Sequence record: LC592711.1
Reading direction: 5' to 3' (one strand)
Length of the DNA: 64,000 nucleotides
Each line of letters opens with the position of its first letter. Position 1 is the stretch's first letter. A program made the translations under genes and the position numbers. A model generated the notes under the pieces. It ran no database searches. It saw only the letters and a list, made by a program, of their open reading frames with translations, and was not told where the DNA came from. This document shows positions 1-64,000 of the stretch, piece after piece.

Positions 1-2
1 CC

Positions 3-272
3 TTCCTCACGGCGAAGGTTGAGCCTGTCATCAAGAACGCTCTGGGCCTGGACCCCGAGATCCATTACGTTACGTTGTCGGAGACGACCAACAAGACGTG
101 GGACGATCACGTGGCTCAGGAGAACACACGCACTGCTGCAATCACGGATGGCAATTCGGATTACATCAAGCGTCTGAATGCCGAGGCTGCTTTGACGGCA
201 GCACAAGCCCAGATCGCAGCACTACAGCAAGTCATCATCGATGCTGGTTTGACCATCCCGACAAGCTCATAA
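3..272 (+). CDS. 3' end of a hypothetical protein (partial; frame open from the window start), probably tail-associated
   Basis: The frame of ORF 75..272 has no stop back to position 3 (FLTAKVEPVIK...); C-terminal Ala/Gln-rich helix; lies just before tail accessory genes. Confidence 0.55.
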   Translation, partial: FLTAKVEPVIKNALGLDPEIHYVTLSETTNKTWDDHVAQENTRTAAITDGNSDYIKRLNAEAALTAAQAQIAALQQVIIDAGLTIPTSS

Positions 273-340
273 ACGAAAAAGACTCTACTGCTGGCTTCGG
301 CCAGCAGTAGTGATCTTGTGAATTTAGAATAGAGGCGTAT

Positions 341-1000
341 ATGCAAACCGCGATGCTTTTAAAAAAGAAAGCAGCTATAGGGGTGCTGACCAATCTGTTA
401 ATGCCGTTTGACGGAAATTTCACAGATCTGGCAGGTAATACTGGCATCACCCAAGCCAACTATAGTTTCTTGACAAACCAGAAGTTCGGACAACAGGCAG
501 TCAAGTTCGGATCGAATGGCGGCGTGACTGTTCCGCTAACATCGAAAATCACTTATGCTGGCGATTTCACAATCGAGACATGGGTATCGATGGGATCGCT
601 AACCGGCGAGCAGATGCTGATTACTGCTGGGGCTGGGTGTTACATCGACTGCTATACGGGCGGTGCCTATAACGGAGGCGCTCCATGTTTTATTGTTTCG
701 ATCAATCCGACGAATAGTCATGCGTCAATGATTGTCGTTGGCAATAGCTGGACAGTTGGGACACTCCATCACCTGGCACTTTGTCGCTCGGGCTCAACCG
801 TAACTTTGTACGGCGACGGGGCGGTGAAGGGAACAGTGACCAATACCAACGTGTGGGCGAATTCAAACTGGACGATCGGCAACTACACGTCGTCTCCGCT
901 CTACGGTTTCTCTGGCGGTGTTCAGCAAGTTCGAGCATCGAATGTCTGCCGCTATACCGGACCATTCACGCCGCCGTCTAGCCCGTTCGTTCTCGATTAA
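341..1000 (+). CDS. LamG/concanavalin A-like lectin domain protein (tail accessory)
   Basis: GDFTIETWV...LHHLALCRSGSTVTLYGDG...WTIG...VRASNVCRYTGPFTPP pattern typical of LamG-like phage proteins. Confidence 0.75.
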   Translation: MQTAMLLKKKAAIGVLTNLLMPFDGNFTDLAGNTGITQANYSFLTNQKFGQQAVKFGSNGGVTVPLTSKITYAGDFTIETWVSMGSLTGEQMLITAGAGCYIDCYTGGAYNGGAPCFIVSINPTNSHASMIVVGNSWTVGTLHHLALCRSGSTVTLYGDGAVKGTVTNTNVWANSNWTIGNYTSSPLYGFSGGVQQVRASNVCRYTGPFTPPSSPFVLD

Positions 1001-1013
1001 GTGAAGGCAGAAT

Positions 1014-1544
1014 ATGCAAGCACTCGCAAAGATATCCGGCACTTGGAAAATTGTTAGACAGATCTTCGTCAAACAAGGCGGAGTCTGGAAAACAGTCAAG
1101 CAGGGCTACATCAAAAGTGGAGGAGTCTGGAAACTCTTCTTCACACTGGGTTTTACCGCTCAGCCACAAACCTTCGTTCTCAGTAGTCATGCGGCTAGTA
1201 CCGATCTTGCTGAAATTAGTTTAACCGGCATGGGGGTTACGGATCACGGAGCGCTTCTCTCCGATCTGTTCATGTCGCAAAATTACGATAGTGGCGATGA
1301 GAACAGTGTAACGTCGTGGACATATCGAATGATGTACGATTCTTCGTCTGCGCCGCCTAGTTGGAGTGGGAATCTGAAAGTAACCAACCTGAGCTCAGGT
1401 ATTTCTGTAACGCTGTCGCCCACAGCGGACCCCAGAACGTGGTTGCTTCAAATTCCCAGCGATGGTAGTCAGACGTATCCGGTTAGTCCTTACGACAAAT
1501 GGATACGTGATTCGATGGATACCTATTCAATCAGTGAAGCATAA
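1014..1544 (+). CDS. Putative tail fibre accessory protein with N-terminal GGxWK repeats
   Basis: KISGTWK / VKQGGVWK / IKSGGVWK repeats at the N-terminus; directly follows the LamG gene. Confidence 0.55.
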   Translation: MQALAKISGTWKIVRQIFVKQGGVWKTVKQGYIKSGGVWKLFFTLGFTAQPQTFVLSSHAASTDLAEISLTGMGVTDHGALLSDLFMSQNYDSGDENSVTSWTYRMMYDSSSAPPSWSGNLKVTNLSSGISVTLSPTADPRTWLLQIPSDGSQTYPVSPYDKWIRDSMDTYSISEA

Positions 1545-1551
1545 AGACATA

Positions 1552-1579
1552 GACTACTCTCCCGTAAGGGAGAGTAGTC
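1552..1579. terminator. Hairpin between convergent genes (likely bidirectional terminator)
   Basis: gactactctccc-gtaa-gggagagtagtc perfect 12-bp stem. Confidence 0.7.
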
Positions 1580-1585
1580 GTATGT

Positions 1586-4096
1586 TTAACTGATTACCAC
1601 ATGTTCGTTGTAAACGATATTCGTCGGCAACAACACGTTGTCCTTACTCAGCACGCAGGTCTGAGCGAGGTTCGACAAAGCACCGTGGTTAGATTCATAG
1701 TGAGACACCATGTAGATCTGACCAAAGGCTTGTTCGTCCAACAACTTCTTAACGAAGTAGATAGCTGCTTGACGATGAGTATCGTCGAACGCTGCTTCGA
1801 ACTCGTCCAAGAAGAGGGGCAAGTGTCCAAGCCCAAGTTGCCTCAGCGCACACATCCGGAAAGCGAAATTGAAAATCGCTAGCATCGAAGCAGAGCCCTC
1901 CGCTACATCCTTGTTGGGCTTCCCAGTGCGTTCCTTCCAGAAAGGGAACTTGTAGTCCATCTCCGCCGTACCATCTTCCATTGTGAAAGGCAGGAGTTCG
2001 AGGGGATAGGACCATACGGAACCGACGACCTTGTTCATCCGCGTCACGAAGACGTTGATAAACCGATGCAGCCCTTCGGCTATGGCACCATTCGTTGGAG
2101 ACAGAGCGATGTGGGCCGCTTTCGCGATCCGCTCGTTCATATGTGCTTCCTCCAGCTGATGGGTGATTTCGTCGACCACATACTGCTGCTGAGTAGCAAC
2201 GTTCAATGCGTCTTCTTTTCTCGCCAGCTGGGTCTGCAAGGACATGATGAGATACCACAGCAACTCCTGATATCTGGAATAGATGTAATCCCTGGCATAC
2301 TTGGACTGCATCTGTGTGTTGTTGAGTAGTTGTTCATTCAGTTTGGCATTCCGATCGTAAGCCGCGATCAGATTCTCAAACGTCGTTACTTCGTCCTGAA
2401 GAGTACGGAGCTTCTGGGTTTGAATACCCATGGTCTCCTCGATGTGGCGCAGTTCTTTCTCGATAGATTCGAGCGAGTCTGCATCCATGTTCTTCTTCAG
2501 AGCGATTTGCTCCAGCGCATGAGTTATGACCTTAGCCGCGCGTTGCATGTCGATCTGGTGATCGAGGTCACTGCCGACAGAATGCAAGTCATGAACGATC
2601 GTCTGCGGATACAGCTTGAGACGATTGTTTTGAGTGATCTCGTTGAAGTACGCCGACAGAACAGGAGCCGAGCGCATCAACATGACTACAGCACGGAAGT
2701 TCGTGAAGTACTCATTGGCTTCAGTCAGATGTTTGGCGCGATTCTCACGAATACGCCAGATCGCGTCGAGCCTTTCCTGCAAACTCTTAACGATCCCTTC
2801 AGCCTTAACGAGATCTTCTTCGGATGCCTGATTGAGCCATTTATGATGACACGACGGACATTCGATCGAATCCTGCTGAACATGAGAGCGACGATGCGCT
2901 ATATCCTCCGTTAGACGGGCTATACGGGCCCTCAGAGGCCCTGCTTCGGCATCGATCTCACGGATGGACTCTTCGTACTTCTGAACGCGCTCAGGCGTGA
3001 ATACGCCGTCGTTAGCGACCAGACGATTCAGGGCTTCGACCAGATCCGACTGCAATTCAAGGAAAGCTTCCTTGGCTTGTTGAGCATCTGACGGAGGCGT
3101 GATCTTGTTGAATACCAGATAGTTGGCCTTGAACGCGATTTCGTCCTGTGCGTCCTTGACCTTCTTTTCCAGTTCAGCAATCGATTCAGTCCCTGCCTTG
3201 ATCATCAAGTCGTACTTCTTCTTGATGCGGGTATGATCCGTAAACAAGTGCTGGGACAGTTGCTGGGTCGAATGGATCTGAAGCTTGGCGGCATCCCGTG
3301 CTTCCACAAGTTCGTCACGAGTCTCGTAGCCACAGTTCTCCAGCATCGAGTTGTTCAGACGATCGACTTCATTACAAGCCGTCTGAAGCATCTGATCGAG
3401 ACCAGCCATCTGCGTCATGATTGCATCAGGCTTCTCTGCCTGAGCATTGCGCATACCGTAGATTTCCTGGATCAGCTTCTTGATCTCATCGGTCTCTTCT
3501 TTCATCTGCGCAACGACGGTTTTGTCGATGAGTTTGTTGGTCTCATCGACTTGTCGTTTTTGCAAACGCTTGATCATGCCCTGAGCATCGCGGTGTTGAT
3601 CCTGAAGCTTCTTGTACGCACTCATGGCATACGTGAAGTCTGTGTCGGCCAGACGGATCATCCAGTAGCGACGACGGCTAGGACTCATCTCCGTTAGCTT
3701 CTCATAACCGAGAGCGAGACTACGGATCTCTTCTGTTACGCCGAAATGCTCCAGACACAGAGCGCGGCACATTTCGATCTTGTAACCATCGTTCAGTTCA
3801 ATACCGTCGACGATAAATTCGTGCTTCGGTTTATTGTTCTCGAACGTGGAGATGATCTGGTATTGCTTTCCGTTGTAAGTACACTGGAAGTCGAAACGAC
3901 CACCTACACCGAAATCGTCTTTATTGGCAGGCAGCGGCCAGAGCATGTGCATGAAGGAGCTCTTGCCAGCACCATTGGTGCCGAGAATTGTTTGGAGAGC
4001 ATAAGCGGAGTCAGGAGTAAACAGAATCCGACTTCCGGTTAGGCTCATGCGGATATAGTTCACGAGTTCTACGCTCGTGATAATCATCTTGCTCAT
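1586..4096 (-). CDS. sbcC: SMC/SbcC (Rad50)-like ATPase
   Basis: Walker A GTNGAGKSS, long coiled coil, central zinc-hook CPSC, signature-like EGSAS, Walker B LFLDEF. Confidence 0.88.
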   Translation of the reverse strand: MSKMIITSVELVNYIRMSLTGSRILFTPDSAYALQTILGTNGAGKSSFMHMLWPLPANKDDFGVGGRFDFQCTYNGKQYQIISTFENNKPKHEFIVDGIELNDGYKIEMCRALCLEHFGVTEEIRSLALGYEKLTEMSPSRRRYWMIRLADTDFTYAMSAYKKLQDQHRDAQGMIKRLQKRQVDETNKLIDKTVVAQMKEETDEIKKLIQEIYGMRNAQAEKPDAIMTQMAGLDQMLQTACNEVDRLNNSMLENCGYETRDELVEARDAAKLQIHSTQQLSQHLFTDHTRIKKKYDLMIKAGTESIAELEKKVKDAQDEIAFKANYLVFNKITPPSDAQQAKEAFLELQSDLVEALNRLVANDGVFTPERVQKYEESIREIDAEAGPLRARIARLTEDIAHRRSHVQQDSIECPSCHHKWLNQASEEDLVKAEGIVKSLQERLDAIWRIRENRAKHLTEANEYFTNFRAVVMLMRSAPVLSAYFNEITQNNRLKLYPQTIVHDLHSVGSDLDHQIDMQRAAKVITHALEQIALKKNMDADSLESIEKELRHIEETMGIQTQKLRTLQDEVTTFENLIAAYDRNAKLNEQLLNNTQMQSKYARDYIYSRYQELLWYLIMSLQTQLARKEDALNVATQQQYVVDEITHQLEEAHMNERIAKAAHIALSPTNGAIAEGLHRFINVFVTRMNKVVGSVWSYPLELLPFTMEDGTAEMDYKFPFWKERTGKPNKDVAEGSASMLAIFNFAFRMCALRQLGLGHLPLFLDEFEAAFDDTHRQAAIYFVKKLLDEQAFGQIYMVSHYESNHGALSNLAQTCVLSKDNVLLPTNIVYNEHVVIS

Positions 4097-4162
4097 TCAC
4101 GTCCTCTTGTTGGACAGCGGGTACAGATAATACGATCAACTGATAAATTTTTAGGAACCAAT

Positions 4163-5164
4163 ATGGCTGCGGATACTCCGGCAAATTCGACGCCCGGAAC
4201 ACCTGACCCCACTGGGTCCAAGTTTCATTTCTATTCTTTCGGGATCGTTGGTGCCAATAAGCCTCGTCATGAGGGCGACGGTCCTTGCATGATGATCGAA
4301 GTCTTCCCGCAAGAGAAGTTCACTATGTCGGCTGGTGAAATCACCGACAACGTGGAGAAGATCGATGTTAAAGGTCAAGACGCTAGCGGCCAGGATTATC
4401 AAGGCAAGATCGAGTCGAAGCCAACCATCACTGCCATGTGGCTGCCTATCGGAGAACCAAATCGAGTTACTCCTCCAGACGTACGGCGTAACGAGATGGT
4501 CATCATCTACCGATATGCCGACACTCAGTACTACTTCTGGTCAACCGCTTTCAACAATACCTTACGGAAACTGGAAACGGTAACCCACTGGTATTCTGGC
4601 ACACCTGACGATGGTCCGAACGCAGATACGGAACGAACTGCTGACAACGGCTACATCGTTGAAGTGTCTACGCATGACGGTCACATCCTGATCTCGACAT
4701 CCAAGAAGAACGGTGAGAAGTGCCGCTACACCTGTGCTTTCGACACTAAGAACGGCAAGTTCAATCTGGAAGACGATCTGGGTAACGAGATCGAACTCGA
4801 TTCCGTAGCAGGCGTGATCAACGTCACTTCGGAAAACGAAGTCAATCATAAAACCAAGAAAATGACTTCGAACTGCGAAACGTTTGTTGTTAACGCTTCG
4901 GAAAGCGTAACGTTCAATACGCCTAAGACGAAGATGTCGGAAGATATGGAAGTCGACGGCAATTCGCTCCAGAAAGGCTTTGCCAACTTCACCACTGGTA
5001 TTGGCGGCGGTGGATCTGGCGACACTGATGCCCCTCTGGCATTCAAGGGCAATGTCACACAGACCGGATCCTGGAAGACTCAGGGCGAATTCGATATCGA
5101 AGGCGACTTCAATGTCAATGGCTCTGGTACGTTCTCTGGCAACGTCAACGCGCCGAATGTGTAA
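4163..5164 (+). CDS. Baseplate central spike / puncturing protein
   Basis: C-terminal beta-helix-type repeats (EVDGN, FKGNVTQTG, IEGDFNVNGSGTFSGNVNA); position divergent from the SMC gene matches phiKZ-like gene order as I recall it. Confidence 0.65.
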   Translation: MAADTPANSTPGTPDPTGSKFHFYSFGIVGANKPRHEGDGPCMMIEVFPQEKFTMSAGEITDNVEKIDVKGQDASGQDYQGKIESKPTITAMWLPIGEPNRVTPPDVRRNEMVIIYRYADTQYYFWSTAFNNTLRKLETVTHWYSGTPDDGPNADTERTADNGYIVEVSTHDGHILISTSKKNGEKCRYTCAFDTKNGKFNLEDDLGNEIELDSVAGVINVTSENEVNHKTKKMTSNCETFVVNASESVTFNTPKTKMSEDMEVDGNSLQKGFANFTTGIGGGGSGDTDAPLAFKGNVTQTGSWKTQGEFDIEGDFNVNGSGTFSGNVNAPNV

Positions 5165-5172
5165 AGGCAAAC

Positions 5173-5778
5173 ATGCTGGAATTCAATCTGGCTAGAAAAA
5201 AGAAGTATAACGGCGCACCTGCCTTTATCGGCGGCTCAGCATTTGATGGTCCGAGTTCAGGTTCTGTCCTGATGCCATCTGGACTTCAAGCAGGAGATTT
5301 TCTTCTCATATTCGCTGACGCCGTTGGAGTGGTGAATGTTCCGAGTGGGTGGACGAGATTCAGTAGCACGACGTGGTCCTATGGCTATAATCGTGCTTTG
5401 TTGTACAAGATCGCGACTGGCGGAGAAACCAACTTCACCATTACGCAATCCTCGTCCTACGAAATAATTGGGTGTATCGTGGCATACCGTGGTCCGACTC
5501 AAGTAGTCGCCTACGCAAATCAGGAACAGTCGGTAAATTACAGCTATGCGTCCCTGACTGCTACTGCCAATAATTCGACATTCGTCACTCACGCAAGCGA
5601 TAGATCGCCAACCATTCCAACTTATCCGGCAGGAGAAGCATCCAGAGTCAATTATCTCGGTCTGTACTTCGGTATTCGTACTGCAGATGAACTTGTGAAT
5701 GCAGGTCCGACTGGAACCCGCGCAGCTAATGGCGGTTCTGTATATAACGGTTACATGAGTAACGTTTTGATTGCATAA
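5173..5778 (+). CDS. Putative tail accessory / carbohydrate-binding protein
   Basis: PSGLQAGDFLLIF...VPSGWT...YKIATGGE beta-rich motif common in phage tail accessory proteins; N-terminal MLEFNLARKKK. Confidence 0.5.
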   Translation: MLEFNLARKKKYNGAPAFIGGSAFDGPSSGSVLMPSGLQAGDFLLIFADAVGVVNVPSGWTRFSSTTWSYGYNRALLYKIATGGETNFTITQSSSYEIIGCIVAYRGPTQVVAYANQEQSVNYSYASLTATANNSTFVTHASDRSPTIPTYPAGEASRVNYLGLYFGIRTADELVNAGPTGTRAANGGSVYNGYMSNVLIA

Positions 5779-5786
5779 GCACAGAC

Positions 5787-5814
5787 TACAGAGAGGGCTT
5801 ACGCCCTCTCTGTA
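5787..5814. terminator. Hairpin between convergent genes
   Basis: tacagagagggc-ttac-gccctctctgta. Confidence 0.7.
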
Positions 5815-5821
5815 TGTCCGT

Positions 5822-7099
5822 TTATGCCACCTGGATCTGAATCTCTTCTTCGATGAGTTTCACGAACATGGCGTCGCCCAATGTCCCTGCTTTACCCATC
5901 CACATCTGGTTATCCACTGCTACCCGATCATCCGAGCCAACAGTGTTAAACAGATAGTTTCGTTTGAAGGTGTCGTGGCAGCGGAGCAACCAGCCACCAG
6001 CCTCGTATTGCGACCAGTAGACTTCATGTTTGCCTTCCCCCGTGACCAGAGGCCACTTGGGTTCTTCCCACGACATGAACGTGTGGGGAACGGTTTGCTT
6101 TTCCGGATAGGTACGCTCGACCACCAGATTCGACGTATCGAGCAACACCATGAAAGACTGGCTCATGGTGAAGTAGTTCTGGAGGTAAGCCTGCGACTTG
6201 AATTGCTGCGCGATCACCCAGTTCGGATTGTCGACCTGATGCTGGATGTTGAACGCCGAGAAGTCCAGATACGGCTCGCTCTCGAAGTAACGTTCCAGGA
6301 ACGGGTACTTGAACGTCTTGAATGTCAGCACGTTCGTATTGGTGAGCAACACCTGATCGTTATCCGGCAAGAGCATGTAGCCGCCGAGAATCAGGATGGG
6401 CGTCTTTACGCACAGATCGCATTCGGTGAATTCGATGTGGACCTTATCGACCAGACCCGTATCCGGGTTCAGATCGAACGACAGCATGTCAGGCGTGATC
6501 GCATGGATGTCAAACGTACCGAAAGTAGCGAACGACAGAAGACCCAGTTGATTCGCACCTGACTTCATCCGCGACTTGTTACCGTCGATGATGTAATAGC
6601 CTTTCGAGTCAGCTGCCGAGTTATGGTAGAAACCATTCACGTTGGGCAGGATCTTCGAGCGCATCGACACATAGTCGAAACCCTGCTGATCGCCGGGATT
6701 GTCGGGCTTCACAACCACGTGCGGTTTCTGTTCCTGAGTCAACTCCACACCTGCTCCGACCATGTAGTCGATGGAGTCTGCCCAGAAGTCAGCTTCCCAC
6801 AAATCACTGAAGATTGCGTTGTTTCGAACGATGACCGGACTACCTACAACCGTAGGTAAAGTTTTATTGCCATTCGCGGTCAGATAGTCTGAAATCGTCC
6901 CCACATTGGCCTGGATGCCAGCAGCAACGTTTTCCAGATCCAACGTCAATTCCGTGTCGGTGATTCCGTCCGTCAGGACGACGTAGATCTGGCGGTATTT
7001 GGTCAGGAGAGTGCTCGTCAGTGCAGTCGAGATATCGACAACGGACCAGCGTTTATTTGTGCCGGGTTGAACGGCGAGAGCACGAACGAAGGTGTACAT
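5822..7099 (-). CDS. phiKZ-like virion structural protein (baseplate region)
   Basis: 425-aa ORF with phage-like codon use between the spike and tail-fibre genes; function inferred from context. Confidence 0.5.
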   Translation of the reverse strand: MYTFVRALAVQPGTNKRWSVVDISTALTSTLLTKYRQIYVVLTDGITDTELTLDLENVAAGIQANVGTISDYLTANGNKTLPTVVGSPVIVRNNAIFSDLWEADFWADSIDYMVGAGVELTQEQKPHVVVKPDNPGDQQGFDYVSMRSKILPNVNGFYHNSAADSKGYYIIDGNKSRMKSGANQLGLLSFATFGTFDIHAITPDMLSFDLNPDTGLVDKVHIEFTECDLCVKTPILILGGYMLLPDNDQVLLTNTNVLTFKTFKYPFLERYFESEPYLDFSAFNIQHQVDNPNWVIAQQFKSQAYLQNYFTMSQSFMVLLDTSNLVVERTYPEKQTVPHTFMSWEEPKWPLVTGEGKHEVYWSQYEAGGWLLRCHDTFKRNYLFNTVGSDDRVAVDNQMWMGKAGTLGDAMFVKLIEEEIQIQVA

Positions 7100-7185
7100 A
7101 AATTCCTCTCTCTTGACCCTGGGGGGTCAAGAATAATATGACCTCAAAATTAAAGTTTTATCTTATTTAACCGGAGAAAGCAGTT

Positions 7186-9261
7186 ATGTCCGATCCCGTG
7201 ACCAGCTATCCGTTTGACCCCACAGGGCAGGCGGCTAGCAACCGAATCGTGGATGAACAGATCGTCGTCCTCCCTCCGGGTGACCGACTGTTCCAGTTCG
7301 CCATGCCAGTCTTCTGTCCTTTCTTCGAAGAAGGACACTCACTGAAGCTGCGTGATATCAATAACAACGTCACACCATTAGTAATGGGTGTCGACTATTA
7401 CCTCAGTCACAAGTTCATGGATGCCTCCTTGGCTACCATGCACCCGATCTGGGGTTCGATCAGCTTTCTGAAGCCGGTCAGCGGTGTTCTGCTGATGACG
7501 TACAACACCCTCGGTGGTGATTGGACGATCGATCAGGCGACGATTACCGAAATCTTGATGAACACGAGCCAGAACCCGCGTATCACCACGTGGGAACAGG
7601 TCGTGGAACGTCCGGTGGATTTCCCGGTGATCGATCACCCGTGGGATCTGGCCGATATGGTCGGCATGTCGGAAATCTACGGCGTGCTGGAGAACTTCTA
7701 CACCGCTTACCTCGCGTCTCTGGACCCGAATGGCGGTGGTGGTGGTTCCTCGATCATCATCGATCACATCAACAACAAGAACAACCCTCACCAGGTGACG
7801 GCTGCTCAGGCCGGCGCTTACAGCACGCTTCAGATCGACACGATGCTGGGCGGCTATGTCAAGACGACCGGCACTGCTGCGAACTCGACCCAGTTCAACG
7901 GGAAGACGTACGCTCAGATGCTCACTGACGTGGCTGGGGTGAAGGTCGCAAACGCCGCCGCTGCAGACAATGCAACACATGCTGTCACGGCTGATACGGC
8001 AACGAACGCCAATGCCCTTGGTAACAAGAGTCTGTCGCAGCTGATGACTGACGTGGCAGCTACGAAAGTCGCAAACGCTGCTCACGCAGACAATGCCGAC
8101 CACGCAACAAATGCTGACCTGGCGACCAACTCCAACCAGTTGGGTGGTCAGTCACTGACCCAGGTACTCGCCGCGGCTCAGGCTCAAACGGCTGCAGACT
8201 CCGCCAAATTCAACGGCAAGAACTATGCTGATGCAAAGGCAGACATTCTTTCCGGACAGGCAGCAGACTCGGCTCTGTTCAACGGTCAAACGTTGGCAGA
8301 GATCATGGCAACACTCCAGCAAGCTACAGGCGACGCCAGCACGCTGAATGGCAAGTCGTATACCGACATCATGGCGGCAGTGAAGACCACCAAGGTCGAC
8401 AATGCTACCAATGCGGATACGGCAGCCAACGCCACGGCACTCGGCGGCCAGACTCTCTCGCAGATTCTGACGTCGGTGGCAGGCGTGGTTCCTGACCTGG
8501 CGCACAACTCGGAAGCTGTGTACGGCTACACGTTCGACCAGCTGGTCACCGCTATCGGACAAAGCACGACCTGGGTGAACGGCCTTGACTACCTGTGCGT
8601 TGATCTCGATCTGGAACATGCCACGTTGCAGTCGCCGGCGAATGGCGGTACGGTTGACAATTCGTACCACTACCTGTATGTCGGTTCGTTCCCGATTCCG
8701 ACGACGGGTTCCAGCAACCAGTACTACGACCCGACTCAAGAGCTTTATAGCTCATCGATGGACTTCTTCATCTACGGTCAGTCGAAGACTCAGCGTCTGC
8801 GTGCAAACTTGCAGGTGAACGCCGACAACAAGACAATGGGCATCACGTACTACAATGATACCGGACTGGATGTATCGGTCGCGGGTCTGGGCTTCCGCAC
8901 GGTTGCCAGTACGCTGAAGTCCTCGGATAACTCGCAGACGGCAAACGTCAACGAAGTTTATCTGAAAGTCAAGACGAGCGAAAACGTCCGTCGTGTTGGC
9001 ATCTTCCAATTCACGAAAAACAGCTTCGTCATCGACGAATCTGAATCGCTGAGTCTCTACGACTCGACGTTCGTGAATCTGAATGGCGTGACCTGGGTCA
9101 GCCCGAGTCAAACCGCTCAGGAAGCCGCAAATGCTGCTGCTGTTACGGCAGAAGCTTCGGCTCGTGGAACTGCTGATGCGGCAATCCGCACGGACACTCA
9201 GGCAGCGCTGGACGCACTGGCTGATCAGATCAACTCTCTCACCAGCACTCCGGCTGCTTAA
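7186..9261 (+). CDS. Tail fibre protein
   Basis: N-terminal YPFDPTG...SNRIVDE baseplate-anchor-type domain; repeated (F/L)(N/G)G(K/Q)(T/S)(Y/L) and ANAA.ADNA fibre repeats; HINNKNNPHQVTAAQ motif. Confidence 0.75.
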   Translation: MSDPVTSYPFDPTGQAASNRIVDEQIVVLPPGDRLFQFAMPVFCPFFEEGHSLKLRDINNNVTPLVMGVDYYLSHKFMDASLATMHPIWGSISFLKPVSGVLLMTYNTLGGDWTIDQATITEILMNTSQNPRITTWEQVVERPVDFPVIDHPWDLADMVGMSEIYGVLENFYTAYLASLDPNGGGGGSSIIIDHINNKNNPHQVTAAQAGAYSTLQIDTMLGGYVKTTGTAANSTQFNGKTYAQMLTDVAGVKVANAAAADNATHAVTADTATNANALGNKSLSQLMTDVAATKVANAAHADNADHATNADLATNSNQLGGQSLTQVLAAAQAQTAADSAKFNGKNYADAKADILSGQAADSALFNGQTLAEIMATLQQATGDASTLNGKSYTDIMAAVKTTKVDNATNADTAANATALGGQTLSQILTSVAGVVPDLAHNSEAVYGYTFDQLVTAIGQSTTWVNGLDYLCVDLDLEHATLQSPANGGTVDNSYHYLYVGSFPIPTTGSSNQYYDPTQELYSSSMDFFIYGQSKTQRLRANLQVNADNKTMGITYYNDTGLDVSVAGLGFRTVASTLKSSDNSQTANVNEVYLKVKTSENVRRVGIFQFTKNSFVIDESESLSLYDSTFVNLNGVTWVSPSQTAQEAANAAAVTAEASARGTADAAIRTDTQAALDALADQINSLTSTPAA

Positions 9262-9272
9262 TCCGAGGAATC

Positions 9273-10394
9273 ATGAGCGACGTCAACATCACTCCCGTCT
9301 CACATGTTTTCGACGAGACCGGCACCCTTGCCGAGAACTACGTCGAGAACGAACAACGAGATCTGGCACAGCGCAATATCCGCGCTGCTTGCACGCGATA
9401 CGGTGCTTTCTTCATCGAATCGTTCAAGATCCGGGACGCCAATGGCAATCCGCTTGCGGCGAACCAATACCAGTTTGGCCTGTTCGCAGAAGAACTGTCC
9501 GAAAAGACTGGTAAGGAAATCGCGGGTGCGGTGATCATCACCGACCCGGCAGTGATTTCGCCCGTCTTCATGGACTACCAGTGTGTTGGTGGTCCGTGGG
9601 GCGCAACCAACGAGCAGATCATCGATCTGTTCACGGCGTTGATGTCTGACGACCGTCCTGTGACGTGGCCGAACATTCTGGGTAAACCGGATGGCTTCAA
9701 GCCTGCTCACCACTTCCAGGACATCGGTGACCTCTTCGGTGCCGAGTACTTCGTCAATGCGCTGGAGCGTCTGACCAACGCGTACCTCATGGGCGACAAT
9801 GCGTCGCACGATGAGATTCTGCGTAACATCGATCAGTTGCGTCAGGACATGAATCAGGGCTTGACTGACCTGAGCAATGCTCTGAAGGCATACGCGGATG
9901 CAGGTGATGCACGCGTTCAGGCTAACCTGGATAACGAAGCACAGATCCGCGCTCAAGCTGATACGACGCTCCAGGGCAACATCAATACGGAAGCGACGAC
10001 TCGCGGCAATGCCGACACGACTCTGCAGAACAACATCAACGCCGCGATCACGCATGCGGATAACGGCGATGCTGCACTTCAGCAGAACATCAACTCGGAA
10101 GCCACGGCCCGTCAGAACGCCGACACGGCACTCAATACGAGTATCAATTCGGTGAACACGGCTCTCGCCACTCACGTGGCCGCAAAGGGCAACGTGCACA
10201 GCCTGACACCTGCGCAGCTGGGCGTCTATACGACTGCTCAGGTGGACGCACTGATTGCTCAGATCAACAACCAGCTGACCGGCTATGTCAAGAAGAATGC
10301 CGGCGAAGACACCTCGCTTACCGTGAGCGGTGGCGTGTTGTATGGCTGGGTGGGTGGTAACTGGCGTGCAGTTTGGCCGCCCCAGTGGCAATAA
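9273..10394 (+). CDS. Tail fibre protein (paralogous N-terminus to 7186..9261)
   Basis: HVFDETG...ENYVENE N-terminus; coiled-coil EAxxRxxADxxLQxNI repeats; GNVHSLTPAQLG motif; ends GWVGGNWRAVWP. Confidence 0.72.
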   Translation: MSDVNITPVSHVFDETGTLAENYVENEQRDLAQRNIRAACTRYGAFFIESFKIRDANGNPLAANQYQFGLFAEELSEKTGKEIAGAVIITDPAVISPVFMDYQCVGGPWGATNEQIIDLFTALMSDDRPVTWPNILGKPDGFKPAHHFQDIGDLFGAEYFVNALERLTNAYLMGDNASHDEILRNIDQLRQDMNQGLTDLSNALKAYADAGDARVQANLDNEAQIRAQADTTLQGNINTEATTRGNADTTLQNNINAAITHADNGDAALQQNINSEATARQNADTALNTSINSVNTALATHVAAKGNVHSLTPAQLGVYTTAQVDALIAQINNQLTGYVKKNAGEDTSLTVSGGVLYGWVGGNWRAVWPPQWQ

Positions 10395-10435
10395 CGATAA
10401 TTAATTATTTTATTCCATGATGTTGTGGTTAAGCA

Positions 10436-11359
10436 ATGGAGTGGGATAAAATGTTGATTGTCGATAAAGAAGTTGATCTCAGCTTGTGGGATGCAGCCGG
10501 GTTTTTCCGGCTGCTTTCTTGCTTGGAAGAAAATGAAATCGATGAATACAAGCAGTACAATGATTCATTGATAGGCATGCGTTATCTCAATATAATGCCA
10601 ACACAGCAAAACGACATCAGTGGCGTTTATGTGATGTATTTCAAATCAAACAGTAAGTTCTATATCGGAAGTAGTCGAAAATGTGCCGGTCGCATCGCGG
10701 TCCATCACAACTACATGAAAGCCGGAAGACATCAAAACGTTAGAATCGTTCAAGCATATCGTGAAAATCATCAGTGTAAGCCAGAAGTGATTTTTATCGA
10801 TACGTATACTGAGGAACGAGCTCGTCATGTCGAACAGCGACTGATTGACCTCGTCTTTCTGGATCCGTACTGTCTGAATCAGCGTCAGATGGTCGAGGAA
10901 TATCGTCCTTCCACTGAATCGACTCGCGAGAAGCTTCAGTCATCTGCAAAGCGACAATGGCAGGATCCGAATTTCAAGAAAAAGATTAAAAAGATTTATT
11001 CTGATCCGAACCATCGTGAACGTAGAATCGCCAACGGCAAGAAACTCACGGAAGATCCGGAGTACATGAAGAAGCTCAGCGATGCCTCTAAGAAGCTCTG
11101 GGAAGATCCAGAATACGCTGAGAAGATCAAGAGGTCTGGTTCTGCGGTCTGGGACGACGAAGCCTTCAAAGAGCGTCATAAGGCAGCCATGAAGGCTAAG
11201 TGGGCCGATCCTGAATACAAAGCTCGCGTGGTTGGTAAACGTGCTGAGGCTCAACGTAAACCCGTTACGATTAATGGAGTCCAGTATTCTCATGCAAAAG
11301 CAGCTGCACAAGCGCTAGGTATGAGCGAGACTTCGGTTCGCCGCAAATGCGACAAATAA
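10436..11359 (+). mobile_element. Free-standing GIY-YIG homing endonuclease (Seg-like)
   Basis: SGVYVMYF...FYIGSS...R catalytic motif, conserved E and N, about six W/L-x-DP(E/N)(Y/F) helical repeats, C-terminal HTH (VTINGVQYSHAKAAAQALGMS). Confidence 0.82.
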
Positions 11360-11405
11360 AAAGCAATAAGCCGTCGGGATATAGTGACTCTATAGGGGAT
11401 TGATC

Positions 11406-11894
11406 ATGACCATAGTCTTGAGACATATCTCGTTGGATGATCTACATCTCGACGAGCTGCTGTTTTCGCCGTATCCGTACGAACAACAGATGGTGAAGTA
11501 CATCACTGCTGACGGACGACAACTTACGCCGAATGATGCTTCTGAAGTTGGTACCATGAAGCAGTTCGGTACGATCAAAATCGAAGGCATGGAAAAGATC
11601 TCGAAGAAGGTCTTTGATGCTATCAAGAAGTTCTCGCATGATGGTCCTTTGACCTGTCATGTCTTTATCGCAGCTGAAGGTGCCCCCAGTTTTCCGGATC
11701 ACACCGATCCGGACGACGTCATGCTTTATGTCGTCGATGGAATAAAAACAGTGATCATCGATGGTACGGTCCATGTTCTGAACGCCGGACAGTCCATCTA
11801 TATTCCTGCTGGTGTGGTACACCGTGCAATCAACACTTCCTCCTCAGTGATGATGAGCATCGGCTTTGAATCTTACATTGTGGAGAAACTTTAA
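11406..11894 (+). CDS. JmjC/cupin-type 2OG-Fe(II) oxygenase
   Basis: CHVFIA...SFPDHTDPDDVMLYVVDGIKT...LNAGQSIYIPAGVVHRA gives an HxD...H facial triad, as in ribosomal oxygenase-like cupins; in-frame TTG at 11400, ATG at 11406. Confidence 0.75.
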   Translation: MTIVLRHISLDDLHLDELLFSPYPYEQQMVKYITADGRQLTPNDASEVGTMKQFGTIKIEGMEKISKKVFDAIKKFSHDGPLTCHVFIAAEGAPSFPDHTDPDDVMLYVVDGIKTVIIDGTVHVLNAGQSIYIPAGVVHRAINTSSSVMMSIGFESYIVEKL

Positions 11895-11896
11895 AA

Positions 11897-12961
11897 ATGC
11901 ATCGCACGGTATATATCAAAACAACGGAAGCGTGCAATCTGAACTGCAAGCATTGCTTTACCGGGGGCAGTCAACCGAAGCGTGAATTCCTCGACGTGGA
12001 AAGAACGATCGACTGGGTTCGACGTCTGTTTGAACACTTGAGTTTCGAGGACCACACGCATTTCGAACTCCACGGTGGTGAGCCGTTCCTCCTGCCCGTC
12101 AAGCAGTTGAAGGAACTGACTAAAGGTATTCGTACCTGGGGTCCGGTCAAGCACTCGATTGGTGCGACCACGAATCTGGTTTACAAGTTGACGGATGAAC
12201 TCCTCTGGTTCATCCGCAACGATCTGGAAAGCATCGGCACGTCCTGGGATCCGGATATCCGATTCAAGAACGACAAGCAGTACCAGCTGTGGTGGGAGAA
12301 CATGAAGACCATCACGAATCACTGTGATGTCACACTGAACGTGAGTGTCTCCCGCAAGCTGACGGAAATGAACGTCAGCGATCTGCTGATGTATCTGCGT
12401 GACACCGGTGCTTCCAAGGTGCAATTCGAACGCATCACCCAGAACGGGAACGCGAAGAAGAATCTGGCTCTTTTCCCCACGAATGCAGAAATCAACGACT
12501 GGTATCTGCGCCTGCACAACGCGTCCGAGAAGTTGAATGCTCGCGACTGGTTTTACAACGCAGCACTGGAAGACGTGTATGCAAAATTCGAAAATGGCAA
12601 TGCTTGCTCTGGCACGTTCTGTCGGAATTGCGAAGAGACCATCTTTACGCTCAACGCGGACGGCAGCATTGGGGGTTGCGCCAATTCGGCGCCAGAGGAA
12701 TCCTTTGGACACATCGACATGGACATCGGAGAACTCTTCGACGCCACTGGACGAATCGATAACATTGTTAAAGAGCGCATGCGCAACGAGCAGTGTTACG
12801 TTTGCCCTGTGGCCGCTCATTGCGGTGGTGATTGCCACCGACTGGCTTGGGAAGGCGATGTGTGTGCAGCACCCCGGCAGCTGATGAAGAAGCTCGCTGG
12901 TTTGCCGCTCGACGCACCCGAAGTCCAACCGAAACGTATCATTCCCATCATGGTGGTTTAA
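11897..12961 (+). CDS. Radical SAM/SPASM protein 1 (peptide-maturase type)
   Basis: CNLNCKHC (CxxxCxxC), HGGEPFL, SPASM cysteines CSGTFCRNC...GGC...CYVCPVAAHCGGDC...C. Confidence 0.9.
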   Translation: MHRTVYIKTTEACNLNCKHCFTGGSQPKREFLDVERTIDWVRRLFEHLSFEDHTHFELHGGEPFLLPVKQLKELTKGIRTWGPVKHSIGATTNLVYKLTDELLWFIRNDLESIGTSWDPDIRFKNDKQYQLWWENMKTITNHCDVTLNVSVSRKLTEMNVSDLLMYLRDTGASKVQFERITQNGNAKKNLALFPTNAEINDWYLRLHNASEKLNARDWFYNAALEDVYAKFENGNACSGTFCRNCEETIFTLNADGSIGGCANSAPEESFGHIDMDIGELFDATGRIDNIVKERMRNEQCYVCPVAAHCGGDCHRLAWEGDVCAAPRQLMKKLAGLPLDAPEVQPKRIIPIMVV

Positions 12962-12967
12962 GGAAAT

Positions 12968-13528
12968 ATGAGTACATATCGCACAGACGTCGACGCCGTA
13001 GCCCAGGCGTACGTACGTAACCAGGTGAACGGGAGTATCAATCCGTTCCGCTCGGACTGGGCACCGGGCTACACGAACACCGGCTTGCTGGGCTGGATCT
13101 CGCAAGATCCCCCTGCATCGCATCCGTCGTCCAATGGCGAACTCAGCACTGCCGGTAACACGATGGTGACCAACCAGGTTCGCAATGCGATGATTGACCT
13201 GGGCAACTACTACGGCTGGATCGCCAAGGGCCACTACGGTCTGCAGTCGACCAACCAGAGCGGCGCGAACTACTTGCAATACGAGGGCTACGGCTACTTC
13301 GTGTTCAACGGTGCAGCGCCTGGTGCTCAGGATCATGCGAACCGCGTGGCGGCAGATCTGAACACCGCTGGGACGATGAACGGCACGATTCGTTATCAGT
13401 CGCTCATCGACTTCTACAACTTCGCGTGGAGCATCATCTGGAATCGTAAGGACGACCTGCAAGTCGAACTCACGGTTTGCCATTCGTCGTGCCACACTTC
13501 GTGCCACGGCTCCCGCGGTCGTCGTTAA
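12968..13528 (+). CDS. Putative radical SAM substrate protein with C-terminal (CHxS)3-RGRR motif
   Basis: Ends VCHSSCHTSCHGSRGRR; all three Cys of the protein lie in this tail; strong RBS (aagga), 6 nt after the rSAM1 stop. Confidence 0.65.
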   Translation: MSTYRTDVDAVAQAYVRNQVNGSINPFRSDWAPGYTNTGLLGWISQDPPASHPSSNGELSTAGNTMVTNQVRNAMIDLGNYYGWIAKGHYGLQSTNQSGANYLQYEGYGYFVFNGAAPGAQDHANRVAADLNTAGTMNGTIRYQSLIDFYNFAWSIIWNRKDDLQVELTVCHSSCHTSCHGSRGRR

Positions 13529-13538
13529 GGAGAAGAAC

Positions 13539-14606
13539 ATGATCAATCTGTTCGATCGTGTCTATCTGCGACACGACAACGTTCTCGCTCGTGGTGAAGG
13601 TCAGAAGAAGCTGATCATCAGCCCGAAAGTCAAAGAGATCGCGTACGTCACTGATGCACTTCAGCAACAACAAGCTGGCATCCTCGGCACGTACGAGACG
13701 CTCGCCGACGCCATCCATTACGCTGGCGACATCAACGCGTTCTGGGGACAGCTGCGCACCAAGGCGAAGATCGTCATCATCGCTGACCGTGTGACCGTCG
13801 CTACGCTGCTCGTACAGTACTGGAAGGCAATCTTCCAGAGCCCGTCGAAAGAAAGCCTGTATCTGCTGTACGAGATCATGGTGAACAACGAGAACCTGCA
13901 TTCGCACCGTCCGACGGAAAAGCGCACGCATCTGTTCTCGCCCAATTCGACGCCGGGCGATGTCGAAAAGCTCACGGAAGAAGAGTTCCAGGAAATCTTC
14001 GACAAGAACGAAGCGGCTCTGATCGACTTCTCGTCGGATGCTCAGCTGTCGAGCATTCCGTTTGAATATCTGCTGATGTCATATCTGGCAGATCCGAAGG
14101 ACGAGTTGGTGAAGCGAGTGCTCTTCCAGAAGCTCGACGGCATCATGCGCAGCAACATCGTCGCGAAGCTGATCGGCGGTCGTGAAGAACTCATGTTCGA
14201 ATCGCACAACTACTATCTGCTCACTTCGGATGGGCCGGAAGAACTGATCGTCGACCCGATCGGTTACATGAAGAAGAGCGGTCATCTGGCATGGGTCATG
14301 GACGAAGCATTCGTCTACGGCAACGAAGACGAGATCCTCGCGAAGTATTCACTGGATCAGATCAAGTTCTTCTTCGAACAGATCAAGCGTCTGGTGCTGG
14401 AAGATGAATCGATCTTCGTGGCGATCGACTGCGTGAAGAAGAAACAATTCGCGCGCCTGATCGAATACGACATCGACGATCATCAGGGTAACTTCTTCGG
14501 CACGGGTGCGTTCGTGAACAAGATCAACGGTCTGTTGGTTTCGTTCGCGTATCAACTCAAGCGCATGGGGAACGTGAATCTCCTGAAGCAGTACGAACTG
14601 AAGTAA
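13539..14606 (+). CDS. Hypothetical protein of the radical SAM island
   Basis: 355 aa, RBS aggag, tightly coupled to the substrate-like gene; no motif recognised. Confidence 0.7.
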   Translation: MINLFDRVYLRHDNVLARGEGQKKLIISPKVKEIAYVTDALQQQQAGILGTYETLADAIHYAGDINAFWGQLRTKAKIVIIADRVTVATLLVQYWKAIFQSPSKESLYLLYEIMVNNENLHSHRPTEKRTHLFSPNSTPGDVEKLTEEEFQEIFDKNEAALIDFSSDAQLSSIPFEYLLMSYLADPKDELVKRVLFQKLDGIMRSNIVAKLIGGREELMFESHNYYLLTSDGPEELIVDPIGYMKKSGHLAWVMDEAFVYGNEDEILAKYSLDQIKFFFEQIKRLVLEDESIFVAIDCVKKKQFARLIEYDIDDHQGNFFGTGAFVNKINGLLVSFAYQLKRMGNVNLLKQYELK

Positions 14607-14612
14607 TTCGAA

Positions 14613-14653
14613 TGCTGCCTGACTCCTTCGGGAGTCGGGTAGTATCTTTTTTT
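14613..14653 (+). terminator. Rho-independent terminator
   Basis: tgctgcctgactcc-ttcg-ggagtcgggtagta stem followed by a T-run. Confidence 0.75.
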
Positions 14654-14700
14654 CTATTGATAGGTATTCTTTTTTGACCTATCCCACTGAGGAATACGAA

Positions 14701-16068
14701 ATGAGCGAAGATAAGAAAACCGATGTCATTCTCGAACGTCCGGCCGATGGCACTGACGCTGTACGCGACGATGCATTCGTGAAGCCGTCGAAGATCGCGG
14801 ACGCAATGTTCAAAGGCACTGAAGGTGTTCGCATTGAACTCGACCGAGTAGCTGATGTGACTTACCATGGTCCGCTGGGATCGGAGAACATCGTCGATAA
14901 GGAAATTGATCGCAAGGTTCTGGGTGACGACCCGAAGCGGATCAACCATCAGCTGATGGAACAGCCCAAGCCGGTCGTCGAAGTACTGAGCGGTACGATC
15001 ACGCCTGAAGATCAGAAACTGGGTTATTCCTGGACGCTGAAGATGAAGGTCGGTGTGGACGAAGCTGGTAACAAGGAAGTCATCCACTCGGATTCGAAAT
15101 CGACGGACGGCCTGAAAGTCGTCAATGACGAACTGGTGTGGCCGAAAGCAGTCGAAGGCACGGAAATCAGCGAAAGCGGCAAAGTCGAAATGAATGTCGA
15201 ATTCGCCGGCGGCTGGGGTACAGAACTCCCGCCGCAAGAACAAACGCCTGAAGTCCAGACCGGCATTCCGGAAGACAAGCTGCGTGAAGTTACCGTGCCG
15301 TTCCCCGCCGACAAGATCCGTGAATACTTCCAGGACAAGTCGCTCTTCTTCATCGCGAACTACAGCGAATCGAAGCTGAAGGGCGGTGCTTTCCTGACGT
15401 ATCTGTCGAACATCAACATCCCGTCGGATGTGAAGTTCAATACGCCGATCGGCTACGACGAGTACGCTGAAGTCATGAAGGCGTACATGGAACAACCTGG
15501 CGTGATCAACTGCGCAGGTCTGCATGTGATGGCTGCTGAAATGCTGCTGTTCGCCAAGGGTCTGCCGTATGAGCGTTCGCCTTACGCTCTGCCGATCGAA
15601 GCTGCAATCGTCCAGCAGTTCATCGACAGCCACAAGGAAATGGTCGACAAGTGGTTGCACTTCATCGACTCGACGCAAGTGTTCGCTCTGCGTTCGATCA
15701 AGGCACTGAACGACTTCTACAATCCGGAGACTCGTTTCCCGGTCGTGGAAGATCGCAGCTACGTGGGCTGGAACATCGCCCAGCTGTTCCGTATCCCGGA
15801 ATTCATCGCCGTGTACTTCCAGATCGAAGGCGCGCAGTACAAGCTGTCGTACTTCAAGGACCAGTACGAAGAGTACATGTTCAAGAACGAGACGCTCGCC
15901 AAGTACTTCCAGTCGCAGAACAACTTCGCCGCGTTGTACTTCATGCACTATGCGTCGGGCCTGTTCCAGCCGGCGGACATCAATCACGGTCTGTTCCGTA
16001 TCGGCGTGTTCGATCCGGAAAGCGAATTCTTCGAGAAGACGCCGTATGACTTTAGCATTCAAGAGTGA
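14701..16068 (+). CDS. Hypothetical protein of the radical SAM island
   Basis: ATG 14701 after a gagga RBS, in the frame of ORF 14674..16068; acidic N-terminal third, aromatic-rich C-terminal domain; no motif recognised. Confidence 0.7.
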   Translation: MSEDKKTDVILERPADGTDAVRDDAFVKPSKIADAMFKGTEGVRIELDRVADVTYHGPLGSENIVDKEIDRKVLGDDPKRINHQLMEQPKPVVEVLSGTITPEDQKLGYSWTLKMKVGVDEAGNKEVIHSDSKSTDGLKVVNDELVWPKAVEGTEISESGKVEMNVEFAGGWGTELPPQEQTPEVQTGIPEDKLREVTVPFPADKIREYFQDKSLFFIANYSESKLKGGAFLTYLSNINIPSDVKFNTPIGYDEYAEVMKAYMEQPGVINCAGLHVMAAEMLLFAKGLPYERSPYALPIEAAIVQQFIDSHKEMVDKWLHFIDSTQVFALRSIKALNDFYNPETRFPVVEDRSYVGWNIAQLFRIPEFIAVYFQIEGAQYKLSYFKDQYEEYMFKNETLAKYFQSQNNFAALYFMHYASGLFQPADINHGLFRIGVFDPESEFFEKTPYDFSIQE

Positions 16069-16081
16069 TTCCAACTCTTCG

Positions 16082-17146
16082 ATGACGTTGAAGGACGCAT
16101 CCCAATACCACCTGAGCCTGAGCTTGGAATGGCTAAAGGGATGCCAGTTCAACTGTAAAGGGTGCCACGTCAATAAAAAGGTGGGGCTTCCCTTTACAGG
16201 CGACGATCTCGGTAATCTGAACCGGTGGCTTGATAGCATGCGGTGGAAAGGTAATTACTTGCCAACCATCGTGTTCTTGCAGCCCACTGACTTCCTGACT
16301 GCCGAGAATACCGCCGACATCCTGAAGAGTCCGTACACATACCCGACTCTGTCTGTGTTCAAACGTCTGTCGCTGCAATCGACGTTCCTGAACATGGACA
16401 ATGCCGTCGAGATCGCTTCGATCCTGAAGGCGCGGTTCTTTCACATGGAGTTGGAACTCAACTTCATCATCGAACCTGAGAAGGTAAACAACGAAAAGTA
16501 TCTCGACACGATCAAGGCTAACCGCGATCGTTTCATCGAGATGCTCGATTGGAAGAAGCACGTCGCATCCTTCGCCATCATGAACGTCTATGAGTACGAT
16601 CGGGTGAAGAAGAACGACGTGAAGAAGATCCTGGCTGATTACCAGGCACTTCATGACAAGATCGGGGAGAAGTTTGGTTCCACGATCGACTTCAACTTCT
16701 CCATGACTCGCAATCCGTGGTGGAGTAACGAAGACGTAGCCGATGCTGTACGTGGCGTCAGTCGAATCTTCGACGATGGAGTGGACAATGTTTTTAACCA
16801 GACGATCCGCTTCTCGTTTGGTAAGCTGGAAGACTCGTCCATCGAAAAGCATTACAACTGGCATCAAGGGCACTTGTATGTGTCGCCGATGATCTACGAG
16901 CGTATCGCATCGTTTCATCGGAAGCTTCAGATTCCACTCACGCTGTATTCCGTGTGGGAAACAGAAGACTTCGAGCGTCGGTTGTTGATCGATCAGTATC
17001 ACAACTCCGAAACCAAGACCGAGTGCAATTCGTGTCGATATCAAGCCTCTTGTATTGAGCGCAATGTCCTGACGTTTATGGACATGCACGAGATCAAGGA
17101 CTGCATCATCGCCCGCAAAGCTCTCGATGCCATTAACGTCATCTGA
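16082..17146 (+). CDS. Radical SAM protein 2 (divergent)
   Basis: CQFNCKGC motif near the N-terminus; C-terminal CNSCRYQASC...C cluster; ATG 16082 follows the upstream stop at 16068. Confidence 0.75.
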   Translation: MTLKDASQYHLSLSLEWLKGCQFNCKGCHVNKKVGLPFTGDDLGNLNRWLDSMRWKGNYLPTIVFLQPTDFLTAENTADILKSPYTYPTLSVFKRLSLQSTFLNMDNAVEIASILKARFFHMELELNFIIEPEKVNNEKYLDTIKANRDRFIEMLDWKKHVASFAIMNVYEYDRVKKNDVKKILADYQALHDKIGEKFGSTIDFNFSMTRNPWWSNEDVADAVRGVSRIFDDGVDNVFNQTIRFSFGKLEDSSIEKHYNWHQGHLYVSPMIYERIASFHRKLQIPLTLYSVWETEDFERRLLIDQYHNSETKTECNSCRYQASCIERNVLTFMDMHEIKDCIIARKALDAINVI

Positions 17147-17150
17147 GACG

Positions 17151-17180
17151 CATATGGAGTGGCCTAGGCCACTCCATATG
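17151..17180. repeat. Perfect 30-bp palindrome
   Basis: CATATGGAGTGGCCTAGGCCACTCCATATG is its own reverse complement. Confidence 0.9.
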
Positions 17181-17195
17181 TCCTGTGAGGAATGT

Positions 17196-18218
17196 ATGAA
17201 CAACGATATCCTGAATGAAATGCTGTCATCCAAAGTGCAAGACAGCACCGAGATCGAACACCACCTGTTCGAGTACTGCAACCTGAACTGCTCCTTCTGC
17301 GGACAGGATCATGACTCGAAAGTCGGTATGGAATCGATCATCGACAAAGCGCATAAGACCGTGGATTTCATCTTCCATTCGAAGAAGAAGAAACACACCA
17401 TCAACGTGATGGGTGGTGAGATCTTCAATGACAAGATCGAAACGAATGTTTTCCTGGACTACTACAAGTTCTACGAGATCATCGAAAAGGTCTGTCGCGA
17501 TCTCGGCGTGGAATTCCAGATCAACTGGGTCACCAATCTCATCTTCACGGAAAACCGTGAGATGGTGCAGTGGCTCATGAACAAGACGAAGGCGCATGCC
17601 AGGATCTCGACGTCGTACGACTTCGCTGGTCGTGGGCTGGACATCAATCGTTCACTGGTGTTCAAGCACAACCTGAATCTGTTCAAGGAGCATATCGGAG
17701 TCGTCGGTTTCGTTCTCACGAAGCCTGCTATCCGTAAACTCCTCAATAGCACGGACATGTTCTTCCAGACTGTCCTGTATCCGAACTTCCCGTTGTATTT
17801 CGACTGGTACGTACCGGAGAAGTCCTCGAACAAGATGATGCCATCTGAGCAAGAAATGCTCGATGCACTTCTCTTTGTCGCGGATAAGTATCCGAACATC
17901 GAGCCGGTTAAGTCCATGCTGGAGAACGAGCACAACAAAATGACGTGCTTCAGCCTGAACAAGACCACAATCCTGCCTGATGGCAAGGAAGTAACTTGTC
18001 GGTACCTCGAATACGACAAAGAAAAATTTAACAACGACATTGATTATTCGAGCAATGCCAACATCATCCAGGCTCACCTTGATAGAAACGAATGCTATTC
18101 GTGTAATTTTTACGACCGCTGTCAATTTCGGTGTTTCGTTCAAGCCGATTGGGCTGAACTCGAACGACTCCCCACCTGCTTCATCAAAACCTTTTTCGAG
18201 CGAACAGTCGGATCATGA
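17196..18218 (+). CDS. Radical SAM/SPASM protein 3
   Basis: CNLNCSFC, VMGGEIF, C-terminal CFS...ILPDG...TC...CYSCNFYDRCQFRC...C; ATG 17196 after gagg. Confidence 0.85.
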   Translation: MNNDILNEMLSSKVQDSTEIEHHLFEYCNLNCSFCGQDHDSKVGMESIIDKAHKTVDFIFHSKKKKHTINVMGGEIFNDKIETNVFLDYYKFYEIIEKVCRDLGVEFQINWVTNLIFTENREMVQWLMNKTKAHARISTSYDFAGRGLDINRSLVFKHNLNLFKEHIGVVGFVLTKPAIRKLLNSTDMFFQTVLYPNFPLYFDWYVPEKSSNKMMPSEQEMLDALLFVADKYPNIEPVKSMLENEHNKMTCFSLNKTTILPDGKEVTCRYLEYDKEKFNNDIDYSSNANIIQAHLDRNECYSCNFYDRCQFRCFVQADWAELERLPTCFIKTFFERTVGS

Positions 18219-18787
18219 AACTCATTCTCATCGCAGCTGAAGCAGCAAACAAGGTCATCGGTAACGACGGCAAAATGCCGTGGCATATCCCGGAAGACCT
18301 GTGGCACTTCAAGGAAGTGACGTCCGGCCAAGCTGTTATCATGGGTCGCAAGACCTGGGAATCGCTCGGCAGCAAGCCTCTTCCCAATCGCGCCAACGTA
18401 GTCGTATCGAAAACGCTCGGTCCTTTGGAAGGCGCCCATTCTGTTCGCAACTTCAGAACGGCTGTCAAGACGCTGATTGCGGCTGGTTATGATCGCGTTT
18501 ACGTTATTGGTGGCGAGTCGCTTTATCGTGCCGCTCTTCCGTGGGCGTCGAAGATCATCCTTACGAAGCTCTACAAGTCGTACAAGGGCGATACGCATTT
18601 CCCGGACATCGATCCTTTACAATGGACAGAATACGATAAAGTTGACGTACTCACTGAGGAAGGATACGGATATCTTCAGTTACGCCAAAATACTCACGAC
18701 ACACTTTCCCAGCCGTTCACGATTTACAAGTACATGAACGTCAACCAACCCGACGTCGCCAAATGGGTCGACCTCATCAAGGATTAA
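18215..18787 (+). CDS. folA: Dihydrofolate reductase
   Basis: IGNDGKMPWHIPEDLWHFK, VIMGRKTWESL, PLPNRANVVVS, VIGGESLY, GDTHFP. Confidence 0.9.
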   Translation: MKLILIAAEAANKVIGNDGKMPWHIPEDLWHFKEVTSGQAVIMGRKTWESLGSKPLPNRANVVVSKTLGPLEGAHSVRNFRTAVKTLIAAGYDRVYVIGGESLYRAALPWASKIILTKLYKSYKGDTHFPDIDPLQWTEYDKVDVLTEEGYGYLQLRQNTHDTLSQPFTIYKYMNVNQPDVAKWVDLIKD

Positions 18788-18789
18788 CA

Positions 18790-19428
18790 ATGGACATCAC
18801 ACTGGTCGCAGTCATGGGTGCCAATGGGGTCATCGGTTCCGGTAGCAACAAGCCGATGTTCGTCGCCCAACACGCCGCGTTTGTTAAGCAATACGCGCAG
18901 GGCAAACCGGTCATCATGGGTCGTAAGACTTACCAAGCTCTGGGTGGCGGTATCCCTGGCGCCGACAACTACGTCCTCACGCGCAACTTCGCTCTCAGTA
19001 TTGCTGCGTTCGACAATGTGACGACTGCACTGGCTCTGGACGGTGCTTTCATTTCTGCGTTCGAGCGGAAGATGGCGAATGAATTGGTGGTGCTCGGCGG
19101 CGCCGCGACGTTCCATGCGTTCTATCCGTGGGCGAACCGCATGCACATCACGCATATTCGCGAGAACATCGAAGGAGATCGTTTCTTCCCGAGCTATCCA
19201 GGATGGCGCCCCGGTCTCATCAACGATCGTTACGAACAAGGCGAAACGCAGTTCGAACGCATCGACTACCGGCGTGATGACTGGCACTACTATCCGAACG
19301 AGACCCCGGAAGACGTGAATACGCTTATCATCCTGAATGCTATTCGCACGCAACGCGGTTATCGTCCTCTGAAGACGGAACAACATGAACCACCCATCGC
19401 TGATCATCAAGCCGACGGAAGCGTGTAA
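18790..19428 (+). CDS. DHFR-fold protein, divergent (PW..D substrate motif lost)
   Basis: VIMGRKTYQAL, VLGGAATF, EGDRFFP retained; the PWxLPxD region reads PMFVAQH. Confidence 0.75.
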   Translation: MDITLVAVMGANGVIGSGSNKPMFVAQHAAFVKQYAQGKPVIMGRKTYQALGGGIPGADNYVLTRNFALSIAAFDNVTTALALDGAFISAFERKMANELVVLGGAATFHAFYPWANRMHITHIRENIEGDRFFPSYPGWRPGLINDRYEQGETQFERIDYRRDDWHYYPNETPEDVNTLIILNAIRTQRGYRPLKTEQHEPPIADHQADGSV

Positions 19429-20461
19429 CTTCAAGTGCACTTTCTGTTCGTCCACCGATATCCAGGGCGAATCTCCTAACCTGGATATCGAGTACATCAA
19501 GCTTTACCTGGAGCGCTTTCCCAAGACTCCGACCATCATTGTCAATGGTGGTGATCCACTGATGATGAAGCCTGAGTACTATTGGGCGATCTTGAAGATC
19601 ATCGAGGATATGGGGCTGACCACCACACTCTCGTTTACAAGCAATCTGTGGGCTTTCTACAAGAAGCCTGAGATGTGGGTGGACTTGTTCCGCCATCCGC
19701 TTGTAGGCGTGTCTACGAGCTTCCAATACGGCAATGCGCGGCTTAAGGGCGACCTCACTCCGTTTACCGAGGAAGAGTTCTGGAAAATCTCGGATCTGTT
19801 CCTGGAGAAGGTCGGTTATCGTCCATCTTTTATTGCTGTCATTACAAAAGAAAATGAGGATAGCAGTATCAAGACTGTCGAGCTTGCTAAACAGATGGGT
19901 GTTGTCTGTAAGCTCAACTATGCAATGGCCTCCGGACCCAAGACAACGTTCAAGGGAATCACGATCGGTAACGCCGATTCCACGTACGTCCTTGCGGATA
20001 TCTACGAAAAGTATATCGAGATCGCCGAAGCGGGTCTCGCGCCGTGGGAACATAACACGACGGTCATGATGAAACGGCTTCAGAGAACAGGTGCTCAGAT
20101 CTGTCCTCAGGCTCGTGAATGTGACACGGGCATTCGTGCATTGCAGCCAGGTGGCAAGTATTACAGCTGCGGTGCATTCGGAGACGACGGATTATATCCT
20201 ATCGACTTCACCAATGAGATGGCAGGTGCCTTCGAGCGCCCGTTGTCTTATCAGCCCGAGCTTCAATCGCTCAAAGAAAGCTGCTACGCATGTCCTATTT
20301 TTGACATCTGCAATGGTTGCCGTAAGACCATTCATGATCTCAAACGTCTTGACCTGGTGGAGACCCACTGCTCCAAGATGAAGACGCTCGCCGCTAAGAT
20401 TATCAAGATCAACAGGCTGGAAGGACAACTGGTCCCCACGCCTTACGTCAAGGAATCGTAA
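19385..20461 (+). CDS. Radical SAM/SPASM protein 4
   Basis: KPTEACNFKCTFC, NGGDPL, CPQARECD...PGGKYYSC...CYACPIFDICNGC...HC. Confidence 0.9.
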   Translation: MNHPSLIIKPTEACNFKCTFCSSTDIQGESPNLDIEYIKLYLERFPKTPTIIVNGGDPLMMKPEYYWAILKIIEDMGLTTTLSFTSNLWAFYKKPEMWVDLFRHPLVGVSTSFQYGNARLKGDLTPFTEEEFWKISDLFLEKVGYRPSFIAVITKENEDSSIKTVELAKQMGVVCKLNYAMASGPKTTFKGITIGNADSTYVLADIYEKYIEIAEAGLAPWEHNTTVMMKRLQRTGAQICPQARECDTGIRALQPGGKYYSCGAFGDDGLYPIDFTNEMAGAFERPLSYQPELQSLKESCYACPIFDICNGCRKTIHDLKRLDLVETHCSKMKTLAAKIIKINRLEGQLVPTPYVKES

Positions 20462-21007
20462 ATGGAACTGCTTCAACCTTGGAAGACGAGCATCGGTAAA
20501 ATGTCTGTGCTGGATTTCGTGGACATTGACTCGATGCTCAATGAAGTCATGCAACACCCGAAGGTCATGGAGAACCCGGTTAACGGGTCGCTTCGGGTGA
20601 AGTATGAAGAATTCCCGATCTGTTCGGATGTGCTGGAACACAAGCTCAAGCCGGAAGTCGAGAAGTACATCGAGATGATCGGTGGACGCGCTCCTCGCAG
20701 CCTCGCCTGGAGTAGCTGGTTTCACATCTGCATGCATGGTAACGGATTGATTCCGCACTACCATGACGAGGCACTGAATTCCGTTCTGTATTTTACAACG
20801 TCGAAGGCTAATCTAGTGCTACGCGACCCTCTGTCTTCCCAAGCAAGACAGTGGCCGCAGGACATGCGCAAGAAGATGCACGCCGACCAACAGTTTCACC
20901 CAGTCAAAGGCGACTTCCTGATGTTCCCGGGATACGTCGACCATTACGTTATGGCAGATGAACCGGACTTCCGGATCTCCATGGCAACTGACTGGATCTT
21001 TAGATAA
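20462..21007 (+). CDS. 2OG-Fe(II) oxygenase (2OG-FeII_Oxy_5-like)
   Basis: PHYHD...SVLY...LVLRDP...PVKGDFLMFPGYVDHYV...RISMA. Confidence 0.8.
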   Translation: MELLQPWKTSIGKMSVLDFVDIDSMLNEVMQHPKVMENPVNGSLRVKYEEFPICSDVLEHKLKPEVEKYIEMIGGRAPRSLAWSSWFHICMHGNGLIPHYHDEALNSVLYFTTSKANLVLRDPLSSQARQWPQDMRKKMHADQQFHPVKGDFLMFPGYVDHYVMADEPDFRISMATDWIFR

Positions 21008-21015
21008 GGTAAGTC

Positions 21016-21960
21016 ATGCTGGCTAACGAATCCGGGATTATCAACGTCTCGTTGAACCCAACGTACTACTGTAACTTCCGTTGCGACTTCTGTTACCTCA
21101 CGAAGAAGCAGCTGAACACTCAGGACTACTTGCCTGTGTCGGGTATCCGTAAGAAGCTTCAGGAGATCCTGGATTCGGGACACCAGATCGGACATGTGGA
21201 TTTCTACGGTGGTGAGGTAATGCTCCTGCCGATTCCTTATCTGCAGGAAGTGGAAAGTCTCCTCTTCGACGAGTTTCAGGTCGAAGATGTAGAGATCATT
21301 ACCAACCTCTCAGCCTACAAAAAACCGATCGTTGAGGACACGCGATTTGGTCTTTCTGTGAGCTACGATTTCGAGCATCGAGCCCAGCACGAACACGTGT
21401 GGCAAAACATGCTAAAAGTCCCGAAACCCTTTACTGTATTGACTTTGGGGGTGGGGGGCATGCTTGAGAGTGACCCTGCTGAACTGGTCGAAAAGATCAA
21501 TTTGCTGGAGAACTGCAAGGCTTGGGAAATCAAGCCATACAGCAAGAACCAGGCGAATCAGCTGGACGTCACAGACAAGCAATTCGAAGAGTTCGTCAAG
21601 AAAATCATCGAGTACCCGAACAAGCAGTTCGAGTTCTTGAATGAGACGAAACTGAGGACGATTAAGTTCCGTGACTACAACGCGTTCTCCGACAACCACG
21701 TCTACATCACGCCCAAGGGTAACTTCGGCGTGTTGGAGTTCGACGAGAACGATCGTGAGTTCTTCCTCGAACTGAAGACCATGGACCAATACGTCATGTG
21801 GACTCAGGGCGAGAAAGCTCGCGTCATGTCGAACGCAACCTGTGGTAGCTGCCAGTACATGGGTAAGTGCGCCTCTGAGCATCTGCGCGATGTCCAGTCC
21901 ATGGAGAACAGCTGCAACGGATTCTACAACCTGATTCAATGGTACGAGGAAAGACCATGA
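21016..21960 (+). CDS. Radical SAM protein 5 with SPASM/twitch-like C-terminus
   Basis: NPTYYCNFRCDFCY, YGGEV, HVYITPKG, CGSCQYMGKC...C. Confidence 0.87.
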   Translation: MLANESGIINVSLNPTYYCNFRCDFCYLTKKQLNTQDYLPVSGIRKKLQEILDSGHQIGHVDFYGGEVMLLPIPYLQEVESLLFDEFQVEDVEIITNLSAYKKPIVEDTRFGLSVSYDFEHRAQHEHVWQNMLKVPKPFTVLTLGVGGMLESDPAELVEKINLLENCKAWEIKPYSKNQANQLDVTDKQFEEFVKKIIEYPNKQFEFLNETKLRTIKFRDYNAFSDNHVYITPKGNFGVLEFDENDREFFLELKTMDQYVMWTQGEKARVMSNATCGSCQYMGKCASEHLRDVQSMENSCNGFYNLIQWYEERP

Positions 21961-22514
21961 CTGTAAGTCGCATGTGGGAGACTCCCATTGGCGAACGTAA
22001 TCTGGAGCCGAAGGTTACGTTCTACAAATTGCTGGATGAGGTAATGAACCATCCAGCAATTATGCAAGACATCAAAGTCGGCTCGCTTCGTATCTCCGAT
22101 CGAAAAGACGAATTCCCTGAGTGCACGCGTTTCATCGAGCACCATCTCATGGACGAAATGAAGGGATACGTCTATCAGGAATTCGGCGCTCGCGTCAAAG
22201 ACGTGAAGTGGTCGGCCTGGATTCATACGTGTTTCGGTGGTACAGGGCTCGTGCCGCATTACCACATGGGGCCTGAGCATTTCGCCTCGATTTTGTATTT
22301 GACTGACTCGAAAGCAAGTCTGATCATTCGAGATCCACGCGCCAACATGGTCCGTAATTTCCCTCAGGAGTTGAAGCATAACTTCGCGGACTATAAGGTC
22401 GATCCTCGGGTAGGTGACTTCGTGATTTTCCCTACTTACCTCGATCATTACGTGATGGCGGCTGAGCCCGACATGCGCGTCTCGATCGCTATCGATTGGT
22501 GTCTCGATGATTAA
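21957..22514 (+). CDS. 2OG-Fe(II) oxygenase (2OG-FeII_Oxy_5-like), paralog of 20462..21007
   Basis: PHYH...SILY...LIIRDP...PRVGDFVIFPTYLDHYV...RVSIA; ATG overlaps the rSAM5 stop (ATGA). Confidence 0.8.
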   Translation: MTVSRMWETPIGERNLEPKVTFYKLLDEVMNHPAIMQDIKVGSLRISDRKDEFPECTRFIEHHLMDEMKGYVYQEFGARVKDVKWSAWIHTCFGGTGLVPHYHMGPEHFASILYLTDSKASLIIRDPRANMVRNFPQELKHNFADYKVDPRVGDFVIFPTYLDHYVMAAEPDMRVSIAIDWCLDD

Positions 22515-23214
22515 ACCGATTACGCAAGCGGATATCGACGCTCTCAGGGCGTTGACTGAAGTACATCCCGTCTCCATCTCTGGACTCGAAATGCCGACTC
22601 TCCTCGATTACCTGCATGAAACGAAACCGTTCAGTGCAGATGACTTCCTGGGCGATTACCTGACGAAGGGGTTCTACTCCTTCAGCGCCAAAAAGCTGTT
22701 GTCGCCAATCGAAATCCAACGTTTCGAAGTCGTCAAGGTGAAACACGAAGACAACTGCTTCCACGCAGAAGGTCACGAGTTCCACAACGACTACATGCGC
22801 CTGTCGATCGAACAGCTGCAACGCGATCTTCGTCGTCTGTTGCATCAGGTGCCCGCCGAACTCACATTCGACTTCTACACGGACTCGGTCAATGACCACG
22901 TGCAGATGTGGCATAGCGATGCGCAGTACGCAATGCCTGAACAGAACGCAACCATCAACTGCTTCTTCGACAATACGTCGGAAATGCTGGGTGGTCGTTT
23001 TGACATGGCTCCGTACAGCCAGGACATCATCGGCACAAAGAAGCTCCCTGGCTACTTCACGTCGATCTATCCGCAAGCCTACGACGTGATCATTTTCAAC
23101 CAGAACCGGAACTTCCTGCATAAGGCAATTCCGTCGCAGATGCGTCGTCGCATGGTTTCGTTCGCAGCAACGTTCGCAGATATCAACCCACTTCTTCCGA
23201 ATTGGCAGCCATGA
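22507..23214 (+). CDS. 2OG-Fe(II) oxygenase (prolyl-hydroxylase-like fold)
   Basis: WHSD...INCFFD...GG...DVIIFNQ...FLHKA...RRMVSF gives HxD...H...R. Confidence 0.75.
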   Translation: MIKPITQADIDALRALTEVHPVSISGLEMPTLLDYLHETKPFSADDFLGDYLTKGFYSFSAKKLLSPIEIQRFEVVKVKHEDNCFHAEGHEFHNDYMRLSIEQLQRDLRRLLHQVPAELTFDFYTDSVNDHVQMWHSDAQYAMPEQNATINCFFDNTSEMLGGRFDMAPYSQDIIGTKKLPGYFTSIYPQAYDVIIFNQNRNFLHKAIPSQMRRRMVSFAATFADINPLLPNWQP

Positions 23215-23792
23215 TCGACACAGGCGAATTCATCAGCGAGTATCTGACCAAAGGTTTTTATCGTTTCGATGCATCGGAGGTTCTCTCCAGATTCGATATC
23301 AGGGCTTTTGGGGCGATCAAGAAAACGGACGCAACATTCGACACGGAAGATCCGCAAGAGCGCTACAAGGCTTATACGCCAGCGCAAACGGTACTCCTGC
23401 GTCAATTGTTGAAGGATATCTCTGAAGTCTACTTCAGCGACCTCAACCATGAGCTCCGTTTCAACGATATGTGGGCGTCGGCGAACCCGTACACCTACTC
23501 CTGGCACAACGACACACTGCGCTGCTGGCCTGGTTTCAACAGCAATGTGAACTGCTATTTCGATAGCATGGACGAAGGTATCGGCGGTGCGTTGCAGATG
23601 CACCCGATGGTGGAAGATTACGATTCGATCGCTGACGACAGCCCGCTGATTGCCGAAGTCTTCCCCCAGAAGTACGACATCATCGTCATCAACCAGAACA
23701 GCACGTTCCTGCACCGCGTCCGTCATACGGAAGAGAAGCGCACGATGCTCTCGTTCGCAGCAGGCTTCTTCGACTTCAACCCGGTCTTCTGA
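23211..23792 (+). CDS. 2OG-Fe(II) oxygenase, paralog of 22507..23214
   Basis: WHND...VNCYFD...GGAL...DIIVINQ...FLHRV...RTMLSF; ATGA overlap with the upstream stop. Confidence 0.75.
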   Translation: MIDTGEFISEYLTKGFYRFDASEVLSRFDIRAFGAIKKTDATFDTEDPQERYKAYTPAQTVLLRQLLKDISEVYFSDLNHELRFNDMWASANPYTYSWHNDTLRCWPGFNSNVNCYFDSMDEGIGGALQMHPMVEDYDSIADDSPLIAEVFPQKYDIIVINQNSTFLHRVRHTEEKRTMLSFAAGFFDFNPVF

Positions 23793-23794
23793 TC

Positions 23795-24214
23795 ATGCAA
23801 GAATGGAAGATGTGGAGAGAGGTCTACAACAACCTCGTTACGGATCATACCGATGCAAGACACAAACACGCCTTCGTCGTCAGTGACACAGTCGTCGACG
23901 ATGCAATCGAATACATCACGAATCGCAGTGAACTGGGCCGCTATCCAGGCAAAAGTCGAATCGTGGCTATCATCTATGCGTTCTGTGTTTCGGAAACTTA
24001 CGGAGAAGATTTTCTCCAGGTTCTCGACGATCCTGAACTCTTCCACAGCCCGGACGAATTCTTTGTCCCGTATTCGCAAGACAAAGACTCATACGACGCG
24101 ATCCTTGCCCGTCTCAAAGACATCCCTGGTTGGATTGAAGGGGGTTGGGCACCGAAGACGGTTGAGTACTTCCACCTGGAGTGTACTGAAGCGGGCGTAG
24201 CATCGATCAGCTGA
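23795..24214 (+). CDS. Hypothetical protein (last gene of the radical SAM island)
   Basis: 139 aa, starts 2 nt after the upstream stop; no motif recognised. Confidence 0.65.
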   Translation: MQEWKMWREVYNNLVTDHTDARHKHAFVVSDTVVDDAIEYITNRSELGRYPGKSRIVAIIYAFCVSETYGEDFLQVLDDPELFHSPDEFFVPYSQDKDSYDAILARLKDIPGWIEGGWAPKTVEYFHLECTEAGVASIS

Positions 24215-24246
24215 TCCTATAGTGTCCGACTAACTAGGGGATTATT

Positions 24247-24633
24247 GTGGGTTTCGATCTCACCAAACTCGGCAACGCTTTTCAGACTTTGACCACGTGG
24301 GTAACCGCTGGTCTGGCAAAGAAAGCAGACGCCACAGCAACATCCAATGCTCTGGCCACTAAGGCAGATGCTACTGCGACGACCAATGCACTGGCTGCCA
24401 AAGCCAATGCTACAGATCTCGCAACCACCAACACAAATCTGTCGAACCTCACGACTACCGTGGGAACGAAAGCTGATGCGACGGCAACGTCGAATGCATT
24501 GGCAACGAAAGCTGATGCAACCGCCACCACCAATGCCTTGGCAGGCAAGCAGAGTACGGTTCTGACAGGAACGGCTGCTCCTGCTGCTGGCGTGGGTAAT
24601 AACGGTGACGTGTTCCTCGTAACCGATACCTGA
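24247..24633 (+). CDS. Short Ala/Thr-rich fibre-like protein with KADATAT(S/T)NAL repeats
   Basis: GTG start after agggg; 11-residue repeats; C-terminal GTAAPAAGVGNNGDVF motif typical of phage fibres. Confidence 0.65.
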   Translation: MGFDLTKLGNAFQTLTTWVTAGLAKKADATATSNALATKADATATTNALAAKANATDLATTNTNLSNLTTTVGTKADATATSNALATKADATATTNALAGKQSTVLTGTAAPAAGVGNNGDVFLVTDT

Positions 24634-24640
24634 TGTACGA

Positions 24641-24674
24641 CATATACTCCTGGGCGCAAGCCCAGGAGTATATG
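24641..24674. terminator. Hairpin between convergent genes
   Basis: catatactcctggg-cgcaag-cccaggagtatatg. Confidence 0.72.
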
Positions 24675-24685
24675 CTCTATGTCTG

Positions 24686-25375
24686 TCAACCACCGCCGCT
24701 ATACCAGTTGTTTTCCCAGATGAAGCAAGGAACCGCGATTGCTGCATTCGGGTCACCCGTACCAGTTCCAGGATCCCCTGCCGGATAAGTGACGCCGTTA
24801 TTGGCTTCGACAAAAGGCGCCGAACCGACTTTACCCAGCAGCATGTAGGCTGAGCGATATGCGAAGTTGGCATTACCGTAAATGCCGGAAGTACCTCCAA
24901 CGCGATAGACGGCTGCTGGCAGGCTGTTTCTCAGACGACCACCATACGGTTCATCGAAGCTCACCAATGCAAACAACTGGCCGTTGGGCATTGCGTTGAG
25001 GTCGTTGGTCAACGCATCGATCTGACCGCTAACGGGAGGTTGCGTATTGTCCTTCAGGTACGCATCCTCACCGAAGACGTCATACGCCCTCTGGAAAGTC
25101 ATGTTGCCGTACTTGTCGAACTGGATCAAGTTATAGCTTCGAGCAGCAGACTCGATCTGTATGCCGTTTCTCCAGATGCCTTTGTTGGCTTGAGGATACA
25201 GCGTTTGCGAAAGACCGAGCGCAAAGATCGAAAAGTTGTGACGACCAAACGTTTGCTTCCAGACTCCGCCTTGTTTGACATAGACCGAGTTTACCCGTTT
25301 CCAGGCCCCGGCCGCCTTGTAGTAGATTTGAGCAACGTGATGCCAGGCACTCGCTGCTTTAGAATAAATGGTCAT
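24686..25375 (-). CDS. Tail accessory protein: GGxWK repeats plus ILEI/PANDER-like domain
   Basis: MTIYSKAASAWH..KAAGAWK..KQGGVWK, then RSYNLIQFD...YDVFG...ALVSFDE...FAYRSAYMLLGKVG resembling ILEI domains; ATG 25375 abuts the upstream stop. Confidence 0.6.
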   Translation of the reverse strand: MTIYSKAASAWHHVAQIYYKAAGAWKRVNSVYVKQGGVWKQTFGRHNFSIFALGLSQTLYPQANKGIWRNGIQIESAARSYNLIQFDKYGNMTFQRAYDVFGEDAYLKDNTQPPVSGQIDALTNDLNAMPNGQLFALVSFDEPYGGRLRNSLPAAVYRVGGTSGIYGNANFAYRSAYMLLGKVGSAPFVEANNGVTYPAGDPGTGTGDPNAAIAVPCFIWENNWYSGGG

Positions 25376-25376
25376 G

Positions 25377-26099
25377 TTAATTAGGATAAAGTCCGGTACT
25401 GGGGGTGAATGCGGAAGTATACAGACAATAATTGTAAATACGAACACGATCCAGATAACCGTTAAATCCAGCGTAGGTTGAGCCGGAGAGTCGGTTATCG
25501 TAATACCCAGCGATATTCAGATTGCCGCCGAAACCAACAGTACCCAAGGCTGATGTACTTGATCCCGCCACTGCACCATTCACAAACAGGTAAGTAGTCG
25601 ATCCAGCACGCCCTAAGGCAAAATGATTCCACGAGTTGTTGGTAACGGCGATATTGCCGGTGAGGAAAGCTGTATCGCCCGTTCCACTCGGCGTACGTAG
25701 AGCCAGTTTCAGGTTATCAAGATGCCAGCGCCATACGCCGCCAGTAGCGCTATAGGCACCATACGAAAGGATGGTGTTATAGCCGCCTGTGTAAAGGGTA
25801 TTACCTTGTCCGAGACAATAACCCCAGGCTTCCATCCAGAAGTCACCAGAAAACTTCAGATCGGAGGTAAGCGGAGTTGCAAGATAAACACTTCCTCCCG
25901 CGGCCACTTGGCTTTGGTTAAGACTTTTTGTACCGTTCTTCGATTGCGCAGTAGATAGAGTGAGTCCGCCGCCTCCACCCGCGGTTGAAAAACTTCGACT
26001 GGTAAGAACAGAGTCCTTAACAACTGCATCTTCGAAGTCCAGTGCCATGCTGAGTCCGGGCACTGAAGCTTTCTTGCTTAAAAGCATCGCGTCTAACAT
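25377..26099 (-). CDS. LamG/ConA-like lectin domain protein
   Basis: Starts MLDAMLLSKK (ATG 26099); GDFWMEAW...WNHFALGRAGSTTYLFVNG...GFNGYLDRVRI. Confidence 0.75.
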   Translation of the reverse strand: MLDAMLLSKKASVPGLSMALDFEDAVVKDSVLTSRSFSTAGGGGGLTLSTAQSKNGTKSLNQSQVAAGGSVYLATPLTSDLKFSGDFWMEAWGYCLGQGNTLYTGGYNTILSYGAYSATGGVWRWHLDNLKLALRTPSGTGDTAFLTGNIAVTNNSWNHFALGRAGSTTYLFVNGAVAGSSTSALGTVGFGGNLNIAGYYDNRLSGSTYAGFNGYLDRVRIYNYCLYTSAFTPSTGLYPN

Positions 26100-26158
26100 A
26101 ACTGTTCTCAGTAAATGATCATAAAATCTTGTGACAATGCTGCTTTTTAGGAAACAAT

Positions 26159-26635
26159 ATGTTGACGCCAATAATGATGTCGAAGAAGAAAGCATCGAAT
26201 ATAGGCGGAACTTACAGATACCTTCGCCTAAACAACATCCTGCCACCGTCTGGAACCAGTTATGCAATGATAGTTGAAATCGAAGTTTTCGATTCATCTG
26301 TCGGGACTAATTGGTGCTGGCAACCTGGAGTAGTGGCTTCAGCTTCGAGTTCATATACTGGTCAGCCTCCTTCGGCCGCTATCGATGGCGTCATCGGTAC
26401 GAATGCAGGAAATCGCTGGACGTCAAATGGCGGTACTGGCCAATGGTTTATGGTCGACTTCGGTCAAGCCCGATACTTTGATTCGATTCAGTTGGCGGTA
26501 TGGACTGGATTTAACCAGGATCCGACCAGTTTCACCATTCAGGGCAGTAATAACGGTAGTACTTTTACCGACTTGAAATCCGTGAATCGTGGACTCTATT
26601 CCAATCTCACACTTACTGAGGTATACAAGACATGA
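26159..26635 (+). CDS. F5/8 type C (discoidin) domain protein
   Basis: ASASSSY...PPSAAIDG...RWTS...QWFMVDFG...FTIQGSNNG. Confidence 0.78.
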   Translation: MLTPIMMSKKKASNIGGTYRYLRLNNILPPSGTSYAMIVEIEVFDSSVGTNWCWQPGVVASASSSYTGQPPSAAIDGVIGTNAGNRWTSNGGTGQWFMVDFGQARYFDSIQLAVWTGFNQDPTSFTIQGSNNGSTFTDLKSVNRGLYSNLTLTEVYKT

Positions 26636-27429
26636 ATTACGATCCGGTTTACACCGCGGGGATCCAGAAGGCGATCAACGAGAAGGCTGGTCAGAATCTC
26701 AAACCCGACGGTGCGTTTGGTCCGATGTCAGTCGCAGCACTGCGTACCTGTCAGGCAAAGCTGGGTTGTCCGGTTACCGGCGTTTACGATGCGGCAACTT
26801 CGGCAATCCTCGATCCGTTCATCCGTCAGAAGTACTTGACGATGGCGTCGTTCCAGGCTGCTGCCCAGGCACTGGGCGTCACTCCCGCTCACGTTCGTAC
26901 CGTGTGTGCTGTGGAATCGAATGGCGCAGGCTTCCTGCCCGATGGTCGCGTGAAGATTCTCTTCGAACGCCACTGGTTCTCGGCATCCCTGATTGATCGC
27001 AAGATTCCGAACTACCAGACGCTTGCTGCTGCTAACAGCGACATCATCAACCATACGCCTGGTGGTTACATCGGCGGAACGGGCGAGTATCCACGTCTGG
27101 CACGTGCGATCAAGATCGATCCGTACTCGGCTTACTACGCGGCTTCCTATGGTCTTTTTCAGATCATGGGCTTCAACGCATCGTTCGCGGGTTACGGTAC
27201 GCCTGAAGCGCTTTACAATGCCTGCCAGCAATCGGAAACGAATCAGCTGCTCGCATTCGTGAGTTTCATCAAGAACTACCGCGCTGGTGTTCTGTGGACG
27301 GCACTCAAAGCGCAGGACTGGGTGAAGTTTGCTCTGAACTACAACGGTTCGAACTACAAGGCGAACCAGTACGATACGAAGCTGGCTACCAACTTCGCGA
27401 CGTACACCAACAACATCAACGCGGCATAA
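26632..27429 (+). CDS. Modular endolysin: peptidoglycan-binding domain + N-acetylmuramidase (DUF3380-type)
   Basis: LKPDGAFGP...QAKLG..VTG; AVESNGAGF...KILFERHWF; SYGLFQIMGFN; FALNYNG. Confidence 0.87.
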   Translation: MNYDPVYTAGIQKAINEKAGQNLKPDGAFGPMSVAALRTCQAKLGCPVTGVYDAATSAILDPFIRQKYLTMASFQAAAQALGVTPAHVRTVCAVESNGAGFLPDGRVKILFERHWFSASLIDRKIPNYQTLAAANSDIINHTPGGYIGGTGEYPRLARAIKIDPYSAYYAASYGLFQIMGFNASFAGYGTPEALYNACQQSETNQLLAFVSFIKNYRAGVLWTALKAQDWVKFALNYNGSNYKANQYDTKLATNFATYTNNINAA

Positions 27430-27437
27430 AGCGACTA

Positions 27438-27467
27438 TCCTACTCCTGCCTTACGGCAGGAGTAGGA
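27438..27467. terminator. Hairpin between convergent genes
   Basis: tcctactcctgcc-ttac-ggcaggagtagga. Confidence 0.72.
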
Positions 27468-27476
27468 GTCTTTCGT

Positions 27477-27755
27477 TTAATACGGCATTGTGCTAGACAG
27501 ACGAACCATCACGCCACTGGTTTCGTCAAAGCGAAGATCGCCTTTGCGCATCACGCCAGCGTTAGGCTGGCAGAACTCGATGATCTGACCGTCGGTTGTT
27601 TTCACGTCGTAGTACGACTTGATGTAACCATTGCCGTCGAAGGGACGCCAATCGAAGTAGTCGTATCGGTGTTTAAACCGACCACCACTTTCGAACGATT
27701 TGATCTTCTCATCGTCAAAAGCTTTCTTCGCCTTATCCGCCTTCAAAAACGACAT
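27477..27755 (-). CDS. Hypothetical protein
   Basis: 92-aa ORF whose start overlaps the upstream stop by 1 nt. Confidence 0.55.
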   Translation of the reverse strand: MSFLKADKAKKAFDDEKIKSFESGGRFKHRYDYFDWRPFDGNGYIKSYYDVKTTDGQIIEFCQPNAGVMRKGDLRFDETSGVMVRLSSTMPY

Positions 27756-29365
27756 TAGTCGTCGAAGTTGAATTCGGTGATGTCGAAACCCTTGCCGCTC
27801 GGGATCGTCTGGTATTCCAGCTTACGCAGCTGACCAACGTCGAACTCGACGATCTGTCCGTTGAACGGGCACTGGATAGTGCGGCCGTTGAACTTGAACT
27901 TCTTGACATCGTCGCCGATCAGGATGATCTTGCGCTTGCCTGCCAGGCTTAGATCGAACCACTTGAGCTTGCCCGGGTTGTTCTCGACGAACAGACGCGT
28001 TTCGCCGTTGCGGTCGGTCTTGATGTTCAGCATGCCATGGCGACCATCCTTCTGCGGCCACAACGTCATGTCGATACGCTCGACGTTCTTCTGGTTGCGC
28101 GAGACTTCATGCACAGCACCTTCGATCATACCGATGTAGTCCTTCGCATCAGCCAGATCTGCCAGCGAGAAGCTTCCCGTTTCCTGCTTGTGGGACGACT
28201 TGTGGCCGTCCGAGCCGATATGGGAAGTGGTCTTCGTCGTATGCTGGCGCGTGGTGAAGAGACCGAAGTCCTTACCGCGGTTGCCGTGGATGATCGTGAG
28301 TAGCGGGCCGAGAATCGGAATCAGCGGCACGAGCACCTGACCTGCCGACGAGAACTCTTCGTTCGAGCTCATGTACGGCTTGAAGTTTTCGGTCGTGGCC
28401 TTAGCCAGATCGTCGGTGTCTTGCTTGACTTCCTTTTGCAGGTCGTCCTTGCCGTCACCTTGATCGTCGTCGCCACTGGCGTTGTCGTCCGAACCAGCAG
28501 CGTTATCGCCACCACCCGAATCATCGCCACCTGCGTTCTGATCATCACCACCAGCGCCGTCACCGCCGCCGTTATCGCCAGAACCGTCGTCTGCCGCAGG
28601 TGTGCCGCCATCGGGGTTGTCGTTCTGCTTCTGCTCACCGTCTTCGTCAGTCGCACCGCCTGCAGGAGGCGCATCCGAATTGCCGTAGTCGGCGAGCGGT
28701 TGGTTCGTGTTCGGCGTGAGGAACATCGTTTCGTACATCTGCTTGATCTTCTCTTCCGATTCCGGAGATTGAAGACCTTCGGAACCATCGAGCATCTCGG
28801 TGAATTCCATCGGCAGTGCGGGGAGTTCCTTGCCACGCGGCCAGCTTTCCAGATCGATCTTGACCCAGTCGTGGTACTGCGCACCGGGTTTCGGGAAGCA
28901 ATCGACTTCCCAGTTCAGGTCGCTGCCTTCGATCGGGAACGTATAACGATCCTTGATCATGCCGGCGTCGCCGAAGTACTTGAAGATGTTGAACTGGTCG
29001 AGCGAGGACTGTTCCGGCGTTTCCGCACAGCTGCCACGCTCACCGATGTCCAGCTTCGACGTGAGAACGTACGAAACAGCAGCGCCCGGCTCACGCAGGT
29101 TGATCGACTTGCGAACACGGATCGAGCCGGACCCAGCGTTCTTGTCGGTCTTCGCGATCTTGACAGACCATTGCTCCTGGCGCTCAGCACCAGTTGCACG
29201 TTCGAGCCAGGCGAAGTCCTTGACACGAACATAGATCACGCGCTCGATCTCAGCCGAGGTACGGCCGGAAACATCTTCCGCCTCGTTGGAAGCCAAGCCC
29301 TTGAGGGACTTGACCTCGACTTCCTGAAACGACTCTGCGATCAGGGTTCTGGGTCCGAAACTCAT
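27755..29365 (-). CDS. Protein with N-terminal CYTH-like domain, acidic Gly/Asp linker and unknown C-terminal domain
   Basis: EIERVIY...SIRVRK...YVLTSK...IKDRYTF...WEVDCF...KIDLE resembles CYTH/triphosphate-tunnel motifs; SNE motifs at both domain starts. Confidence 0.5.
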   Translation of the reverse strand: MSFGPRTLIAESFQEVEVKSLKGLASNEAEDVSGRTSAEIERVIYVRVKDFAWLERATGAERQEQWSVKIAKTDKNAGSGSIRVRKSINLREPGAAVSYVLTSKLDIGERGSCAETPEQSSLDQFNIFKYFGDAGMIKDRYTFPIEGSDLNWEVDCFPKPGAQYHDWVKIDLESWPRGKELPALPMEFTEMLDGSEGLQSPESEEKIKQMYETMFLTPNTNQPLADYGNSDAPPAGGATDEDGEQKQNDNPDGGTPAADDGSGDNGGGDGAGGDDQNAGGDDSGGGDNAAGSDDNASGDDDQGDGKDDLQKEVKQDTDDLAKATTENFKPYMSSNEEFSSAGQVLVPLIPILGPLLTIIHGNRGKDFGLFTTRQHTTKTTSHIGSDGHKSSHKQETGSFSLADLADAKDYIGMIEGAVHEVSRNQKNVERIDMTLWPQKDGRHGMLNIKTDRNGETRLFVENNPGKLKWFDLSLAGKRKIILIGDDVKKFKFNGRTIQCPFNGQIVEFDVGQLRKLEYQTIPSGKGFDITEFNFDD

Positions 29366-29380
29366 AAGTTTGCTCCTTGC

Positions 29381-29701
29381 TTAGCCAGGCAAGAAGATCT
29401 TCATCAACTCGATGATGCTGTCGATAAATTTCTCCACCAGCTTGGCCTCAGGTAAAGGTTTTTCGAGAATGAAAGAAAGGAAATAGGTGAGGAAGATGAG
29501 AAAGAGCAGAACGATCAAAGCCGTGACGATTCTCCGTACAAACGGGTTCTTCAAACGTTCCTTCATTTCTTCATCCTCCCGGTCGATGTCGAGAGCCTTC
29601 TCGACCTGATCCAGAAGATCATCGGTGGAGTTGTGCTCCTTGTCCTTGGTTTCTTCCGGTTTGGCAGTCATAACTGCCGACTCAGTTGCTGGAGTTGCCA
29701 T
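29381..29701 (-). CDS. Small membrane protein (holin/antiholin candidate)
   Basis: Hydrophobic segment IVTALIVLLFLIFLTYFLSFIL; downstream of the spanin pair. Confidence 0.4.
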   Translation of the reverse strand: MATPATESAVMTAKPEETKDKEHNSTDDLLDQVEKALDIDREDEEMKERLKNPFVRRIVTALIVLLFLIFLTYFLSFILEKPLPEAKLVEKFIDSIIELMKIFLPG

Positions 29702-30023
29702 CGCTCTGCGCCTTCTTGTTCAGCTCGTCGACCTTCTTGCCGACTTGGGCTTTCCATTCGCGCAGACCTGCTTTGTCGGCGTGTTCCTTACCGATTACGT
29801 TCAGGAGGTCAGTGGAATACTGCGTCCACATCGCTTCCTTGGCGTCGCAGGACAGCTTGCTGTACTCCACCGACGTATAGGGTGGAGACGGAGCCGCGTT
29901 GTCCTGAAGCAGGTTATCGTTGGGGGTCATGATCGCATATTTGTCGCGGTACTGAATCTGTGTCCCGCAACCGCTCAGGCTGACTGCTGCGATCATCGCA
30001 GCCAGCAAAATCTTCTTCTTCAT
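29682..30023 (-). CDS. Outer-membrane spanin (Rz1-like lipoprotein)
   Basis: MKKKILLAAMIAAVSLSGC signal peptide II / lipobox; overlaps the i-spanin stop. Confidence 0.7.
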   Translation of the reverse strand: MKKKILLAAMIAAVSLSGCGTQIQYRDKYAIMTPNDNLLQDNAAPSPPYTSVEYSKLSCDAKEAMWTQYSTDLLNVIGKEHADKAGLREWKAQVGKKVDELNKKAQSDGNSSN

Positions 30024-30517
30024 TTTTGAGGTCCCTCGCCTTGTACTTCGCTAGCAGTCGACGCCGGGAGAGCGGCTGCTGCTCGTGCTTTGCACTGGTC
30101 ATTGGAAGGCTCCACGTTACAGAACGTATCCCACACGCTATCCATGCGGGCCACCGAGATTTGCTCCGTTTGTTGCACCGGATCTTTCACGGTCTGTTTG
30201 ATTGTGGCTTCCTTCTTCTGAAGCGTATTGCGGACGACCACAGCCGAAGCTGCCAGGTCTTCCTTTTGTTGTGTGGTGACGGTCTGTGCCGCGTCGTTGG
30301 CTTTGGCGCCAGTGTCAGCGACCACGAGGTTCTGCTTTTCCTCATGGACCTGTTCTTGCGAGACGGCGATTTTCTGCACGTCCTTGATGTGTTGCTTGTA
30401 GAGGAAGTACGCCCCGATGCACATGGCGAGGAGAACCCCGCCAATCGCACAGTACAGCCCCATCTTGATGCCTTTCACCGCCGGAACGGCATCTTCAACA
30501 ACTTCTTCAATTCCCAT
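30020..30517 (-). CDS. Inner-membrane spanin (Rz-like)
   Basis: N-terminal TM helix (GLYCAIGGVLLAMCIGAYFLY) followed by a coiled coil; directly upstream of the lipoprotein. Confidence 0.65.
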   Translation of the reverse strand: MGIEEVVEDAVPAVKGIKMGLYCAIGGVLLAMCIGAYFLYKQHIKDVQKIAVSQEQVHEEKQNLVVADTGAKANDAAQTVTTQQKEDLAASAVVVRNTLQKKEATIKQTVKDPVQQTEQISVARMDSVWDTFCNVEPSNDQCKARAAAALPASTASEVQGEGPQK

Positions 30518-31088
30518 GATTGAGCTCTCTTTTTAAGGAACAATAGGCGACAGCAAGTGAGTCGACCGCATTGTTATCCATGGAGTCTATATCACCTACC
30601 AGAACATCCATGATCTCAGGTATTTTTTTAATTGCTTCAGTCATGGCGTGTTTTTCACCACTATTACCCTTGACGCCGACAGCATTCTTGATGCTAGAAG
30701 GATCAATGCGCTCCAGGCACATGTAAGGGTTATAGGCGTGAACTTCCTGCTCCGTCATGTACAAACACTCAGCCAAAGGAATGACTGCACCAGGCATTCT
30801 CGGGTTGATATACGGATGCTCAGAAGCGATGGCCATTGGGCGTTCTTTCTTGAACAAAGCCCGCTGGTACATCCGAAACGCCTGAAGCTTCAGATAGCGC
30901 AGGTTCTGGTATTGGAAGTGAGGGCTGCGCTTAGCCATCTTCTCCAGATTCAGAGCGACAGCAGTAGCACGAACGATTTGCCTCGCTTCGACGTCATAGT
31001 GGAGTAGGCCAACCCCGGGAAACGATGTCCCGGGGTCGAAGCCTACAAACTTGACAATACCATCCCCATCGTGCGGGATGTGAAGCAT
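30507..31088 (-). CDS. ruvC: RuvC-like Holliday junction resolvase
   Basis: FVGFDPG, ASEHPY, SSIKNAVGVKGNSGEK, NAVDSLAVA catalytic D/E/D pattern. Confidence 0.83.
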   Translation of the reverse strand: MLHIPHDGDGIVKFVGFDPGTSFPGVGLLHYDVEARQIVRATAVALNLEKMAKRSPHFQYQNLRYLKLQAFRMYQRALFKKERPMAIASEHPYINPRMPGAVIPLAECLYMTEQEVHAYNPYMCLERIDPSSIKNAVGVKGNSGEKHAMTEAIKKIPEIMDVLVGDIDSMDNNAVDSLAVAYCSLKRELNHGN

Positions 31089-31091
31089 GGG

Positions 31092-31946
31092 TTAGGCGTT
31101 CACGCCTTCCAGTTGGAAGAGCGGTTCGCTGATACCCAGTTCCAGGTTGTCCGTGAGCGACTCGTTGATGTAGTCGAGCGGATACATTGCCTGGACGAAC
31201 GTGGCGACTTGCACGCCGATTGCTTCCGTGAACGGGAAGGTGCCCGTTTGCGACTGCGCCTGGATGACGGAATCTGCTCCCGTACACAGTGCCAGTTCCG
31301 AAACGATCGCACGGCCCGACTGCTGGGTGATGATCTGCGAAGCGTTGCGGATTTCGTTGATGTCGAACGAGTCGAGCGGCAGACCGATGATGGTGGATGC
31401 CAGCACCGAGTAACCCGCCAGCAGGTTGGTGCCCGATTCCGTCAGGTCCGTCGGAATCGGGTTCAGCGTCGATTCATCCGGCACTACGTCCGAGACAGTG
31501 GACGTACCATCGTCGAGCGTTTGCTTCAGGAACAGGTCGGTGTCGGCCTGCGAGAAGTCCACGCGCTTGATCCAGTACGCCCAGTACGGCGTGCCGTTGT
31601 ACTCGACTTGCTGACGCAGTGCGTAACGAGCACGATACTGAGCCGGTAGGTCGTTGTCGAGCAGACGCAGCGAGAACGGCATGTGGTTGAAGAGCGCGCC
31701 GTCGTTGGACTTGTGCTGGAGGATCTTCGGATACGTGGAACCATCGGCTCCAGTTGCCATACCGAGACCACCGCGACCCAGTGCGATATAGCCCAGTTTC
31801 GGATAGACGCCAGAGCCCGGGTACTGCTGAGTCAGGGTGTTGAACTTTTCGTTCAGCGTGGTGTATTTCAACCACTTGTAAGCTGCGCCTCGGACCATTG
31901 CGGATTGCAGTGCCGAGAACCACAGCGTGCGGGTTACGTGTTCCAT
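31092..31946 (-). CDS. phiKZ-like virion structural protein
   Basis: 284-aa ORF in the structural block beside the portal; KLGYIALGRGG / FNHMPFSLR motifs; function from context. Confidence 0.55.
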   Translation of the reverse strand: MEHVTRTLWFSALQSAMVRGAAYKWLKYTTLNEKFNTLTQQYPGSGVYPKLGYIALGRGGLGMATGADGSTYPKILQHKSNDGALFNHMPFSLRLLDNDLPAQYRARYALRQQVEYNGTPYWAYWIKRVDFSQADTDLFLKQTLDDGTSTVSDVVPDESTLNPIPTDLTESGTNLLAGYSVLASTIIGLPLDSFDINEIRNASQIITQQSGRAIVSELALCTGADSVIQAQSQTGTFPFTEAIGVQVATFVQAMYPLDYINESLTDNLELGISEPLFQLEGVNA

Positions 31947-31969
31947 GAGTGACCTGTCAAAGGGTGAGG

Positions 31970-34171
31970 TTACGATTCAAACAATGAGGTTTTTTGATCG
32001 TCGGTCAGGGCCATGTAACGGTCCATGCCAAGGATCGATTGAAGCGGAGTACCAGATGTATCCGGCGGATTGACCAGGCCAATCTCCACACGACTCAGAC
32101 TGAAGTAGTGTTGATGGATCTGACCACGATCGGGTTCATGCGGACCGTTTCTCAAGTCCACGTAGATCTTGCCCTGACCGTACACCTTGTGCGACAGGAT
32201 CGTCGAGAAGATGTCGAGGCTAAAGCTTTCGTTATTGACGACGTCGGTGTTCTGACTGATCACATCGACTGCGCCAAGGCGCATGTACTCGTGACCCTCA
32301 CCATCGATTTTCTGATCGCCAACTCGAACGCTAGGCAGATCAGTCATGATGGTTTCATCGTCCGCCATTTGCGTGACCACCTGAATGGTGTAGCTCGACA
32401 GATCAATGAGTGCGTTAGCCATCGCCTTCTGGATGTTACGCAGGCTCGGAGCAGTCACAAGTGCTTTACCCAGAGCCGCGCTTACCAAAGACGTATAGAG
32501 CAAACCGAATTCGTCTTGAGAAAGCGTATCGAAGTTCAGGTTCAGGCCCAGGAGCCATTCGCTGTACGTCGTACCTTCCGGTTCCAGTCGTACGTAAGCG
32601 TCACCGTAGAAACGCTCGACATACTTGAAGACTTCACCGCGGTCTTGCATGCCTTCCTGATACGCAACCAGATTGCGCTGGAAGTTAGCAGATTTGAAGA
32701 TCCCATCAGTGGCTGCATAGAACGCATCGATCGAAATCATCGGGAATGCTTCGACCACATATTTCTTAGCCGTGTTCCATGCGAAGTCATCGACGTACGT
32801 CATGTCAATGCCTTTCTTGAGATCAGCATCCGAGGGAATCGGATAACGTTGAACCCGCTGAGCGCCGAGCAGAGGAATCACAGGCTGGTTGAAGCCGTAC
32901 TGTTTGTACATGCAATAAGTCGCCAGAATGTAGGCATCCTTCACAGACAGAACAATACGCTCGCTCGTCTTCGGATTTTGTACATTGACGATCGCCGAAT
33001 ACAAACCGTTGGAAGCGTAATACAACCAGTGCGCCACCTGAATGTCTTCGAGCTTGTAGGTCTGAGCGCCAGAGTAATCGACCATCGCCGATTCCAGGAG
33101 CTTCGTCTGAACCACATTGGACGGGCTGTCCTTGAGGAACTGTGTAATGTCGTCCTGACCGTACGTAATCTCGTCGAGGTTATCCGGAGCAAGATTGTCC
33201 TCCTTAGCCAGGAAGGTCGGCAAGTCGATATATTCGGGCGCACCAGAAGACGGAATGACCGTCATATCTGTACGCTTCATGGTGATATCGGCGTAGACGT
33301 TTTCGGTCACATTGGTCGTATCGTGACGCATCGTGTAATCAGCGAGCGGAATGTTCCGCTTGGTCATCAGAGCGTCGACGAGTTTGTCCAGTGTGTCGTT
33401 GGCACCCGGATGGCGCTGGTAATACAGGATGTTCCTGTAGAAGTGCATCGCCTGTTCCAGATTCATAAACTGGTAATACTGACCCAGATTCGAATTGGAT
33501 GCCAGATAGTTGCTGACGTAGAAGCTGTGAGCTTCGATTGTCTTGTGGCGTTTCAAGCGCTCGGTCAGGATCAACGGCACGAGCATCATGTAGTAAATCG
33601 ACATGACCACGCCGTAATACAAACTGTCCGAAATGTTATACTGCTCGTTATAATAGCGCTTGAAATAAATGGTCGTCCAGTCCTGCAGCGAGTTAACGAG
33701 TGTGTACTCATTGGACTCGATTGCGTTAACCGGGTAGCCCAGTATTGTATGGTCAGGGGCGGCTATAGCAGTCGCCTTATCAACCGGATATAGTACTCCC
33801 AGAATGACATCTTCCTGAGTAGGATACTTGGCGAGAAGCTCGCCATATTGCCGCGTACCGAACTGGTAATCGCGCGCAGTGTTCTTGTGAATGCGGAGAT
33901 TTGCCGTGGTGAAGTCAATCACATCCAGATTGTCGGATGAAACGACTTGCATCATGGTGTCTGTCGGATGGTACTCGCCTGCCAGATTCATGTAGTACTT
34001 CCATGTTTCTGGCTTATCCGCGTCTGTTTCGTATTCTTGGAATTGGAGAAGTCTGTCATTCACGCGTTGTGCCACGTACTCGGACTTGATAATCAAAGTC
34101 TGAGCCAATGTCAGCACGCTATTGAGATAGACCTGAAATGAATTATCGCTCACGGTAGGTATCCATGTCAT
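31970..34171 (-). CDS. phiKZ-like virion structural protein (baseplate/wedge candidate)
   Basis: 733 aa, divergent from the portal; ETWKYYMNLAGEYH motif; gene order resembles phiKZ-like phages as I recall it. Confidence 0.6.
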   Translation of the reverse strand: MTWIPTVSDNSFQVYLNSVLTLAQTLIIKSEYVAQRVNDRLLQFQEYETDADKPETWKYYMNLAGEYHPTDTMMQVVSSDNLDVIDFTTANLRIHKNTARDYQFGTRQYGELLAKYPTQEDVILGVLYPVDKATAIAAPDHTILGYPVNAIESNEYTLVNSLQDWTTIYFKRYYNEQYNISDSLYYGVVMSIYYMMLVPLILTERLKRHKTIEAHSFYVSNYLASNSNLGQYYQFMNLEQAMHFYRNILYYQRHPGANDTLDKLVDALMTKRNIPLADYTMRHDTTNVTENVYADITMKRTDMTVIPSSGAPEYIDLPTFLAKEDNLAPDNLDEITYGQDDITQFLKDSPSNVVQTKLLESAMVDYSGAQTYKLEDIQVAHWLYYASNGLYSAIVNVQNPKTSERIVLSVKDAYILATYCMYKQYGFNQPVIPLLGAQRVQRYPIPSDADLKKGIDMTYVDDFAWNTAKKYVVEAFPMISIDAFYAATDGIFKSANFQRNLVAYQEGMQDRGEVFKYVERFYGDAYVRLEPEGTTYSEWLLGLNLNFDTLSQDEFGLLYTSLVSAALGKALVTAPSLRNIQKAMANALIDLSSYTIQVVTQMADDETIMTDLPSVRVGDQKIDGEGHEYMRLGAVDVISQNTDVVNNESFSLDIFSTILSHKVYGQGKIYVDLRNGPHEPDRGQIHQHYFSLSRVEIGLVNPPDTSGTPLQSILGMDRYMALTDDQKTSLFES

Positions 34172-37100
34172 CCAGCGTTAAAATCGTCGAAAACGTCACG
34201 AACGTTTCCAATGGCAAGAAGCTGCCTGTCTTGGAATTCGTTCGAACTCATAAGCCACTCGCGGCTGCGATCAGTAAGGCTACGCCTGGTACGGATCGAG
34301 TAACGCGCGACGGTCAGGGCAACCGTAAGGTTAGCTCGCCTGACTATGCTTCGATGATCAGCGTTCACCGCACGATCAGTCGTCGTAACAAAGATGCGAA
34401 AATGACTTTCCAGATGTTGCCGGATTTGAAGCTGGCAATGGAAATGGTCATCTCGCTTATCATGTCGCCCAAAGACATGTTCAGTGATGAGGTTCTCATC
34501 CTGTCGGATTCGTCTGAACTCCTGCCCGCATCGCTGATGTCTTCGATGCTGCAAGTGACGACGGACTACTTCAAGAAGAACCACAACCTGACGGAATTCA
34601 TTCAGCACATGCTTGAAGAGACTCTCGGCCTGCAGGGGGCTCTCCCCGTCGCCGTGATTCCTGAGAACGCGCTGGATGACCTCATCAACAACTACAATGC
34701 GAACCTGTCGCTGGAACGGTTCAGCACTGAATTCGACGTTGAGAGAAATATCCCCCATCCCCTGGGCATGCTTGGTGTACCAGACTATCTGACACCACGA
34801 ACAAATAATACACGGCCTGTTACGGGCCGTATGAAGTTTGGCTCGAAGGTGTCGTTTGACCTTCAGTCGTACGAGACGTATCGGTCGATGAATTCGAGCA
34901 AGCCTTCTTCGGCTACCTCGGGTATCGCCTTCTCGAAACTCTTCAGCGACAAGGTCAAAGAAGAAGACAAGAGCAAGCCTTGGACCTTCAAGGTGCCTGA
35001 AGGCATGTCGGCTAAACCCGGCTCCGAAGGCAATGGAAATGAAATCGACGCAGACAATCTGTGCTTTGTGACCGATAACATTTCCATCCTGAAGCTGCCT
35101 GTGCTGAAGGAACGCGCTCGTGGTCAGCGCGTGCATGAAGTCTTGAAGAAGCGCGGCTATAACAAGTTGCAGGCTTCTCTCGAATCGATGACGCTTGCGC
35201 TGTCGAACAAGCAAAAAGAAATCATCAAGAAAGATGCGCAAGACAAAGGCCGCACACTCGCTGATAGCGAAGTGGAAAGCCTGCTCTTTAAGAACCGTCG
35301 GTTTGCACATACGCCGGTTGCTGCCTTGCGCACGAACGGTAACCTCAAACGCAACTCGATCGGCGAAGCCATGATCAAGGAGTTCGATACGGCGTGTTTC
35401 ATCCCCGTGTCGATTGAGGGCGACCCCACTCGCAAGCTTGGTGGTTTCATCATGCTGGATGAGGATGGTTATCCTCTTACCACGCATAACGCAGATCCGG
35501 AAGAGATCGTCGACCTCTCCACCTACGCTGGTGGTTCGGGTAACTTCGTCTCCAGCATGAACGATCGAAGCAATTCGATCATGAACGGCAAGACGACTGA
35601 AGGCGTGTCGCAATACATGCTCAAGAAGTTCTTCACGAAGACGTTTGGCGAGATGGTTGAAAAAGACCTGATTGATCGCGTGAAGAATGGTCAGTACGAC
35701 AACGGCGTTCAGCTGGCTTCGAATGAAGACTTCTACTGGCTGATGTTCACCCGTTGCATGAAGGGTCAGCGTACCCATCTGCTGTGGCTGCCGAACGAGT
35801 TCCTGGTGTACTTCGCACTGGACTACGACGAGATGGGCTTTGGTAAGAGCCTCCTGGACGACATCCGCAACATCACCAGCATGCGTATCATGCTGATGGT
35901 CTCGGGTATCGCCGCCTCGCTTCGTAACTCGATTGGCCGCACCAAAGTGACCGTCAAGCTGGATGAAGACGATCCCGATGCTGAAAAGTCCATCGAAGAC
36001 ATCCAGGATGAAATCCTGAAGAGCCGGATGAACCCCATCCCGTTCGGTATCAATAACGTAGCGGATATTTCCAAGTATCTGCAACGTTCGTGCTATGAAT
36101 TCGAGATCTCGGGTTCGAGCGCAATTCCGGACATGCAGGTTCAGTTCGAGCAATACAACTCGCAGTATCCGAAGCCCGATGAAGATCTGATCAACCAGTT
36201 GAAAGAACTGTCGATCCATCACTTCGGTCTGACCAAAGACATGATCGATGCGGCTGAAGGTGTGGACTTCGCGATTCAAGCGGCGACCAACAACCTGATG
36301 ACCATGAAGCGCGTGCAGCGCTGGCAGCGTAAGGTTGAACCTCTCGCATCGGAATACGTTCGCAAAGTCGCATTGGCTAGCGAATCGCAAATCGACGACC
36401 TGCGTCAGCTCGTCAGCAACAACTTCAAGCAACTGCAAGTCGAAAAGGTCAAGCGTTATTTCGACCTCAAAGACGATTCATTGCTCAATGACGAAGACTT
36501 CAAGAAGCTCGTCACGGAACAATGTTTGAACGTCTTCCTGAATAACCTGAAAGTCGAACTGCCTTCTCCGGCTGCGACGACTCTGGAAGCTCAGAAGCAA
36601 CAGTTCACCGATGCTGCCGAGTTCTACAAGGAAGCAATCGATTACATCATCAACGAGTCCTTCTTCGACACGTCCGTTATGGGCGAAGACATGAACGGTC
36701 ACGTCGATATGATCAAAAACATTATCCTGTCGCATTACATGCGCGAATACATGGCGAAGAACGCTATTCTGCCCGAACTGTCGGATCTCACTACGATCGG
36801 CGAAGATGGCAAGATCGCAGTCAACGTTATGGATAGCCTGGAGCAGCACATCAAGGCTCTCGGTATGTCGACGGGTAACTTCTTCAAGCGCTTCAAACAC
36901 TTCGCACAACTCCAGACGGCACTCATGCAGGGCGTGGGTGAAAGCAGCACGACTGGTGAAACCGACACTGGTGGTGGTAGTTCTGGTGGCGGAGATGACT
37001 GGGGCGGCGGTGGCGGTGGTGACGACGATCTGCCTGGTCTGGATGATATTCCGACCGATGATGGTTCGGGTACCAGCGACGAAACGTCTGATGAAGACAC

Positions 37101-37176
37101 GGGATCTTCGGACGAAGATACGGGTGATGGTGGAAACGCCAACCCGGATGAAAACAACGACGAAGAAGAATCGTAA
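34165..37176 (+). CDS. Portal protein (phiKZ gp129-like)
   Basis: 1003 aa; LPDLKLAMEMVISLIMSPKD, FALDYDEMGFGKSLL, LDEDDPD motifs; acidic Gly/Asp tail. Confidence 0.7.
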   Translation: MSSSVKIVENVTNVSNGKKLPVLEFVRTHKPLAAAISKATPGTDRVTRDGQGNRKVSSPDYASMISVHRTISRRNKDAKMTFQMLPDLKLAMEMVISLIMSPKDMFSDEVLILSDSSELLPASLMSSMLQVTTDYFKKNHNLTEFIQHMLEETLGLQGALPVAVIPENALDDLINNYNANLSLERFSTEFDVERNIPHPLGMLGVPDYLTPRTNNTRPVTGRMKFGSKVSFDLQSYETYRSMNSSKPSSATSGIAFSKLFSDKVKEEDKSKPWTFKVPEGMSAKPGSEGNGNEIDADNLCFVTDNISILKLPVLKERARGQRVHEVLKKRGYNKLQASLESMTLALSNKQKEIIKKDAQDKGRTLADSEVESLLFKNRRFAHTPVAALRTNGNLKRNSIGEAMIKEFDTACFIPVSIEGDPTRKLGGFIMLDEDGYPLTTHNADPEEIVDLSTYAGGSGNFVSSMNDRSNSIMNGKTTEGVSQYMLKKFFTKTFGEMVEKDLIDRVKNGQYDNGVQLASNEDFYWLMFTRCMKGQRTHLLWLPNEFLVYFALDYDEMGFGKSLLDDIRNITSMRIMLMVSGIAASLRNSIGRTKVTVKLDEDDPDAEKSIEDIQDEILKSRMNPIPFGINNVADISKYLQRSCYEFEISGSSAIPDMQVQFEQYNSQYPKPDEDLINQLKELSIHHFGLTKDMIDAAEGVDFAIQAATNNLMTMKRVQRWQRKVEPLASEYVRKVALASESQIDDLRQLVSNNFKQLQVEKVKRYFDLKDDSLLNDEDFKKLVTEQCLNVFLNNLKVELPSPAATTLEAQKQQFTDAAEFYKEAIDYIINESFFDTSVMGEDMNGHVDMIKNIILSHYMREYMAKNAILPELSDLTTIGEDGKIAVNVMDSLEQHIKALGMSTGNFFKRFKHFAQLQTALMQGVGESSTTGETDTGGGSSGGGDDWGGGGGGDDDLPGLDDIPTDDGSGTSDETSDEDTGSSDEDTGDGGNANPDENNDEEES

Positions 37177-37190
37177 AAACGAAAGCATTT

Positions 37191-37220
37191 CCACTGGGGG
37201 CCGAAGCCCCCAGTGGTTTT
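37191..37220 (+). terminator. Rho-independent terminator after the portal gene
   Basis: ccactgggggc-cgaa-gcccccagtgg followed by tttt. Confidence 0.75.
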
Positions 37221-37264
37221 ATGCCGCGATCTTGTGATAAACGATAAAATTGCAAGGGATCATT

Positions 37265-38095
37265 ATGTTAGCAGCTTTTCTAATGAGGAAGCCGGTCTTA
37301 TCGAGAGGCAGTGCAATCTTCACTACTCCAGGCACCTATGACTTCATCGTCCCGGCAGGAGTCACATTGCTGTGTGGTGTGGGCATCGGTGCCGGTGGAG
37401 GTGGTTGGCAAAACACAATCGGTGGAACGAGTACCTGGGGTTCTTCTGGTGGGGGTGGTGGACTTGGCTGGAAAAACGCAATTCCAGTTACTCCTGGGGA
37501 ACATCTGATTGTCGTTGTTGGAGCTTTGGGCATTACCGCGGTCGGTAATGCAATCGGTACCAACGGCGGTGATAGTTATCTCGCTCGTGGATCTACCAAG
37601 CTATTTGCTGGGTACGGTGGTTTATGCGGCGGTGCTACTGGCTCAAACACGTCTTATGGAAAGGGCGGTGGTTATCTAGGTGACGGCGGCGGTAATGGCG
37701 GGGCTGGTGTCAACTTTGATTATGCTGCAGCTGGCGGTGGTGGGGCTGGCGGGTATACAGGTAACGGTGGGCAAGGCACAGATATCTCGCAGGGCGCAGC
37801 TGGGTTAGGAGGCGGTGCTTCTGGCGGACGAGGAGGTACTAACTATACCGACAACGGTTCCGCAGGCCGTGGGGGCGGTACTGGACTATTTGGTCTTGGC
37901 AATAGTGCTGCCGCGCAGACGACCAGATGGGGTAACGGTTTACCTGGATCCCAGATCGCAGGCGGTGGAGAATTCGGCGGCGGTTCTTCTTCTTCGCGTG
38001 TGATCACTCCGAATACACCAGGTCTTGATGGAGGCTTGCGTTTGATTTGGGGTAAGAACCGAGCGTACCCGTCGACTGATTGCGGTGCAGATTAA
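37265..38095 (+). CDS. Glycine-rich tail accessory protein
   Basis: FTTPGTYDFIVPAGVT...GAGGGG...GGGGGLGWKNAIPVTPGE...GGLRLIWG, the common phage Gly-rich domain. Confidence 0.72.
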   Translation: MLAAFLMRKPVLSRGSAIFTTPGTYDFIVPAGVTLLCGVGIGAGGGGWQNTIGGTSTWGSSGGGGGLGWKNAIPVTPGEHLIVVVGALGITAVGNAIGTNGGDSYLARGSTKLFAGYGGLCGGATGSNTSYGKGGGYLGDGGGNGGAGVNFDYAAAGGGGAGGYTGNGGQGTDISQGAAGLGGGASGGRGGTNYTDNGSAGRGGGTGLFGLGNSAAAQTTRWGNGLPGSQIAGGGEFGGGSSSSRVITPNTPGLDGGLRLIWGKNRAYPSTDCGAD

Positions 38096-38096
38096 G

Positions 38097-38130
38097 CATA
38101 CACTACCTGGCTTTCGCCAGGTAGTGTATG
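38097..38130. terminator. Hairpin between convergent genes
   Basis: catacactacctggc-tttc-gccaggtagtgtatg. Confidence 0.72.
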
Positions 38131-38155
38131 GTCTAACAGCAACGAGTCATGCATT

Positions 38156-38902
38156 TTAATAACCCGTAATAAACGGATTGAAGTTGCCTGTTGTGTAACG
38201 AGCGATATTGCTGACGCGCGTTCCGTAGAAATTACCAGAAGCGTACCAGCTAACCGCTCCGCCACTACCTCCTAACATTCGACCAACCAGAAGAGCCGTC
38301 GAATAATTCAGGACGTAGTTATAGGCGTCAGCTGCTGGGGCAGCCAAGGCAGTGCCGTCATAGAACATCTGCCATTGCCCACTCATGCGTTGGTACGCGA
38401 TGTGGTGCCATGCGCCTCTGACGATCTTACCAATCGACGGGTTTGCGATCTGCTTTTGCGACGACGCATTAGCGTACGTCCAGGCCCACAAGGACGTATA
38501 GCCGTACGAGCTTTCCGTATAAGCCAGATCGAAGTTGTATGGCGATGTCCCGTTATGCCACGAACCCCATGAAATGAACGGCCACCAATACGAATTATCC
38601 GCGCTCTGGAAAAGAATGTTCTTGACCCAGAAATACGTTTCGACAGTGAAGTCGTTCGTACCAGCGAGCAGGTAAGTCGGATTAGGTATCGACAGATAAG
38701 CGCCGCCTGCATCCGGAGTTTTTATCGTGGGATAACCAAACAACTTATTCGTTGAATCGACAGTCATCCCACTGTTGGTGACTACTGCGTTTTTGCTGGA
38801 AAAATCTTTGATCGTTCCGCCGTAGGCGTTCAGAAGAAGCAGTGTATTGGAGTCCACAGCAGGACCCACTTGCTTCTTATACAACAGCATTGAATCTAAC
38901 AT
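38156..38902 (-). CDS. LamG/ConA-like lectin domain protein
   Basis: Starts MLDSMLLYKK (ATG overlaps the upstream TGA); NDFTVETY...WHHIAYQRMSGQWQMFYDG...TRVSNIARY. Confidence 0.75.
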   Translation of the reverse strand: MLDSMLLYKKQVGPAVDSNTLLLLNAYGGTIKDFSSKNAVVTNSGMTVDSTNKLFGYPTIKTPDAGGAYLSIPNPTYLLAGTNDFTVETYFWVKNILFQSADNSYWWPFISWGSWHNGTSPYNFDLAYTESSYGYTSLWAWTYANASSQKQIANPSIGKIVRGAWHHIAYQRMSGQWQMFYDGTALAAPAADAYNYVLNYSTALLVGRMLGGSGGAVSWYASGNFYGTRVSNIARYTTGNFNPFITGY

Positions 38903-39531
38903 CAGACAGTCGTCCCGTGGGTAATTGAAAGGGAATTGATCTTCCAGTTTCCCATAGTGGCAAACTGAGTTCCTACGATCGTGCCCGAAGACGTAAGGTA
39001 AGAACCCAAGACCCAATCGACATTACACTTGCGTTGAGTTGCGAAAGTGTTGCTGTAGATGGTATTGCCATTGAGTTTGCAAAGGAAAGCACTTCCTTTA
39101 CGCTGCCAGAAGAAATCAAATGGAGTATTGAGAGCGATGTTGTTCGAACCACTCGTCGACTGATAAACGCTTTCTGAAATAGAACCGATCGACAACCGAA
39201 CCGTTCCGTCGTTATACCGTTGGAAACAGAATTCTCCCTGACCTGCTACTTGCAACCATTTGCCGATGAGGTAAAGCGAGTTTCCATTCCCGGTGTTTTG
39301 GCTATATACAACGGCATTCATTCGGATTTCCATATCTTCGCCGATAGGGTAAGGCGAAGTTCCATAGGGAATCCGAATATAGTCAATCTGAGCGCCGCCC
39401 GCAAATGTGTAAGAGCCGTCGCTGCCCTGGGTGACACCAGAGGACTTAGTCCAGGTGTTGGTCGCGCCACCACCTTCAATGTTGATCACATTTGCAACAG
39501 CTTTCTTCTTTAATAAAATTGATTCCAGCAT
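38902..39531 (-). CDS. ConA/LamG-like beta-sandwich protein
   Basis: Starts MLESILLKKK; FFWQRKGSAFLCKLNG...WVLGSY; beta-rich. Confidence 0.6.
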   Translation of the reverse strand: MLESILLKKKAVANVINIEGGGATNTWTKSSGVTQGSDGSYTFAGGAQIDYIRIPYGTSPYPIGEDMEIRMNAVVYSQNTGNGNSLYLIGKWLQVAGQGEFCFQRYNDGTVRLSIGSISESVYQSTSGSNNIALNTPFDFFWQRKGSAFLCKLNGNTIYSNTFATQRKCNVDWVLGSYLTSSGTIVGTQFATMGNWKINSLSITHGTTV

Positions 39532-39562
39532 AGCAAGCCCTGTTTGTCGAATGTCACAGGAT

Positions 39563-39961
39563 TTACTCTCTTGTCATTGCTTCCCTTAAGACCTGGATAT
39601 CTTTCTCGTCTTTCTTGCGATTCAATGGTAACTTCAGTTCCAGAAGACTCTTAAGCGACTGGACATGATAGCCATTGATAATCCGATCGCATTCATGTTT
39701 CGTGTCACGTGCATCGATTACGCCACCCACTACCCACATGACATCAGGCTTGCCTTTGACAGGCAATTTGTAGTAGACGCCAGTTGTCACCATACGACGA
39801 CAAACTTCAGTCGGTACGTACAGATCGATATCCGCTGTTAAATCTCTCAGTCCTCGCATGACCATGGCTGAACCACCCAGTACTTGGATCTGATTTCGTT
39901 CGAGTTTCATGTGCCAACAGAACTCACTAAGTTTATCCAGTACCTGCTGTTTGTGTAGCAT
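39563..39961 (-). CDS. Minimal nucleotidyltransferase-fold protein (paralog B)
   Basis: VLGGSAMVMRGLRDLTADIDLY gives the GS...DxD pol-beta-family motif; ends LKLPLNRKKDEKDI. Confidence 0.62.
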   Translation of the reverse strand: MLHKQQVLDKLSEFCWHMKLERNQIQVLGGSAMVMRGLRDLTADIDLYVPTEVCRRMVTTGVYYKLPVKGKPDVMWVVGGVIDARDTKHECDRIINGYHVQSLKSLLELKLPLNRKKDEKDIQVLREAMTRE

Positions 39962-39979
39962 TTCGGCTCCAAAAAGCAA

Positions 39980-40026
39980 AAAAAATAAGAGTAGACAGAG
40001 TGGGCTCGTGCCCACTCTGTTACTTA
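39980..40026 (-). terminator. Terminator, copy 1 of a ~47-bp direct repeat
   Basis: aaaaaataagagtagacagagtgggctcgtgcccactctgttactt; near-identical to 40482..40529; hairpin then T-run on the minus strand. Confidence 0.75.
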
Positions 40027-40422
40027 AATCTGCGTCAAAGCTTGACGAAGACTTTGGATATCTTTCTGATCCTTCGGTCGATTCATATTCAACTTCAATT
40101 GAAGAAGACTATCCAACGATTGAACATTGTATCCTTCACAAATCCAATCACAGAAGAATCTCGTATCCCCAATATCCAACACATCCGTTTCAAACCTCAG
40201 AAACTGAGGACCTCTCCTCGCTTCACTGATTTTAAAATCACCAGTATCGATTAACCTTTGACAAGTTTCTCGATGAACATACATATCCACATCTGCTGCA
40301 TAATCCCTCAAACCTCTTAACACCAAAGCCGCACCACTGAACACTTCCACTTCACTTTTCTCAACACCATACTTCTCACAGAACTTATTCAATTCTTGGA
40401 TAATTTGTTCTTTGTTCAACAT
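40024..40422 (-). CDS. Minimal nucleotidyltransferase-fold protein (paralog A)
   Basis: VFSGAALVLRGLRDYAADVDMY; ends LKLNMNRPKDQKDI; clearly homologous to 39563..39961. Confidence 0.62.
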   Translation of the reverse strand: MLNKEQIIQELNKFCEKYGVEKSEVEVFSGAALVLRGLRDYAADVDMYVHRETCQRLIDTGDFKISEARRGPQFLRFETDVLDIGDTRFFCDWICEGYNVQSLDSLLQLKLNMNRPKDQKDIQSLRQALTQI

Positions 40423-40481
40423 TTTAGTTCCTTCATTGTGGAATGTCACCCGAGTTATATATGGATGAGTTATTCTGCAAC

Positions 40482-40526
40482 AAAAAAATAAGAGTAGACA
40501 GAGTGGGCTCACGCCCACTCTGTTAC

Positions 40527-40529
<3 letters not shown>
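40482..40529 (-). terminator. Terminator, copy 2 of the direct repeat, after the ligase
   Basis: aaaaaaataagagtagacagagtgggctcacgcccactctgttactta. Confidence 0.75.
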
Positions 40530-42682
<2,153 letters not shown>

Positions 42683-42690
42683 GGATGCGT

Positions 42691-43140
42691 TTACGGCTGA
42701 AGCATGAAGATCTGCGAGGTCTCGTACAGATCGGCCCAGATACGGACGGCGACGTAAGTCGATTCATCCTTATCCAGCTGGCTTGCGCCTTTACCTACGC
42801 CTGCCAAAACCGCTTCCACAGCAGGAGCGACCAGCGTTTGCATCTGAGGAAGCTGAACGCCGGTGTAATTGCCTTCGATCCACTTCACCAAAGCAAAGCC
42901 TGCTTTGATGTACGTTTCCAGATTGCCGATGCAGTTACCGCCAGCCCGGATCAGTTCTTGCATCTTGATGATGCCTTGATCCGCCTGAAGACGTGTCCAA
43001 CCTTGCTGATAGCCAAAGCGATGGTCGGCATACTGGTGATACTTGAGCGCATAACCAGCACGCTCGTTCACGATCACCACCAACTGATCCTTGTAAGAGT
43101 TGATGGCATCGCGCAACAGATCGGAGTTTGTCAATTGCAC
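42691..43140 (-). CDS. Hypothetical protein
   Basis: GTG at 43140 after an aagggg RBS, in the frame of ORF 42691..43212. Confidence 0.55.
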   Translation of the reverse strand: MQLTNSDLLRDAINSYKDQLVVIVNERAGYALKYHQYADHRFGYQQGWTRLQADQGIIKMQELIRAGGNCIGNLETYIKAGFALVKWIEGNYTGVQLPQMQTLVAPAVEAVLAGVGKGASQLDKDESTYVAVRIWADLYETSQIFMLQP

Positions 43141-43150
43141 GAAGTTCCCC

Positions 43151-43771
43151 TTAAGAGAGAATGATGCCGGCCGATTCAGCGTTACGACGCGCTTCACGTT
43201 CAGCGTGCACACGGTCGAATTCTTCCTTCGTTACTTCCTTACCGTCGACAACGTACTTCGCCGGTTCCGGTTGCCCGCCGTTCACTTCATTGCGCTGTGC
43301 GCGCAGGAACGATGCCTGTTCGAACACGTTGGTGTCCGGATACAGACGGCCGAGGTTTTGAGCGAAGTCGGCCAGGATCGTGCACGCGAAGACTTCTTCG
43401 ATCGTCGACTTCTGCAGATCCTTGTTCAGATCGATGATCGTCGCATGCGCCAGCTTGACCTGATCTTTCACGTTTTTCACGCCATCGAACAAGTGCGGAA
43501 TTTCGTTGTAGGCCAGCAATACCGACGCCGCGCCGATCAGATCGGTCAGGCGTTTGATTTCCAGATCGCACGACTGAACCTTCTGGACCTGGCCTTGAAT
43601 TTCCATCGGATTCGGCTTGACGATCACGCTGGCCTGCATCTTCATGAACTTCAGGAGTTCTTCAGCGCGACGGTTGACCCAGTCACGTGCACGATGCGTG
43701 TACAGCTGACGCGCTTCTTCGAGCTTCTTGATTTCTTCGTCGGTGAACGGACGCTTGTTATTTTCGGACAT
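43151..43771 (-). CDS. Hypothetical protein (coiled-coil)
   Basis: 206-aa ORF with phage codon bias. Confidence 0.65.
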   Translation of the reverse strand: MSENNKRPFTDEEIKKLEEARQLYTHRARDWVNRRAEELLKFMKMQASVIVKPNPMEIQGQVQKVQSCDLEIKRLTDLIGAASVLLAYNEIPHLFDGVKNVKDQVKLAHATIIDLNKDLQKSTIEEVFACTILADFAQNLGRLYPDTNVFEQASFLRAQRNEVNGGQPEPAKYVVDGKEVTKEEFDRVHAEREARRNAESAGIILS

Positions 43772-44036
43772 TTGCTTGAGATTCCAGTTGTTTGTAACGT
43801 TTTACAAGTTTACGAGAGAAACGTCCCATCACAGCAGCCCAGTGCTCTTCAGGAACAATTTCGAACATGTACTGCACGGCATAACGATACTGCGTCAGCG
43901 CCGCAGGCCGAGTCATTGCTTCATGAAACGGAAAGCGGCGCAGGACTGCATCTTCATGGGTGCCGTTGTGAAGCTGCGTCATCGTGACGTCATGGTCGGC
44001 GATCCCGCCGATGAGCCCGCGCCCCATCATGCCTCC

Positions 44037-44765
44037 TTAATGCAAAACAGGCTTGGCTTCGCCTTCTTCCGCCGGCTTGGCGACGAGTTCGTCCTTCTTC
44101 TTCAGACGGTCGTTGCTGAAAGGCAGACCATTCAACAGGAACTCGATCAGTCGATCGCGAATCGAATGGACGACGAAATCCCAACCGTAGCCACGCAGGT
44201 TGTCCTGATTTCCGAAGTAGATAGCCAGTTCGTTGATCTGCTTTTCGAGTTCGGCCGGCGACTTTGCTTGAAGCTTCTTCTGAGGAATGACGAAGTTGAT
44301 CTGGTCGTATGCTTCGCTCACGTACTTAGTGGTGTACGGATACAGATTGAAGTAGACCAGGTCCTTCGTCCAGTCAGCCAGATTGTCCGGCATCATGGTG
44401 TCGAACTGCTCCATGTATTGCGACACGTTCAGGATGATCACCGAACGGATACGGCGCAGTTCCGTGTTGATCATCTTGTCCGTCGGATACTTCGCATCGG
44501 TCGTTTCGCCGTCTTCTGTCAGATATGCCTGGCTGAGGAAGTTCTTGAAACCAACTTCAGCGTGATTGGCCATCGCACGCGCCGAATTCGGGCCGAACGC
44601 CAGCAAAGTTGCCGTATGACGCGGACCACCTTCGCGCTGCTGGAGGTAGTTCTTCTTCTCCCACCAGAAGCGAGTGCGCATCTGTTCCAGACTGTGTACT
44701 GCTTTTTCTTCGAGGGTTCCGTTGTGCGGATAAACCTCTTCGTTATCCATGTCGTGAAAGAACAT
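44037..44765 (-). CDS. Hypothetical protein
   Basis: 242-aa ORF with strong phage codon bias. Confidence 0.65.
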   Translation of the reverse strand: MFFHDMDNEEVYPHNGTLEEKAVHSLEQMRTRFWWEKKNYLQQREGGPRHTATLLAFGPNSARAMANHAEVGFKNFLSQAYLTEDGETTDAKYPTDKMINTELRRIRSVIILNVSQYMEQFDTMMPDNLADWTKDLVYFNLYPYTTKYVSEAYDQINFVIPQKKLQAKSPAELEKQINELAIYFGNQDNLRGYGWDFVVHSIRDRLIEFLLNGLPFSNDRLKKKDELVAKPAEEGEAKPVLH

Positions 44766-44773
44766 CGGCCTTC

Positions 44774-45238
44774 CTAGATATAGTTTTCAAAAGGAAACTC
44801 ATGAATTTCGTGAGATTCCACCAATGTGGCCTTGTCTTTAACAATAGCGACTTGGCCATCAGGATACACAATGTGTTCCTCAGAGTCGTAGATAGCGATG
44901 TGAAAGCCCAGTTCACGAAGTAAGACCAGGCTATTCACCGCACTCCACAACTTTAAAGCATCTTCAAAAGCGAAGATGTGCTGGCCGTACGTCGTGGCCG
45001 GAGCATTGAAGTCCCCCGGCTCAGCCAAGCACACCATCGCATCCGAGGCAAACCGCCCACGACCACTTTCGTGGGTGAACGGTCCTCTGCGGCTCTCCGG
45101 ATGTTCTATCCGGAATACGCGCCGGGTTGCGTACTCGGTTTCAATGCGGGCAGGGCCGGCGGCTCTGCGGGCATCGGTTCTTGAGTACGTGCCGCGAATT
45201 CTTCCAGCTGCTCGACGCGCAGCGCGGTTCTGATCCAT
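44774..45238 (-). CDS. Hypothetical protein (start uncertain; overlaps the upstream ORF)
   Basis: VFRIEHPESRRGPF-containing ORF; the only ATG lies inside 45106..45636. Confidence 0.4.
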   Translation of the reverse strand: MDQNRAARRAAGRIRGTYSRTDARRAAGPARIETEYATRRVFRIEHPESRRGPFTHESGRGRFASDAMVCLAEPGDFNAPATTYGQHIFAFEDALKLWSAVNSLVLLRELGFHIAIYDSEEHIVYPDGQVAIVKDKATLVESHEIHEFPFENYI

Positions 45239-45636
45239 GTATGGTTATCCTCGCCCACAATGAATACAATGCCGGGCTGTTTGTAACGGGCGGTGCCATC
45301 ATCTACGTCGACGGCGATGTCCGTTTGCAAAAGTTGAAATTTCACCCCGCTTTCGCCTTCAAGCAAAGGCGTCAGCTGATTTAGCACATGCACATCCTCG
45401 GGTTTGCGCATGAGTTGCCGGGTGAGTGCGTACGTGTTTTGCACCATCAGTTCGTAACGAGATTGCAGGACATAGAGGATTTCATCCTTGTCGTCCGGGT
45501 GATGGTAACGAGCCACGTAATTGAGCAGCTTGCGAAGAAACTCGTTGCCCTCGGAGTACAACCCGAAAGGCAGACCCGTCAACTCGCGTTGAGTCGGGTG
45601 CAGATCACGGATATTAACGTACCGTGTTTGATTCAT
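45106..45636 (-). CDS. Hypothetical protein
   Basis: 176 aa; RBS aggag upstream. Confidence 0.6.
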   Translation of the reverse strand: MNQTRYVNIRDLHPTQRELTGLPFGLYSEGNEFLRKLLNYVARYHHPDDKDEILYVLQSRYELMVQNTYALTRQLMRKPEDVHVLNQLTPLLEGESGVKFQLLQTDIAVDVDDGTARYKQPGIVFIVGEDNHTWIRTALRVEQLEEFAARTQEPMPAEPPALPALKPSTQPGAYSG

Positions 45637-45663
45637 GACTAGCTCCTGAGTGAGACCACACCA

Positions 45664-45870
45664 TCAGGCATGAATCGCGGTATCCAGCAGAATCAGGTCC
45701 GACAGATGGTTGAGCTCGACGAGCGTGATGGGCGTACTGCGATCACGACCCTTAAGAGCGTCGAGACAGAGGTTGTTACCCCCGGCTTTAATCCTGGCAG
45801 CATCCACGGCGTCTTGAATCGTGTACTTCTTAACTACTTGCTCGAAGATCGTCCAGATTTGCTGTGCCAT
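45664..45870 (-). CDS. Small hypothetical protein
   Basis: 68 aa; ggag upstream of the ATG. Confidence 0.5.
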   Translation of the reverse strand: MAQQIWTIFEQVVKKYTIQDAVDAARIKAGGNNLCLDALKGRDRSTPITLVELNHLSDLILLDTAIHA

Positions 45871-45955
45871 TGTCTAACTCCTATTTTGAAAGAAGACAGT
45901 GAGGCGACGGCCAGCCTCCTCACTATCGTTACGACTGTTTTAAAATTACAGCTTC

Positions 45956-47185
45956 TTACTTCTTGGGTGCGTGTTTCAATGCACCCTGGATCAAGCCTTC
46001 GACCAAAGGCGGGATCTTCTGCTTTGCAGGTTTGACATCTTCCTGCGCCGCTTGAGCTTGCAATGCCTGCTTACCGAGTTCGTCGATCACTTTGTACGAA
46101 AAGTAACCGAGGTGATACCAGATAGCCAGGGCGTCCCACGCCGCATTGTGTTGAACAGCATCTTTCAAATCCGTCGGGTAAGCGTCGACGTATTCGATCT
46201 TGAAAGTGAAATTGCGCATCTGTCCGATACGCTTTCCTTCTCCCAAGTGAAGAAGTTCTGCGACATAAGCTACGTCAGTCGGGAAATCGACATGGATCAC
46301 GACGTCTTGGGTCAGAAGACCGTCGGTATGACCCGTCTCGATGTTCAGAACCTGTTCGAGCCAATCGCTGAACTTGATCTTGTTGCGAACCAGATCCGTC
46401 ACGAGCGTGCCCTTCGGCACGTCGAGCAGAACCGGAATCACATGCTCTTTCAGCCAGTCGCGTTCGACTTCGCCTGCTGCTTTCGAATCGAATGCGTAAT
46501 ACGTCCGGCCGAACTTGTTGGTGATGCCGACAGACAACAGCGTCTTGGTCGTGTCGTCGAATTCACAATCGACGAACAGATCCATCGGCTGCAACCAGCG
46601 GCCCGGGATGCGGAACATCTGACCATCTTCGGTCAAGTAGGCCCAAGCATACACGTTCTTGAAATCGACCGGGACAAACAGCTTGTCCTGGATCGCACCA
46701 TCCGTGCCGTACTTTACGGGTGCCGGGCACGAGAATTCGAACTCACCTTCACGGAGCAATTCCATGAAGACGTATTCAGTACTGATGACACCGTCGTTCA
46801 CCATTTCGTGGCGAACCATCATGCCTTCGGTGTACGTCCGGCGACCAGCAATCTGCACAACGATCGGTGTTTCGAGAGGAGGCCATTCGTCGAGAATGTT
46901 CTCCTTCATGCTCGCAGTCGTCTTGATCACAGCCCATTCGCGCTGCAACTGATCGATCTCGAACTTGTTGGCCGGAACCTTGCCCGGGAAGTACAGACCG
47001 TGGGTAATACCCGTCGGTTCGTTCTTCGGAAAGACCACCGCATTCTTCAGTTCCAGCTTCGGAATCGGCTTGTCTTCGTGTTCCTTGCCGTCAGCCGGGT
47101 CCTTGAAAGCCACGAACCGCAACACAGCCTCGCAACGCTGCTGGGCGTTGATCTGTTTTTGTGAAAACTTAGCGTCTTTAATCAT
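45956..47185 (-). CDS. Unknown N-terminal domain fused to a DEDD 3'-5' exonuclease (Rv2179c-like)
   Basis: LFVDCEF...LLSVGI...WLKEHVIPVL...DFPTD...HNAAWDA. Confidence 0.68.
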   Translation of the reverse strand: MIKDAKFSQKQINAQQRCEAVLRFVAFKDPADGKEHEDKPIPKLELKNAVVFPKNEPTGITHGLYFPGKVPANKFEIDQLQREWAVIKTTASMKENILDEWPPLETPIVVQIAGRRTYTEGMMVRHEMVNDGVISTEYVFMELLREGEFEFSCPAPVKYGTDGAIQDKLFVPVDFKNVYAWAYLTEDGQMFRIPGRWLQPMDLFVDCEFDDTTKTLLSVGITNKFGRTYYAFDSKAAGEVERDWLKEHVIPVLLDVPKGTLVTDLVRNKIKFSDWLEQVLNIETGHTDGLLTQDVVIHVDFPTDVAYVAELLHLGEGKRIGQMRNFTFKIEYVDAYPTDLKDAVQHNAAWDALAIWYHLGYFSYKVIDELGKQALQAQAAQEDVKPAKQKIPPLVEGLIQGALKHAPKK

Positions 47186-47245
47186 TGTAAAAAAAGATCC
47201 AGGTTAGAGACGTAGGTGGGTTTCCCCACCTACGCTCGGTTACGA

Positions 47246-48703
47246 TTACAGCTGGGAAGCCTTTTCTTGCAGGACGTTCTGGATGCGCTCGACATCCTCG
47301 TCGGTGATGTAGCCTTCGTTACGAAGCTGATCGACCAGAGGAGTCCAGAACAGCGTTGCAGGACCCTTGCCGGAGATCTTCACCATTTCCGCGCCGAAGA
47401 ACTTGTGATCGATGAAGTAGTCGATTGCCATACCTTCAGGCGAATCGAGCCATTCTTCGATTTCCGTCGGAACACCAGCACACGTTTCAGCTTCTTCACG
47501 CGTGATGACGTCGTCCGGCAGAAGACGATTGACGGTGCCCGTCGGAACGAAGTCCGAGTTCTTCAGGAAGTCGAGCATCGCGTAACGATCGTCGCCCGTG
47601 CGGCCGGTGAAGATGAAGATGTGATGGCCGTTGCGCTTCAGTGCCTTCAGCGTTTCGATTGCGAAGGGCGATTCCGGTCCGATGGTGGACGGACGCTGAT
47701 CTTCGACGATGGTGCCGTCGAACGACACGACGAAAACCGCCGGTTCGTCTTCGATGCCGCGGTCGTCTTCGACATCGGTATCGATTGCCATCATGTCGAT
47801 TTCCGCCTGTGCGTCCTTGCGGCCGACATGCTGGAATTCTTCACCGAAGTTCTGCAGACACCAGTCGAACAGGTGCAGGTCCGTTTCCTTCTTTTCGATC
47901 GCGACGTTGTGGTAGCCGGTGACTTCCGCCTGCTTGAACTTCACCATCGCGTCGACGTACTGGTCGTCCGGCAGTTTGTCGATGCCTTCCATTTGCTGGA
48001 GAGCGACGATGTTCACTTGCTGGTTCTGCACCATCCATTCGTCGAACGACAGTTGCGAGCCGCTGCGAACATGAGCCTGTTCGAGCGTTTCGCGGTGATC
48101 TTCGATCGCTTGACGAACCATGCGACGTGAAGCGCGGCTGTTCAGCGGAATGTCCTTCAGGTGGATCTTCGGCTTCTGGGCTTCCGGTTCAGCTTCGACC
48201 GGATCGGAGTTGGCTGCCCAGTGGTCGTTGCTCCACTTCCACATCGGGTGCGTCTGGCCGTATTCCTGGACGTCGATCTTGACGATGCGTTCTTCGATCG
48301 CGGTTTCAGCCAGTTCGAATTCGTTGGCCAGAATCACGAAACGCAGCCACGGCATGTTGCCTTCGTTGACCCAGGCCGCATCGTTGCCGGCGAAGATTGC
48401 CGACAGCACCGTGCCGTTCAGCGCGATTGCCGTGCAGAAACGCTCGTCACCTTCGAGACCGGTTTCGGTGTTCAGGGCGATGTAGGTGAGAAAACCATTC
48501 GCCGAGATGTAGAACTCTTGCGGATGGTTCGGGCCGAACAGGCGGGTGAGGTCGCGCTTGGCGATGACGACACCGACCTTCTTGTTCTTGAAATCGGGCT
48601 CTTGCACCAGCACGCCGATGTGTTGCTGGATTTTCGAATGCTCGGGAAGTCCGAAGCCCGGACGGAAGACTTGAGCCTTTGCGTAAGTAATCGGAGTTTT
48701 CAT
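47246..48703 (-). CDS. Multidomain protein with a C-terminal HAD-like domain (motif I degenerate)
   Basis: VFVVSFDGTIV...AIETLKALKRNGHHIFIFTGR...IDYFIDHK. Confidence 0.6.
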   Translation of the reverse strand: MKTPITYAKAQVFRPGFGLPEHSKIQQHIGVLVQEPDFKNKKVGVVIAKRDLTRLFGPNHPQEFYISANGFLTYIALNTETGLEGDERFCTAIALNGTVLSAIFAGNDAAWVNEGNMPWLRFVILANEFELAETAIEERIVKIDVQEYGQTHPMWKWSNDHWAANSDPVEAEPEAQKPKIHLKDIPLNSRASRRMVRQAIEDHRETLEQAHVRSGSQLSFDEWMVQNQQVNIVALQQMEGIDKLPDDQYVDAMVKFKQAEVTGYHNVAIEKKETDLHLFDWCLQNFGEEFQHVGRKDAQAEIDMMAIDTDVEDDRGIEDEPAVFVVSFDGTIVEDQRPSTIGPESPFAIETLKALKRNGHHIFIFTGRTGDDRYAMLDFLKNSDFVPTGTVNRLLPDDVITREEAETCAGVPTEIEEWLDSPEGMAIDYFIDHKFFGAEMVKISGKGPATLFWTPLVDQLRNEGYITDEDVERIQNVLQEKASQL

Positions 48704-48706
48704 AAA

Positions 48707-49372
48707 TTACTCGTCGTTGTTGTATTGAGCGAAATTGACGCGGATCGGATTGGAGTGGTTCTTCGAATGGTGGTAATGCTCGATCACCGTACCCGCGAAG
48801 TCCAGGCGTTCAACTACGTTCTTATCGAAGCGCATGAACGTCATCTGGTAATACTGCTTTTCGGGGATGTCCTCGAACCCATAGCTCCGCTTGTTGATGT
48901 CTTCGACATCGGTTTTCGAAAAGAGAAGCAATCCCATCACGTTCTGGAACATGACGATGTAGCAGGACTGCTCCTCACTGATTTCCAACAGAGGATGTCC
49001 CGACATTTCCGCCGAGACAACATCTTTAACCTCCGCAAAGCATGGGGAGTAGAAATAAGGATAAACCTGTTTCTCATCCTCCTTCAATTCGTGATTCAGA
49101 TACCGCATGAAGAATGCGACATCGTCCACGACGATATGCTTCAGAATCTGAAAATCGACGAACAAGTCGTCCTGGTGTTTCCAGAGAATCGGATCTCCAT
49201 ATCCCTCCCCAAGAAACGTTTCCGGCTGGGGAATATCCGCCAGCTGGTGATACAGACCGCAAGCCAACTGATCAGCAGTGCGTTCGTCTTGCAAAATCTT
49301 GATGCGTGCCACTGCATCGCCGGCAGGTGTGCCGCGCATACGGTCTAGCAATCTCTTCAGTCCTGCGATCAT
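48707..49372 (-). CDS. Hypothetical protein
   Basis: 221-aa ORF in a tightly packed minus-strand run. Confidence 0.6.
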   Translation of the reverse strand: MIAGLKRLLDRMRGTPAGDAVARIKILQDERTADQLACGLYHQLADIPQPETFLGEGYGDPILWKHQDDLFVDFQILKHIVVDDVAFFMRYLNHELKEDEKQVYPYFYSPCFAEVKDVVSAEMSGHPLLEISEEQSCYIVMFQNVMGLLLFSKTDVEDINKRSYGFEDIPEKQYYQMTFMRFDKNVVERLDFAGTVIEHYHHSKNHSNPIRVNFAQYNNDE

Positions 49373-49376
49373 GTCA

Positions 49377-49787
49377 TTAGCCCTTGTATTGTTCCAGCTG
49401 CTGCGGCAGCCGATATTGGAAGAAACCGTTGTGCGACCCAGTGATTTCGATTTTCGAATCAGCCATGGCGCAATAGAACAGCCCGAAGTTGTGATTCAGC
49501 CATTCGTAAAACACTTCTTCTGCGATCCGCTGAGCGACCATCATTCCAGCCATGCCTCCCGTCACGTCTGGATTTTCCATACGGTAAGAATCCAGTTTGT
49601 GGCGCAGAGTCTTGTTCAATTCACGAATCGCATCACGACGCTTTCGTTCGCCGGTGTCCGCCACAATGACGAACTTATAGTCCTTGAACCGGGCACGTTT
49701 ATTATTCTGTTTATGCCGGTAAGCCATGATGCCAGACACAACTGCTGCAATTGCTCCGCTCATCCCGACATACATCATCGCGTCCAT
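49377..49787 (-). CDS. Hypothetical membrane-anchored protein
   Basis: N-terminal hydrophobic segment followed by a basic stretch. Confidence 0.55.
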   Translation of the reverse strand: MDAMMYVGMSGAIAAVVSGIMAYRHKQNNKRARFKDYKFVIVADTGERKRRDAIRELNKTLRHKLDSYRMENPDVTGGMAGMMVAQRIAEEVFYEWLNHNFGLFYCAMADSKIEITGSHNGFFQYRLPQQLEQYKG

Positions 49788-49920
49788 CTTTTCCTCATTT
49801 TAAAAAAGTTGTTATTGACCATTGGTGCTGGGGGTCAAACTGATGATATATTTCTTTAAAAAATTACAAGCTTAACGGCTGATTTTATGCTAACACCATC
49901 TTTCTGTACATAGGTTAAAA

Positions 49921-50676
49921 ATGAACTTTGATCTCACTAAGCTCGGTAATGCCTTGTCGGGTTTGACCGACTGGGTCAAAGCGGGCTTCACAACCCATGC
50001 GAGTAGGCTCGCTGCACTCGAAGGTAACAAGATTACCGTCGCGACTTTTGCTACGTTGCCGACAACAAACGTCGGTCCCGTGTTGGTCGCCGATCTCAAT
50101 GAGATCTGGACCTGGTCGGCAAGCGCTTACTATACGGGTTATCGCGCATTCGATTGCGGCGAACCTATTTTGTCAGCGAAAGCAACGCATTCGCCACGAC
50201 ATCTTGACCTCAATGGTCAAGGCGCAATCTCCAAGACGACTTACGCAAGTCTCTGGGGTTTTGCTAAAGAACAAGGTCTGGTGGTTGCTGCTGGTAGCTG
50301 GGCAGCAGGTCTCTACGCCTTCGTCGATCTGGGCGGAGACAACTTCCAACTGCCTGATCTACGCAATACGTTTTTCCGTGCAACCGGCACGAACAAGGAT
50401 ACGTCTACCGCACGAGCTATCGGTAGTTCTCAGGCAGATGCATTCGCTGCACACAACCACAATTACTTGACTGAAGCTGGAACGCCGACGTCGAATGACA
50501 TTCTGGTGTTTAAGGATGGTGGTGTGTCTGGCGACAGTTCTCCATGGACTCCGACGAGCGTGAATCAGACGAACACGATTCCGTCCAACAGCTATCCTGC
50601 TCCGGCTACCACAAGTACGGGCGGCACGGAAACGCGACCGTATAACACGGCATTTGCGCCACGAATCCATATTTAA
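49921..50676 (+). CDS. Short tail fibre with tail-collar-like domain
   Basis: LPDLRNTFFRATG...RAIGSSQADAFAAHNH...TGGTETRPYNTAF. Confidence 0.75.
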   Translation: MNFDLTKLGNALSGLTDWVKAGFTTHASRLAALEGNKITVATFATLPTTNVGPVLVADLNEIWTWSASAYYTGYRAFDCGEPILSAKATHSPRHLDLNGQGAISKTTYASLWGFAKEQGLVVAAGSWAAGLYAFVDLGGDNFQLPDLRNTFFRATGTNKDTSTARAIGSSQADAFAAHNHNYLTEAGTPTSNDILVFKDGGVSGDSSPWTPTSVNQTNTIPSNSYPAPATTSTGGTETRPYNTAFAPRIHI

Positions 50677-50686
50677 CGGCATAAGT

Positions 50687-50722
50687 CATAATCCACTCTC
50701 CCGCAAGGGAGAGTGGATTATG
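50687..50722. terminator. Hairpin between convergent genes
   Basis: cataatccactctccc-gcaa-gggagagtggattatg. Confidence 0.75.
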
Positions 50723-50727
50723 TTCGC

Positions 50728-51867
50728 TTAGTCGTCGAGATCGAATTCGAAGACTTTGCCGGAGTCGTCGCGGGTCACGGCATTCACCATGTACGCGACA
50801 GGAGGTGCTTCTTGCGGCGAAGCTTGCGTCTTGCGCAGATTGACGCGGCTGTTCATGTACGGCAGCGGATTATCCATCACCATCGGGAAGTTCACATCCT
50901 TCTCGATGCCAAGGAAGTACGCAACGTCCGTACCGCCGAAGTAGTTGAAGCGCTTGAGTGACGAAGGCGACATGCCGGTATGCTCATGACCGTCTTCATG
51001 CATCACATCCACCCAGCGGTCTTCGCCGGCGATTGCCTCGTTGAGCATCGCGACGATGACGTGCCGGTTGTTCTTGAACGCTTCACGACCACGATCGGTC
51101 GACAGGAGCGATTCGATGTTCGCCTTGCCAAACGGCACGTGGATTTCCACTTCGTCTTGTGCGATACGCTGCACTGCGTCGCCGATCGGCTGGAACAGGT
51201 TCATTGCACAGATGCCGAACGTAACAGCAAACGACGGCATGAACTGGCAACGTTCCATGATCAGGAGTGCCACGATGTACAGGAAGATCGCATCGTAGAT
51301 CTCGTAACGCTCACGATCGGTCAGCGGATACGTTTTCGGATCGAACTGGTACAGAGCCCAGCGGTGCGATGCGCAGTACGCATTGCCGAACACTTCGGCG
51401 ACGACCTTAAGACGCAAGTGAGCATCCGAATCGTTCTTGAACTGAGCCATGGCAGCAACCGGATCGTCGAACGATTGACGAACGATTTCTGCGTAGGTGC
51501 GAGCGTGGATCGACTCGTTATCCGAGATGCGCTGATAGCCGGTCCAGACTTCCGAGGACGAACAGACACCCGACATGATGCCTGAGATCGTCGAGGAGGC
51601 CACAGAATCCGTTTCCCACTGCCAGGCGAGGGTACGGATCATGTCCTTCGCGATGAGCGGATCTACAGTCTTAAATTCCACGCGACAGAGCTCGAATACG
51701 AACTCTTTTTCAGTCCAGTCTTGCCCGCGCAGCTTTTCGTAAAGCTCGTTCTGCTTGGGGTACTGGCGGTTGATAGTGTCCAGCAGACCACGCGGCTGGC
51801 CAAGAATGATCGGAGTCTTTTCATAGTCCGTCTTTGCGGCATTGAAAATGGCTTGGTTAATGGTCAT
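50728..51867 (-). CDS. nrdB: Ribonucleotide reductase class Ia beta subunit
   Basis: Di-iron ligands WETDSVA, NESIHARTY, MERCQFMPSF, DEVEIH; probable start MTINQ at 51867. Confidence 0.88.
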   Translation of the reverse strand: MTINQAIFNAAKTDYEKTPIILGQPRGLLDTINRQYPKQNELYEKLRGQDWTEKEFVFELCRVEFKTVDPLIAKDMIRTLAWQWETDSVASSTISGIMSGVCSSSEVWTGYQRISDNESIHARTYAEIVRQSFDDPVAAMAQFKNDSDAHLRLKVVAEVFGNAYCASHRWALYQFDPKTYPLTDRERYEIYDAIFLYIVALLIMERCQFMPSFAVTFGICAMNLFQPIGDAVQRIAQDEVEIHVPFGKANIESLLSTDRGREAFKNNRHVIVAMLNEAIAGEDRWVDVMHEDGHEHTGMSPSSLKRFNYFGGTDVAYFLGIEKDVNFPMVMDNPLPYMNSRVNLRKTQASPQEAPPVAYMVNAVTRDDSGKVFEFDLDD

Positions 51868-51934
51868 TTTGAAATTCGAGCCTATAAGGGGTGTTGAAAC
51901 TGGGACTACAGAATAGTCCCAGTCTCTTACTTTT

Positions 51935-54900
51935 TTACAGCGAACAACCTTCGCATTCCATGTGGCCATCGCCACCCGTCTGTTCAGTTTGGAACGTAAT
52001 GCCTTCCAGACCTGTGAGTTCTTCAGAAGTACTCAGCAGAACACCCTTCTCGCCAACAACGACCGATGTCATCGAGACAGGATCGTAGATGACGTCGCCG
52101 GGTTTTGGACCAGCTGCTTCGTGGACAGACTTCGAGATCTTCATCGAGTCTTCCGAGCCGGGCATGAGCGTGTTGATGTAGTAGCGCGTCTTCACGCCCT
52201 TTTCCACACGGTCCATTTCCGCTTCCACGATTTCCGTCGAACTCACTTCCAGGCGTTCCGTGAAGTCCAGATACCAGTCGGCCGAAATCGACTGATCGCA
52301 GAACTTCTGCGGAATTGCGTAGATGCTGTTCTGTTCCGGCAGGGTGAGTTCCCACATGCGCTGATACAGATACGCAGGATCGTCACCGTACGGTGCGGCC
52401 CAACGCAGCATGTTGTTCGCATCGCCCTTGAGCAACACGAGTTCGCGAATGCCGTAGATGCTGTTCGTAGCACCCAGAGCCTTCGAGGAGCTTTCACCCG
52501 GCATGAAGTTGATCAGGCAGCTGTGTGCCAGACCACCGTTTGCCTTGATCTGCTCGGAGACTTCGTCCCAGTCGTACTGGTATTCGAAGTTGGCCAGTGT
52601 GTCGACCTTCTTGCGATACGTCTTGAGCGGAGTCCAACCATCCGGCCATTTCGTACGCGCAATCCAGGGAGCCAGACCGCGTTCCTTGGAGATGGCGATC
52701 GAAGCCTGAATCGCGAAGTACAGGTGACGCTCGTACACGCGGTGCAGTTCTTGCAGACCTTCCGTGGAGTTGAACTTCAGACGCTTACGCGCCATGTGGG
52801 TTGCAACACCCATCATACCGACGCCAGCGTTCATGCGAGCCTTCGCAGTCACGCCCATGTGCGGCAGGATGTATTCGTTTTCGAGAATGCAGTAGTCGAT
52901 CATCTTGTACGCGTAGTACATGACGTCGGCATACTCGGCGTCCGACATCTCTTCCGTGATGTTGGTCGCAGCCAACGAACACAGAGCGACTTCCGGTTCC
53001 TTCTTGACGGAGAGGACTTGCTTGACCGTCAAAACGCCGTAGTCCTTGGAGTTGTGCTGCATGCCGACCTTGACCGACTGAGCAACCCAACGACCCGAGG
53101 GACCCGTGACGACTTCCGAAGCCTTGGAGTGGACATGATGTTCCATGCCGTTTTCGGCGACCGCGACCCACGATGCATGACCCACTTCGACTTCCGAGAA
53201 GAGATCTTTCATCGCGTCTTTGCCGTCGTACGGCTGAGTCGGCTCCGATACTTCCAGACACTGACCGGTCACGACGCCATTGAACATGGCCTTATGACGC
53301 TTCGGTTCGCTGAAACAGTACACCGAGTTTTCGACGCCGAGGTTTTCGATGTCGAGAATCGTCACATCGTCGTGTTCGCCAGCATTGCGCGGATCCTTGA
53401 ACGATGCGAGCTTGTCGCCACGTTTGAGGTCCTTGGTGCGAACTTCGGTCTCGACACCATCACGCATCACATACCACTTGTGATACGAAGTGCAATCGAG
53501 GAAGCCCTTACCGCCCTTCACGTAAACGCGCAGGAGCTTCTCCAGCGGGCTGGTTTGGCGAACAGTCACACGACTCCATTCGAAGCCGTTCCAGACCTCT
53601 ACGGAACGATCTCGGTACTCGGAGATAGCACGCTCGCCGTATTCCTTGGTGAGGATGATCGTGCCAGGCGCAACACACAGGTTCGACGAATGGATCGGAT
53701 CCAGGAACGGCGTGTTGCGGTTCATCTCGTCGATGGAGGCCGCATAGATCGTGCCGGTCTGAATACCTTGCTGAACTGCATGCACGACGATGTCGCGAGC
53801 AGGAGCGTAGTTCTTCTTGAAGTTCGGGTCGTCTTCGTACTTCTTGTAGATCTTCGCGAACAGCTGGATATCCGGGCCGTAGAAGGCTTCGTGAAGATCC
53901 GGCGCATTCTTGATGTTCCACGTGAAGATATCCTCTCCCTTGGCCATCTTCATGGTCAGGAAACGATTCGTCATGTACGCGTAGTGCGCATCACGGTTAC
54001 GAGCCGTGTCGGACGCGCGCGTATCACGCAAGCCTGCAATGACCTGAGCTTCCGGATCGAACAGGTTGAAGTACAACGTACCCGCACCACCACGACCACC
54101 CTGCAGATTCGCACGGATGTTCTTGCCGAAGGTGGCGATATACGGCAGCTTGCCGCGGTGAAGGAAACGACCCTTTTGAACCGGGTCGCCGATGGAACGC
54201 GTCATCAGGTTCGTGCCGATACCTGCGGACTGCGTCGTCATCATGTATGTGATGTGGTCTCCGGCTGCCAAGCTCCAGCGGCTGTCACCAACCGCGATCA
54301 GGCAGCAGCTTGCATACCCCTTGTGGTACGTGCCCAGATTGTTGTAGTTGGGCGTCGGTGCCGACAAACGTTTGTTCGAGAAGTGACGATAGATGCGAAT
54401 CACATGTTCCAGACGCGAACGCTTGGCGTATTCCGCATTTTCGAGCGGATAGCCGGGCATTGTTTCGGGATGCGACTCGAACAATGCCATCGCCATGCGC
54501 ATGTAGATGAACTGCGGCGTCTCGTACTCCGTCTTGGTCGAGAAATCCTGCAGCGCATACTTGAAGCGCAGCTGTTCGATTGCGAAGTGCGGATACGTCA
54601 GATCCTGGTCATGATTGACCGTGGCTTCGATGACGCTCCACTCGTATTCCGAGTAGTCCAGCTTGCGAGCCAGACCTGCCGAATGCAGTCGGTCTTGCAC
54701 TGCACGAACGAGAGGCAGTTCTTTCGTACCGAAGATTTCGATACGATCGAGTACAGCACGCAGTCGTCCTGCCATCAGGTAATGCGACCACGTATCACGT
54801 GCGAGCAGCGTGTCGATGAGTTTCTGCATCAGACGCTGAACGGTTACCTTCTTGGGAAGGTCGCGGACCGTTTCGAGAGCGATGCTGCTCCACTCGTCTT

Positions 54901-54994
54901 CAGCGACGCCGACGGCGTCCTGTACCCAGTGGTTCAGCTTCTTGGCGTCGAACTTTTCTTCTTCGCCCTTGAGGTTGATGACGGTTTCAATCAT
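51935..54994 (-). CDS. nrdA: Ribonucleotide reductase class Ia alpha subunit, intein-containing
   Basis: ATP cone, LSAPTP, YASCCL, HSSNL[intein]CLE, VALCSLA, GVGMMG, MPGESSS, KTRYY, C-terminal CEGC. Confidence 0.93.
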   Translation of the reverse strand: MIETVINLKGEEEKFDAKKLNHWVQDAVGVAEDEWSSIALETVRDLPKKVTVQRLMQKLIDTLLARDTWSHYLMAGRLRAVLDRIEIFGTKELPLVRAVQDRLHSAGLARKLDYSEYEWSVIEATVNHDQDLTYPHFAIEQLRFKYALQDFSTKTEYETPQFIYMRMAMALFESHPETMPGYPLENAEYAKRSRLEHVIRIYRHFSNKRLSAPTPNYNNLGTYHKGYASCCLIAVGDSRWSLAAGDHITYMMTTQSAGIGTNLMTRSIGDPVQKGRFLHRGKLPYIATFGKNIRANLQGGRGGAGTLYFNLFDPEAQVIAGLRDTRASDTARNRDAHYAYMTNRFLTMKMAKGEDIFTWNIKNAPDLHEAFYGPDIQLFAKIYKKYEDDPNFKKNYAPARDIVVHAVQQGIQTGTIYAASIDEMNRNTPFLDPIHSSNLCVAPGTIILTKEYGERAISEYRDRSVEVWNGFEWSRVTVRQTSPLEKLLRVYVKGGKGFLDCTSYHKWYVMRDGVETEVRTKDLKRGDKLASFKDPRNAGEHDDVTILDIENLGVENSVYCFSEPKRHKAMFNGVVTGQCLEVSEPTQPYDGKDAMKDLFSEVEVGHASWVAVAENGMEHHVHSKASEVVTGPSGRWVAQSVKVGMQHNSKDYGVLTVKQVLSVKKEPEVALCSLAATNITEEMSDAEYADVMYYAYKMIDYCILENEYILPHMGVTAKARMNAGVGMMGVATHMARKRLKFNSTEGLQELHRVYERHLYFAIQASIAISKERGLAPWIARTKWPDGWTPLKTYRKKVDTLANFEYQYDWDEVSEQIKANGGLAHSCLINFMPGESSSKALGATNSIYGIRELVLLKGDANNMLRWAAPYGDDPAYLYQRMWELTLPEQNSIYAIPQKFCDQSISADWYLDFTERLEVSSTEIVEAEMDRVEKGVKTRYYINTLMPGSEDSMKISKSVHEAAGPKPGDVIYDPVSMTSVVVGEKGVLLSTSEELTGLEGITFQTEQTGGDGHMECEGCSL
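53261..53677 (-). mobile_element. Mini-intein (139 aa, no endonuclease) ending in Gln, inserted before the catalytic Cys
   Basis: Starts CVAPGT, block B LDCTSYHKW, ends VYCFSEPKRHKAMFNGVVTGQ followed by C+1; removal restores SSNL-CLE. Confidence 0.88.
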
Positions 54995-55009
54995 GTCAGG
55001 TCCGATTGG

Positions 55010-55261
55010 TTAAGCGGTTGCTGAGTGTGCCCGGACAATCTTGGTGAAGTTCTGCGGCGTGAAGCCCGACATCCATTCACCATTGTCCTCGATCACCGGC
55101 AGCTGACGAAACCCCTTCTCGCGCAACATCTGAGCTTGATCCGGCTGCTCGGCGATGTTGATTTCCTGATATTCGATGGCTTTGATCGACAAAGCCTTCT
55201 TCAGGTTCTCACAATTGGGGCACGAATTGCTGCTGTAGACGATAACGGGGGCCATTTTCAA
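55010..55261 (-). CDS. nrdH: Glutaredoxin (NrdH-like)
   Basis: YSSNSCPNC, GFRQLPVI, WMSGF; directly upstream of nrdA. Confidence 0.82.
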   Translation of the reverse strand: MKMAPVIVYSSNSCPNCENLKKALSIKAIEYQEINIAEQPDQAQMLREKGFRQLPVIEDNGEWMSGFTPQNFTKIVRAHSATA

Positions 55262-55478
55262 ATACTCCAGGGTACTACTTCAGTTAATCGAAGGTGGTGC
55301 TAAAAATTAACGCATTTCGAAAATTGCGAACATAGGTCCTTGCCCTCCAGACGACTCAAAGTCCGTCTGGAGTACGCATTTTTTGAAATGTGTTTTCTCT
55401 CTGTCCAGAGTATAAAAGACCAAAAAAAATAAAATTATCAGAGTGGGAAAACCCACTCTGATACTATATTTCAGGTCC

Positions 55479-56066
55479 TTACAGATGCCTGAAATAGTCG
55501 TAATTCTTCGACGTGAGAGGCGTCACAATGGAAATGACGATCTTGAGTCGACAACCTTCGCCATGCTGTTTCTTGTTGTAGCTGGCCACAGCTTCTGCGG
55601 TAGTCAGTTCATCGCCAGATGTCGTGAGTAGTTTGATTTTGATATGGTTACGTAGTTTGCTCTTTTTGATATTGATGAACGTACCATGCATGTAGTAGAA
55701 CTTCTGCGTGATGACATCGATCGCTGCGTAGAGCTTCAGGTCATCGGGAGGAGTCAGCAGCCAGATTTGAGCCTGATACAGTACTGCGAAATGTTGTATT
55801 GCATGAGCGATCATCCATTTGCGCTGGTATTTAAGACCCTGACACATCTGAACGTAGATCTGTTCTACGATATCTTCGATCTCCTCATCATAGATCACCT
55901 TGTCGCGAGGTGAGATATGTTCATTTACCATCACGGCTGCGTCGAATTGTGACTTGATGGTTCGGCGTGCAATCCAATACCTGAAGGTAAGTGAGGTGAT
56001 CCGTATTGCGATCAGCGTCGTGTACAAACCAACGCAAAACAGAAAGAATTGTCCAATAGTTTCCAT
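55479..56066 (-). CDS. Hypothetical membrane protein
   Basis: N-terminal hydrophobic helix; visibly more AT-rich than neighbours. Confidence 0.55.
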   Translation of the reverse strand: METIGQFFLFCVGLYTTLIAIRITSLTFRYWIARRTIKSQFDAAVMVNEHISPRDKVIYDEEIEDIVEQIYVQMCQGLKYQRKWMIAHAIQHFAVLYQAQIWLLTPPDDLKLYAAIDVITQKFYYMHGTFINIKKSKLRNHIKIKLLTTSGDELTTAEAVASYNKKQHGEGCRLKIVISIVTPLTSKNYDYFRHL

Positions 56067-56139
56067 TGTTCTTAACCTTCATTGCAAAAAAAGATGACAT
56101 AACTACCATGGGGTCTCCCCCATGGTAGTCAGTCGATCG

Positions 56140-58230
56140 TTACTGGATCATGCGCAGCAGGATCGCCTTGTCGTTCATGTACGAACGGCTAGCTTCGATC
56201 ACGCGCATGTCAGCGGTCTGGATATAGAAGCGACCATACGCGTCGCCGTCCTTCGTGAGCAGATCTTGAGCCAGATCATGGAAGAACGGATTCGTTTCGG
56301 CCAGAATCTGCGATGCGACTTCAGGCACCATGTCGATGTCGAGGTTGTAGCCGACTTCGTTCAGGTAAATGAACTTGGTCGGCATCGACACGACGAACGG
56401 CTTCACGCCGCCGTTACCTTCAGGCAGCTGGGTCAGCACATAGATTTCCGCTTCCTGGTCGTAATGGAACAGGTTGCGGATTTCGCGCTCTTGATGCGTT
56501 TGAATTGCATCGCGATAGCCATCGCCGAACTTCTCGGTGATGTATGCGAACAGTTCCAGCCAGTCGCTCGTGAACGACGTGATCTTCAGCGAGTTGATCG
56601 ACAGATGTTGACGCAGGATGCGATTCACAGCCTTCGTCAGATACCGGTCAAGTTGCAGCCAGAGTTCCGGCGTGAGCTTCTTCGACAGGTTCTTCATCTT
56701 CTCGGCCAACTTCGTGAACGACGACACTTGACGCAGTTCTTCGATCAGGCCCGACTCGTCTTCATTTGCGATGAACGAATCGATGATCAATGCACGGCCG
56801 ACAGCGATTTCCACCGGATGGTAGGTATCGCCATTGGGCTGCTTGCGTTCTTGCGTGAAACGACGATAGTTCAGACGCACGAGCACGTCCTTCAGACCAT
56901 ACGACATGAAGGTGTGATCGGTGAAGTCCAGCCGGTTGTGATACGTGACCGTTTCTTCTGAACCTTCCACATTGAACTCTTCCGTCGGATTGAGGAGAGC
57001 TTCATGCATCTTGTTCAGTCGAGCGTTCACGCCCTGGCTGCTGTCGTCGAAACGTGCGAAGTCTTTCGGCGAGGTGCCAAAGGACATCGACGCGTGTGCG
57101 TAGTAGTCCACGATCTGATCCTTGTCGATGGTGCGCGGGATCACCACACCATGATCGATGTCCATTTCGTACATCAATTCCTGATTGTGGTTGAACACCA
57201 GCGGATGCGGATACTTCTGGCTCGGCACCCACGCATCCAGATTCTCATACGCCGAGAGCAGCGGGCCGCTGGTTCGAGCGCCTGCTACTTCTTCGCCGCG
57301 TCCCAATTCCTTGGTCTGCATGTTCTTCCCTTCTTGTTGTGCTTCACGAGCCAATGCGTCTTCGATGTCGCTATCGTCTTGCATGCGACCCGGCAGACGC
57401 TGAACGCGACTACCGCCCGACGACTCACGACGCAGCGGCGCTGCATCCTGATAACGATCGTCTTCACGACGGCTAACGCGCCGATCATCACGGTCGTCAT
57501 CCCGACGATCGTCACGGCGCGAGGACGTATCAGCATTGTCTTCGAAGCGATCGTCCTGGTCTGTATTACCGAACCGGTTTTCACGCGTTTCGAGACGACG
57601 ACGCGGAGAACCGCTTACGCCGCCACGAACTGCACCGCGATCCCAACGATCACGACGATTGCTACGGCTGCGGCCGCCGCGATCATCACGACGATCATCA
57701 CGATCATAATCGCGGTCCCGTCCGCGACCACGATCACGACCACCCGGAATGCGATTGCCGTTGCGACGATACGCTTCGATCGCGTCCAGATACTTCTTGA
57801 ACGTAGCGATACCACGATCGATATCGCGCTCGCTGCGACGTTCGACATATTCCATCAGTTCCGGATATTCGTCGCACGTGTAAGCGATATGCAGCATGAT
57901 GACGTCTTCGACACATGCCGGCACCGCTTCACGCGTATCGCGGAACTTGCCTTCTTGCATCGCAATGTCGATCACATCGCCGATCGTGCCCACGAGGTCT
58001 TCGAAGTCACGATTGCGATAGTCGTTGTCCGACATCATGTTGAAGTAATGAATGCGCAACTCGTTGTCACGAGCACGCTCCTGAATTACGTCGATGGCGT
58101 TATAGATGATGTCATCCATAATTTCATCGATGTCGCGCACCGGGTGGCTGAGTCGGACGGGGACGTCACCACGACGAAGGTTGATTTCCTGACCTTCGAT
58201 ACGCGTCGGAGAGAATTTGAGTCTAGCCAT
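56140..58230 (-). CDS. Conserved phiKZ-like hypothetical protein with an Arg/Asp-rich low-complexity region
   Basis: 696 aa downstream of the RNAP subunit; central RDRGRGRDRDYDRDDRRDDR tract. Confidence 0.65.
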   Translation of the reverse strand: MARLKFSPTRIEGQEINLRRGDVPVRLSHPVRDIDEIMDDIIYNAIDVIQERARDNELRIHYFNMMSDNDYRNRDFEDLVGTIGDVIDIAMQEGKFRDTREAVPACVEDVIMLHIAYTCDEYPELMEYVERRSERDIDRGIATFKKYLDAIEAYRRNGNRIPGGRDRGRGRDRDYDRDDRRDDRGGRSRSNRRDRWDRGAVRGGVSGSPRRRLETRENRFGNTDQDDRFEDNADTSSRRDDRRDDDRDDRRVSRREDDRYQDAAPLRRESSGGSRVQRLPGRMQDDSDIEDALAREAQQEGKNMQTKELGRGEEVAGARTSGPLLSAYENLDAWVPSQKYPHPLVFNHNQELMYEMDIDHGVVIPRTIDKDQIVDYYAHASMSFGTSPKDFARFDDSSQGVNARLNKMHEALLNPTEEFNVEGSEETVTYHNRLDFTDHTFMSYGLKDVLVRLNYRRFTQERKQPNGDTYHPVEIAVGRALIIDSFIANEDESGLIEELRQVSSFTKLAEKMKNLSKKLTPELWLQLDRYLTKAVNRILRQHLSINSLKITSFTSDWLELFAYITEKFGDGYRDAIQTHQEREIRNLFHYDQEAEIYVLTQLPEGNGGVKPFVVSMPTKFIYLNEVGYNLDIDMVPEVASQILAETNPFFHDLAQDLLTKDGDAYGRFYIQTADMRVIEASRSYMNDKAILLRMIQ

Positions 58231-58237
58231 TTTCTAA

Positions 58238-59917
58238 TTACCGCCCTTTGATTTTGTCTTGAGTACGTTTTCGGATTGCAGCAAACACGGGGTTCGGATT
58301 CTCCACGGTAATGAAACCCGGAGAGAGTGTCGCCCACATGCCGATACGAGTCCGGCCGGTTGGTGTCTTCTTCTGAATGTTCAGATAGCCACCAATTTCC
58401 GCGATAGATTCATCCAGGATCTTGGAGGACCCTTGCGAGGAACTATCTCTTCTTGCGCCTTTCTTGCTGCTGCTAGTCTGCGGAACCAGCAGCGAAGTCA
58501 GCTTCGTGGCCATGTTATCGCCGGGAATTGCAATCGACGATACGCCAGGCCGCCCGTTAGTGATCTTGAAAATCGGTCCGGGCTTCAACTTCTTTTTGAA
58601 AATCTCCTCGATGGTCTTCTGAGTCAGAGGACGCTTCGGATCAGTCAAGGAGCGACGATAAGCCGTATGGATTGCAAAGTTCGTTTCGACGATCGCATGC
58701 GTGATGTCGTACAGAACGTAATTCAGAACACTGAGTTCCTTGCCAAACATACTGCTGATCTTGTTCGAGTCCTGCAAGATCCATGCATTGCAATTTTTCA
58801 TCACATGCATGAAGAAGTCGTAGGTGCTCGATACTTCGATCCCAATGGACTTGAGCTTTTGCTGCGTGATCAGGTCCATGTACTGGTCAATCGACTTGAA
58901 GTGGTCGCGCACCTTGTCGTGGAGCAGACCTTCATTCATGTCACCAGTCCAGAGAATGTGGCCCATCAGAACACGCCACAACCAGAGGTTGTCGATGTCC
59001 TTCAGGATCATTCGCTTGGGGAAATGGTCGATCAGGTAGAACAGAGCACCGACCAGGTTCTCTGCATCCATCGTGAATTGATTGCGACGAATCGCCACGC
59101 GAATCTTGCTGCGAACGAAATCCATGCGAGGATTACCGTCGGGCTGCTTGCCGCGTGTTTCACAGATGACCCAATCTTCCGTCGGGAAGCGTTCAGGATC
59201 GATATCGTCCGCTGTGCCAAAGAACGGCTCGATACCGAGATAATTCCTGAACGTATCCGTCACGCCGTACTTACAAAACAGATAGTGCGCAAGGCACGTT
59301 TCCATCTTGATAGTCGGTTGGAGTTTTAGCATGTCCTTGGTCTTGTTATAGATATTGGACCACACGACCTGGACACTTCTTGTTCTGCCATCGACCAGAT
59401 ATGCATAGTCGAGGCGCCGGAAGATCAACTTGATACACAGCAGCTGTGCAAACACGTTGTCATCATCCGGCGAGATCACGATGTCTTGCAAGACAGGACT
59501 GATTGCGAATCGCGAACCAGCAATCGTGATCAAACCGCCCTTCGTCACAAAGGGCAGATACAGGAAACGCGGCGGAAGATCGACTCCCTGGAATCGGAAG
59601 AAGAACTTCACGAGAAAGACATCAGAGCGCGCCACATCAAACGCGGTCTTCGGTGCTTTCTTCAACTTGGTCTCGACACGCTTGGAGGTTTTTGTCGGCG
59701 AACGCTTCTTTGCGCCTTCCCGATATTCATCAGGCGGCAGACAACGTTCATACCCGGCATACACCAGACCTTCCGGAAACTCCCGGCTGATCGATTGCCA
59801 AACCTGGTCGATGAACTTCAACGCACGCGGGATGTGCGTGGTTGCAATCCCGCTAGCGATCGCATGATTGAATTTTGGAATGATGCGATCTCGGAGTTCA
59901 ACGAATGTTGGGTCCAT
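58238..59917 (-). CDS. Split multisubunit RNA polymerase beta-like subunit, N-terminal part (phiKZ gp123-like nvRNAP)
   Basis: LYLPFVTKGGLITIAGSRFAISPVL resembles the RpoB N-terminal P..T..G.FI.NG....SQL region; size and position two genes after the capsid gene fit phiKZ order. Confidence 0.72.
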   Translation of the reverse strand: MDPTFVELRDRIIPKFNHAIASGIATTHIPRALKFIDQVWQSISREFPEGLVYAGYERCLPPDEYREGAKKRSPTKTSKRVETKLKKAPKTAFDVARSDVFLVKFFFRFQGVDLPPRFLYLPFVTKGGLITIAGSRFAISPVLQDIVISPDDDNVFAQLLCIKLIFRRLDYAYLVDGRTRSVQVVWSNIYNKTKDMLKLQPTIKMETCLAHYLFCKYGVTDTFRNYLGIEPFFGTADDIDPERFPTEDWVICETRGKQPDGNPRMDFVRSKIRVAIRRNQFTMDAENLVGALFYLIDHFPKRMILKDIDNLWLWRVLMGHILWTGDMNEGLLHDKVRDHFKSIDQYMDLITQQKLKSIGIEVSSTYDFFMHVMKNCNAWILQDSNKISSMFGKELSVLNYVLYDITHAIVETNFAIHTAYRRSLTDPKRPLTQKTIEEIFKKKLKPGPIFKITNGRPGVSSIAIPGDNMATKLTSLLVPQTSSSKKGARRDSSSQGSSKILDESIAEIGGYLNIQKKTPTGRTRIGMWATLSPGFITVENPNPVFAAIRKRTQDKIKGR

Positions 59918-59935
59918 GCATTCTCCGAAAGTTAT

Positions 59936-61084
59936 TCAATTTGAAAACAGACTCTTTAACGCAACAATGGCTGCCCCCGCACCCATTACGACAGTGGGAA
60001 TGAACTTCCACATCTCGGACGAATCCTTTCGTTCAATACTTCTTTCCTCGTAATAATCCTTCGTTCTTAGTTGGTCGAGTTTCGTCACATGGTCCTCTCG
60101 GGCATAGCGACGATTCAACTCATTTTCAAAGTGCCGGACTCTGCGCTCTTCTTCCTCCAGTTGCGCTTGGAGTTTCTGATTGCGATGTTCCAGTTCCAGT
60201 TTTTCCTTGTCTTGCTCAGCTTTCAGATTGCTGGTTTCAGCAGCCGTCTTCTTGCCTTGCAGATCCAGGTGCTTTAATTCCAAACCGAGCTCAACTTCAT
60301 GCTCAGGAGCGGTACGGGCCTCGGCGTAAGACCTATACAACCACTTTGCTTCGGGCATTTGCTCGGGCGGGATATACTCGACAACATCTTCCACAGGACC
60401 TTGTGCAGACGTCATCATCCCCCGATACTTCAGATATACGCCATCTCTCTTGAGCGCATTCTTGACAGCATCGATCCGCATGACCTTCCCAAGTAGCCGC
60501 ATATACCTGGGTCCAATCCTTTCTTGATTATCGATTATCTCGACAGACAGACCATTTTCGCCCAGGGTCCTCGTTCCCTTAGGTGCTTTGGTCATCGCCT
60601 CGTAACTGAACGGATGCAACGGTATATCATTGTGTCTGGTCGATAGAATAATATCTTGCTCGACCAGATAAATGCATCCACCGTTGTCGTTTATCGTCCT
60701 CGGCGTTACTTCATAGTCATACCGCATAGCAACGCTATGCGTCTGATCACGATAAGCCTTGAGAAACAGATCCTCAAAATTCTTCAGATCGTCACTCTTC
60801 GGTCCTTCATGACTTATTAGTCTGTCTCGCACCGAGTGTTTGATGTTGTCGGAGAAATACAACTCCTGACGAACGATGAACGCTTGACTAATGCGAGACT
60901 GTCGACTAGGCACGTCGACAACCACTCCACTTCTGAGCCCCAACGAAATCGGTCGCCCGGAATAATTGAGGAACTTGGTATAGAGGGTTACATCGCAGCT
61001 TTCGTTAACCGAATGCTGATGGGACGTTGATTCTTTAAGTGGAACCGACCAATACGCCGGTTCCATTCCCCGGTCAGAATCCAT
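59936..61084 (-). CDS. Conserved hypothetical protein with C-terminal coiled coil
   Basis: 382 aa between the capsid and RNAP genes; EQDKEKLELEHRNQKLQAQLEEEERR coil and hydrophobic C-terminus. Confidence 0.6.
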   Translation of the reverse strand: MDSDRGMEPAYWSVPLKESTSHQHSVNESCDVTLYTKFLNYSGRPISLGLRSGVVVDVPSRQSRISQAFIVRQELYFSDNIKHSVRDRLISHEGPKSDDLKNFEDLFLKAYRDQTHSVAMRYDYEVTPRTINDNGGCIYLVEQDIILSTRHNDIPLHPFSYEAMTKAPKGTRTLGENGLSVEIIDNQERIGPRYMRLLGKVMRIDAVKNALKRDGVYLKYRGMMTSAQGPVEDVVEYIPPEQMPEAKWLYRSYAEARTAPEHEVELGLELKHLDLQGKKTAAETSNLKAEQDKEKLELEHRNQKLQAQLEEEERRVRHFENELNRRYAREDHVTKLDQLRTKDYYEERSIERKDSSEMWKFIPTVVMGAGAAIVALKSLFSN

Positions 61085-61212
61085 CTTTTTAACGGTCCTA
61101 CGTGAATTGGCACATCATCTTAAAATCGTATAAGCAATTATCTAAAGACGTTGCTTATTCTTCTCAACTTCGATTTAATGATATATTTCTGATTTTTAAT
61201 AGACAGCATAAG

Positions 61213-61248
61213 CTCCTACTCTCCTAGCTTGCGCTAGGAGAGTAGGAG
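61213..61248 (-). terminator. Hairpin downstream of the major capsid gene
   Basis: ctcctactctcctagc-ttgc-gctaggagagtaggag. Confidence 0.72.
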
Positions 61249-61334
61249 ATGTGCTTCTGGTTGGTTACGACTGATCGCTCACGAACCTGTAAACACCAGG
61301 CTCGCTAACGCGATCGTAACGCACCGTGATCCCG

Positions 61335-63575
61335 TTAGGGAGTGGTGGTTGCGTCGTTGTCGAGAAAGGCCGTTGCGTTGGTGACCTCGACACCGAGGAC
61401 AGCTTGCTGCGACAGCGCTTCTTGCAGGTTCGTCACGGTCAGCACGCCGAGGATCGGGCACAGGGGGATGTGACGGAACGACGGGTGAACGATCAGTTCA
61501 CGCGAGTGGCTGGTACGCGACAGGTTCAGCGCAGCGACGACTTCCGGCTTGTTCAACATCATGCCGTGGTCGAGCGGGTGCGGAACGCCCGGGTTGTTGC
61601 TCGGGTAGCCCAGCGCGATGAAGATCTTGCCACGCACGCGGCTGTCCGGCGTCCATGCCTTCTCGTACGAGAAGTCGGGACCCATCGTACGCGTATCGCC
61701 TTCGACCATGAGGTACTGCGTGAGCACCATGTCCGTACCGAGCTTGACGACCGGCAGCTGAGCTTCCGTGCCTTCGAGCAGGTTGGCCGCGGCTTGCCAG
61801 TTCGACAGCTGCCACAGCTTGTAGGCCATGATCTTGCAGGTGTCGGTCAGGATTGCCGTGATGTCCGAGTAACGCTCGTGCTGAGCGGTCGTCGTGACGG
61901 CCTTCAGCAGGTCGATCGAGACTTCTTGCAGGACCGGCTCGATCAGGTACGACGAGATGCCCATGATTTCCGGCTGACGGCCGATGACATCCGAGCGCTT
62001 CGCGTACTGACGCAGCGTGTCGACTTCCGACAGCAGTTGCGTCACAGCCAGGTTCGACTGACGGACCTTGCACAGGTACGACAGAGCAGCTGCGTGCAGT
62101 GCGTCTTGCGCATCGCCGTTCGTGATCGGACGTTGCACCGACAGCGGGCTGCCGAGCGAAACGCCGTAGATCTGGCGATACGTGTTGAAGTCAGCCAGCT
62201 GGCCGAGTTCACGCAAGTTGCTGTTCACGCGGCGAACGTCGATGTCCACGCCGATGATCTTGCCGCCTTCGAGCAGCGTGACCATTGCAGCCTGGCCAGC
62301 GTCGGTCACGTCGAGCGACACGCCGTTGATGTTCTTGATCGTGTTGACGACGATCGAACCCGTGATGATTTCGTAGGACGAATCTTGCAGGTTGATGTCG
62401 CCGCGGACCGAGAACGACAGCCATGCGGTGTTTGCCGATGCGCCTTGGAACGCGCCGAGCAGCTGCGTGGCAGCGTTGTTGAACAGCGTCGTGTTCGGGC
62501 CGATCATTGCCGAGTCCGTCGTGAACTGGAGGTCCATACGACGGGTTTGGCCTTGCAGGGCTTCCGTGAACTGGTTCAGCGGGCTGTTCGACGTGTCGAA
62601 ACGGACCACTTCCTTCTTGCTGCCGTCGGCGTTCGAGAACACGACGTACACGCCCTTCAGGACGGCACCCGGGTCCAGCGCGTCGGTCTGGTCCAGCACG
62701 CCCTTCGCGAGTTGCGTGTCGGTCAGAGCCAGGCGGAACAGCGACGTGCGGTAGTTCGTCTTCAGCGGAGCCGTCTGGATCGCTTCGCCTTCGTCGGTCG
62801 TTGCCGCGTACGGTGCGACCAGCGCCGGATCGACGAACGCATCTGCCGTCTGAGCGCGCACGACCGGGATGATCTTCAGCGTGTCGTTCTTCAGGATCGT
62901 CGCGTCGATTTCAGCGTTGACGATGTTGCGACGGTTGTAGTCCGTCAGGCGCTTTTCGAGCTCGTAGCGCACTTGATCGTACACGGAAATCAGCGGGATT
63001 TCCATTTCGATCGCGTACTGGTCCGGCGACAGGTTCACCGTCTTGTAGAACATTTCGCCGAAGCGGTTCTGCGTTGCGGTCGCGAGCGCGAAAGCTGCCG
63101 TGAAGTTCAGCGTTTCGTCGTTCGGCTTCGTGTCGTACGCTTCCATCGAGCGCTGACCGAGCTTGGCCGGATCCAGGCCGCTGTTGTCGGGAATGAACAC
63201 TTCGAAAGCGTTCGAACCCTTCATGCCCTTCATCGCCACGCGGCGCGCGAGCGAATCCTTCGGGGCCATGGCCGACGCCAGAGCGAACGACACAGCTTCT
63301 TGTTGCTGCGGGGTAACCTTCACGCCGAGCTTGGCGCCGTCCATCTTGAAGAACGATTCGACGCTGGCTTGCACGTCGCCGAGCATCTTGAACGCGGCTT
63401 GTTCGATGTCAGCCGAGAACGACTCGTTCGAGACGAGTGCTTTGCCGATTGCGGGGTCGTTGCGGAGCGAGCCTTCACGGCTCAGGTGTTCGACCATCTT
63501 GAACGCAGCACCAGCAACATTGACATGTTCCTGGTCCGCGCGCTTGGCGAACTTCGAAGTGGTCACGAAAGACAT
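61335..63575 (-). CDS. Major capsid protein (phiKZ gp120-like)
   Basis: 746 aa; extreme codon bias of a highly expressed gene; QNRFGEMFYKTV, prohead-protease-type SxE sites (SNE, SME), IVHPSFRHIPLCPILG near the C-terminus. Confidence 0.82.
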   Translation of the reverse strand: MSFVTTSKFAKRADQEHVNVAGAAFKMVEHLSREGSLRNDPAIGKALVSNESFSADIEQAAFKMLGDVQASVESFFKMDGAKLGVKVTPQQQEAVSFALASAMAPKDSLARRVAMKGMKGSNAFEVFIPDNSGLDPAKLGQRSMEAYDTKPNDETLNFTAAFALATATQNRFGEMFYKTVNLSPDQYAIEMEIPLISVYDQVRYELEKRLTDYNRRNIVNAEIDATILKNDTLKIIPVVRAQTADAFVDPALVAPYAATTDEGEAIQTAPLKTNYRTSLFRLALTDTQLAKGVLDQTDALDPGAVLKGVYVVFSNADGSKKEVVRFDTSNSPLNQFTEALQGQTRRMDLQFTTDSAMIGPNTTLFNNAATQLLGAFQGASANTAWLSFSVRGDINLQDSSYEIITGSIVVNTIKNINGVSLDVTDAGQAAMVTLLEGGKIIGVDIDVRRVNSNLRELGQLADFNTYRQIYGVSLGSPLSVQRPITNGDAQDALHAAALSYLCKVRQSNLAVTQLLSEVDTLRQYAKRSDVIGRQPEIMGISSYLIEPVLQEVSIDLLKAVTTTAQHERYSDITAILTDTCKIMAYKLWQLSNWQAAANLLEGTEAQLPVVKLGTDMVLTQYLMVEGDTRTMGPDFSYEKAWTPDSRVRGKIFIALGYPSNNPGVPHPLDHGMMLNKPEVVAALNLSRTSHSRELIVHPSFRHIPLCPILGVLTVTNLQEALSQQAVLGVEVTNATAFLDNDATTTP

Positions 63576-63684
63576 GTTGTATTACCTCTTATTCCTAGGA
63601 AAAAGGTTTTCTGGGAAAACGAAAACTACGATTCTGTACAAAACCGGTTTTGGCAGTGATTACCACCAAACTATTGAGACTGTT

Positions 63685-63999
63685 TTATTTCAAGAGATCC
63701 AGTTCGGTGAGATACCATTCGAACCAGTTCGTCTTATGTACCACGTTCAGGTCGTAGTACTGCTGCAGCTTTTCGACCACGGACCGCAGGATCGACAGGC
63801 GCAGCTCTTCTTTGCGGTTGAAAATCACCGGCGACAGAATTCCCTGATTGAGGGCCACAACAATCAGTTTGCTCGATGCCGAATAAACGCTATAAGATTG
63901 ATGAAGATCAACCTTGTTAGCCGCCTCTTGCTTGAGGTGATCCAGAACATACTGGTTCACCAGCTTGAGGCTGTATTCTTTTTTGTCTGCGAGTTCCGA
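63685..63999 (-). CDS. 3' end of a hypothetical protein (partial; continues past the window end)
   Basis: The frame of ORF 63685..63960 stays open to the window end (SELADKKEYSLKLVNQY...). Confidence 0.55.
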   Translation of the reverse strand, partial: SELADKKEYSLKLVNQYVLDHLKQEAANKVDLHQSYSVYSASSKLIVVALNQGILSPVIFNRKEELRLSILRSVVEKLQQYYDLNVVHKTNWFEWYLTELDLLK

Positions 64000-64000
64000 G

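Follow-up and report, generated by a model that had tools for sequence, protein, structure and literature searches.

A radical-SAM gene island of Burkholderia phage FLC6, probably dedicated to the maturation of a single protein

The genes gp70–gp85 of the jumbo phage Burkholderia phage FLC6 (LC592711.1, genus Chiangmaivirus) form an island that is probably a dedicated maturation system for a single protein, gp72. Five radical-SAM enzymes, together with oxygenases, most likely modify the 16-residue end of this protein. The distribution of the system strongly supports virus-encoded maturation of the CHxS-ended protein. The initial annotation of this DNA had proposed a multi-enzyme RiPP-like pathway; its core, a virus-encoded system for this protein, is upheld by the distribution, but the proposed substrate is a folded protein (124–480 amino acids among relatives) and not a short precursor.

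The window, a stretch of 64,000 nucleotides, is identical in sequence to FLC6. The island comprises 16 plus-strand ORFs, all present at the coordinates in Table 1. Adjacent genes overlap by up to 44 nt or are separated by up to 10 nt. The two exceptions are wider, gp73/gp74 (67 nt) and gp75/gp76 (49 nt). The initial inventory of these mostly coupled genes is confirmed: five radical-SAM genes with the CxxxCxxC motif near the N terminus of each product, four 2OG-Fe(II) oxygenases, a JmjC-like cupin, two DHFR-fold proteins, three proteins without a Pfam or NCBIfam match (gp73, gp74, and gp85), and a protein ending in (CHxS)3RGRR.

Table 1. Features of the FLC6 island, with positions in the window
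Feature	Assignment	Position	Strand	Basis or remark
gp70	small cupin/JmjC-like Fe(II) oxygenase	11406..11894	+	Cupin_2 E = 1e-14; JmjC_2 E = 1e-7
gp71	radical-SAM/SPASM enzyme	11897..12961	+	Radical_SAM, TIGR04085; directly upstream of gp72
gp72	tail-motif protein, proposed substrate	12968..13528	+	folded body and disordered C-terminal tail (AF2)
gp72 tail	16 codons, CHSSCHTSCHGSRGRR, proposed modification site	13478..13525	+	column conservation, 221 distinct proteins
gp73	no family match	13539..14606	+	extended version of system
hairpin	putative, terminator-like, 15-pair stem and T-run	14612..14655	+	between gp73 and gp74; consensus scan and sequence
gp74	core partner	14674..16068	+	conserved domain, residues 180-464 (15211-16065)
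gp75	divergent radical-SAM enzyme, 4-Cys C-terminal motif	16082..17146	+	Cys motif and hhalign
gp76	radical-SAM/SPASM enzyme	17196..18218	+	CxxxCxxC and conserved Cys
gp77	dihydrofolate reductase	18215..18787	+	DHFR_1 E = 2e-47
gp78	divergent DHFR-fold paralog	18763..19428	+	DHFR_1 E = 6e-27
gp79	radical-SAM/SPASM enzyme	19385..20461	+	most conserved radical-SAM enzyme of system
gp80	2OG-Fe(II) oxygenase, accessory	20462..21007	+	2OG-FeII_Oxy_5, 34 bits vs cut-off 27
gp81	radical-SAM enzyme, 4-Cys C-terminal motif, twitch-like	21016..21960	+	Radical_SAM and conserved Cys
gp82	2OG-Fe(II) oxygenase, accessory	21939..22514	+	2OG-FeII_Oxy_5, 37.5 bits, above threshold
gp83	divergent 2OG-oxygenase-like, gp84 paralog	22507..23214	+	PHROG 19592; H-x-D...H...R in sequence
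gp84	divergent 2OG-Fe(II) oxygenase	23202..23792	+	weak 2OG-FeII_Oxy_3 match; PHROG 19592
gp85	small core partner	23795..24214	+	co-occurrence with tail gene and gp79

The tail of gp72 is nearly constant in 221 distinct proteins whose remaining sequence has diverged beyond recognition. It always occupies the very C terminus; its three Cys, three His, and three Arg columns are conserved at 100%, Gly at 95%, and the Ser columns at 98, 82, and 93%. Every synonymous codon family is in use in the tail, which points to selection on the peptide. In the AF2 model of gp72 (pLDDT 87, pTM 0.80) the tail falls below 50, and this C-terminal, predicted disordered segment would be accessible. A profile search with gp72 yields 398 representative clusters. 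The model matches no PDB fold, and its BFVD matches are exclusively uncharacterized family members, including that of Agrobacterium phage Atu_ph07, among which the fold of the body is kept at 15–19% identity. A divergent contig (L002) keeps, besides a tail protein that has the tail alone in common with gp72, just two radical-SAM genes, the cupin, and a gp73-like gene. Loci with one-Cys tail variants (L167, L168, and L170) retain homologs of all five radical-SAM enzymes; enzyme number and Cys number thus vary independently, a point against the proposed maturation.

We compared two sets of loci, 83 selected by the tail motif and 79 selected by gp79. The tail-selected set contains gp76-like genes in 72 loci, gp79-like in 59, gp81-like in 57, and gp71-like in 55. 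Conversely, the possibility raised initially that such islands commonly lack the CHxS protein is contradicted by a tail ORF in 71 of the 79 gp79-selected loci, and truncated or too-short flanks account for seven of the eight tail-less ones. By these gene counts, the tail gene and the radical-SAM genes are nearly obligate companions, whichever of the two is used to select the loci. A search of 50,697 isolate phage records places the tail, gp79, and gp85 together in one small group of genomes that spans four lineages, with gp85 and gp79 in an identical set of 15 records. Hundreds of uncultured phages carry the system as well, and so do Bdellovibrio-like predatory bacteria. The shared core comprises the tail protein, gp74, gp85, and five paralogous SPASM/twitch radical-SAM enzymes; megabase-scale Bdellovibrionota chromosomes carry the same core and the same tail, which indicates a self-contained module. 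A restriction to phiKZ-like phages does not hold, as unrelated jumbo phages, T4-like phages, and predatory bacteria have the system too.

The five radical-SAM enzymes are mutual paralogs of the SPASM/twitch class by hhalign and profile comparison. As the Cys-rich C termini had suggested, each has 4–8 further conserved Cys across relatives, arranged as a SPASM-type auxiliary-cluster set in three enzymes and as a four-Cys twitch-like motif in two. Scores against Radical_SAM exceed the Pfam gathering score for gp79 (46.3 bits), gp71 (30.6 bits), and gp81 (29.9 bits) and fall under it for gp76 (22.8 bits); the SPASM domain of gp71 reaches 28.8 bits against a TIGR04085 cut-off of 27. Eight invariant Cys accompany the cluster motif in gp71 (C13/C17/C20) and in gp79 (C14/C18/C21), and five in gp76, whose own sequence also has a two-Cys pair upstream of these five. 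In gp81, C19/C23/C26 and C276/C279/C285/C300 are invariant among relatives, as are C21/C25/C28 and C315/C318/C324/C341 in 40 relatives of gp75. The latter has no Pfam Radical_SAM score and is assigned by its CxxxCxxC motif and by profile-profile similarity to gp76 and gp81 (hhalign probability 58–75). In type B loci it has expanded to some five copies. GenBank gives gp75 as “hypothetical” with a start 3′ of the Cys motif; the longer ORF of the initial annotation, starting at 16082, is preferable. For gp79, identity is 54–89% with other isolate phages, 49–62% with bacterial genome loci, and 56–89% with viral contig loci, and a search with the L196 homolog at E ≤ 1e-40 recovers 1373 clusters or more.

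The nearest relatives of these enzymes appear, weakly, to be peptide or protein maturases. Their nearest NCBIfam models are DynA, PapB, YhhB, and HxsB/C, with family cut-offs far above the scores obtained; the weak best matches of gp76 (HxsB, PapB, and viperin core) are likewise all far under cut-off. The best solved relatives of the gp71 family profile are 8vpo, anSME (4k37), CteB (5wgg), and YydG. Membership in a nucleotide-modifying family, considered initially, is not what we find, since the enzymes fall weakly beside SPASM peptide and protein maturases. However, gp79 is equally weakly similar to the cofactor enzymes MoaA, NirJ, and AhbD, which counts against the maturase reading.

The proteins without a family match differ in distribution. 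gp74-like genes are present in 53 of the 83 tail-selected loci, mostly immediately 3′ of the tail gene, and gp85-like genes in 48, as well as in most Bdellovibrionota loci. The AF2 model of gp74 (pLDDT 89, pTM 0.86) has no match in the PDB by fold or sequence, and a Pfam search of 21 members gave none; its N-terminal extension occurs only in close relatives of FLC6. gp85 has no meaningful match in Pfam, NCBIfam, or the PDB. gp73 matches nothing in Pfam or NCBIfam, and hhalign shows no relationship between it and the radical-SAM enzymes; 12 of the 83 viral loci have a homolog, as do several of the Bdellovibrionota. Domain and profile searches detected no RRE/PqqD recognition domain among the island proteins, which, like the lack of a recognizable fold in gp74 and gp85, counts against the proposed system.

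The homolog of the tail protein in Atu_ph07, gp170 (computed mass 31.89 kDa; identity verified by CDS count against four neighbors), is represented in the published virion mass spectrometry by 8 peptides (35% coverage), whereas the adjacent enzyme homologs are absent from the published virion protein list. It is most abundant in gel slice 1, the top slice, a position that may stem from an SDS-stable oligomer and not from covalent chemistry. The earlier suggestion that the pathway acts on the phage's own peptide or virion protein agrees with this homolog, but gp72 itself is outside the FLC6 structural-protein list transferred from RSF1. These data bear on an unlikely alternative, in which the tail protein serves as a precursor and its C-terminal peptide, once modified, is cut off as a small molecule or cofactor, as in PQQ or mycofactocin, with the body as leader or carrier. 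An invariant modified segment and a drifting remainder are the pattern of cofactor precursors, not of antibiotic RiPPs, and the tail protein, with its invariant tail and drifting body, would fit this pattern; the island is also rich in redox enzymes, and pathways of this kind typically use SPASM enzymes. However, no peptidase, leader peptidases included, was found in the core, the fold of the body is conserved despite its low sequence identity, its lengths span the wide range given above, and the body is present in the Atu_ph07 virion.

It is also improbable that the tail serves to bind metal or an iron-sulfur cluster, with gp72 as a helper (cluster carrier or electron donor) of radical-SAM enzymes that act on a different target such as DNA, a nucleotide, or a small molecule. 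Metal binding by the three Cys-His pairs is conceivable, the five Fe-S enzymes require cluster supply and reduction, and radical-SAM-rich marine T4-like viral genomes also have Fe-S assembly genes (PMC5332604). Against this, one-Cys tails keep the full enzyme set, the invariant Ser and Arg-Gly-Arg-Arg are left unexplained, the tail is predicted to be disordered, the Atu_ph07 homolog is packaged and the enzymes are not, and no alternative substrate gene is conserved in the 83 tail-selected loci.

The oxygenases have conserved residues: H99-x-D101...H139 and K114 of gp70 show little or no variation in 40 relatives, H102-x-D104...H171...R180 of gp84 is 95–100% conserved in 20 relatives, and gp82 conserves H107, H109, H170, and R180. 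Of the 83 tail-selected loci, 51 have a gp70-like gene; among the Bdellovibrionota loci just three do (L182, L183, and L185). By distribution, the cupin and the 2OG oxygenases are phage-side accessories, mostly absent from the bacterial version. Their inclusion in the originally proposed system stands in that limited sense, whereas that of the DHFRs does not. Genes like gp77 occur in 5 of the 83 loci, all FLC6-like, and those like gp78 in 2; they are confined to close relatives of FLC6, with none in pPa_SNUABM_DT01, Atu_ph07, Phosso, or the bacterial loci, and are passengers outside the conserved system. This distribution largely refutes the very improbable reading of the island as a folate-linked pathway, or one that hypermodifies nucleotides or DNA, with an incidental CHxS protein, which could appeal to the two DHFR-fold genes, to thymidylate synthase and kinase genes elsewhere in FLC6, and to radical-SAM enzymes in some phage thymidine hypermodification pathways (PMC8989533), but the island has no kinase, transferase, or glycosylase-fold gene and its best-conserved partner is the tail protein.

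The closest analogs of the gp72 system are HXS and CrpA/CrpC, in which radical-SAM enzymes mature whole proteins encoded alongside (HxsA/HxsBC, PMC13128918; CrpA/CrpC, PMC13692751). In the HXS antiphage system, HxsA is matured by the radical-SAM enzymes HxsB and HxsC with HxsD (PMC13128918). Both systems combine several radical-SAM enzymes and small partners with a whole-protein substrate (proposed, for gp72) having repeated His-x-Ser next to basic residues. In HXS the modification (+8 Da) was mapped to the last repeat (PMC13128918); the phage-family tail is nearly unvarying in the first Cys-His-x-Ser and the last His-x-Ser-Arg-Gly-Arg-Arg. The weak best NCBIfam matches of gp76, gp79, and gp81 include HxsB and HxsC, at 25–30 bits against cut-offs of 268–370. 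Membership in HXS was rejected, as no HxsA or HxsD model matches. Unlike HXS, the gp72 family has a Cys before each His and the motif at the extreme C terminus, and the island has five radical-SAM enzymes rather than two, plus oxygenases; no peptidoglycan-binding domain was found in the island system. Its carriers are phages and predators, not a defending cell, and the product is virion-associated in one case.

CrpC of Methanococcus voltae, a SPASM radical-SAM enzyme, forms thioether cross-links on the Cys-rich protein CrpA (PMC13692751), and there too the enzyme acts on a full-size, Cys-containing, neighbor-encoded protein instead of a short peptide. In contrast, CrpC is a single enzyme with an RRE and CrpA is Cys-rich throughout, whereas the island has one short invariant tail and five enzymes; the likeness drawn here is one of description. 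The SPASM maturases anSME, CteB, PapB, DynA/DarE, and YydG are the nearest solved structures or NCBIfam models of the gp71 and gp79 families. They have the same three-cluster architecture, and in anSME the radical-SAM core likewise begins at the N terminus without a leader-binding domain. Scores are far under the family cut-offs (anSME, 42 bits vs. 349), and substrate motif and partner proteins differ. PQQ, mycofactocin, and QhpC/QhpD resemble the proposed system in their invariant modified segment and in pairing SPASM enzymes with oxidative tailoring, and the QhpC product stays within a protein subunit. In contrast, no PqqD/RRE, peptidase, or dehydrogenase partner was found in the island. The QhpD model weakly matches two gp76-family members; membership in these pathways is supported by no model.

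In the mechanism that we propose for gp72, sequence and AF2 model show a folded body with a flexible tail of three Cys-His-x-Ser units followed by Arg-Gly-Arg-Arg. The five paralogous radical-SAM enzymes would introduce covalent changes into this tail by radical chemistry, most likely intramolecular cross-links via Cys, His, or Ser side chains, and the two conserved non-enzyme partners, gp85 and the C-terminal domain of gp74, would present or hold the substrate. In the phage versions, the JmjC-like cupin and several 2OG oxygenases may add oxygen-dependent tailoring. The product would remain on the protein body and enter the particle, leaving the enzymes behind, as published proteomics shows for one homolog only. 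We rate this as a hitherto undescribed system, a proposed form of radical-SAM protein maturation.

The island of Burkholderia phage FLC6 that runs from gp70 to gp85 is best explained as a self-contained protein-maturation module. FLC6 (LC592711.1), which the window matches at 100% identity, is a 227-kb jumbo phage of the genus Chiangmaivirus, related to the Ralstonia phages RSL2 and RSF1. All sixteen packed ORFs of the initial annotation are found, on the plus strand, and family searches bear out the gene families listed there. The PF13759 matches of gp80 and gp82 exceed the cut-off, as do the PF00186 matches of gp77 (161 bits) and gp78 (94.8 bits), while gp70 and gp84, together with its paralogue gp83, conserve a metal-binding H-x-D...H plus a basic 2OG-binding K or R, which places gp70, gp80 and gp82–gp84 among the 2OG-Fe(II) oxygenases. 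The GenBank CDS of gp75 starts ∼150 nt downstream of the ATG at 16082, leaves out the CxxxCxxC motif and is annotated only as “hypothetical”; because this motif is invariant in 40 relatives, the longer ORF of the initial annotation is the better call. Genome papers on FLC6, SURPRISE13 and RP12/RP31 give annotations for the island and propose no function, and no paper on the tail motif or on the system as a whole came up in our literature search.

Features of the FLC6 island, its flanks and related loci, with the number of 83 tail-selected loci that hold a homologue
Feature	Position	Description	Loci with homologue (of 83)
gp68	9273-10394	Fibre-like short repeats; annotated as virion structural protein	
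gp69	10436-11359	GIY-YIG nuclease gene, adjoins island upstream	
TATAGTG, copy 1	11380-11386	∼20 nt upstream of gp70 start codon; followed by AGGGGATT	
Island, gp70-gp85	11406-24214	Plus strand	
gp70		Cupin_2/JmjC_2 matches	51
gp71		CxxxCxxC at N-terminus	55
gp72		C-terminal end CHSSCHTSCHGSRGRR	
gp73		No family assigned	12
Hairpin after gp73	14612-14655	Strong, terminator-like; 15-pair stem and T-run	
gp74		No family assigned	53
gp75, start of longer ORF	16082-16238	Left out of GenBank CDS	
gp75		CxxxCxxC at N-terminus	39
gp76		CxxxCxxC at N-terminus	72
DHFR-fold pair	18215-19428	Tandem genes, restricted to FLC6-like phages	
gp77		DHFR fold	5
gp78		DHFR fold; divergent, C-terminal extension	2
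gp79		CxxxCxxC at N-terminus	59
gp80		2OG-FeII_Oxy_5	
gp81		CxxxCxxC at N-terminus	57
gp82		2OG-FeII_Oxy_5	29
gp83		Divergent paralogue of gp84; H-x-D...H...R conserved	8
gp84		Divergent paralogue of gp83; H-x-D...H...R conserved	20
gp85		No family assigned	48
TATAGTG, copy 2	24218-24224	∼20 nt upstream of gp86 start codon; followed by AGGGGATT	
gp86	24247-24633	Fibre-like short repeats	
L026 (homologous locus)	13001-14770	B12-binding radical-SAM enzyme, 590 aa	
L067 (homologous locus)	323-9745	Giant ORF adjoining system, 3140 aa	
L199 (homologous locus)	869-7936	Giant ORF adjoining system, 2355 aa	
L203 (homologous locus)	1-3572 (cut)	Listed among loci with giant ORF adjoining system	

Several features lie at the edges and in the interior of the island. 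The nuclease gene gp69 may be a homing-type mobile gene that marks its edge, and genes with fibre-like repeats lie one on each flank. The hairpin after gp73 may divide the island into two transcription units, gp70–gp73 and gp74–gp85. TATAGTG may be a promoter element common to gp70 and gp86; its count as a promoter candidate, just two copies in 64 kb, is not above chance.

In the proposed substrate, gp72, conservation centres on the last 16 residues. These are unchanged in homologues of 27%–85% identity, and one homologue (P0013) has nothing besides the tail in common with gp72. Scanning IMG/VR with the two halves of the tail gave 266 pattern matches, of which 95 were confirmed and 80 loci kept; the loci then collected hold 111 ORFs ending in the motif, in some cases two side by side. 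Searched by profile, 1.84 billion representative proteins yielded 398 clusters, nearly all of 170–230 aa, with matches extending through the final residue. Across 221 distinct proteins the tail has three His-x-Ser units with a Cys directly before each; the three Cys, three His and three Arg are conserved in 100%, the Gly that separates Arg residues in 95% and the three Ser in 98%, 82% and 93%. Ser and Arg are each encoded by codons of both their families, which argues for selection on the peptide rather than on the DNA. The AlphaFold model of gp72 is a confident α/β body (pLDDT 87, pTM 0.80) with a disordered tail; it has no match in the PDB, and its BFVD matches are confined to uncharacterised phage members of its own family, at 15%–19% identity, including the one from Agrobacterium phage Atu_ph07.

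A minority of tails have the middle replaced between an intact first Cys-His-x-Ser and an intact closing His-x-Ser-Arg-Gly-Arg-Arg. In one subfamily (L167, L168 and L170) the altered middle, for example ...CHSSYVAPPHSSRGRR, leaves one Cys, and homologues of all five radical-SAM enzymes are retained. Pairing enzymes with tail residues by phylogenetic profiling gave no signal, since the variant-tail loci keep the full enzyme set. These three loci also encode four or five oxygenases of the gp83/84 type.

Tail and enzymes travel together, whichever is used to find the other. The FLC6 proteins were searched against all ORFs of 83 loci selected by the tail, and the resulting counts (see table) are lower bounds, because contig ends cut many loci. 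Beyond FLC6-like phages, the DHFR genes gp77 and gp78 do not co-occur with the system among these loci. Two layouts recur: type A has a cupin, gp71, one tail protein and gp74, followed by gp76, gp79, gp81, gp85 and oxygenases; type B, without cupin or gp71, has two short tail proteins, about five gp75-like enzymes, gp76, gp79, gp81 and gp85. Some marine type A loci add to this core a B12-binding radical-SAM enzyme and extra 2OG oxygenases. Giant ORFs adjoin the system in several genomes, and in Sinorhizobium phage Phosso a 13.7-kb “virion structural protein” gene lies beside it.

In the reverse direction, a scan of IMG/VR with a gp79 alignment gave 339 confirmed loci, and the best 79 new ones were examined. 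A strict tail ORF is present in 68 and a slightly altered tail in three more, so that the CHxS protein co-occurs with gp79 in 71 of 79; the remaining eight comprise six with too little upstream sequence, one with its tail gene just outside the range and a single locus with no tail gene within 10 kb. As gp79-selected loci nearly all carry the tail, homologous islands do not commonly lack the CHxS protein, the outcome by which the initial annotation would have been set aside. In a set of 50,697 isolate phage records, the 15 that contain gp79 are exactly those that contain gp85. These records and the tail-motif genes found fall into the same four lineages: the FLC6/RSL2/RSF1 group, Pseudomonas phage pPa_SNUABM_DT01, Atu_ph07 and Phosso. 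Campylobacter phages CP220/CPt10, with 11–12 radical-SAM genes, were rejected as members, having no tail or gp79 match in the phage collection.

The five radical-SAM proteins share CxxxCxxC with three Cys that are invariant in alignments of 21–40 relatives. For Pfam PF04055, gp71 (30.6 bits), gp79 (46.3) and gp81 (29.9) reach the gathering score, gp76 scores 22.8 against the 29.5 needed and gp75 has no match. Most pairs among gp71, gp76, gp79 and gp81 have hhalign probabilities of 93–98; gp76 is linked to the others at 96–98, apart from 72 with gp79, and gp75 at 58–75. Judged from these profiles, the five are mutual paralogues. Further invariant Cys number eight in gp71 and gp79, five in gp76 and four in gp75 and gp81, and gp76 itself has two more upstream of its five. 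Auxiliary-cluster cysteines of the SPASM/twitch kind lie at the C-terminus of all five, and gp71, gp76 and gp79 keep a SPASM-type set; on the SPASM model TIGR04085, gp71 scores 28.8 against a cut-off of 27 and gp79 falls under it.

Matches to characterised families are weaker. The gp71 family profile finds the solved structures 8vpo, anSME, CteB, ChlB and YydG far below family cut-offs, and the leading NCBIfam matches of the enzymes (DynA, PapB, YhhB, anSME, HxsB/HxsC) also fall far below theirs; gp79 also matches MoaA, NirJ and AhbD, similarly weakly. None of the five belongs to a nucleotide-modifying family, a grouping that would have counted against the initial annotation, and no family cut-off is reached by any of them. 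The five form new subfamilies. The gp79 family comprises at least 1373 clusters when searched with the homologue from a Bdellovibrionota contig (L196), and its members are 54%–58% identical between phages whose tail-protein bodies barely align. Long gp79 match ranges in some environmental loci, considered as introns or inteins, are joins to the neighboring gp81-like paralogue, each gene being a single uninterrupted match. The viperin (pVip) models of PADLOC match only the first ∼100 residues, a generic radical-SAM core, with no full-length match.

The proteins without a family give fewer clues. No significant PDB, Pfam or NCBIfam match assigns a fold or family to gp72, gp74-C or gp85; gp74 and gp85 match no Pfam or NCBIfam family and nothing meaningful in the PDB, and the C-terminal domain of gp74, modeled confidently (pLDDT 89, pTM 0.86), has no fold match. 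PPR matches of gp85 are repeat artefacts, and hhalign shows no relation of gp73, gp74 or gp85 to radical-SAM proteins that would make them degenerate members.

The radical-SAM/SPASM and oxygenase families of the initial annotation hold up, and three marks of a classical RiPP pathway, a short leader/core precursor, RRE/PqqD and a peptidase or exporter, are not found. The substrate candidates are folded proteins (median 186 aa, range 67–483), the shortest of which are probably fragments. No RRE/PqqD match was found with Pfam or NCBIfam in any island protein, and the radical-SAM cores begin at residues 10–30; since the folds of gp74 and gp85 match nothing, either may contain a structurally cryptic RRE. 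No leader peptidase or exporter was detected in the island or the conserved core.

Virion data come from Atu_ph07. Its published Table S5 lists gp170, of 31.89 kDa, with eight unique peptides and 35% coverage (PMC6102473). By CDS count starting at the tail sheath (gp132), the tail-motif protein is number 170, an assignment confirmed by the mass of four neighbors, and its computed mass is 31.89 kDa. The adjacent enzyme homologues (CDS 164–169, 171, 172 and 149) are absent from the virion list, so in this one member the tail protein enters the particle without the enzymes. It occurs in gel slices 1–9 and is most abundant in slice 1, which holds proteins of 127–139 kDa, whereas proteins of ∼30 kDa normally peak in slice 8 (PMC6102473). 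Such migration far above its mass could reflect covalent linkage or an SDS-stable oligomer. Virion presence is thus documented in one homologue, and the list of structural proteins that FLC6 takes over from RSF1 does not include gp72.

The system also extends to bacteria. Scanning genomes for the tail pattern gave 105 matches and no confirmed relative, confirmation failing because only 16 residues are alike; a phage-only family was overturned by a scan with the gp79 alignment, which found at least 32 loci, at least 20 of those listed being in Bdellovibrionota assemblies (Bacteriovoracaceae, Bdellovibrio, Pseudobdellovibrio, Halobacteriovoraceae and Oligoflexia). These loci encode the same tail on similar-sized proteins, plus genes like gp74, gp85 and gp71/75/76/79/81; among those listed, most lack the cupin, nearly all lack oxygenases and none has a DHFR gene. 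In two Bacteriovoracaceae contigs of 2.45 and 2.84 Mb (L196 and L199) the complete core lies among housekeeping genes. The bacterial flanks are cellular, with YebC (E = 7.5e-65), a DinG-type helicase-exonuclease (E = 3e-36) and, by eye, LolA-, LspA- and CGFS-glutaredoxin-like genes. Bacterial gp79 copies are mutual nearest neighbors, which fits long residence in the phylum and not contamination. Other genome matches, in Marinovum, Rhodobacteraceae, Rickettsiales and Dysosmobacter assemblies, show the phage-type layout; they probably stem from phages whose contigs were binned with bacteria.

Gene content, tail invariance, co-occurrence, enzyme class and the virion presence of one homologue are shown by the data. 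We infer that the exposed and invariant C-terminus of gp72 is where the five radical-SAM enzymes work, and we likewise infer the nature of the chemistry and the biological role; gp74 and gp85, two partners without an assigned function, would assist the enzymes. The product would be the modified tail protein itself, the oxygen-dependent hydroxylases would be an addition in phages, and the two DHFR genes would be passengers inserted in the lineage of FLC6. Three other readings, in which the island makes an excised cofactor, in which the tail protein is a metal-binding helper and in which the enzymes modify nucleotides, are each weakened by the virion data, the variant tails or the DHFR distribution.

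The closest functional analogue of this proposed maturation module is the HXS defence system, followed by CrpA/CrpC (PMC13692751). In HXS, HxsB and HxsC mature HxsA, with a +8 Da change that maps to the last HxS repeat, and the matured HxS repeats of this effector block DNA entry (PMC13128918). The likeness lies in repeated His-x-Ser units, of which the gp72 family has three, with a Cys before each. However, the best island scores against the HxsB and HxsC models are 24.8 (cut-off 370) and 30.3 (cut-off 267.9), and the HxsA and HxsD models find nothing at E ≤ 1 in gp72, gp73, gp74, gp85 and two other tail proteins, which places the island outside HXS.

Lytic phages and predatory Bdellovibrionota both must breach Gram-negative cells and may be likened on that ground. 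An admittedly long-shot extension is that the tail protein, once matured, serves both as an attack-stage factor that arrives with the virion or with the invading cell, its cross-linked, basic His-x-Ser tail acting at the envelope or DNA-entry step. If true, this would mirror what the bacterial HXS effector does, and possibly counter HXS.

Three new protein families are defined here, the tail-motif protein, gp74-C and gp85, and the invariant 16-residue tail makes further members simple to search for and gives mass spectrometry a clear target. Only recently was radical-SAM maturation demonstrated on whole proteins, for HXS and CrpA/CrpC, both in 2026 (PMC13128918, PMC13692751). If the module works as proposed, it would be a third and much larger family of this kind, with at least 1373 sequence clusters for the gp79 enzyme alone, the first such system in viruses and the first tied to a virion protein. 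It would also give a concrete, testable role to the many radical-SAM genes whose presence in jumbo and marine T4-like phages has puzzled annotators; the module is, unexpectedly, common to phages and predatory bacteria.

Follow-up and report, generated by a model that had tools for sequence, protein, structure and literature searches.

Related radical SAM and fibre systems

Radical SAM maturation is known for small peptides and for a few cellular proteins, but not for a component of a virus particle. In the bacterial HXS anti-phage system the HxsA protein is matured by the radical SAM enzymes HxsB and HxsC together with HxsD (PMC13128918). HxsA is a folded protein of about 200 aa rather than a short peptide, it carries repeated His-Xaa-Ser units in a basic context as well as a signal peptide and a peptidoglycan-binding domain, and the modification maps to a Ser-His-Arg-Ser-Ser unit. 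HxsA repeats were reported to bind DNA. A second group are the radical SAM/SPASM peptide and protein maturases with their substrates: ranthipeptide PapB, SCIFF, dynobactin DynA, the three-residue cyclophane 'triceptide' enzymes, anaerobic sulfatase maturase, and QhpD, which acts on the quinohemoprotein amine dehydrogenase small subunit. Here the enzyme is encoded next to a substrate with a short conserved Cys- or aromatic-containing core. SCIFF/ranthipeptide precursors are short (about 45 aa) with six Cys, but QhpD and the sulfatase maturase show that whole proteins can be substrates. A third point of comparison is given by tail-fibre tip and assembly proteins encoded just after a fibre gene, such as T4-type gp38-like adhesins and chaperones, and tailspikes with a C-terminal auto-chaperone such as phi29 gp12.

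The locus considered here lies in a window of 64,000 nucleotides that is 100% identical to record LC592711.1, Burkholderia phage FLC6. An initial annotation made from the sequence alone had proposed that a 186-aa protein at 12968-13528 carries a C-terminal Cys- and His-Xaa-Ser-rich tail that is modified by radical SAM enzymes, and had likened it to HxsA and to SCIFF/ranthipeptide cores. The observation itself holds in every detail that was examined. The interpretation is only partly supported: the link to radical SAM enzymes, the folded body and the idea of a virion protein fit the data, while membership in the named families is not supported and a covalent modification has not been shown.

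The gp72 gene and its C-terminal tail

The ORF at 12968-13528 (+) starts with ATG, encodes 186 aa and ends with a TAA stop at 13526-13528. It is FLC6 gp72 (BCM95108.1, 'hypothetical protein'). The composition given for the body (residues 1-170, 12968-13477) is G 19, A 17, N 17, S 16, T 13 and Y 12 of 186 residues, so that the description of the body as Gly/Asn/Tyr-rich is fair. The tail (residues 171-186, CHSSCHTSCHGSRGRR; 13478-13528 including the stop) contains the only three Cys residues, C171, C175 and C179, at 13478-13504. Each is followed by His-Xaa-Ser (HSS, HTS and HGS, at residues 172-174, 176-178 and 180-182), and the protein ends with RGRR at 13525. The upstream gene, gp71, encodes a radical SAM/SPASM protein; its stop lies 6 nt before the gp72 ATG and overlaps an AAGGA ribosome-binding site.

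The family is large and phage-restricted, with 1338 clusters at 90% identity, and the tail is almost unchanged across more than a thousand uncultured phages. In 346 unique family members the tail is always at the C-terminus and is nearly invariant, although the bodies diverge to about 20% identity. Counted from the C-terminus, the shares are C-16 100%, H-15 100%, S-13 98%, C-12 99%, H-11 99%, S-9 87% (N 8%), C-8 98%, H-7 100%, S-5 94%, R-4 100%, G-3 85%, R-2 100% and R-1 100%; ten positions thus have shares of 98-100%, far beyond chance. The codons are saturated with synonymous change, as Ser uses both AGY and TCN, and Arg uses both AGR and CGN. Selection therefore acts on the peptide, not on the DNA.

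This pattern bears on the main alternative, namely that the tail is an unmodified metal-binding or disulfide-forming site. In this view three Cys and three His per chain, multiplied in an oligomer, would lock the protein into the fibre or baseplate, and the radical SAM enzymes and oxygenases would act on another substrate, such as the neighbouring fibre protein. Cys/His-rich C-termini are classic metal ligands, phage fibres often bind metals, and the Cys/His spacing suits metal ligation. However, Ser at -13, -9 and -5 and the terminal Arg-Xaa-Arg-Arg are as invariant as the Cys and His, which ligation alone does not explain. In addition, there are relatives that keep only the first Cys-His and the last His-Ser-Ser-Arg-Gly-Arg-Arg, for example P0021 (a family member) ending CHSSYVAPPHSSRGRR, within the same cassette. 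This is hard to reconcile with a strict three-Cys metal site. The alternative is not excluded, but it is considered doubtful. A link between tail variants and enzyme set could not be drawn, because the one-Cys variant locus L098 (L numbers denote related loci) keeps all the enzyme families; co-variation across all ~1300 clusters was not analysed.

The FLC6 cassette

In FLC6 the cassette follows two fibre-like genes. gp67 (7186-9261, +) is a tail-fibre-like virion protein with matches to PHROG 28376, 2163 (virion structural), 13857 (tail) and 8147 (tail fibre), and it keeps this position in the relatives L007-L009, L097 and L098. gp68 (9273-10394, +) is a virion structural or tail-fibre-like protein that matches PHROG 2163 at E 2e-85 and several tail and tail-fibre PHROGs; the record annotates it as a putative virion structural protein. 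The first gene of the cassette is gp70 (11406-11894, +), a cupin/JmjC-like oxygenase (Pfam Cupin_2 at 1e-14, JmjC_2 at 1e-7). Cupins of the JmjC_2 type belong to a class that hydroxylates protein side chains. A homologue lies directly before the radical SAM gene and the tail-protein gene in 51 of 85 viral loci.

gp71 (11897-12961, +) passes the curated thresholds for both domains, with scores of 30.6 on Pfam PF04055 (cut-off 29.5) and 28.8 on TIGR04085 SPASM (cut-off 27). Its full-length but sub-threshold matches go to the DynA, PapB and anaerobic sulfatase maturase models. Of 72 relatives, 69 have CxxxCxxC and 70 have a SPASM-like Cys motif. Downstream of gp72, gp73 (13539-14606, +) is a sporadic cassette member of unknown function, with no Pfam or NCBIfam hit, a match to PHROG 36207 (unknown function) and homologues in 9 of 85 loci. 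gp74 (14701-16068, +) is an unknown protein whose conserved C-terminal part (about 240 aa) follows the tail protein in the first of the two architectures described below. Homologues occur in 54 of 85 loci, directly after the tail-protein gene, but Pfam, NCBIfam and PADLOC gave no hit and its profile found nothing among PDB sequences.

The remaining radical SAM genes are interspersed with oxygenases and unknowns. gp75 (16082-17146, +; start revised from the annotated 16238) encodes a divergent radical SAM enzyme, as the ORF from 16082 carries CQFNCKGC near its N-terminus and 120 of 122 relatives have CxxxCxxC in the first 120 aa. gp76 (17196-18218, +), with a SPASM-like Cys motif, is the most widespread partner of the tail protein, with homologues in 75 of 85 loci; all 83 relatives have both Cys motifs. 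gp79 (19385-20461, +) is a radical SAM/SPASM-like enzyme (Pfam Radical_SAM at 7e-12) with sub-threshold full-length matches to the DynA and anaerobic sulfatase maturase models and homologues in 65 of 85 loci. The radical SAM and SPASM motifs are conserved in the gp71, gp76 and gp79 families. gp80 (20462-21007, +) is a 2OG-Fe(II) oxygenase (Pfam 2OG-FeII_Oxy_5, 34 bits against a cut-off of 27). gp81 (21016-21960, +) is a radical SAM enzyme without a SPASM motif (Pfam Radical_SAM 29.9, cut-off 29.5), with homologues in 63 of 85 loci; none of its relatives has a SPASM-like motif. gp82 (21957-22514, +) is a further 2OG-Fe(II) oxygenase (2OG-FeII_Oxy_5, 37.6 bits, cut-off 27) with homologues in 29 of 85 loci. 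gp83 and gp84 (22507-23792, +) are paralogous unknowns with homologues in 11 and 22 of 85 loci, respectively; gp84 weakly resembles a 2OG oxygenase (2OG-FeII_Oxy_3 at E 0.006, below the cut-off). gp85 (23795-24214, +) is a conserved 139-aa unknown protein and a core cassette member in both architectures, with homologues in 52 of 85 loci.

Two dihydrofolate reductase genes also lie inside the FLC6 cassette. As phage radical SAM enzymes take part in thymidine hypermodification (PMC8989533), and HxsA repeats are reported DNA binders, the cassette could be a nucleotide or DNA hypermodification pathway, with gp72 as a DNA-binding partner through its basic, His-rich tail. This is very unlikely: the DHFR genes occur only in the Chiangmaivirus lineage, in 3 of 85 loci, SPASM-type enzymes characteristically act on peptides and proteins, and the neighbours are fibre genes, not replication genes.

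Conservation of the locus in other phages

The initial annotation had named homologues occurring mainly without radical SAM neighbours as a finding that would overturn its reading. This was examined in 97 related loci (85 viral or metagenomic, 9 MAG, Atu_ph07, DT01 and L098), and all of them carry radical SAM genes beside the tail gene, in one conserved cassette with a cupin/JmjC protein, 2OG oxygenases and conserved unknowns, usually just after a tail-fibre gene. The commonest number of radical SAM genes per locus is 4 and the maximum is 7. There are two fixed architectures. Architecture A is cupin, rSAM/SPASM, tail protein, gp74, three rSAMs, gp85 and 2OG; architecture B has two tandem tail proteins, 3-6 gp75-type rSAMs in tandem and the same core. 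gp71 is absent from architecture B, so adjacency to gp71 is not universal. Among 50,697 phage records, the tail protein and the gp76-type radical SAM enzyme are found in the same 15 records. A scan of 185,579 species genomes for a bacterial origin found 9 loci, all in MAG contigs that carry the same phage cassette, so the family is phage-restricted; 121 other bacterial stretches matched the motif pattern but not the family, and were not inspected. The cultured cyanophage S-CAM1 shares the upstream structural gene but lacks the cassette.

In 63 loci the gene directly upstream, or upstream of cupin plus rSAM, encodes a fibrous protein of 194 to more than 3276 aa. Its last ~130 aa form a conserved domain that weakly matches tailspike C-terminal auto-chaperone domains (3gqh at E 0.004; 6qz9; 28lx). 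The fibre gene is as tightly linked to the cassette as the tail protein is, and the enzymes could instead act on the fibre protein; on the other hand, co-occurrence of the tail protein with the rSAM genes is perfect.

The identical phyletic pattern would also suit a role for gp72 as an accessory subunit, carrying an Fe-S cluster or a metal on its tail to supply or reduce the radical SAM enzymes, which would then modify something else. Radical SAM enzymes need cluster loading and a reductant, and the tail has suitable ligands. This is unlikely, given that lineages with only one Cys remain, that there is no similarity to ferredoxin, flavodoxin or scaffold folds, and that a homologue is in the virion while the enzymes are not (see below).

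Predicted structure

AF2 on 88 sequences predicts the gp72 body as a confident, single globular α/β domain (pLDDT 91, pTM 0.85), which supports the earlier suggestion of a folded domain rather than a leader. In the tail the pLDDT falls from 64 to 46, as expected for an exposed substrate peptide, and the tail is not folded into a compact knuckle; multimer predictions of the tail with each rSAM enzyme, or of the body with the fibre C-terminus, were not made. The fold has no recognised relative. Foldseek against the PDB gave nothing below E 0.39, with no match to a solved fibre-tip protein, a PDB sequence search with the family profile gave only chance-level hits, and BFVD gave only uncharacterised phage proteins. 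Pfam, NCBIfam and PADLOC gave nothing, and the one PHROG match, 35144, has unknown function.

A PqqD-like recognition element, fused to the enzyme or free-standing, was also sought. gp71 begins directly with the radical SAM motif at residue 13. The gp85 model is confident (pLDDT 93) but has no PDB fold match and no PDB sequence match, so gp85 is not recognisably such an element and this idea was dropped. As gp73 and gp74 were not folded, these observations do not settle whether the cassette encodes one.

Evidence from virions

A homologue in Agrobacterium phage Atu_ph07, gp170, was found in a published virion proteome (PMC6102473). Its tail ends ...CHSSCHASCHNSRSRR, and its calculated mass of 31.89 kDa matches Table S5 of that study. 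It was detected with 8 unique peptides and 35% coverage and was most abundant in gel band 1, the top band, whereas other 30-32 kDa proteins peaked in bands 7-8; it thus ran far above its monomer size. None of its neighbouring rSAM proteins was listed. The loading buffer listed in the paper contains no reducing agent, so the high-mass species could be disulfide-linked through the three tail Cys, which would be in line with the unmodified-site alternative. The data give protein-level identification only, and no modification has been observed on any member. There are no such data for FLC6 itself, where gp72 is not among the proteins labelled virion structural in the record, and the papers on DT01 and 332-Vera contain no proteomics.

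Presence in the virion also bears on the possibility that the tail is a sacrificial precursor, as in PQQ or mycofactocin biosynthesis, from which the enzymes would build a small cofactor or peptide that is then cut off, with the body acting only as a carrier. An invariant C-terminal core with a variable remainder beside rSAM/SPASM enzymes is the pattern of peptide-derived cofactors, and the many tailoring enzymes (4-7 rSAM plus oxygenases) suggest a multi-step pathway. Nevertheless this is unlikely, as the body is a conserved, confidently folded domain, the protein is found in virions, no peptidase is recognisable in the cassette, and the cassette is linked to fibre genes rather than metabolic genes.

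Interpretation

The best reading, held with somewhat better than even confidence, is that gp72 is a fibre-associated virion protein whose tail is matured by the co-encoded enzymes. The N-terminal domain of roughly 170 residues is a stable fold that would place the protein in the virion and may also serve as the handle by which the enzymes recognise it, and the flexible 16-residue tail, with three Cys-His-Xaa-Ser units followed by Arg-Xaa-Arg-Arg, would be their substrate. In FLC6 the proposed machinery comprises five radical SAM enzymes (gp71, gp76 and gp79 with SPASM-type auxiliary-cluster motifs, gp75 and gp81 without), the JmjC-like cupin gp70 and the 2OG oxygenases gp80 and gp82. They would act in the infected cell before or during assembly and stay out of the particle. 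The product would be a covalently altered C-terminal knot, which could stiffen, cross-link or metal-load the fibre-associated protein. Candidate chemistries are Cys thioethers, Cys oxidation to an aldehyde, His-to-C-beta cyclophanes and His/Arg hydroxylation. What is shown is the gene, the invariant tail, the conserved cassette, the fibre-gene neighbourhood, the (predicted) folded body and the virion presence of one homologue with anomalous gel migration; that the tail is what the enzymes modify, by which chemistry and to what end in the particle, is inference, and covalent modification of the core was not measured here.

A broader reading, possible but slightly less likely than not, is that many tailed phages, including jumbo phages of plant-associated bacteria and uncultured marine T4-like myoviruses, carry a dedicated and previously undescribed maturation pathway of 4-7 radical SAM enzymes plus Fe/2OG oxygenases, which would install covalent cross-links or other radical-made changes on the invariant tail of a tail-fibre-associated virion protein. 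That would make it the first RiPP-style matured structural protein of a virus and a phage-side counterpart, in logic, of the bacterial HxS defence effector. One motif is fixed across more than a thousand phage protein clusters and travels with up to seven radical SAM enzymes beside the fibre genes, so it must matter for the particle. If the tail is modified, this opens new radical chemistry on a Cys-His-Xaa-Ser unit, a new way in which phages build or harden their adsorption apparatus, and an explanation for the 'unusual' clusters of radical SAM genes that several jumbo-phage papers noted without comment. The C-terminal peptide of a known virion protein is a concrete target within existing data.

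Comparison with the described families

For HxsA, the source paper gives only a genome accession, so the curated NCBIfam models were used. gp72 and two relatives, P0013 and P0015, gave no NCBIfam family at E<=0.01, including the HxsA model. gp81 scores 22.6 bits against HxsB (cut-off 370) and gp79 scores 30.3 bits against HxsC (cut-off 267.9), both over the N-terminal core only, and no HxsD hit was found among the cassette proteins. gp72 does have repeated His-Xaa-Ser units and, like HxsA, is encoded with several radical SAM enzymes, but there is no sequence relationship by these models, and the likeness is one of logic: a folded protein with such units matured by radical SAM enzymes. No signal peptide or peptidoglycan-binding domain is seen in gp72, which has no Pfam domain and a polar N-terminus with no hydrophobic stretch. 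Each of its His is preceded by an invariant Cys, the repeats lie at the extreme C-terminus, and the system is phage-encoded, next to fibre genes, with 4-7 rSAM enzymes plus oxygenases.

A SCIFF or ranthipeptide assignment is not supported either. gp72 has 186 aa and three Cys, and gp71 scores 22.8 bits against the SCIFF maturase (cut-off 425) and 50.3 bits against PapB (cut-off 340). Compared with the radical SAM/SPASM maturases, gp71 has the CxxxCxxC core and the SPASM domain at curated thresholds, and the candidate substrate gene is co-oriented with, adjacent to and co-inherited with the enzymes. Matches to the individual maturase models are nevertheless far below threshold (for example 50 bits against 340-450), no peptidase or exporter is recognisable, and the core is more conserved than the rest of the protein, the reverse of most natural-product RiPPs. 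As in the tail-fibre tip and assembly proteins, the gene lies immediately downstream of a fibre gene, but no known fibre accessory protein carries such a tail or travels with radical SAM enzymes. Against the anaerobic sulfatase maturase model gp71 scores 42.3 bits and gp79 33 bits (cut-off 349), and gp72 has no sulfatase domain. The last tail unit only loosely resembles the formylglycine motif of sulfatases, with a Cys, a small residue two positions on and an Arg four positions on, which is a lead only.

Identity of the gene and conservation of its tail

Bases 11400-20500 of the window are 100% identical to Burkholderia phage FLC6 (LC592711.1), a 227-kb jumbo myovirus of the genus Chiangmaivirus, and 83-95% identical to Ralstonia phages RSL2, RSF1, FLC4-x and RsoM3USA and to Burkholderia phages FLC8 and SURPRISE13. 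The open reading frame at 12968-13528 (+) is FLC6 gp72, which is annotated as 'hypothetical protein' and encodes 186 aa. What the initial annotation had read from the sequence is correct: the only Cys residues of the protein are 171, 175 and 179, each is followed by His-Xaa-Ser, and the protein ends in RGRR. The gene also abuts a radical SAM gene as described there. The stop codon of the upstream gene gp71 lies 6 nt before the ATG, inside the ribosome-binding site, and gp71 passes both the Pfam radical SAM threshold and the NCBIfam SPASM-domain threshold.

A first protein search found 17 relatives, whose bodies fall to about 25% identity although all 16 tail positions but two are identical. 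A profile search of 1.8 billion representatives found 589 proteins at E<=0.001 and 216 at E<=1e-10, and a profile search of the 90%-identity clusters found 1338. None of these carries a name. Most are 170-200 aa long, with a second size class of about 125 aa. In 346 unique sequences, counted from the C-terminus, the shares by column are C-16 100%, H-15 100% and S-13 98% for the first unit, C-12 99%, H-11 99% and S-9 87% (N 8%) for the second, and C-8 98%, H-7 100% and S-5 94% (A 5%) for the third, followed by R-4 100%, G-3 85%, R-2 100% and R-1 100%. The Xaa positions (-14, -10 and -6) vary, and 76% of members have no other Cys. The motif is always at the very end of the protein (110 of 110 strict matches). 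The codons are saturated with synonymous changes, including both Ser codon boxes and both Arg boxes, and selection is therefore on the peptide. It is worth noting that a minority of close relatives of FLC6 keep only the first Cys-His and the last His-Ser-Ser-Arg-Gly-Arg-Arg; as an example, the relative P0021 ends CHSSYVAPPHSSRGRR.

Distribution

A search for the motif in phage and bacterial genomes, with inspection of the neighbouring genes, had been named beforehand as a way to test the proposal. Among 185,579 bacterial and archaeal species genomes, 130 stretches matched the Cys-His repeat pattern, but only 9 were relatives of gp72 (the other 121 were not inspected), and all 9 loci are on MAG contigs carrying the same phage cassette. 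IMG/VR gave 108 confirmed loci, of which 80 were kept. Among 50,697 cultured-phage records, the carriers are the Chiangmaivirus group, Agrobacterium phage Atu_ph07, Sinorhizobium phage Phosso and Pseudomonas phage pPa_SNUABM_DT01. The uncultured carriers of the short tandem form are relatives of T4-like cyanomyoviruses. The cultured S-CAM1 shares the upstream structural gene but has no cassette, so the module is accessory.

The radical SAM cassette

FLC6 gp66-gp86 were mapped onto six-frame ORFs of all loci. A predominance of homologues without radical SAM neighbours would have counted against the initial annotation, but every locus has radical SAM genes beside the tail-protein gene. Two architectures were found. 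In architecture A (about 55 loci, including FLC6, Atu_ph07 and DT01) the order is cupin (gp70), radical SAM/SPASM (gp71), tail protein, gp74, radical SAM (gp76), radical SAM (gp79), radical SAM (gp81), gp85 and 2OG oxygenase. In architecture B (about 28 loci) there are two tandem tail proteins of ~127 aa and then 3-6 gp75-type proteins, with gp76, gp85, gp81 and gp79 following on the other strand. In the architecture-B loci L025, L027, L074 and others (about 9700-10480), which come from the uncultured relatives of T4-like cyanomyoviruses, the tandem ~127-aa proteins correspond to the C-terminal two-thirds of gp72, and the gp75-type radical SAM paralogues that follow are in tandem.

The gp75-type proteins are radical SAM enzymes, and 120 of 122 relatives have CxxxCxxC near the N-terminus. 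In the FLC6 annotation gp75 (within window 15950-17146, +) starts at 16238, which is too far downstream and cuts the motif off, while a start at 16082, just after the gp74 stop, keeps it. SPASM-like motifs are conserved in the gp71, gp76 and gp79 families, but not in gp75 or gp81. The commonest count of radical SAM genes per locus is 4 and the maximum is 7. In the 64-kb window all five lie between 11.9 and 22.0 kb, and only one ORF has the tail. In the cultured-phage collection the gp76-type enzyme occurs in exactly the 15 records that carry the tail protein. None of the enzymes reaches the curated score of any named NCBIfam family. Their best full-length matches, which are sub-threshold, are to peptide and protein maturases, namely DynA, PapB and the anaerobic sulfatase maturase, and PADLOC gives only generic core matches.

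Link to tail-fibre genes

In FLC6 the cassette follows gp67 and gp68, which match virion and tail-fibre PHROGs. In 63 other loci the gene just upstream encodes a fibrous protein of 194 to more than 3276 aa, one of which has collagen repeats. The last ~130 residues of this protein form a conserved domain with 14 invariant columns and no Pfam model (L011:7604-8038, L096:8888-9373, where L096 is the Atu_ph07 locus, and 61 other loci), which is always encoded just before the cassette. It ends 0-13 nt before the tail-protein gene in architecture B, or about 1.5 kb before it in architecture A, which is exactly the cupin plus gp71. A profile of this domain weakly matches the C-terminal auto-chaperone of the phi29 pre-neck appendage (3gqh E 0.004; 6qz9 E 0.015) as well as the chaperone domain of a tailspike depolymerase (28lx, 28nb). 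The E-values are marginal, but three of the top four distinct hits are tailspike or appendage proteins.

Predicted structure and presence of a homologue in virions

Structure prediction of the body had also been put forward in advance. AF2 on 88 family members gives a confident α/β domain for residues 1-170 (mean pLDDT 91, pTM 0.85), while the tail has low confidence. A Foldseek search finds no PDB relative, and in BFVD it finds only uncharacterised phage proteins, including the Atu_ph07 homologue. From these predictions, the body is therefore a real domain of unknown fold class, and the tail is an exposed appendage.

The Atu_ph07 homologue, AUZ94952.1, ends ...CHSSCHASCHNSRSRR. Its calculated mass is 31.89 kDa, and the masses of its neighbours are 66.07 and 21.66 kDa, which identifies these three proteins as gp170, gp176 and gp177 in Table S5 of the published virion proteome. 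There, gp170 was found in purified virions with 8 unique peptides and 35% coverage, in gel bands 1-9, and was most abundant in band 1. Band 1 otherwise peaks mainly with 75-139 kDa proteins, and most other 30-32 kDa proteins peak in bands 7-8. The loading buffer as described has no reducing agent, so the high-mass form may be disulfide-linked or otherwise covalently linked, and the data do not distinguish between the two. The fibre protein with the conserved C-terminal domain (gp176) is also in the virion, whereas the neighbouring radical SAM proteins are not listed. The 4449-aa 'T4-like structural protein' gp180, which lies upstream of the cassette next to the baseplate wedge genes (L096, locus 1-6031), is not in the published virion peptide list either, although gp170, gp176 and gp177 are.

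Relation to described systems and interpretation

The papers on FLC6, S13, DT01 and RP12/RP31 list the radical SAM, cupin and 2OG genes without explanation, and the paper on Aeromonas phage 332-Vera calls eight radical SAM genes inside a structural cluster 'highly unusual'. No paper on the tail protein was found. The closest concept is the bacterial HXS defence system, published in 2026, in which HxsA, a folded 214-aa protein with five His-Xaa-Ser repeats, is matured by HxsB/HxsC with HxsD and carries a +8 Da change on one repeat. The initial annotation had likened gp72 to the HxsA substrates and to SCIFF/ranthipeptide cores. gp72 is not a member of the HxsA, SCIFF or ranthipeptide families; every curated model was tested and missed. 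The interpretation given in the initial annotation is partly supported, on context and the virion role, but not on family membership.

What the data show is a phage-restricted protein family that is functionally bound to a multi-enzyme radical SAM/oxygenase cassette and to tail-fibre genes, with at least one member in the particle. Beyond this, it is an inference, although the most economical one, that the invariant, exposed tail is what the enzymes work on, and that the matured protein is a fibre-associated structural component. This reading is considered slightly more likely than not. The chemistry was not determined, and could be thioethers, Cys oxidation, His cyclophanes or hydroxylation by the JmjC-like cupin and the 2OG enzymes. 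An unmodified metal or disulfide site, with the enzymes acting elsewhere, is the main alternative but is considered unlikely, and a sacrificial cofactor precursor, an enzyme accessory subunit or a DNA-modification pathway are less likely still. Radical SAM maturation of a genetically adjacent substrate is already known, and what would differ here is the setting, which has not been described.

Probable insertions and flanking genes

Two dihydrofolate reductase genes (window 18215-18787 and 18790-19428, +) interrupt the radical SAM cassette, but homologues occur at this place in only 3 of 85 related loci, all in the Chiangmaivirus lineage, and they are probably a lineage-specific insertion rather than part of the system. 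The gene gp69 (window 10436-11359, +) is a GIY-YIG nuclease that sits between the fibre-like gp68 and the cupin gp70 in FLC6 and RSF1 (locus L008), but not in RSL2 (locus L007), and it looks like a mobile homing-endonuclease insertion. Downstream, gp86 (window 24247-24633, +) is a 128-aa protein made of short Ala/Thr-rich repeats like those in the fibre-like gp67 and gp68, and the cassette is therefore flanked by fibre-like genes on both sides.
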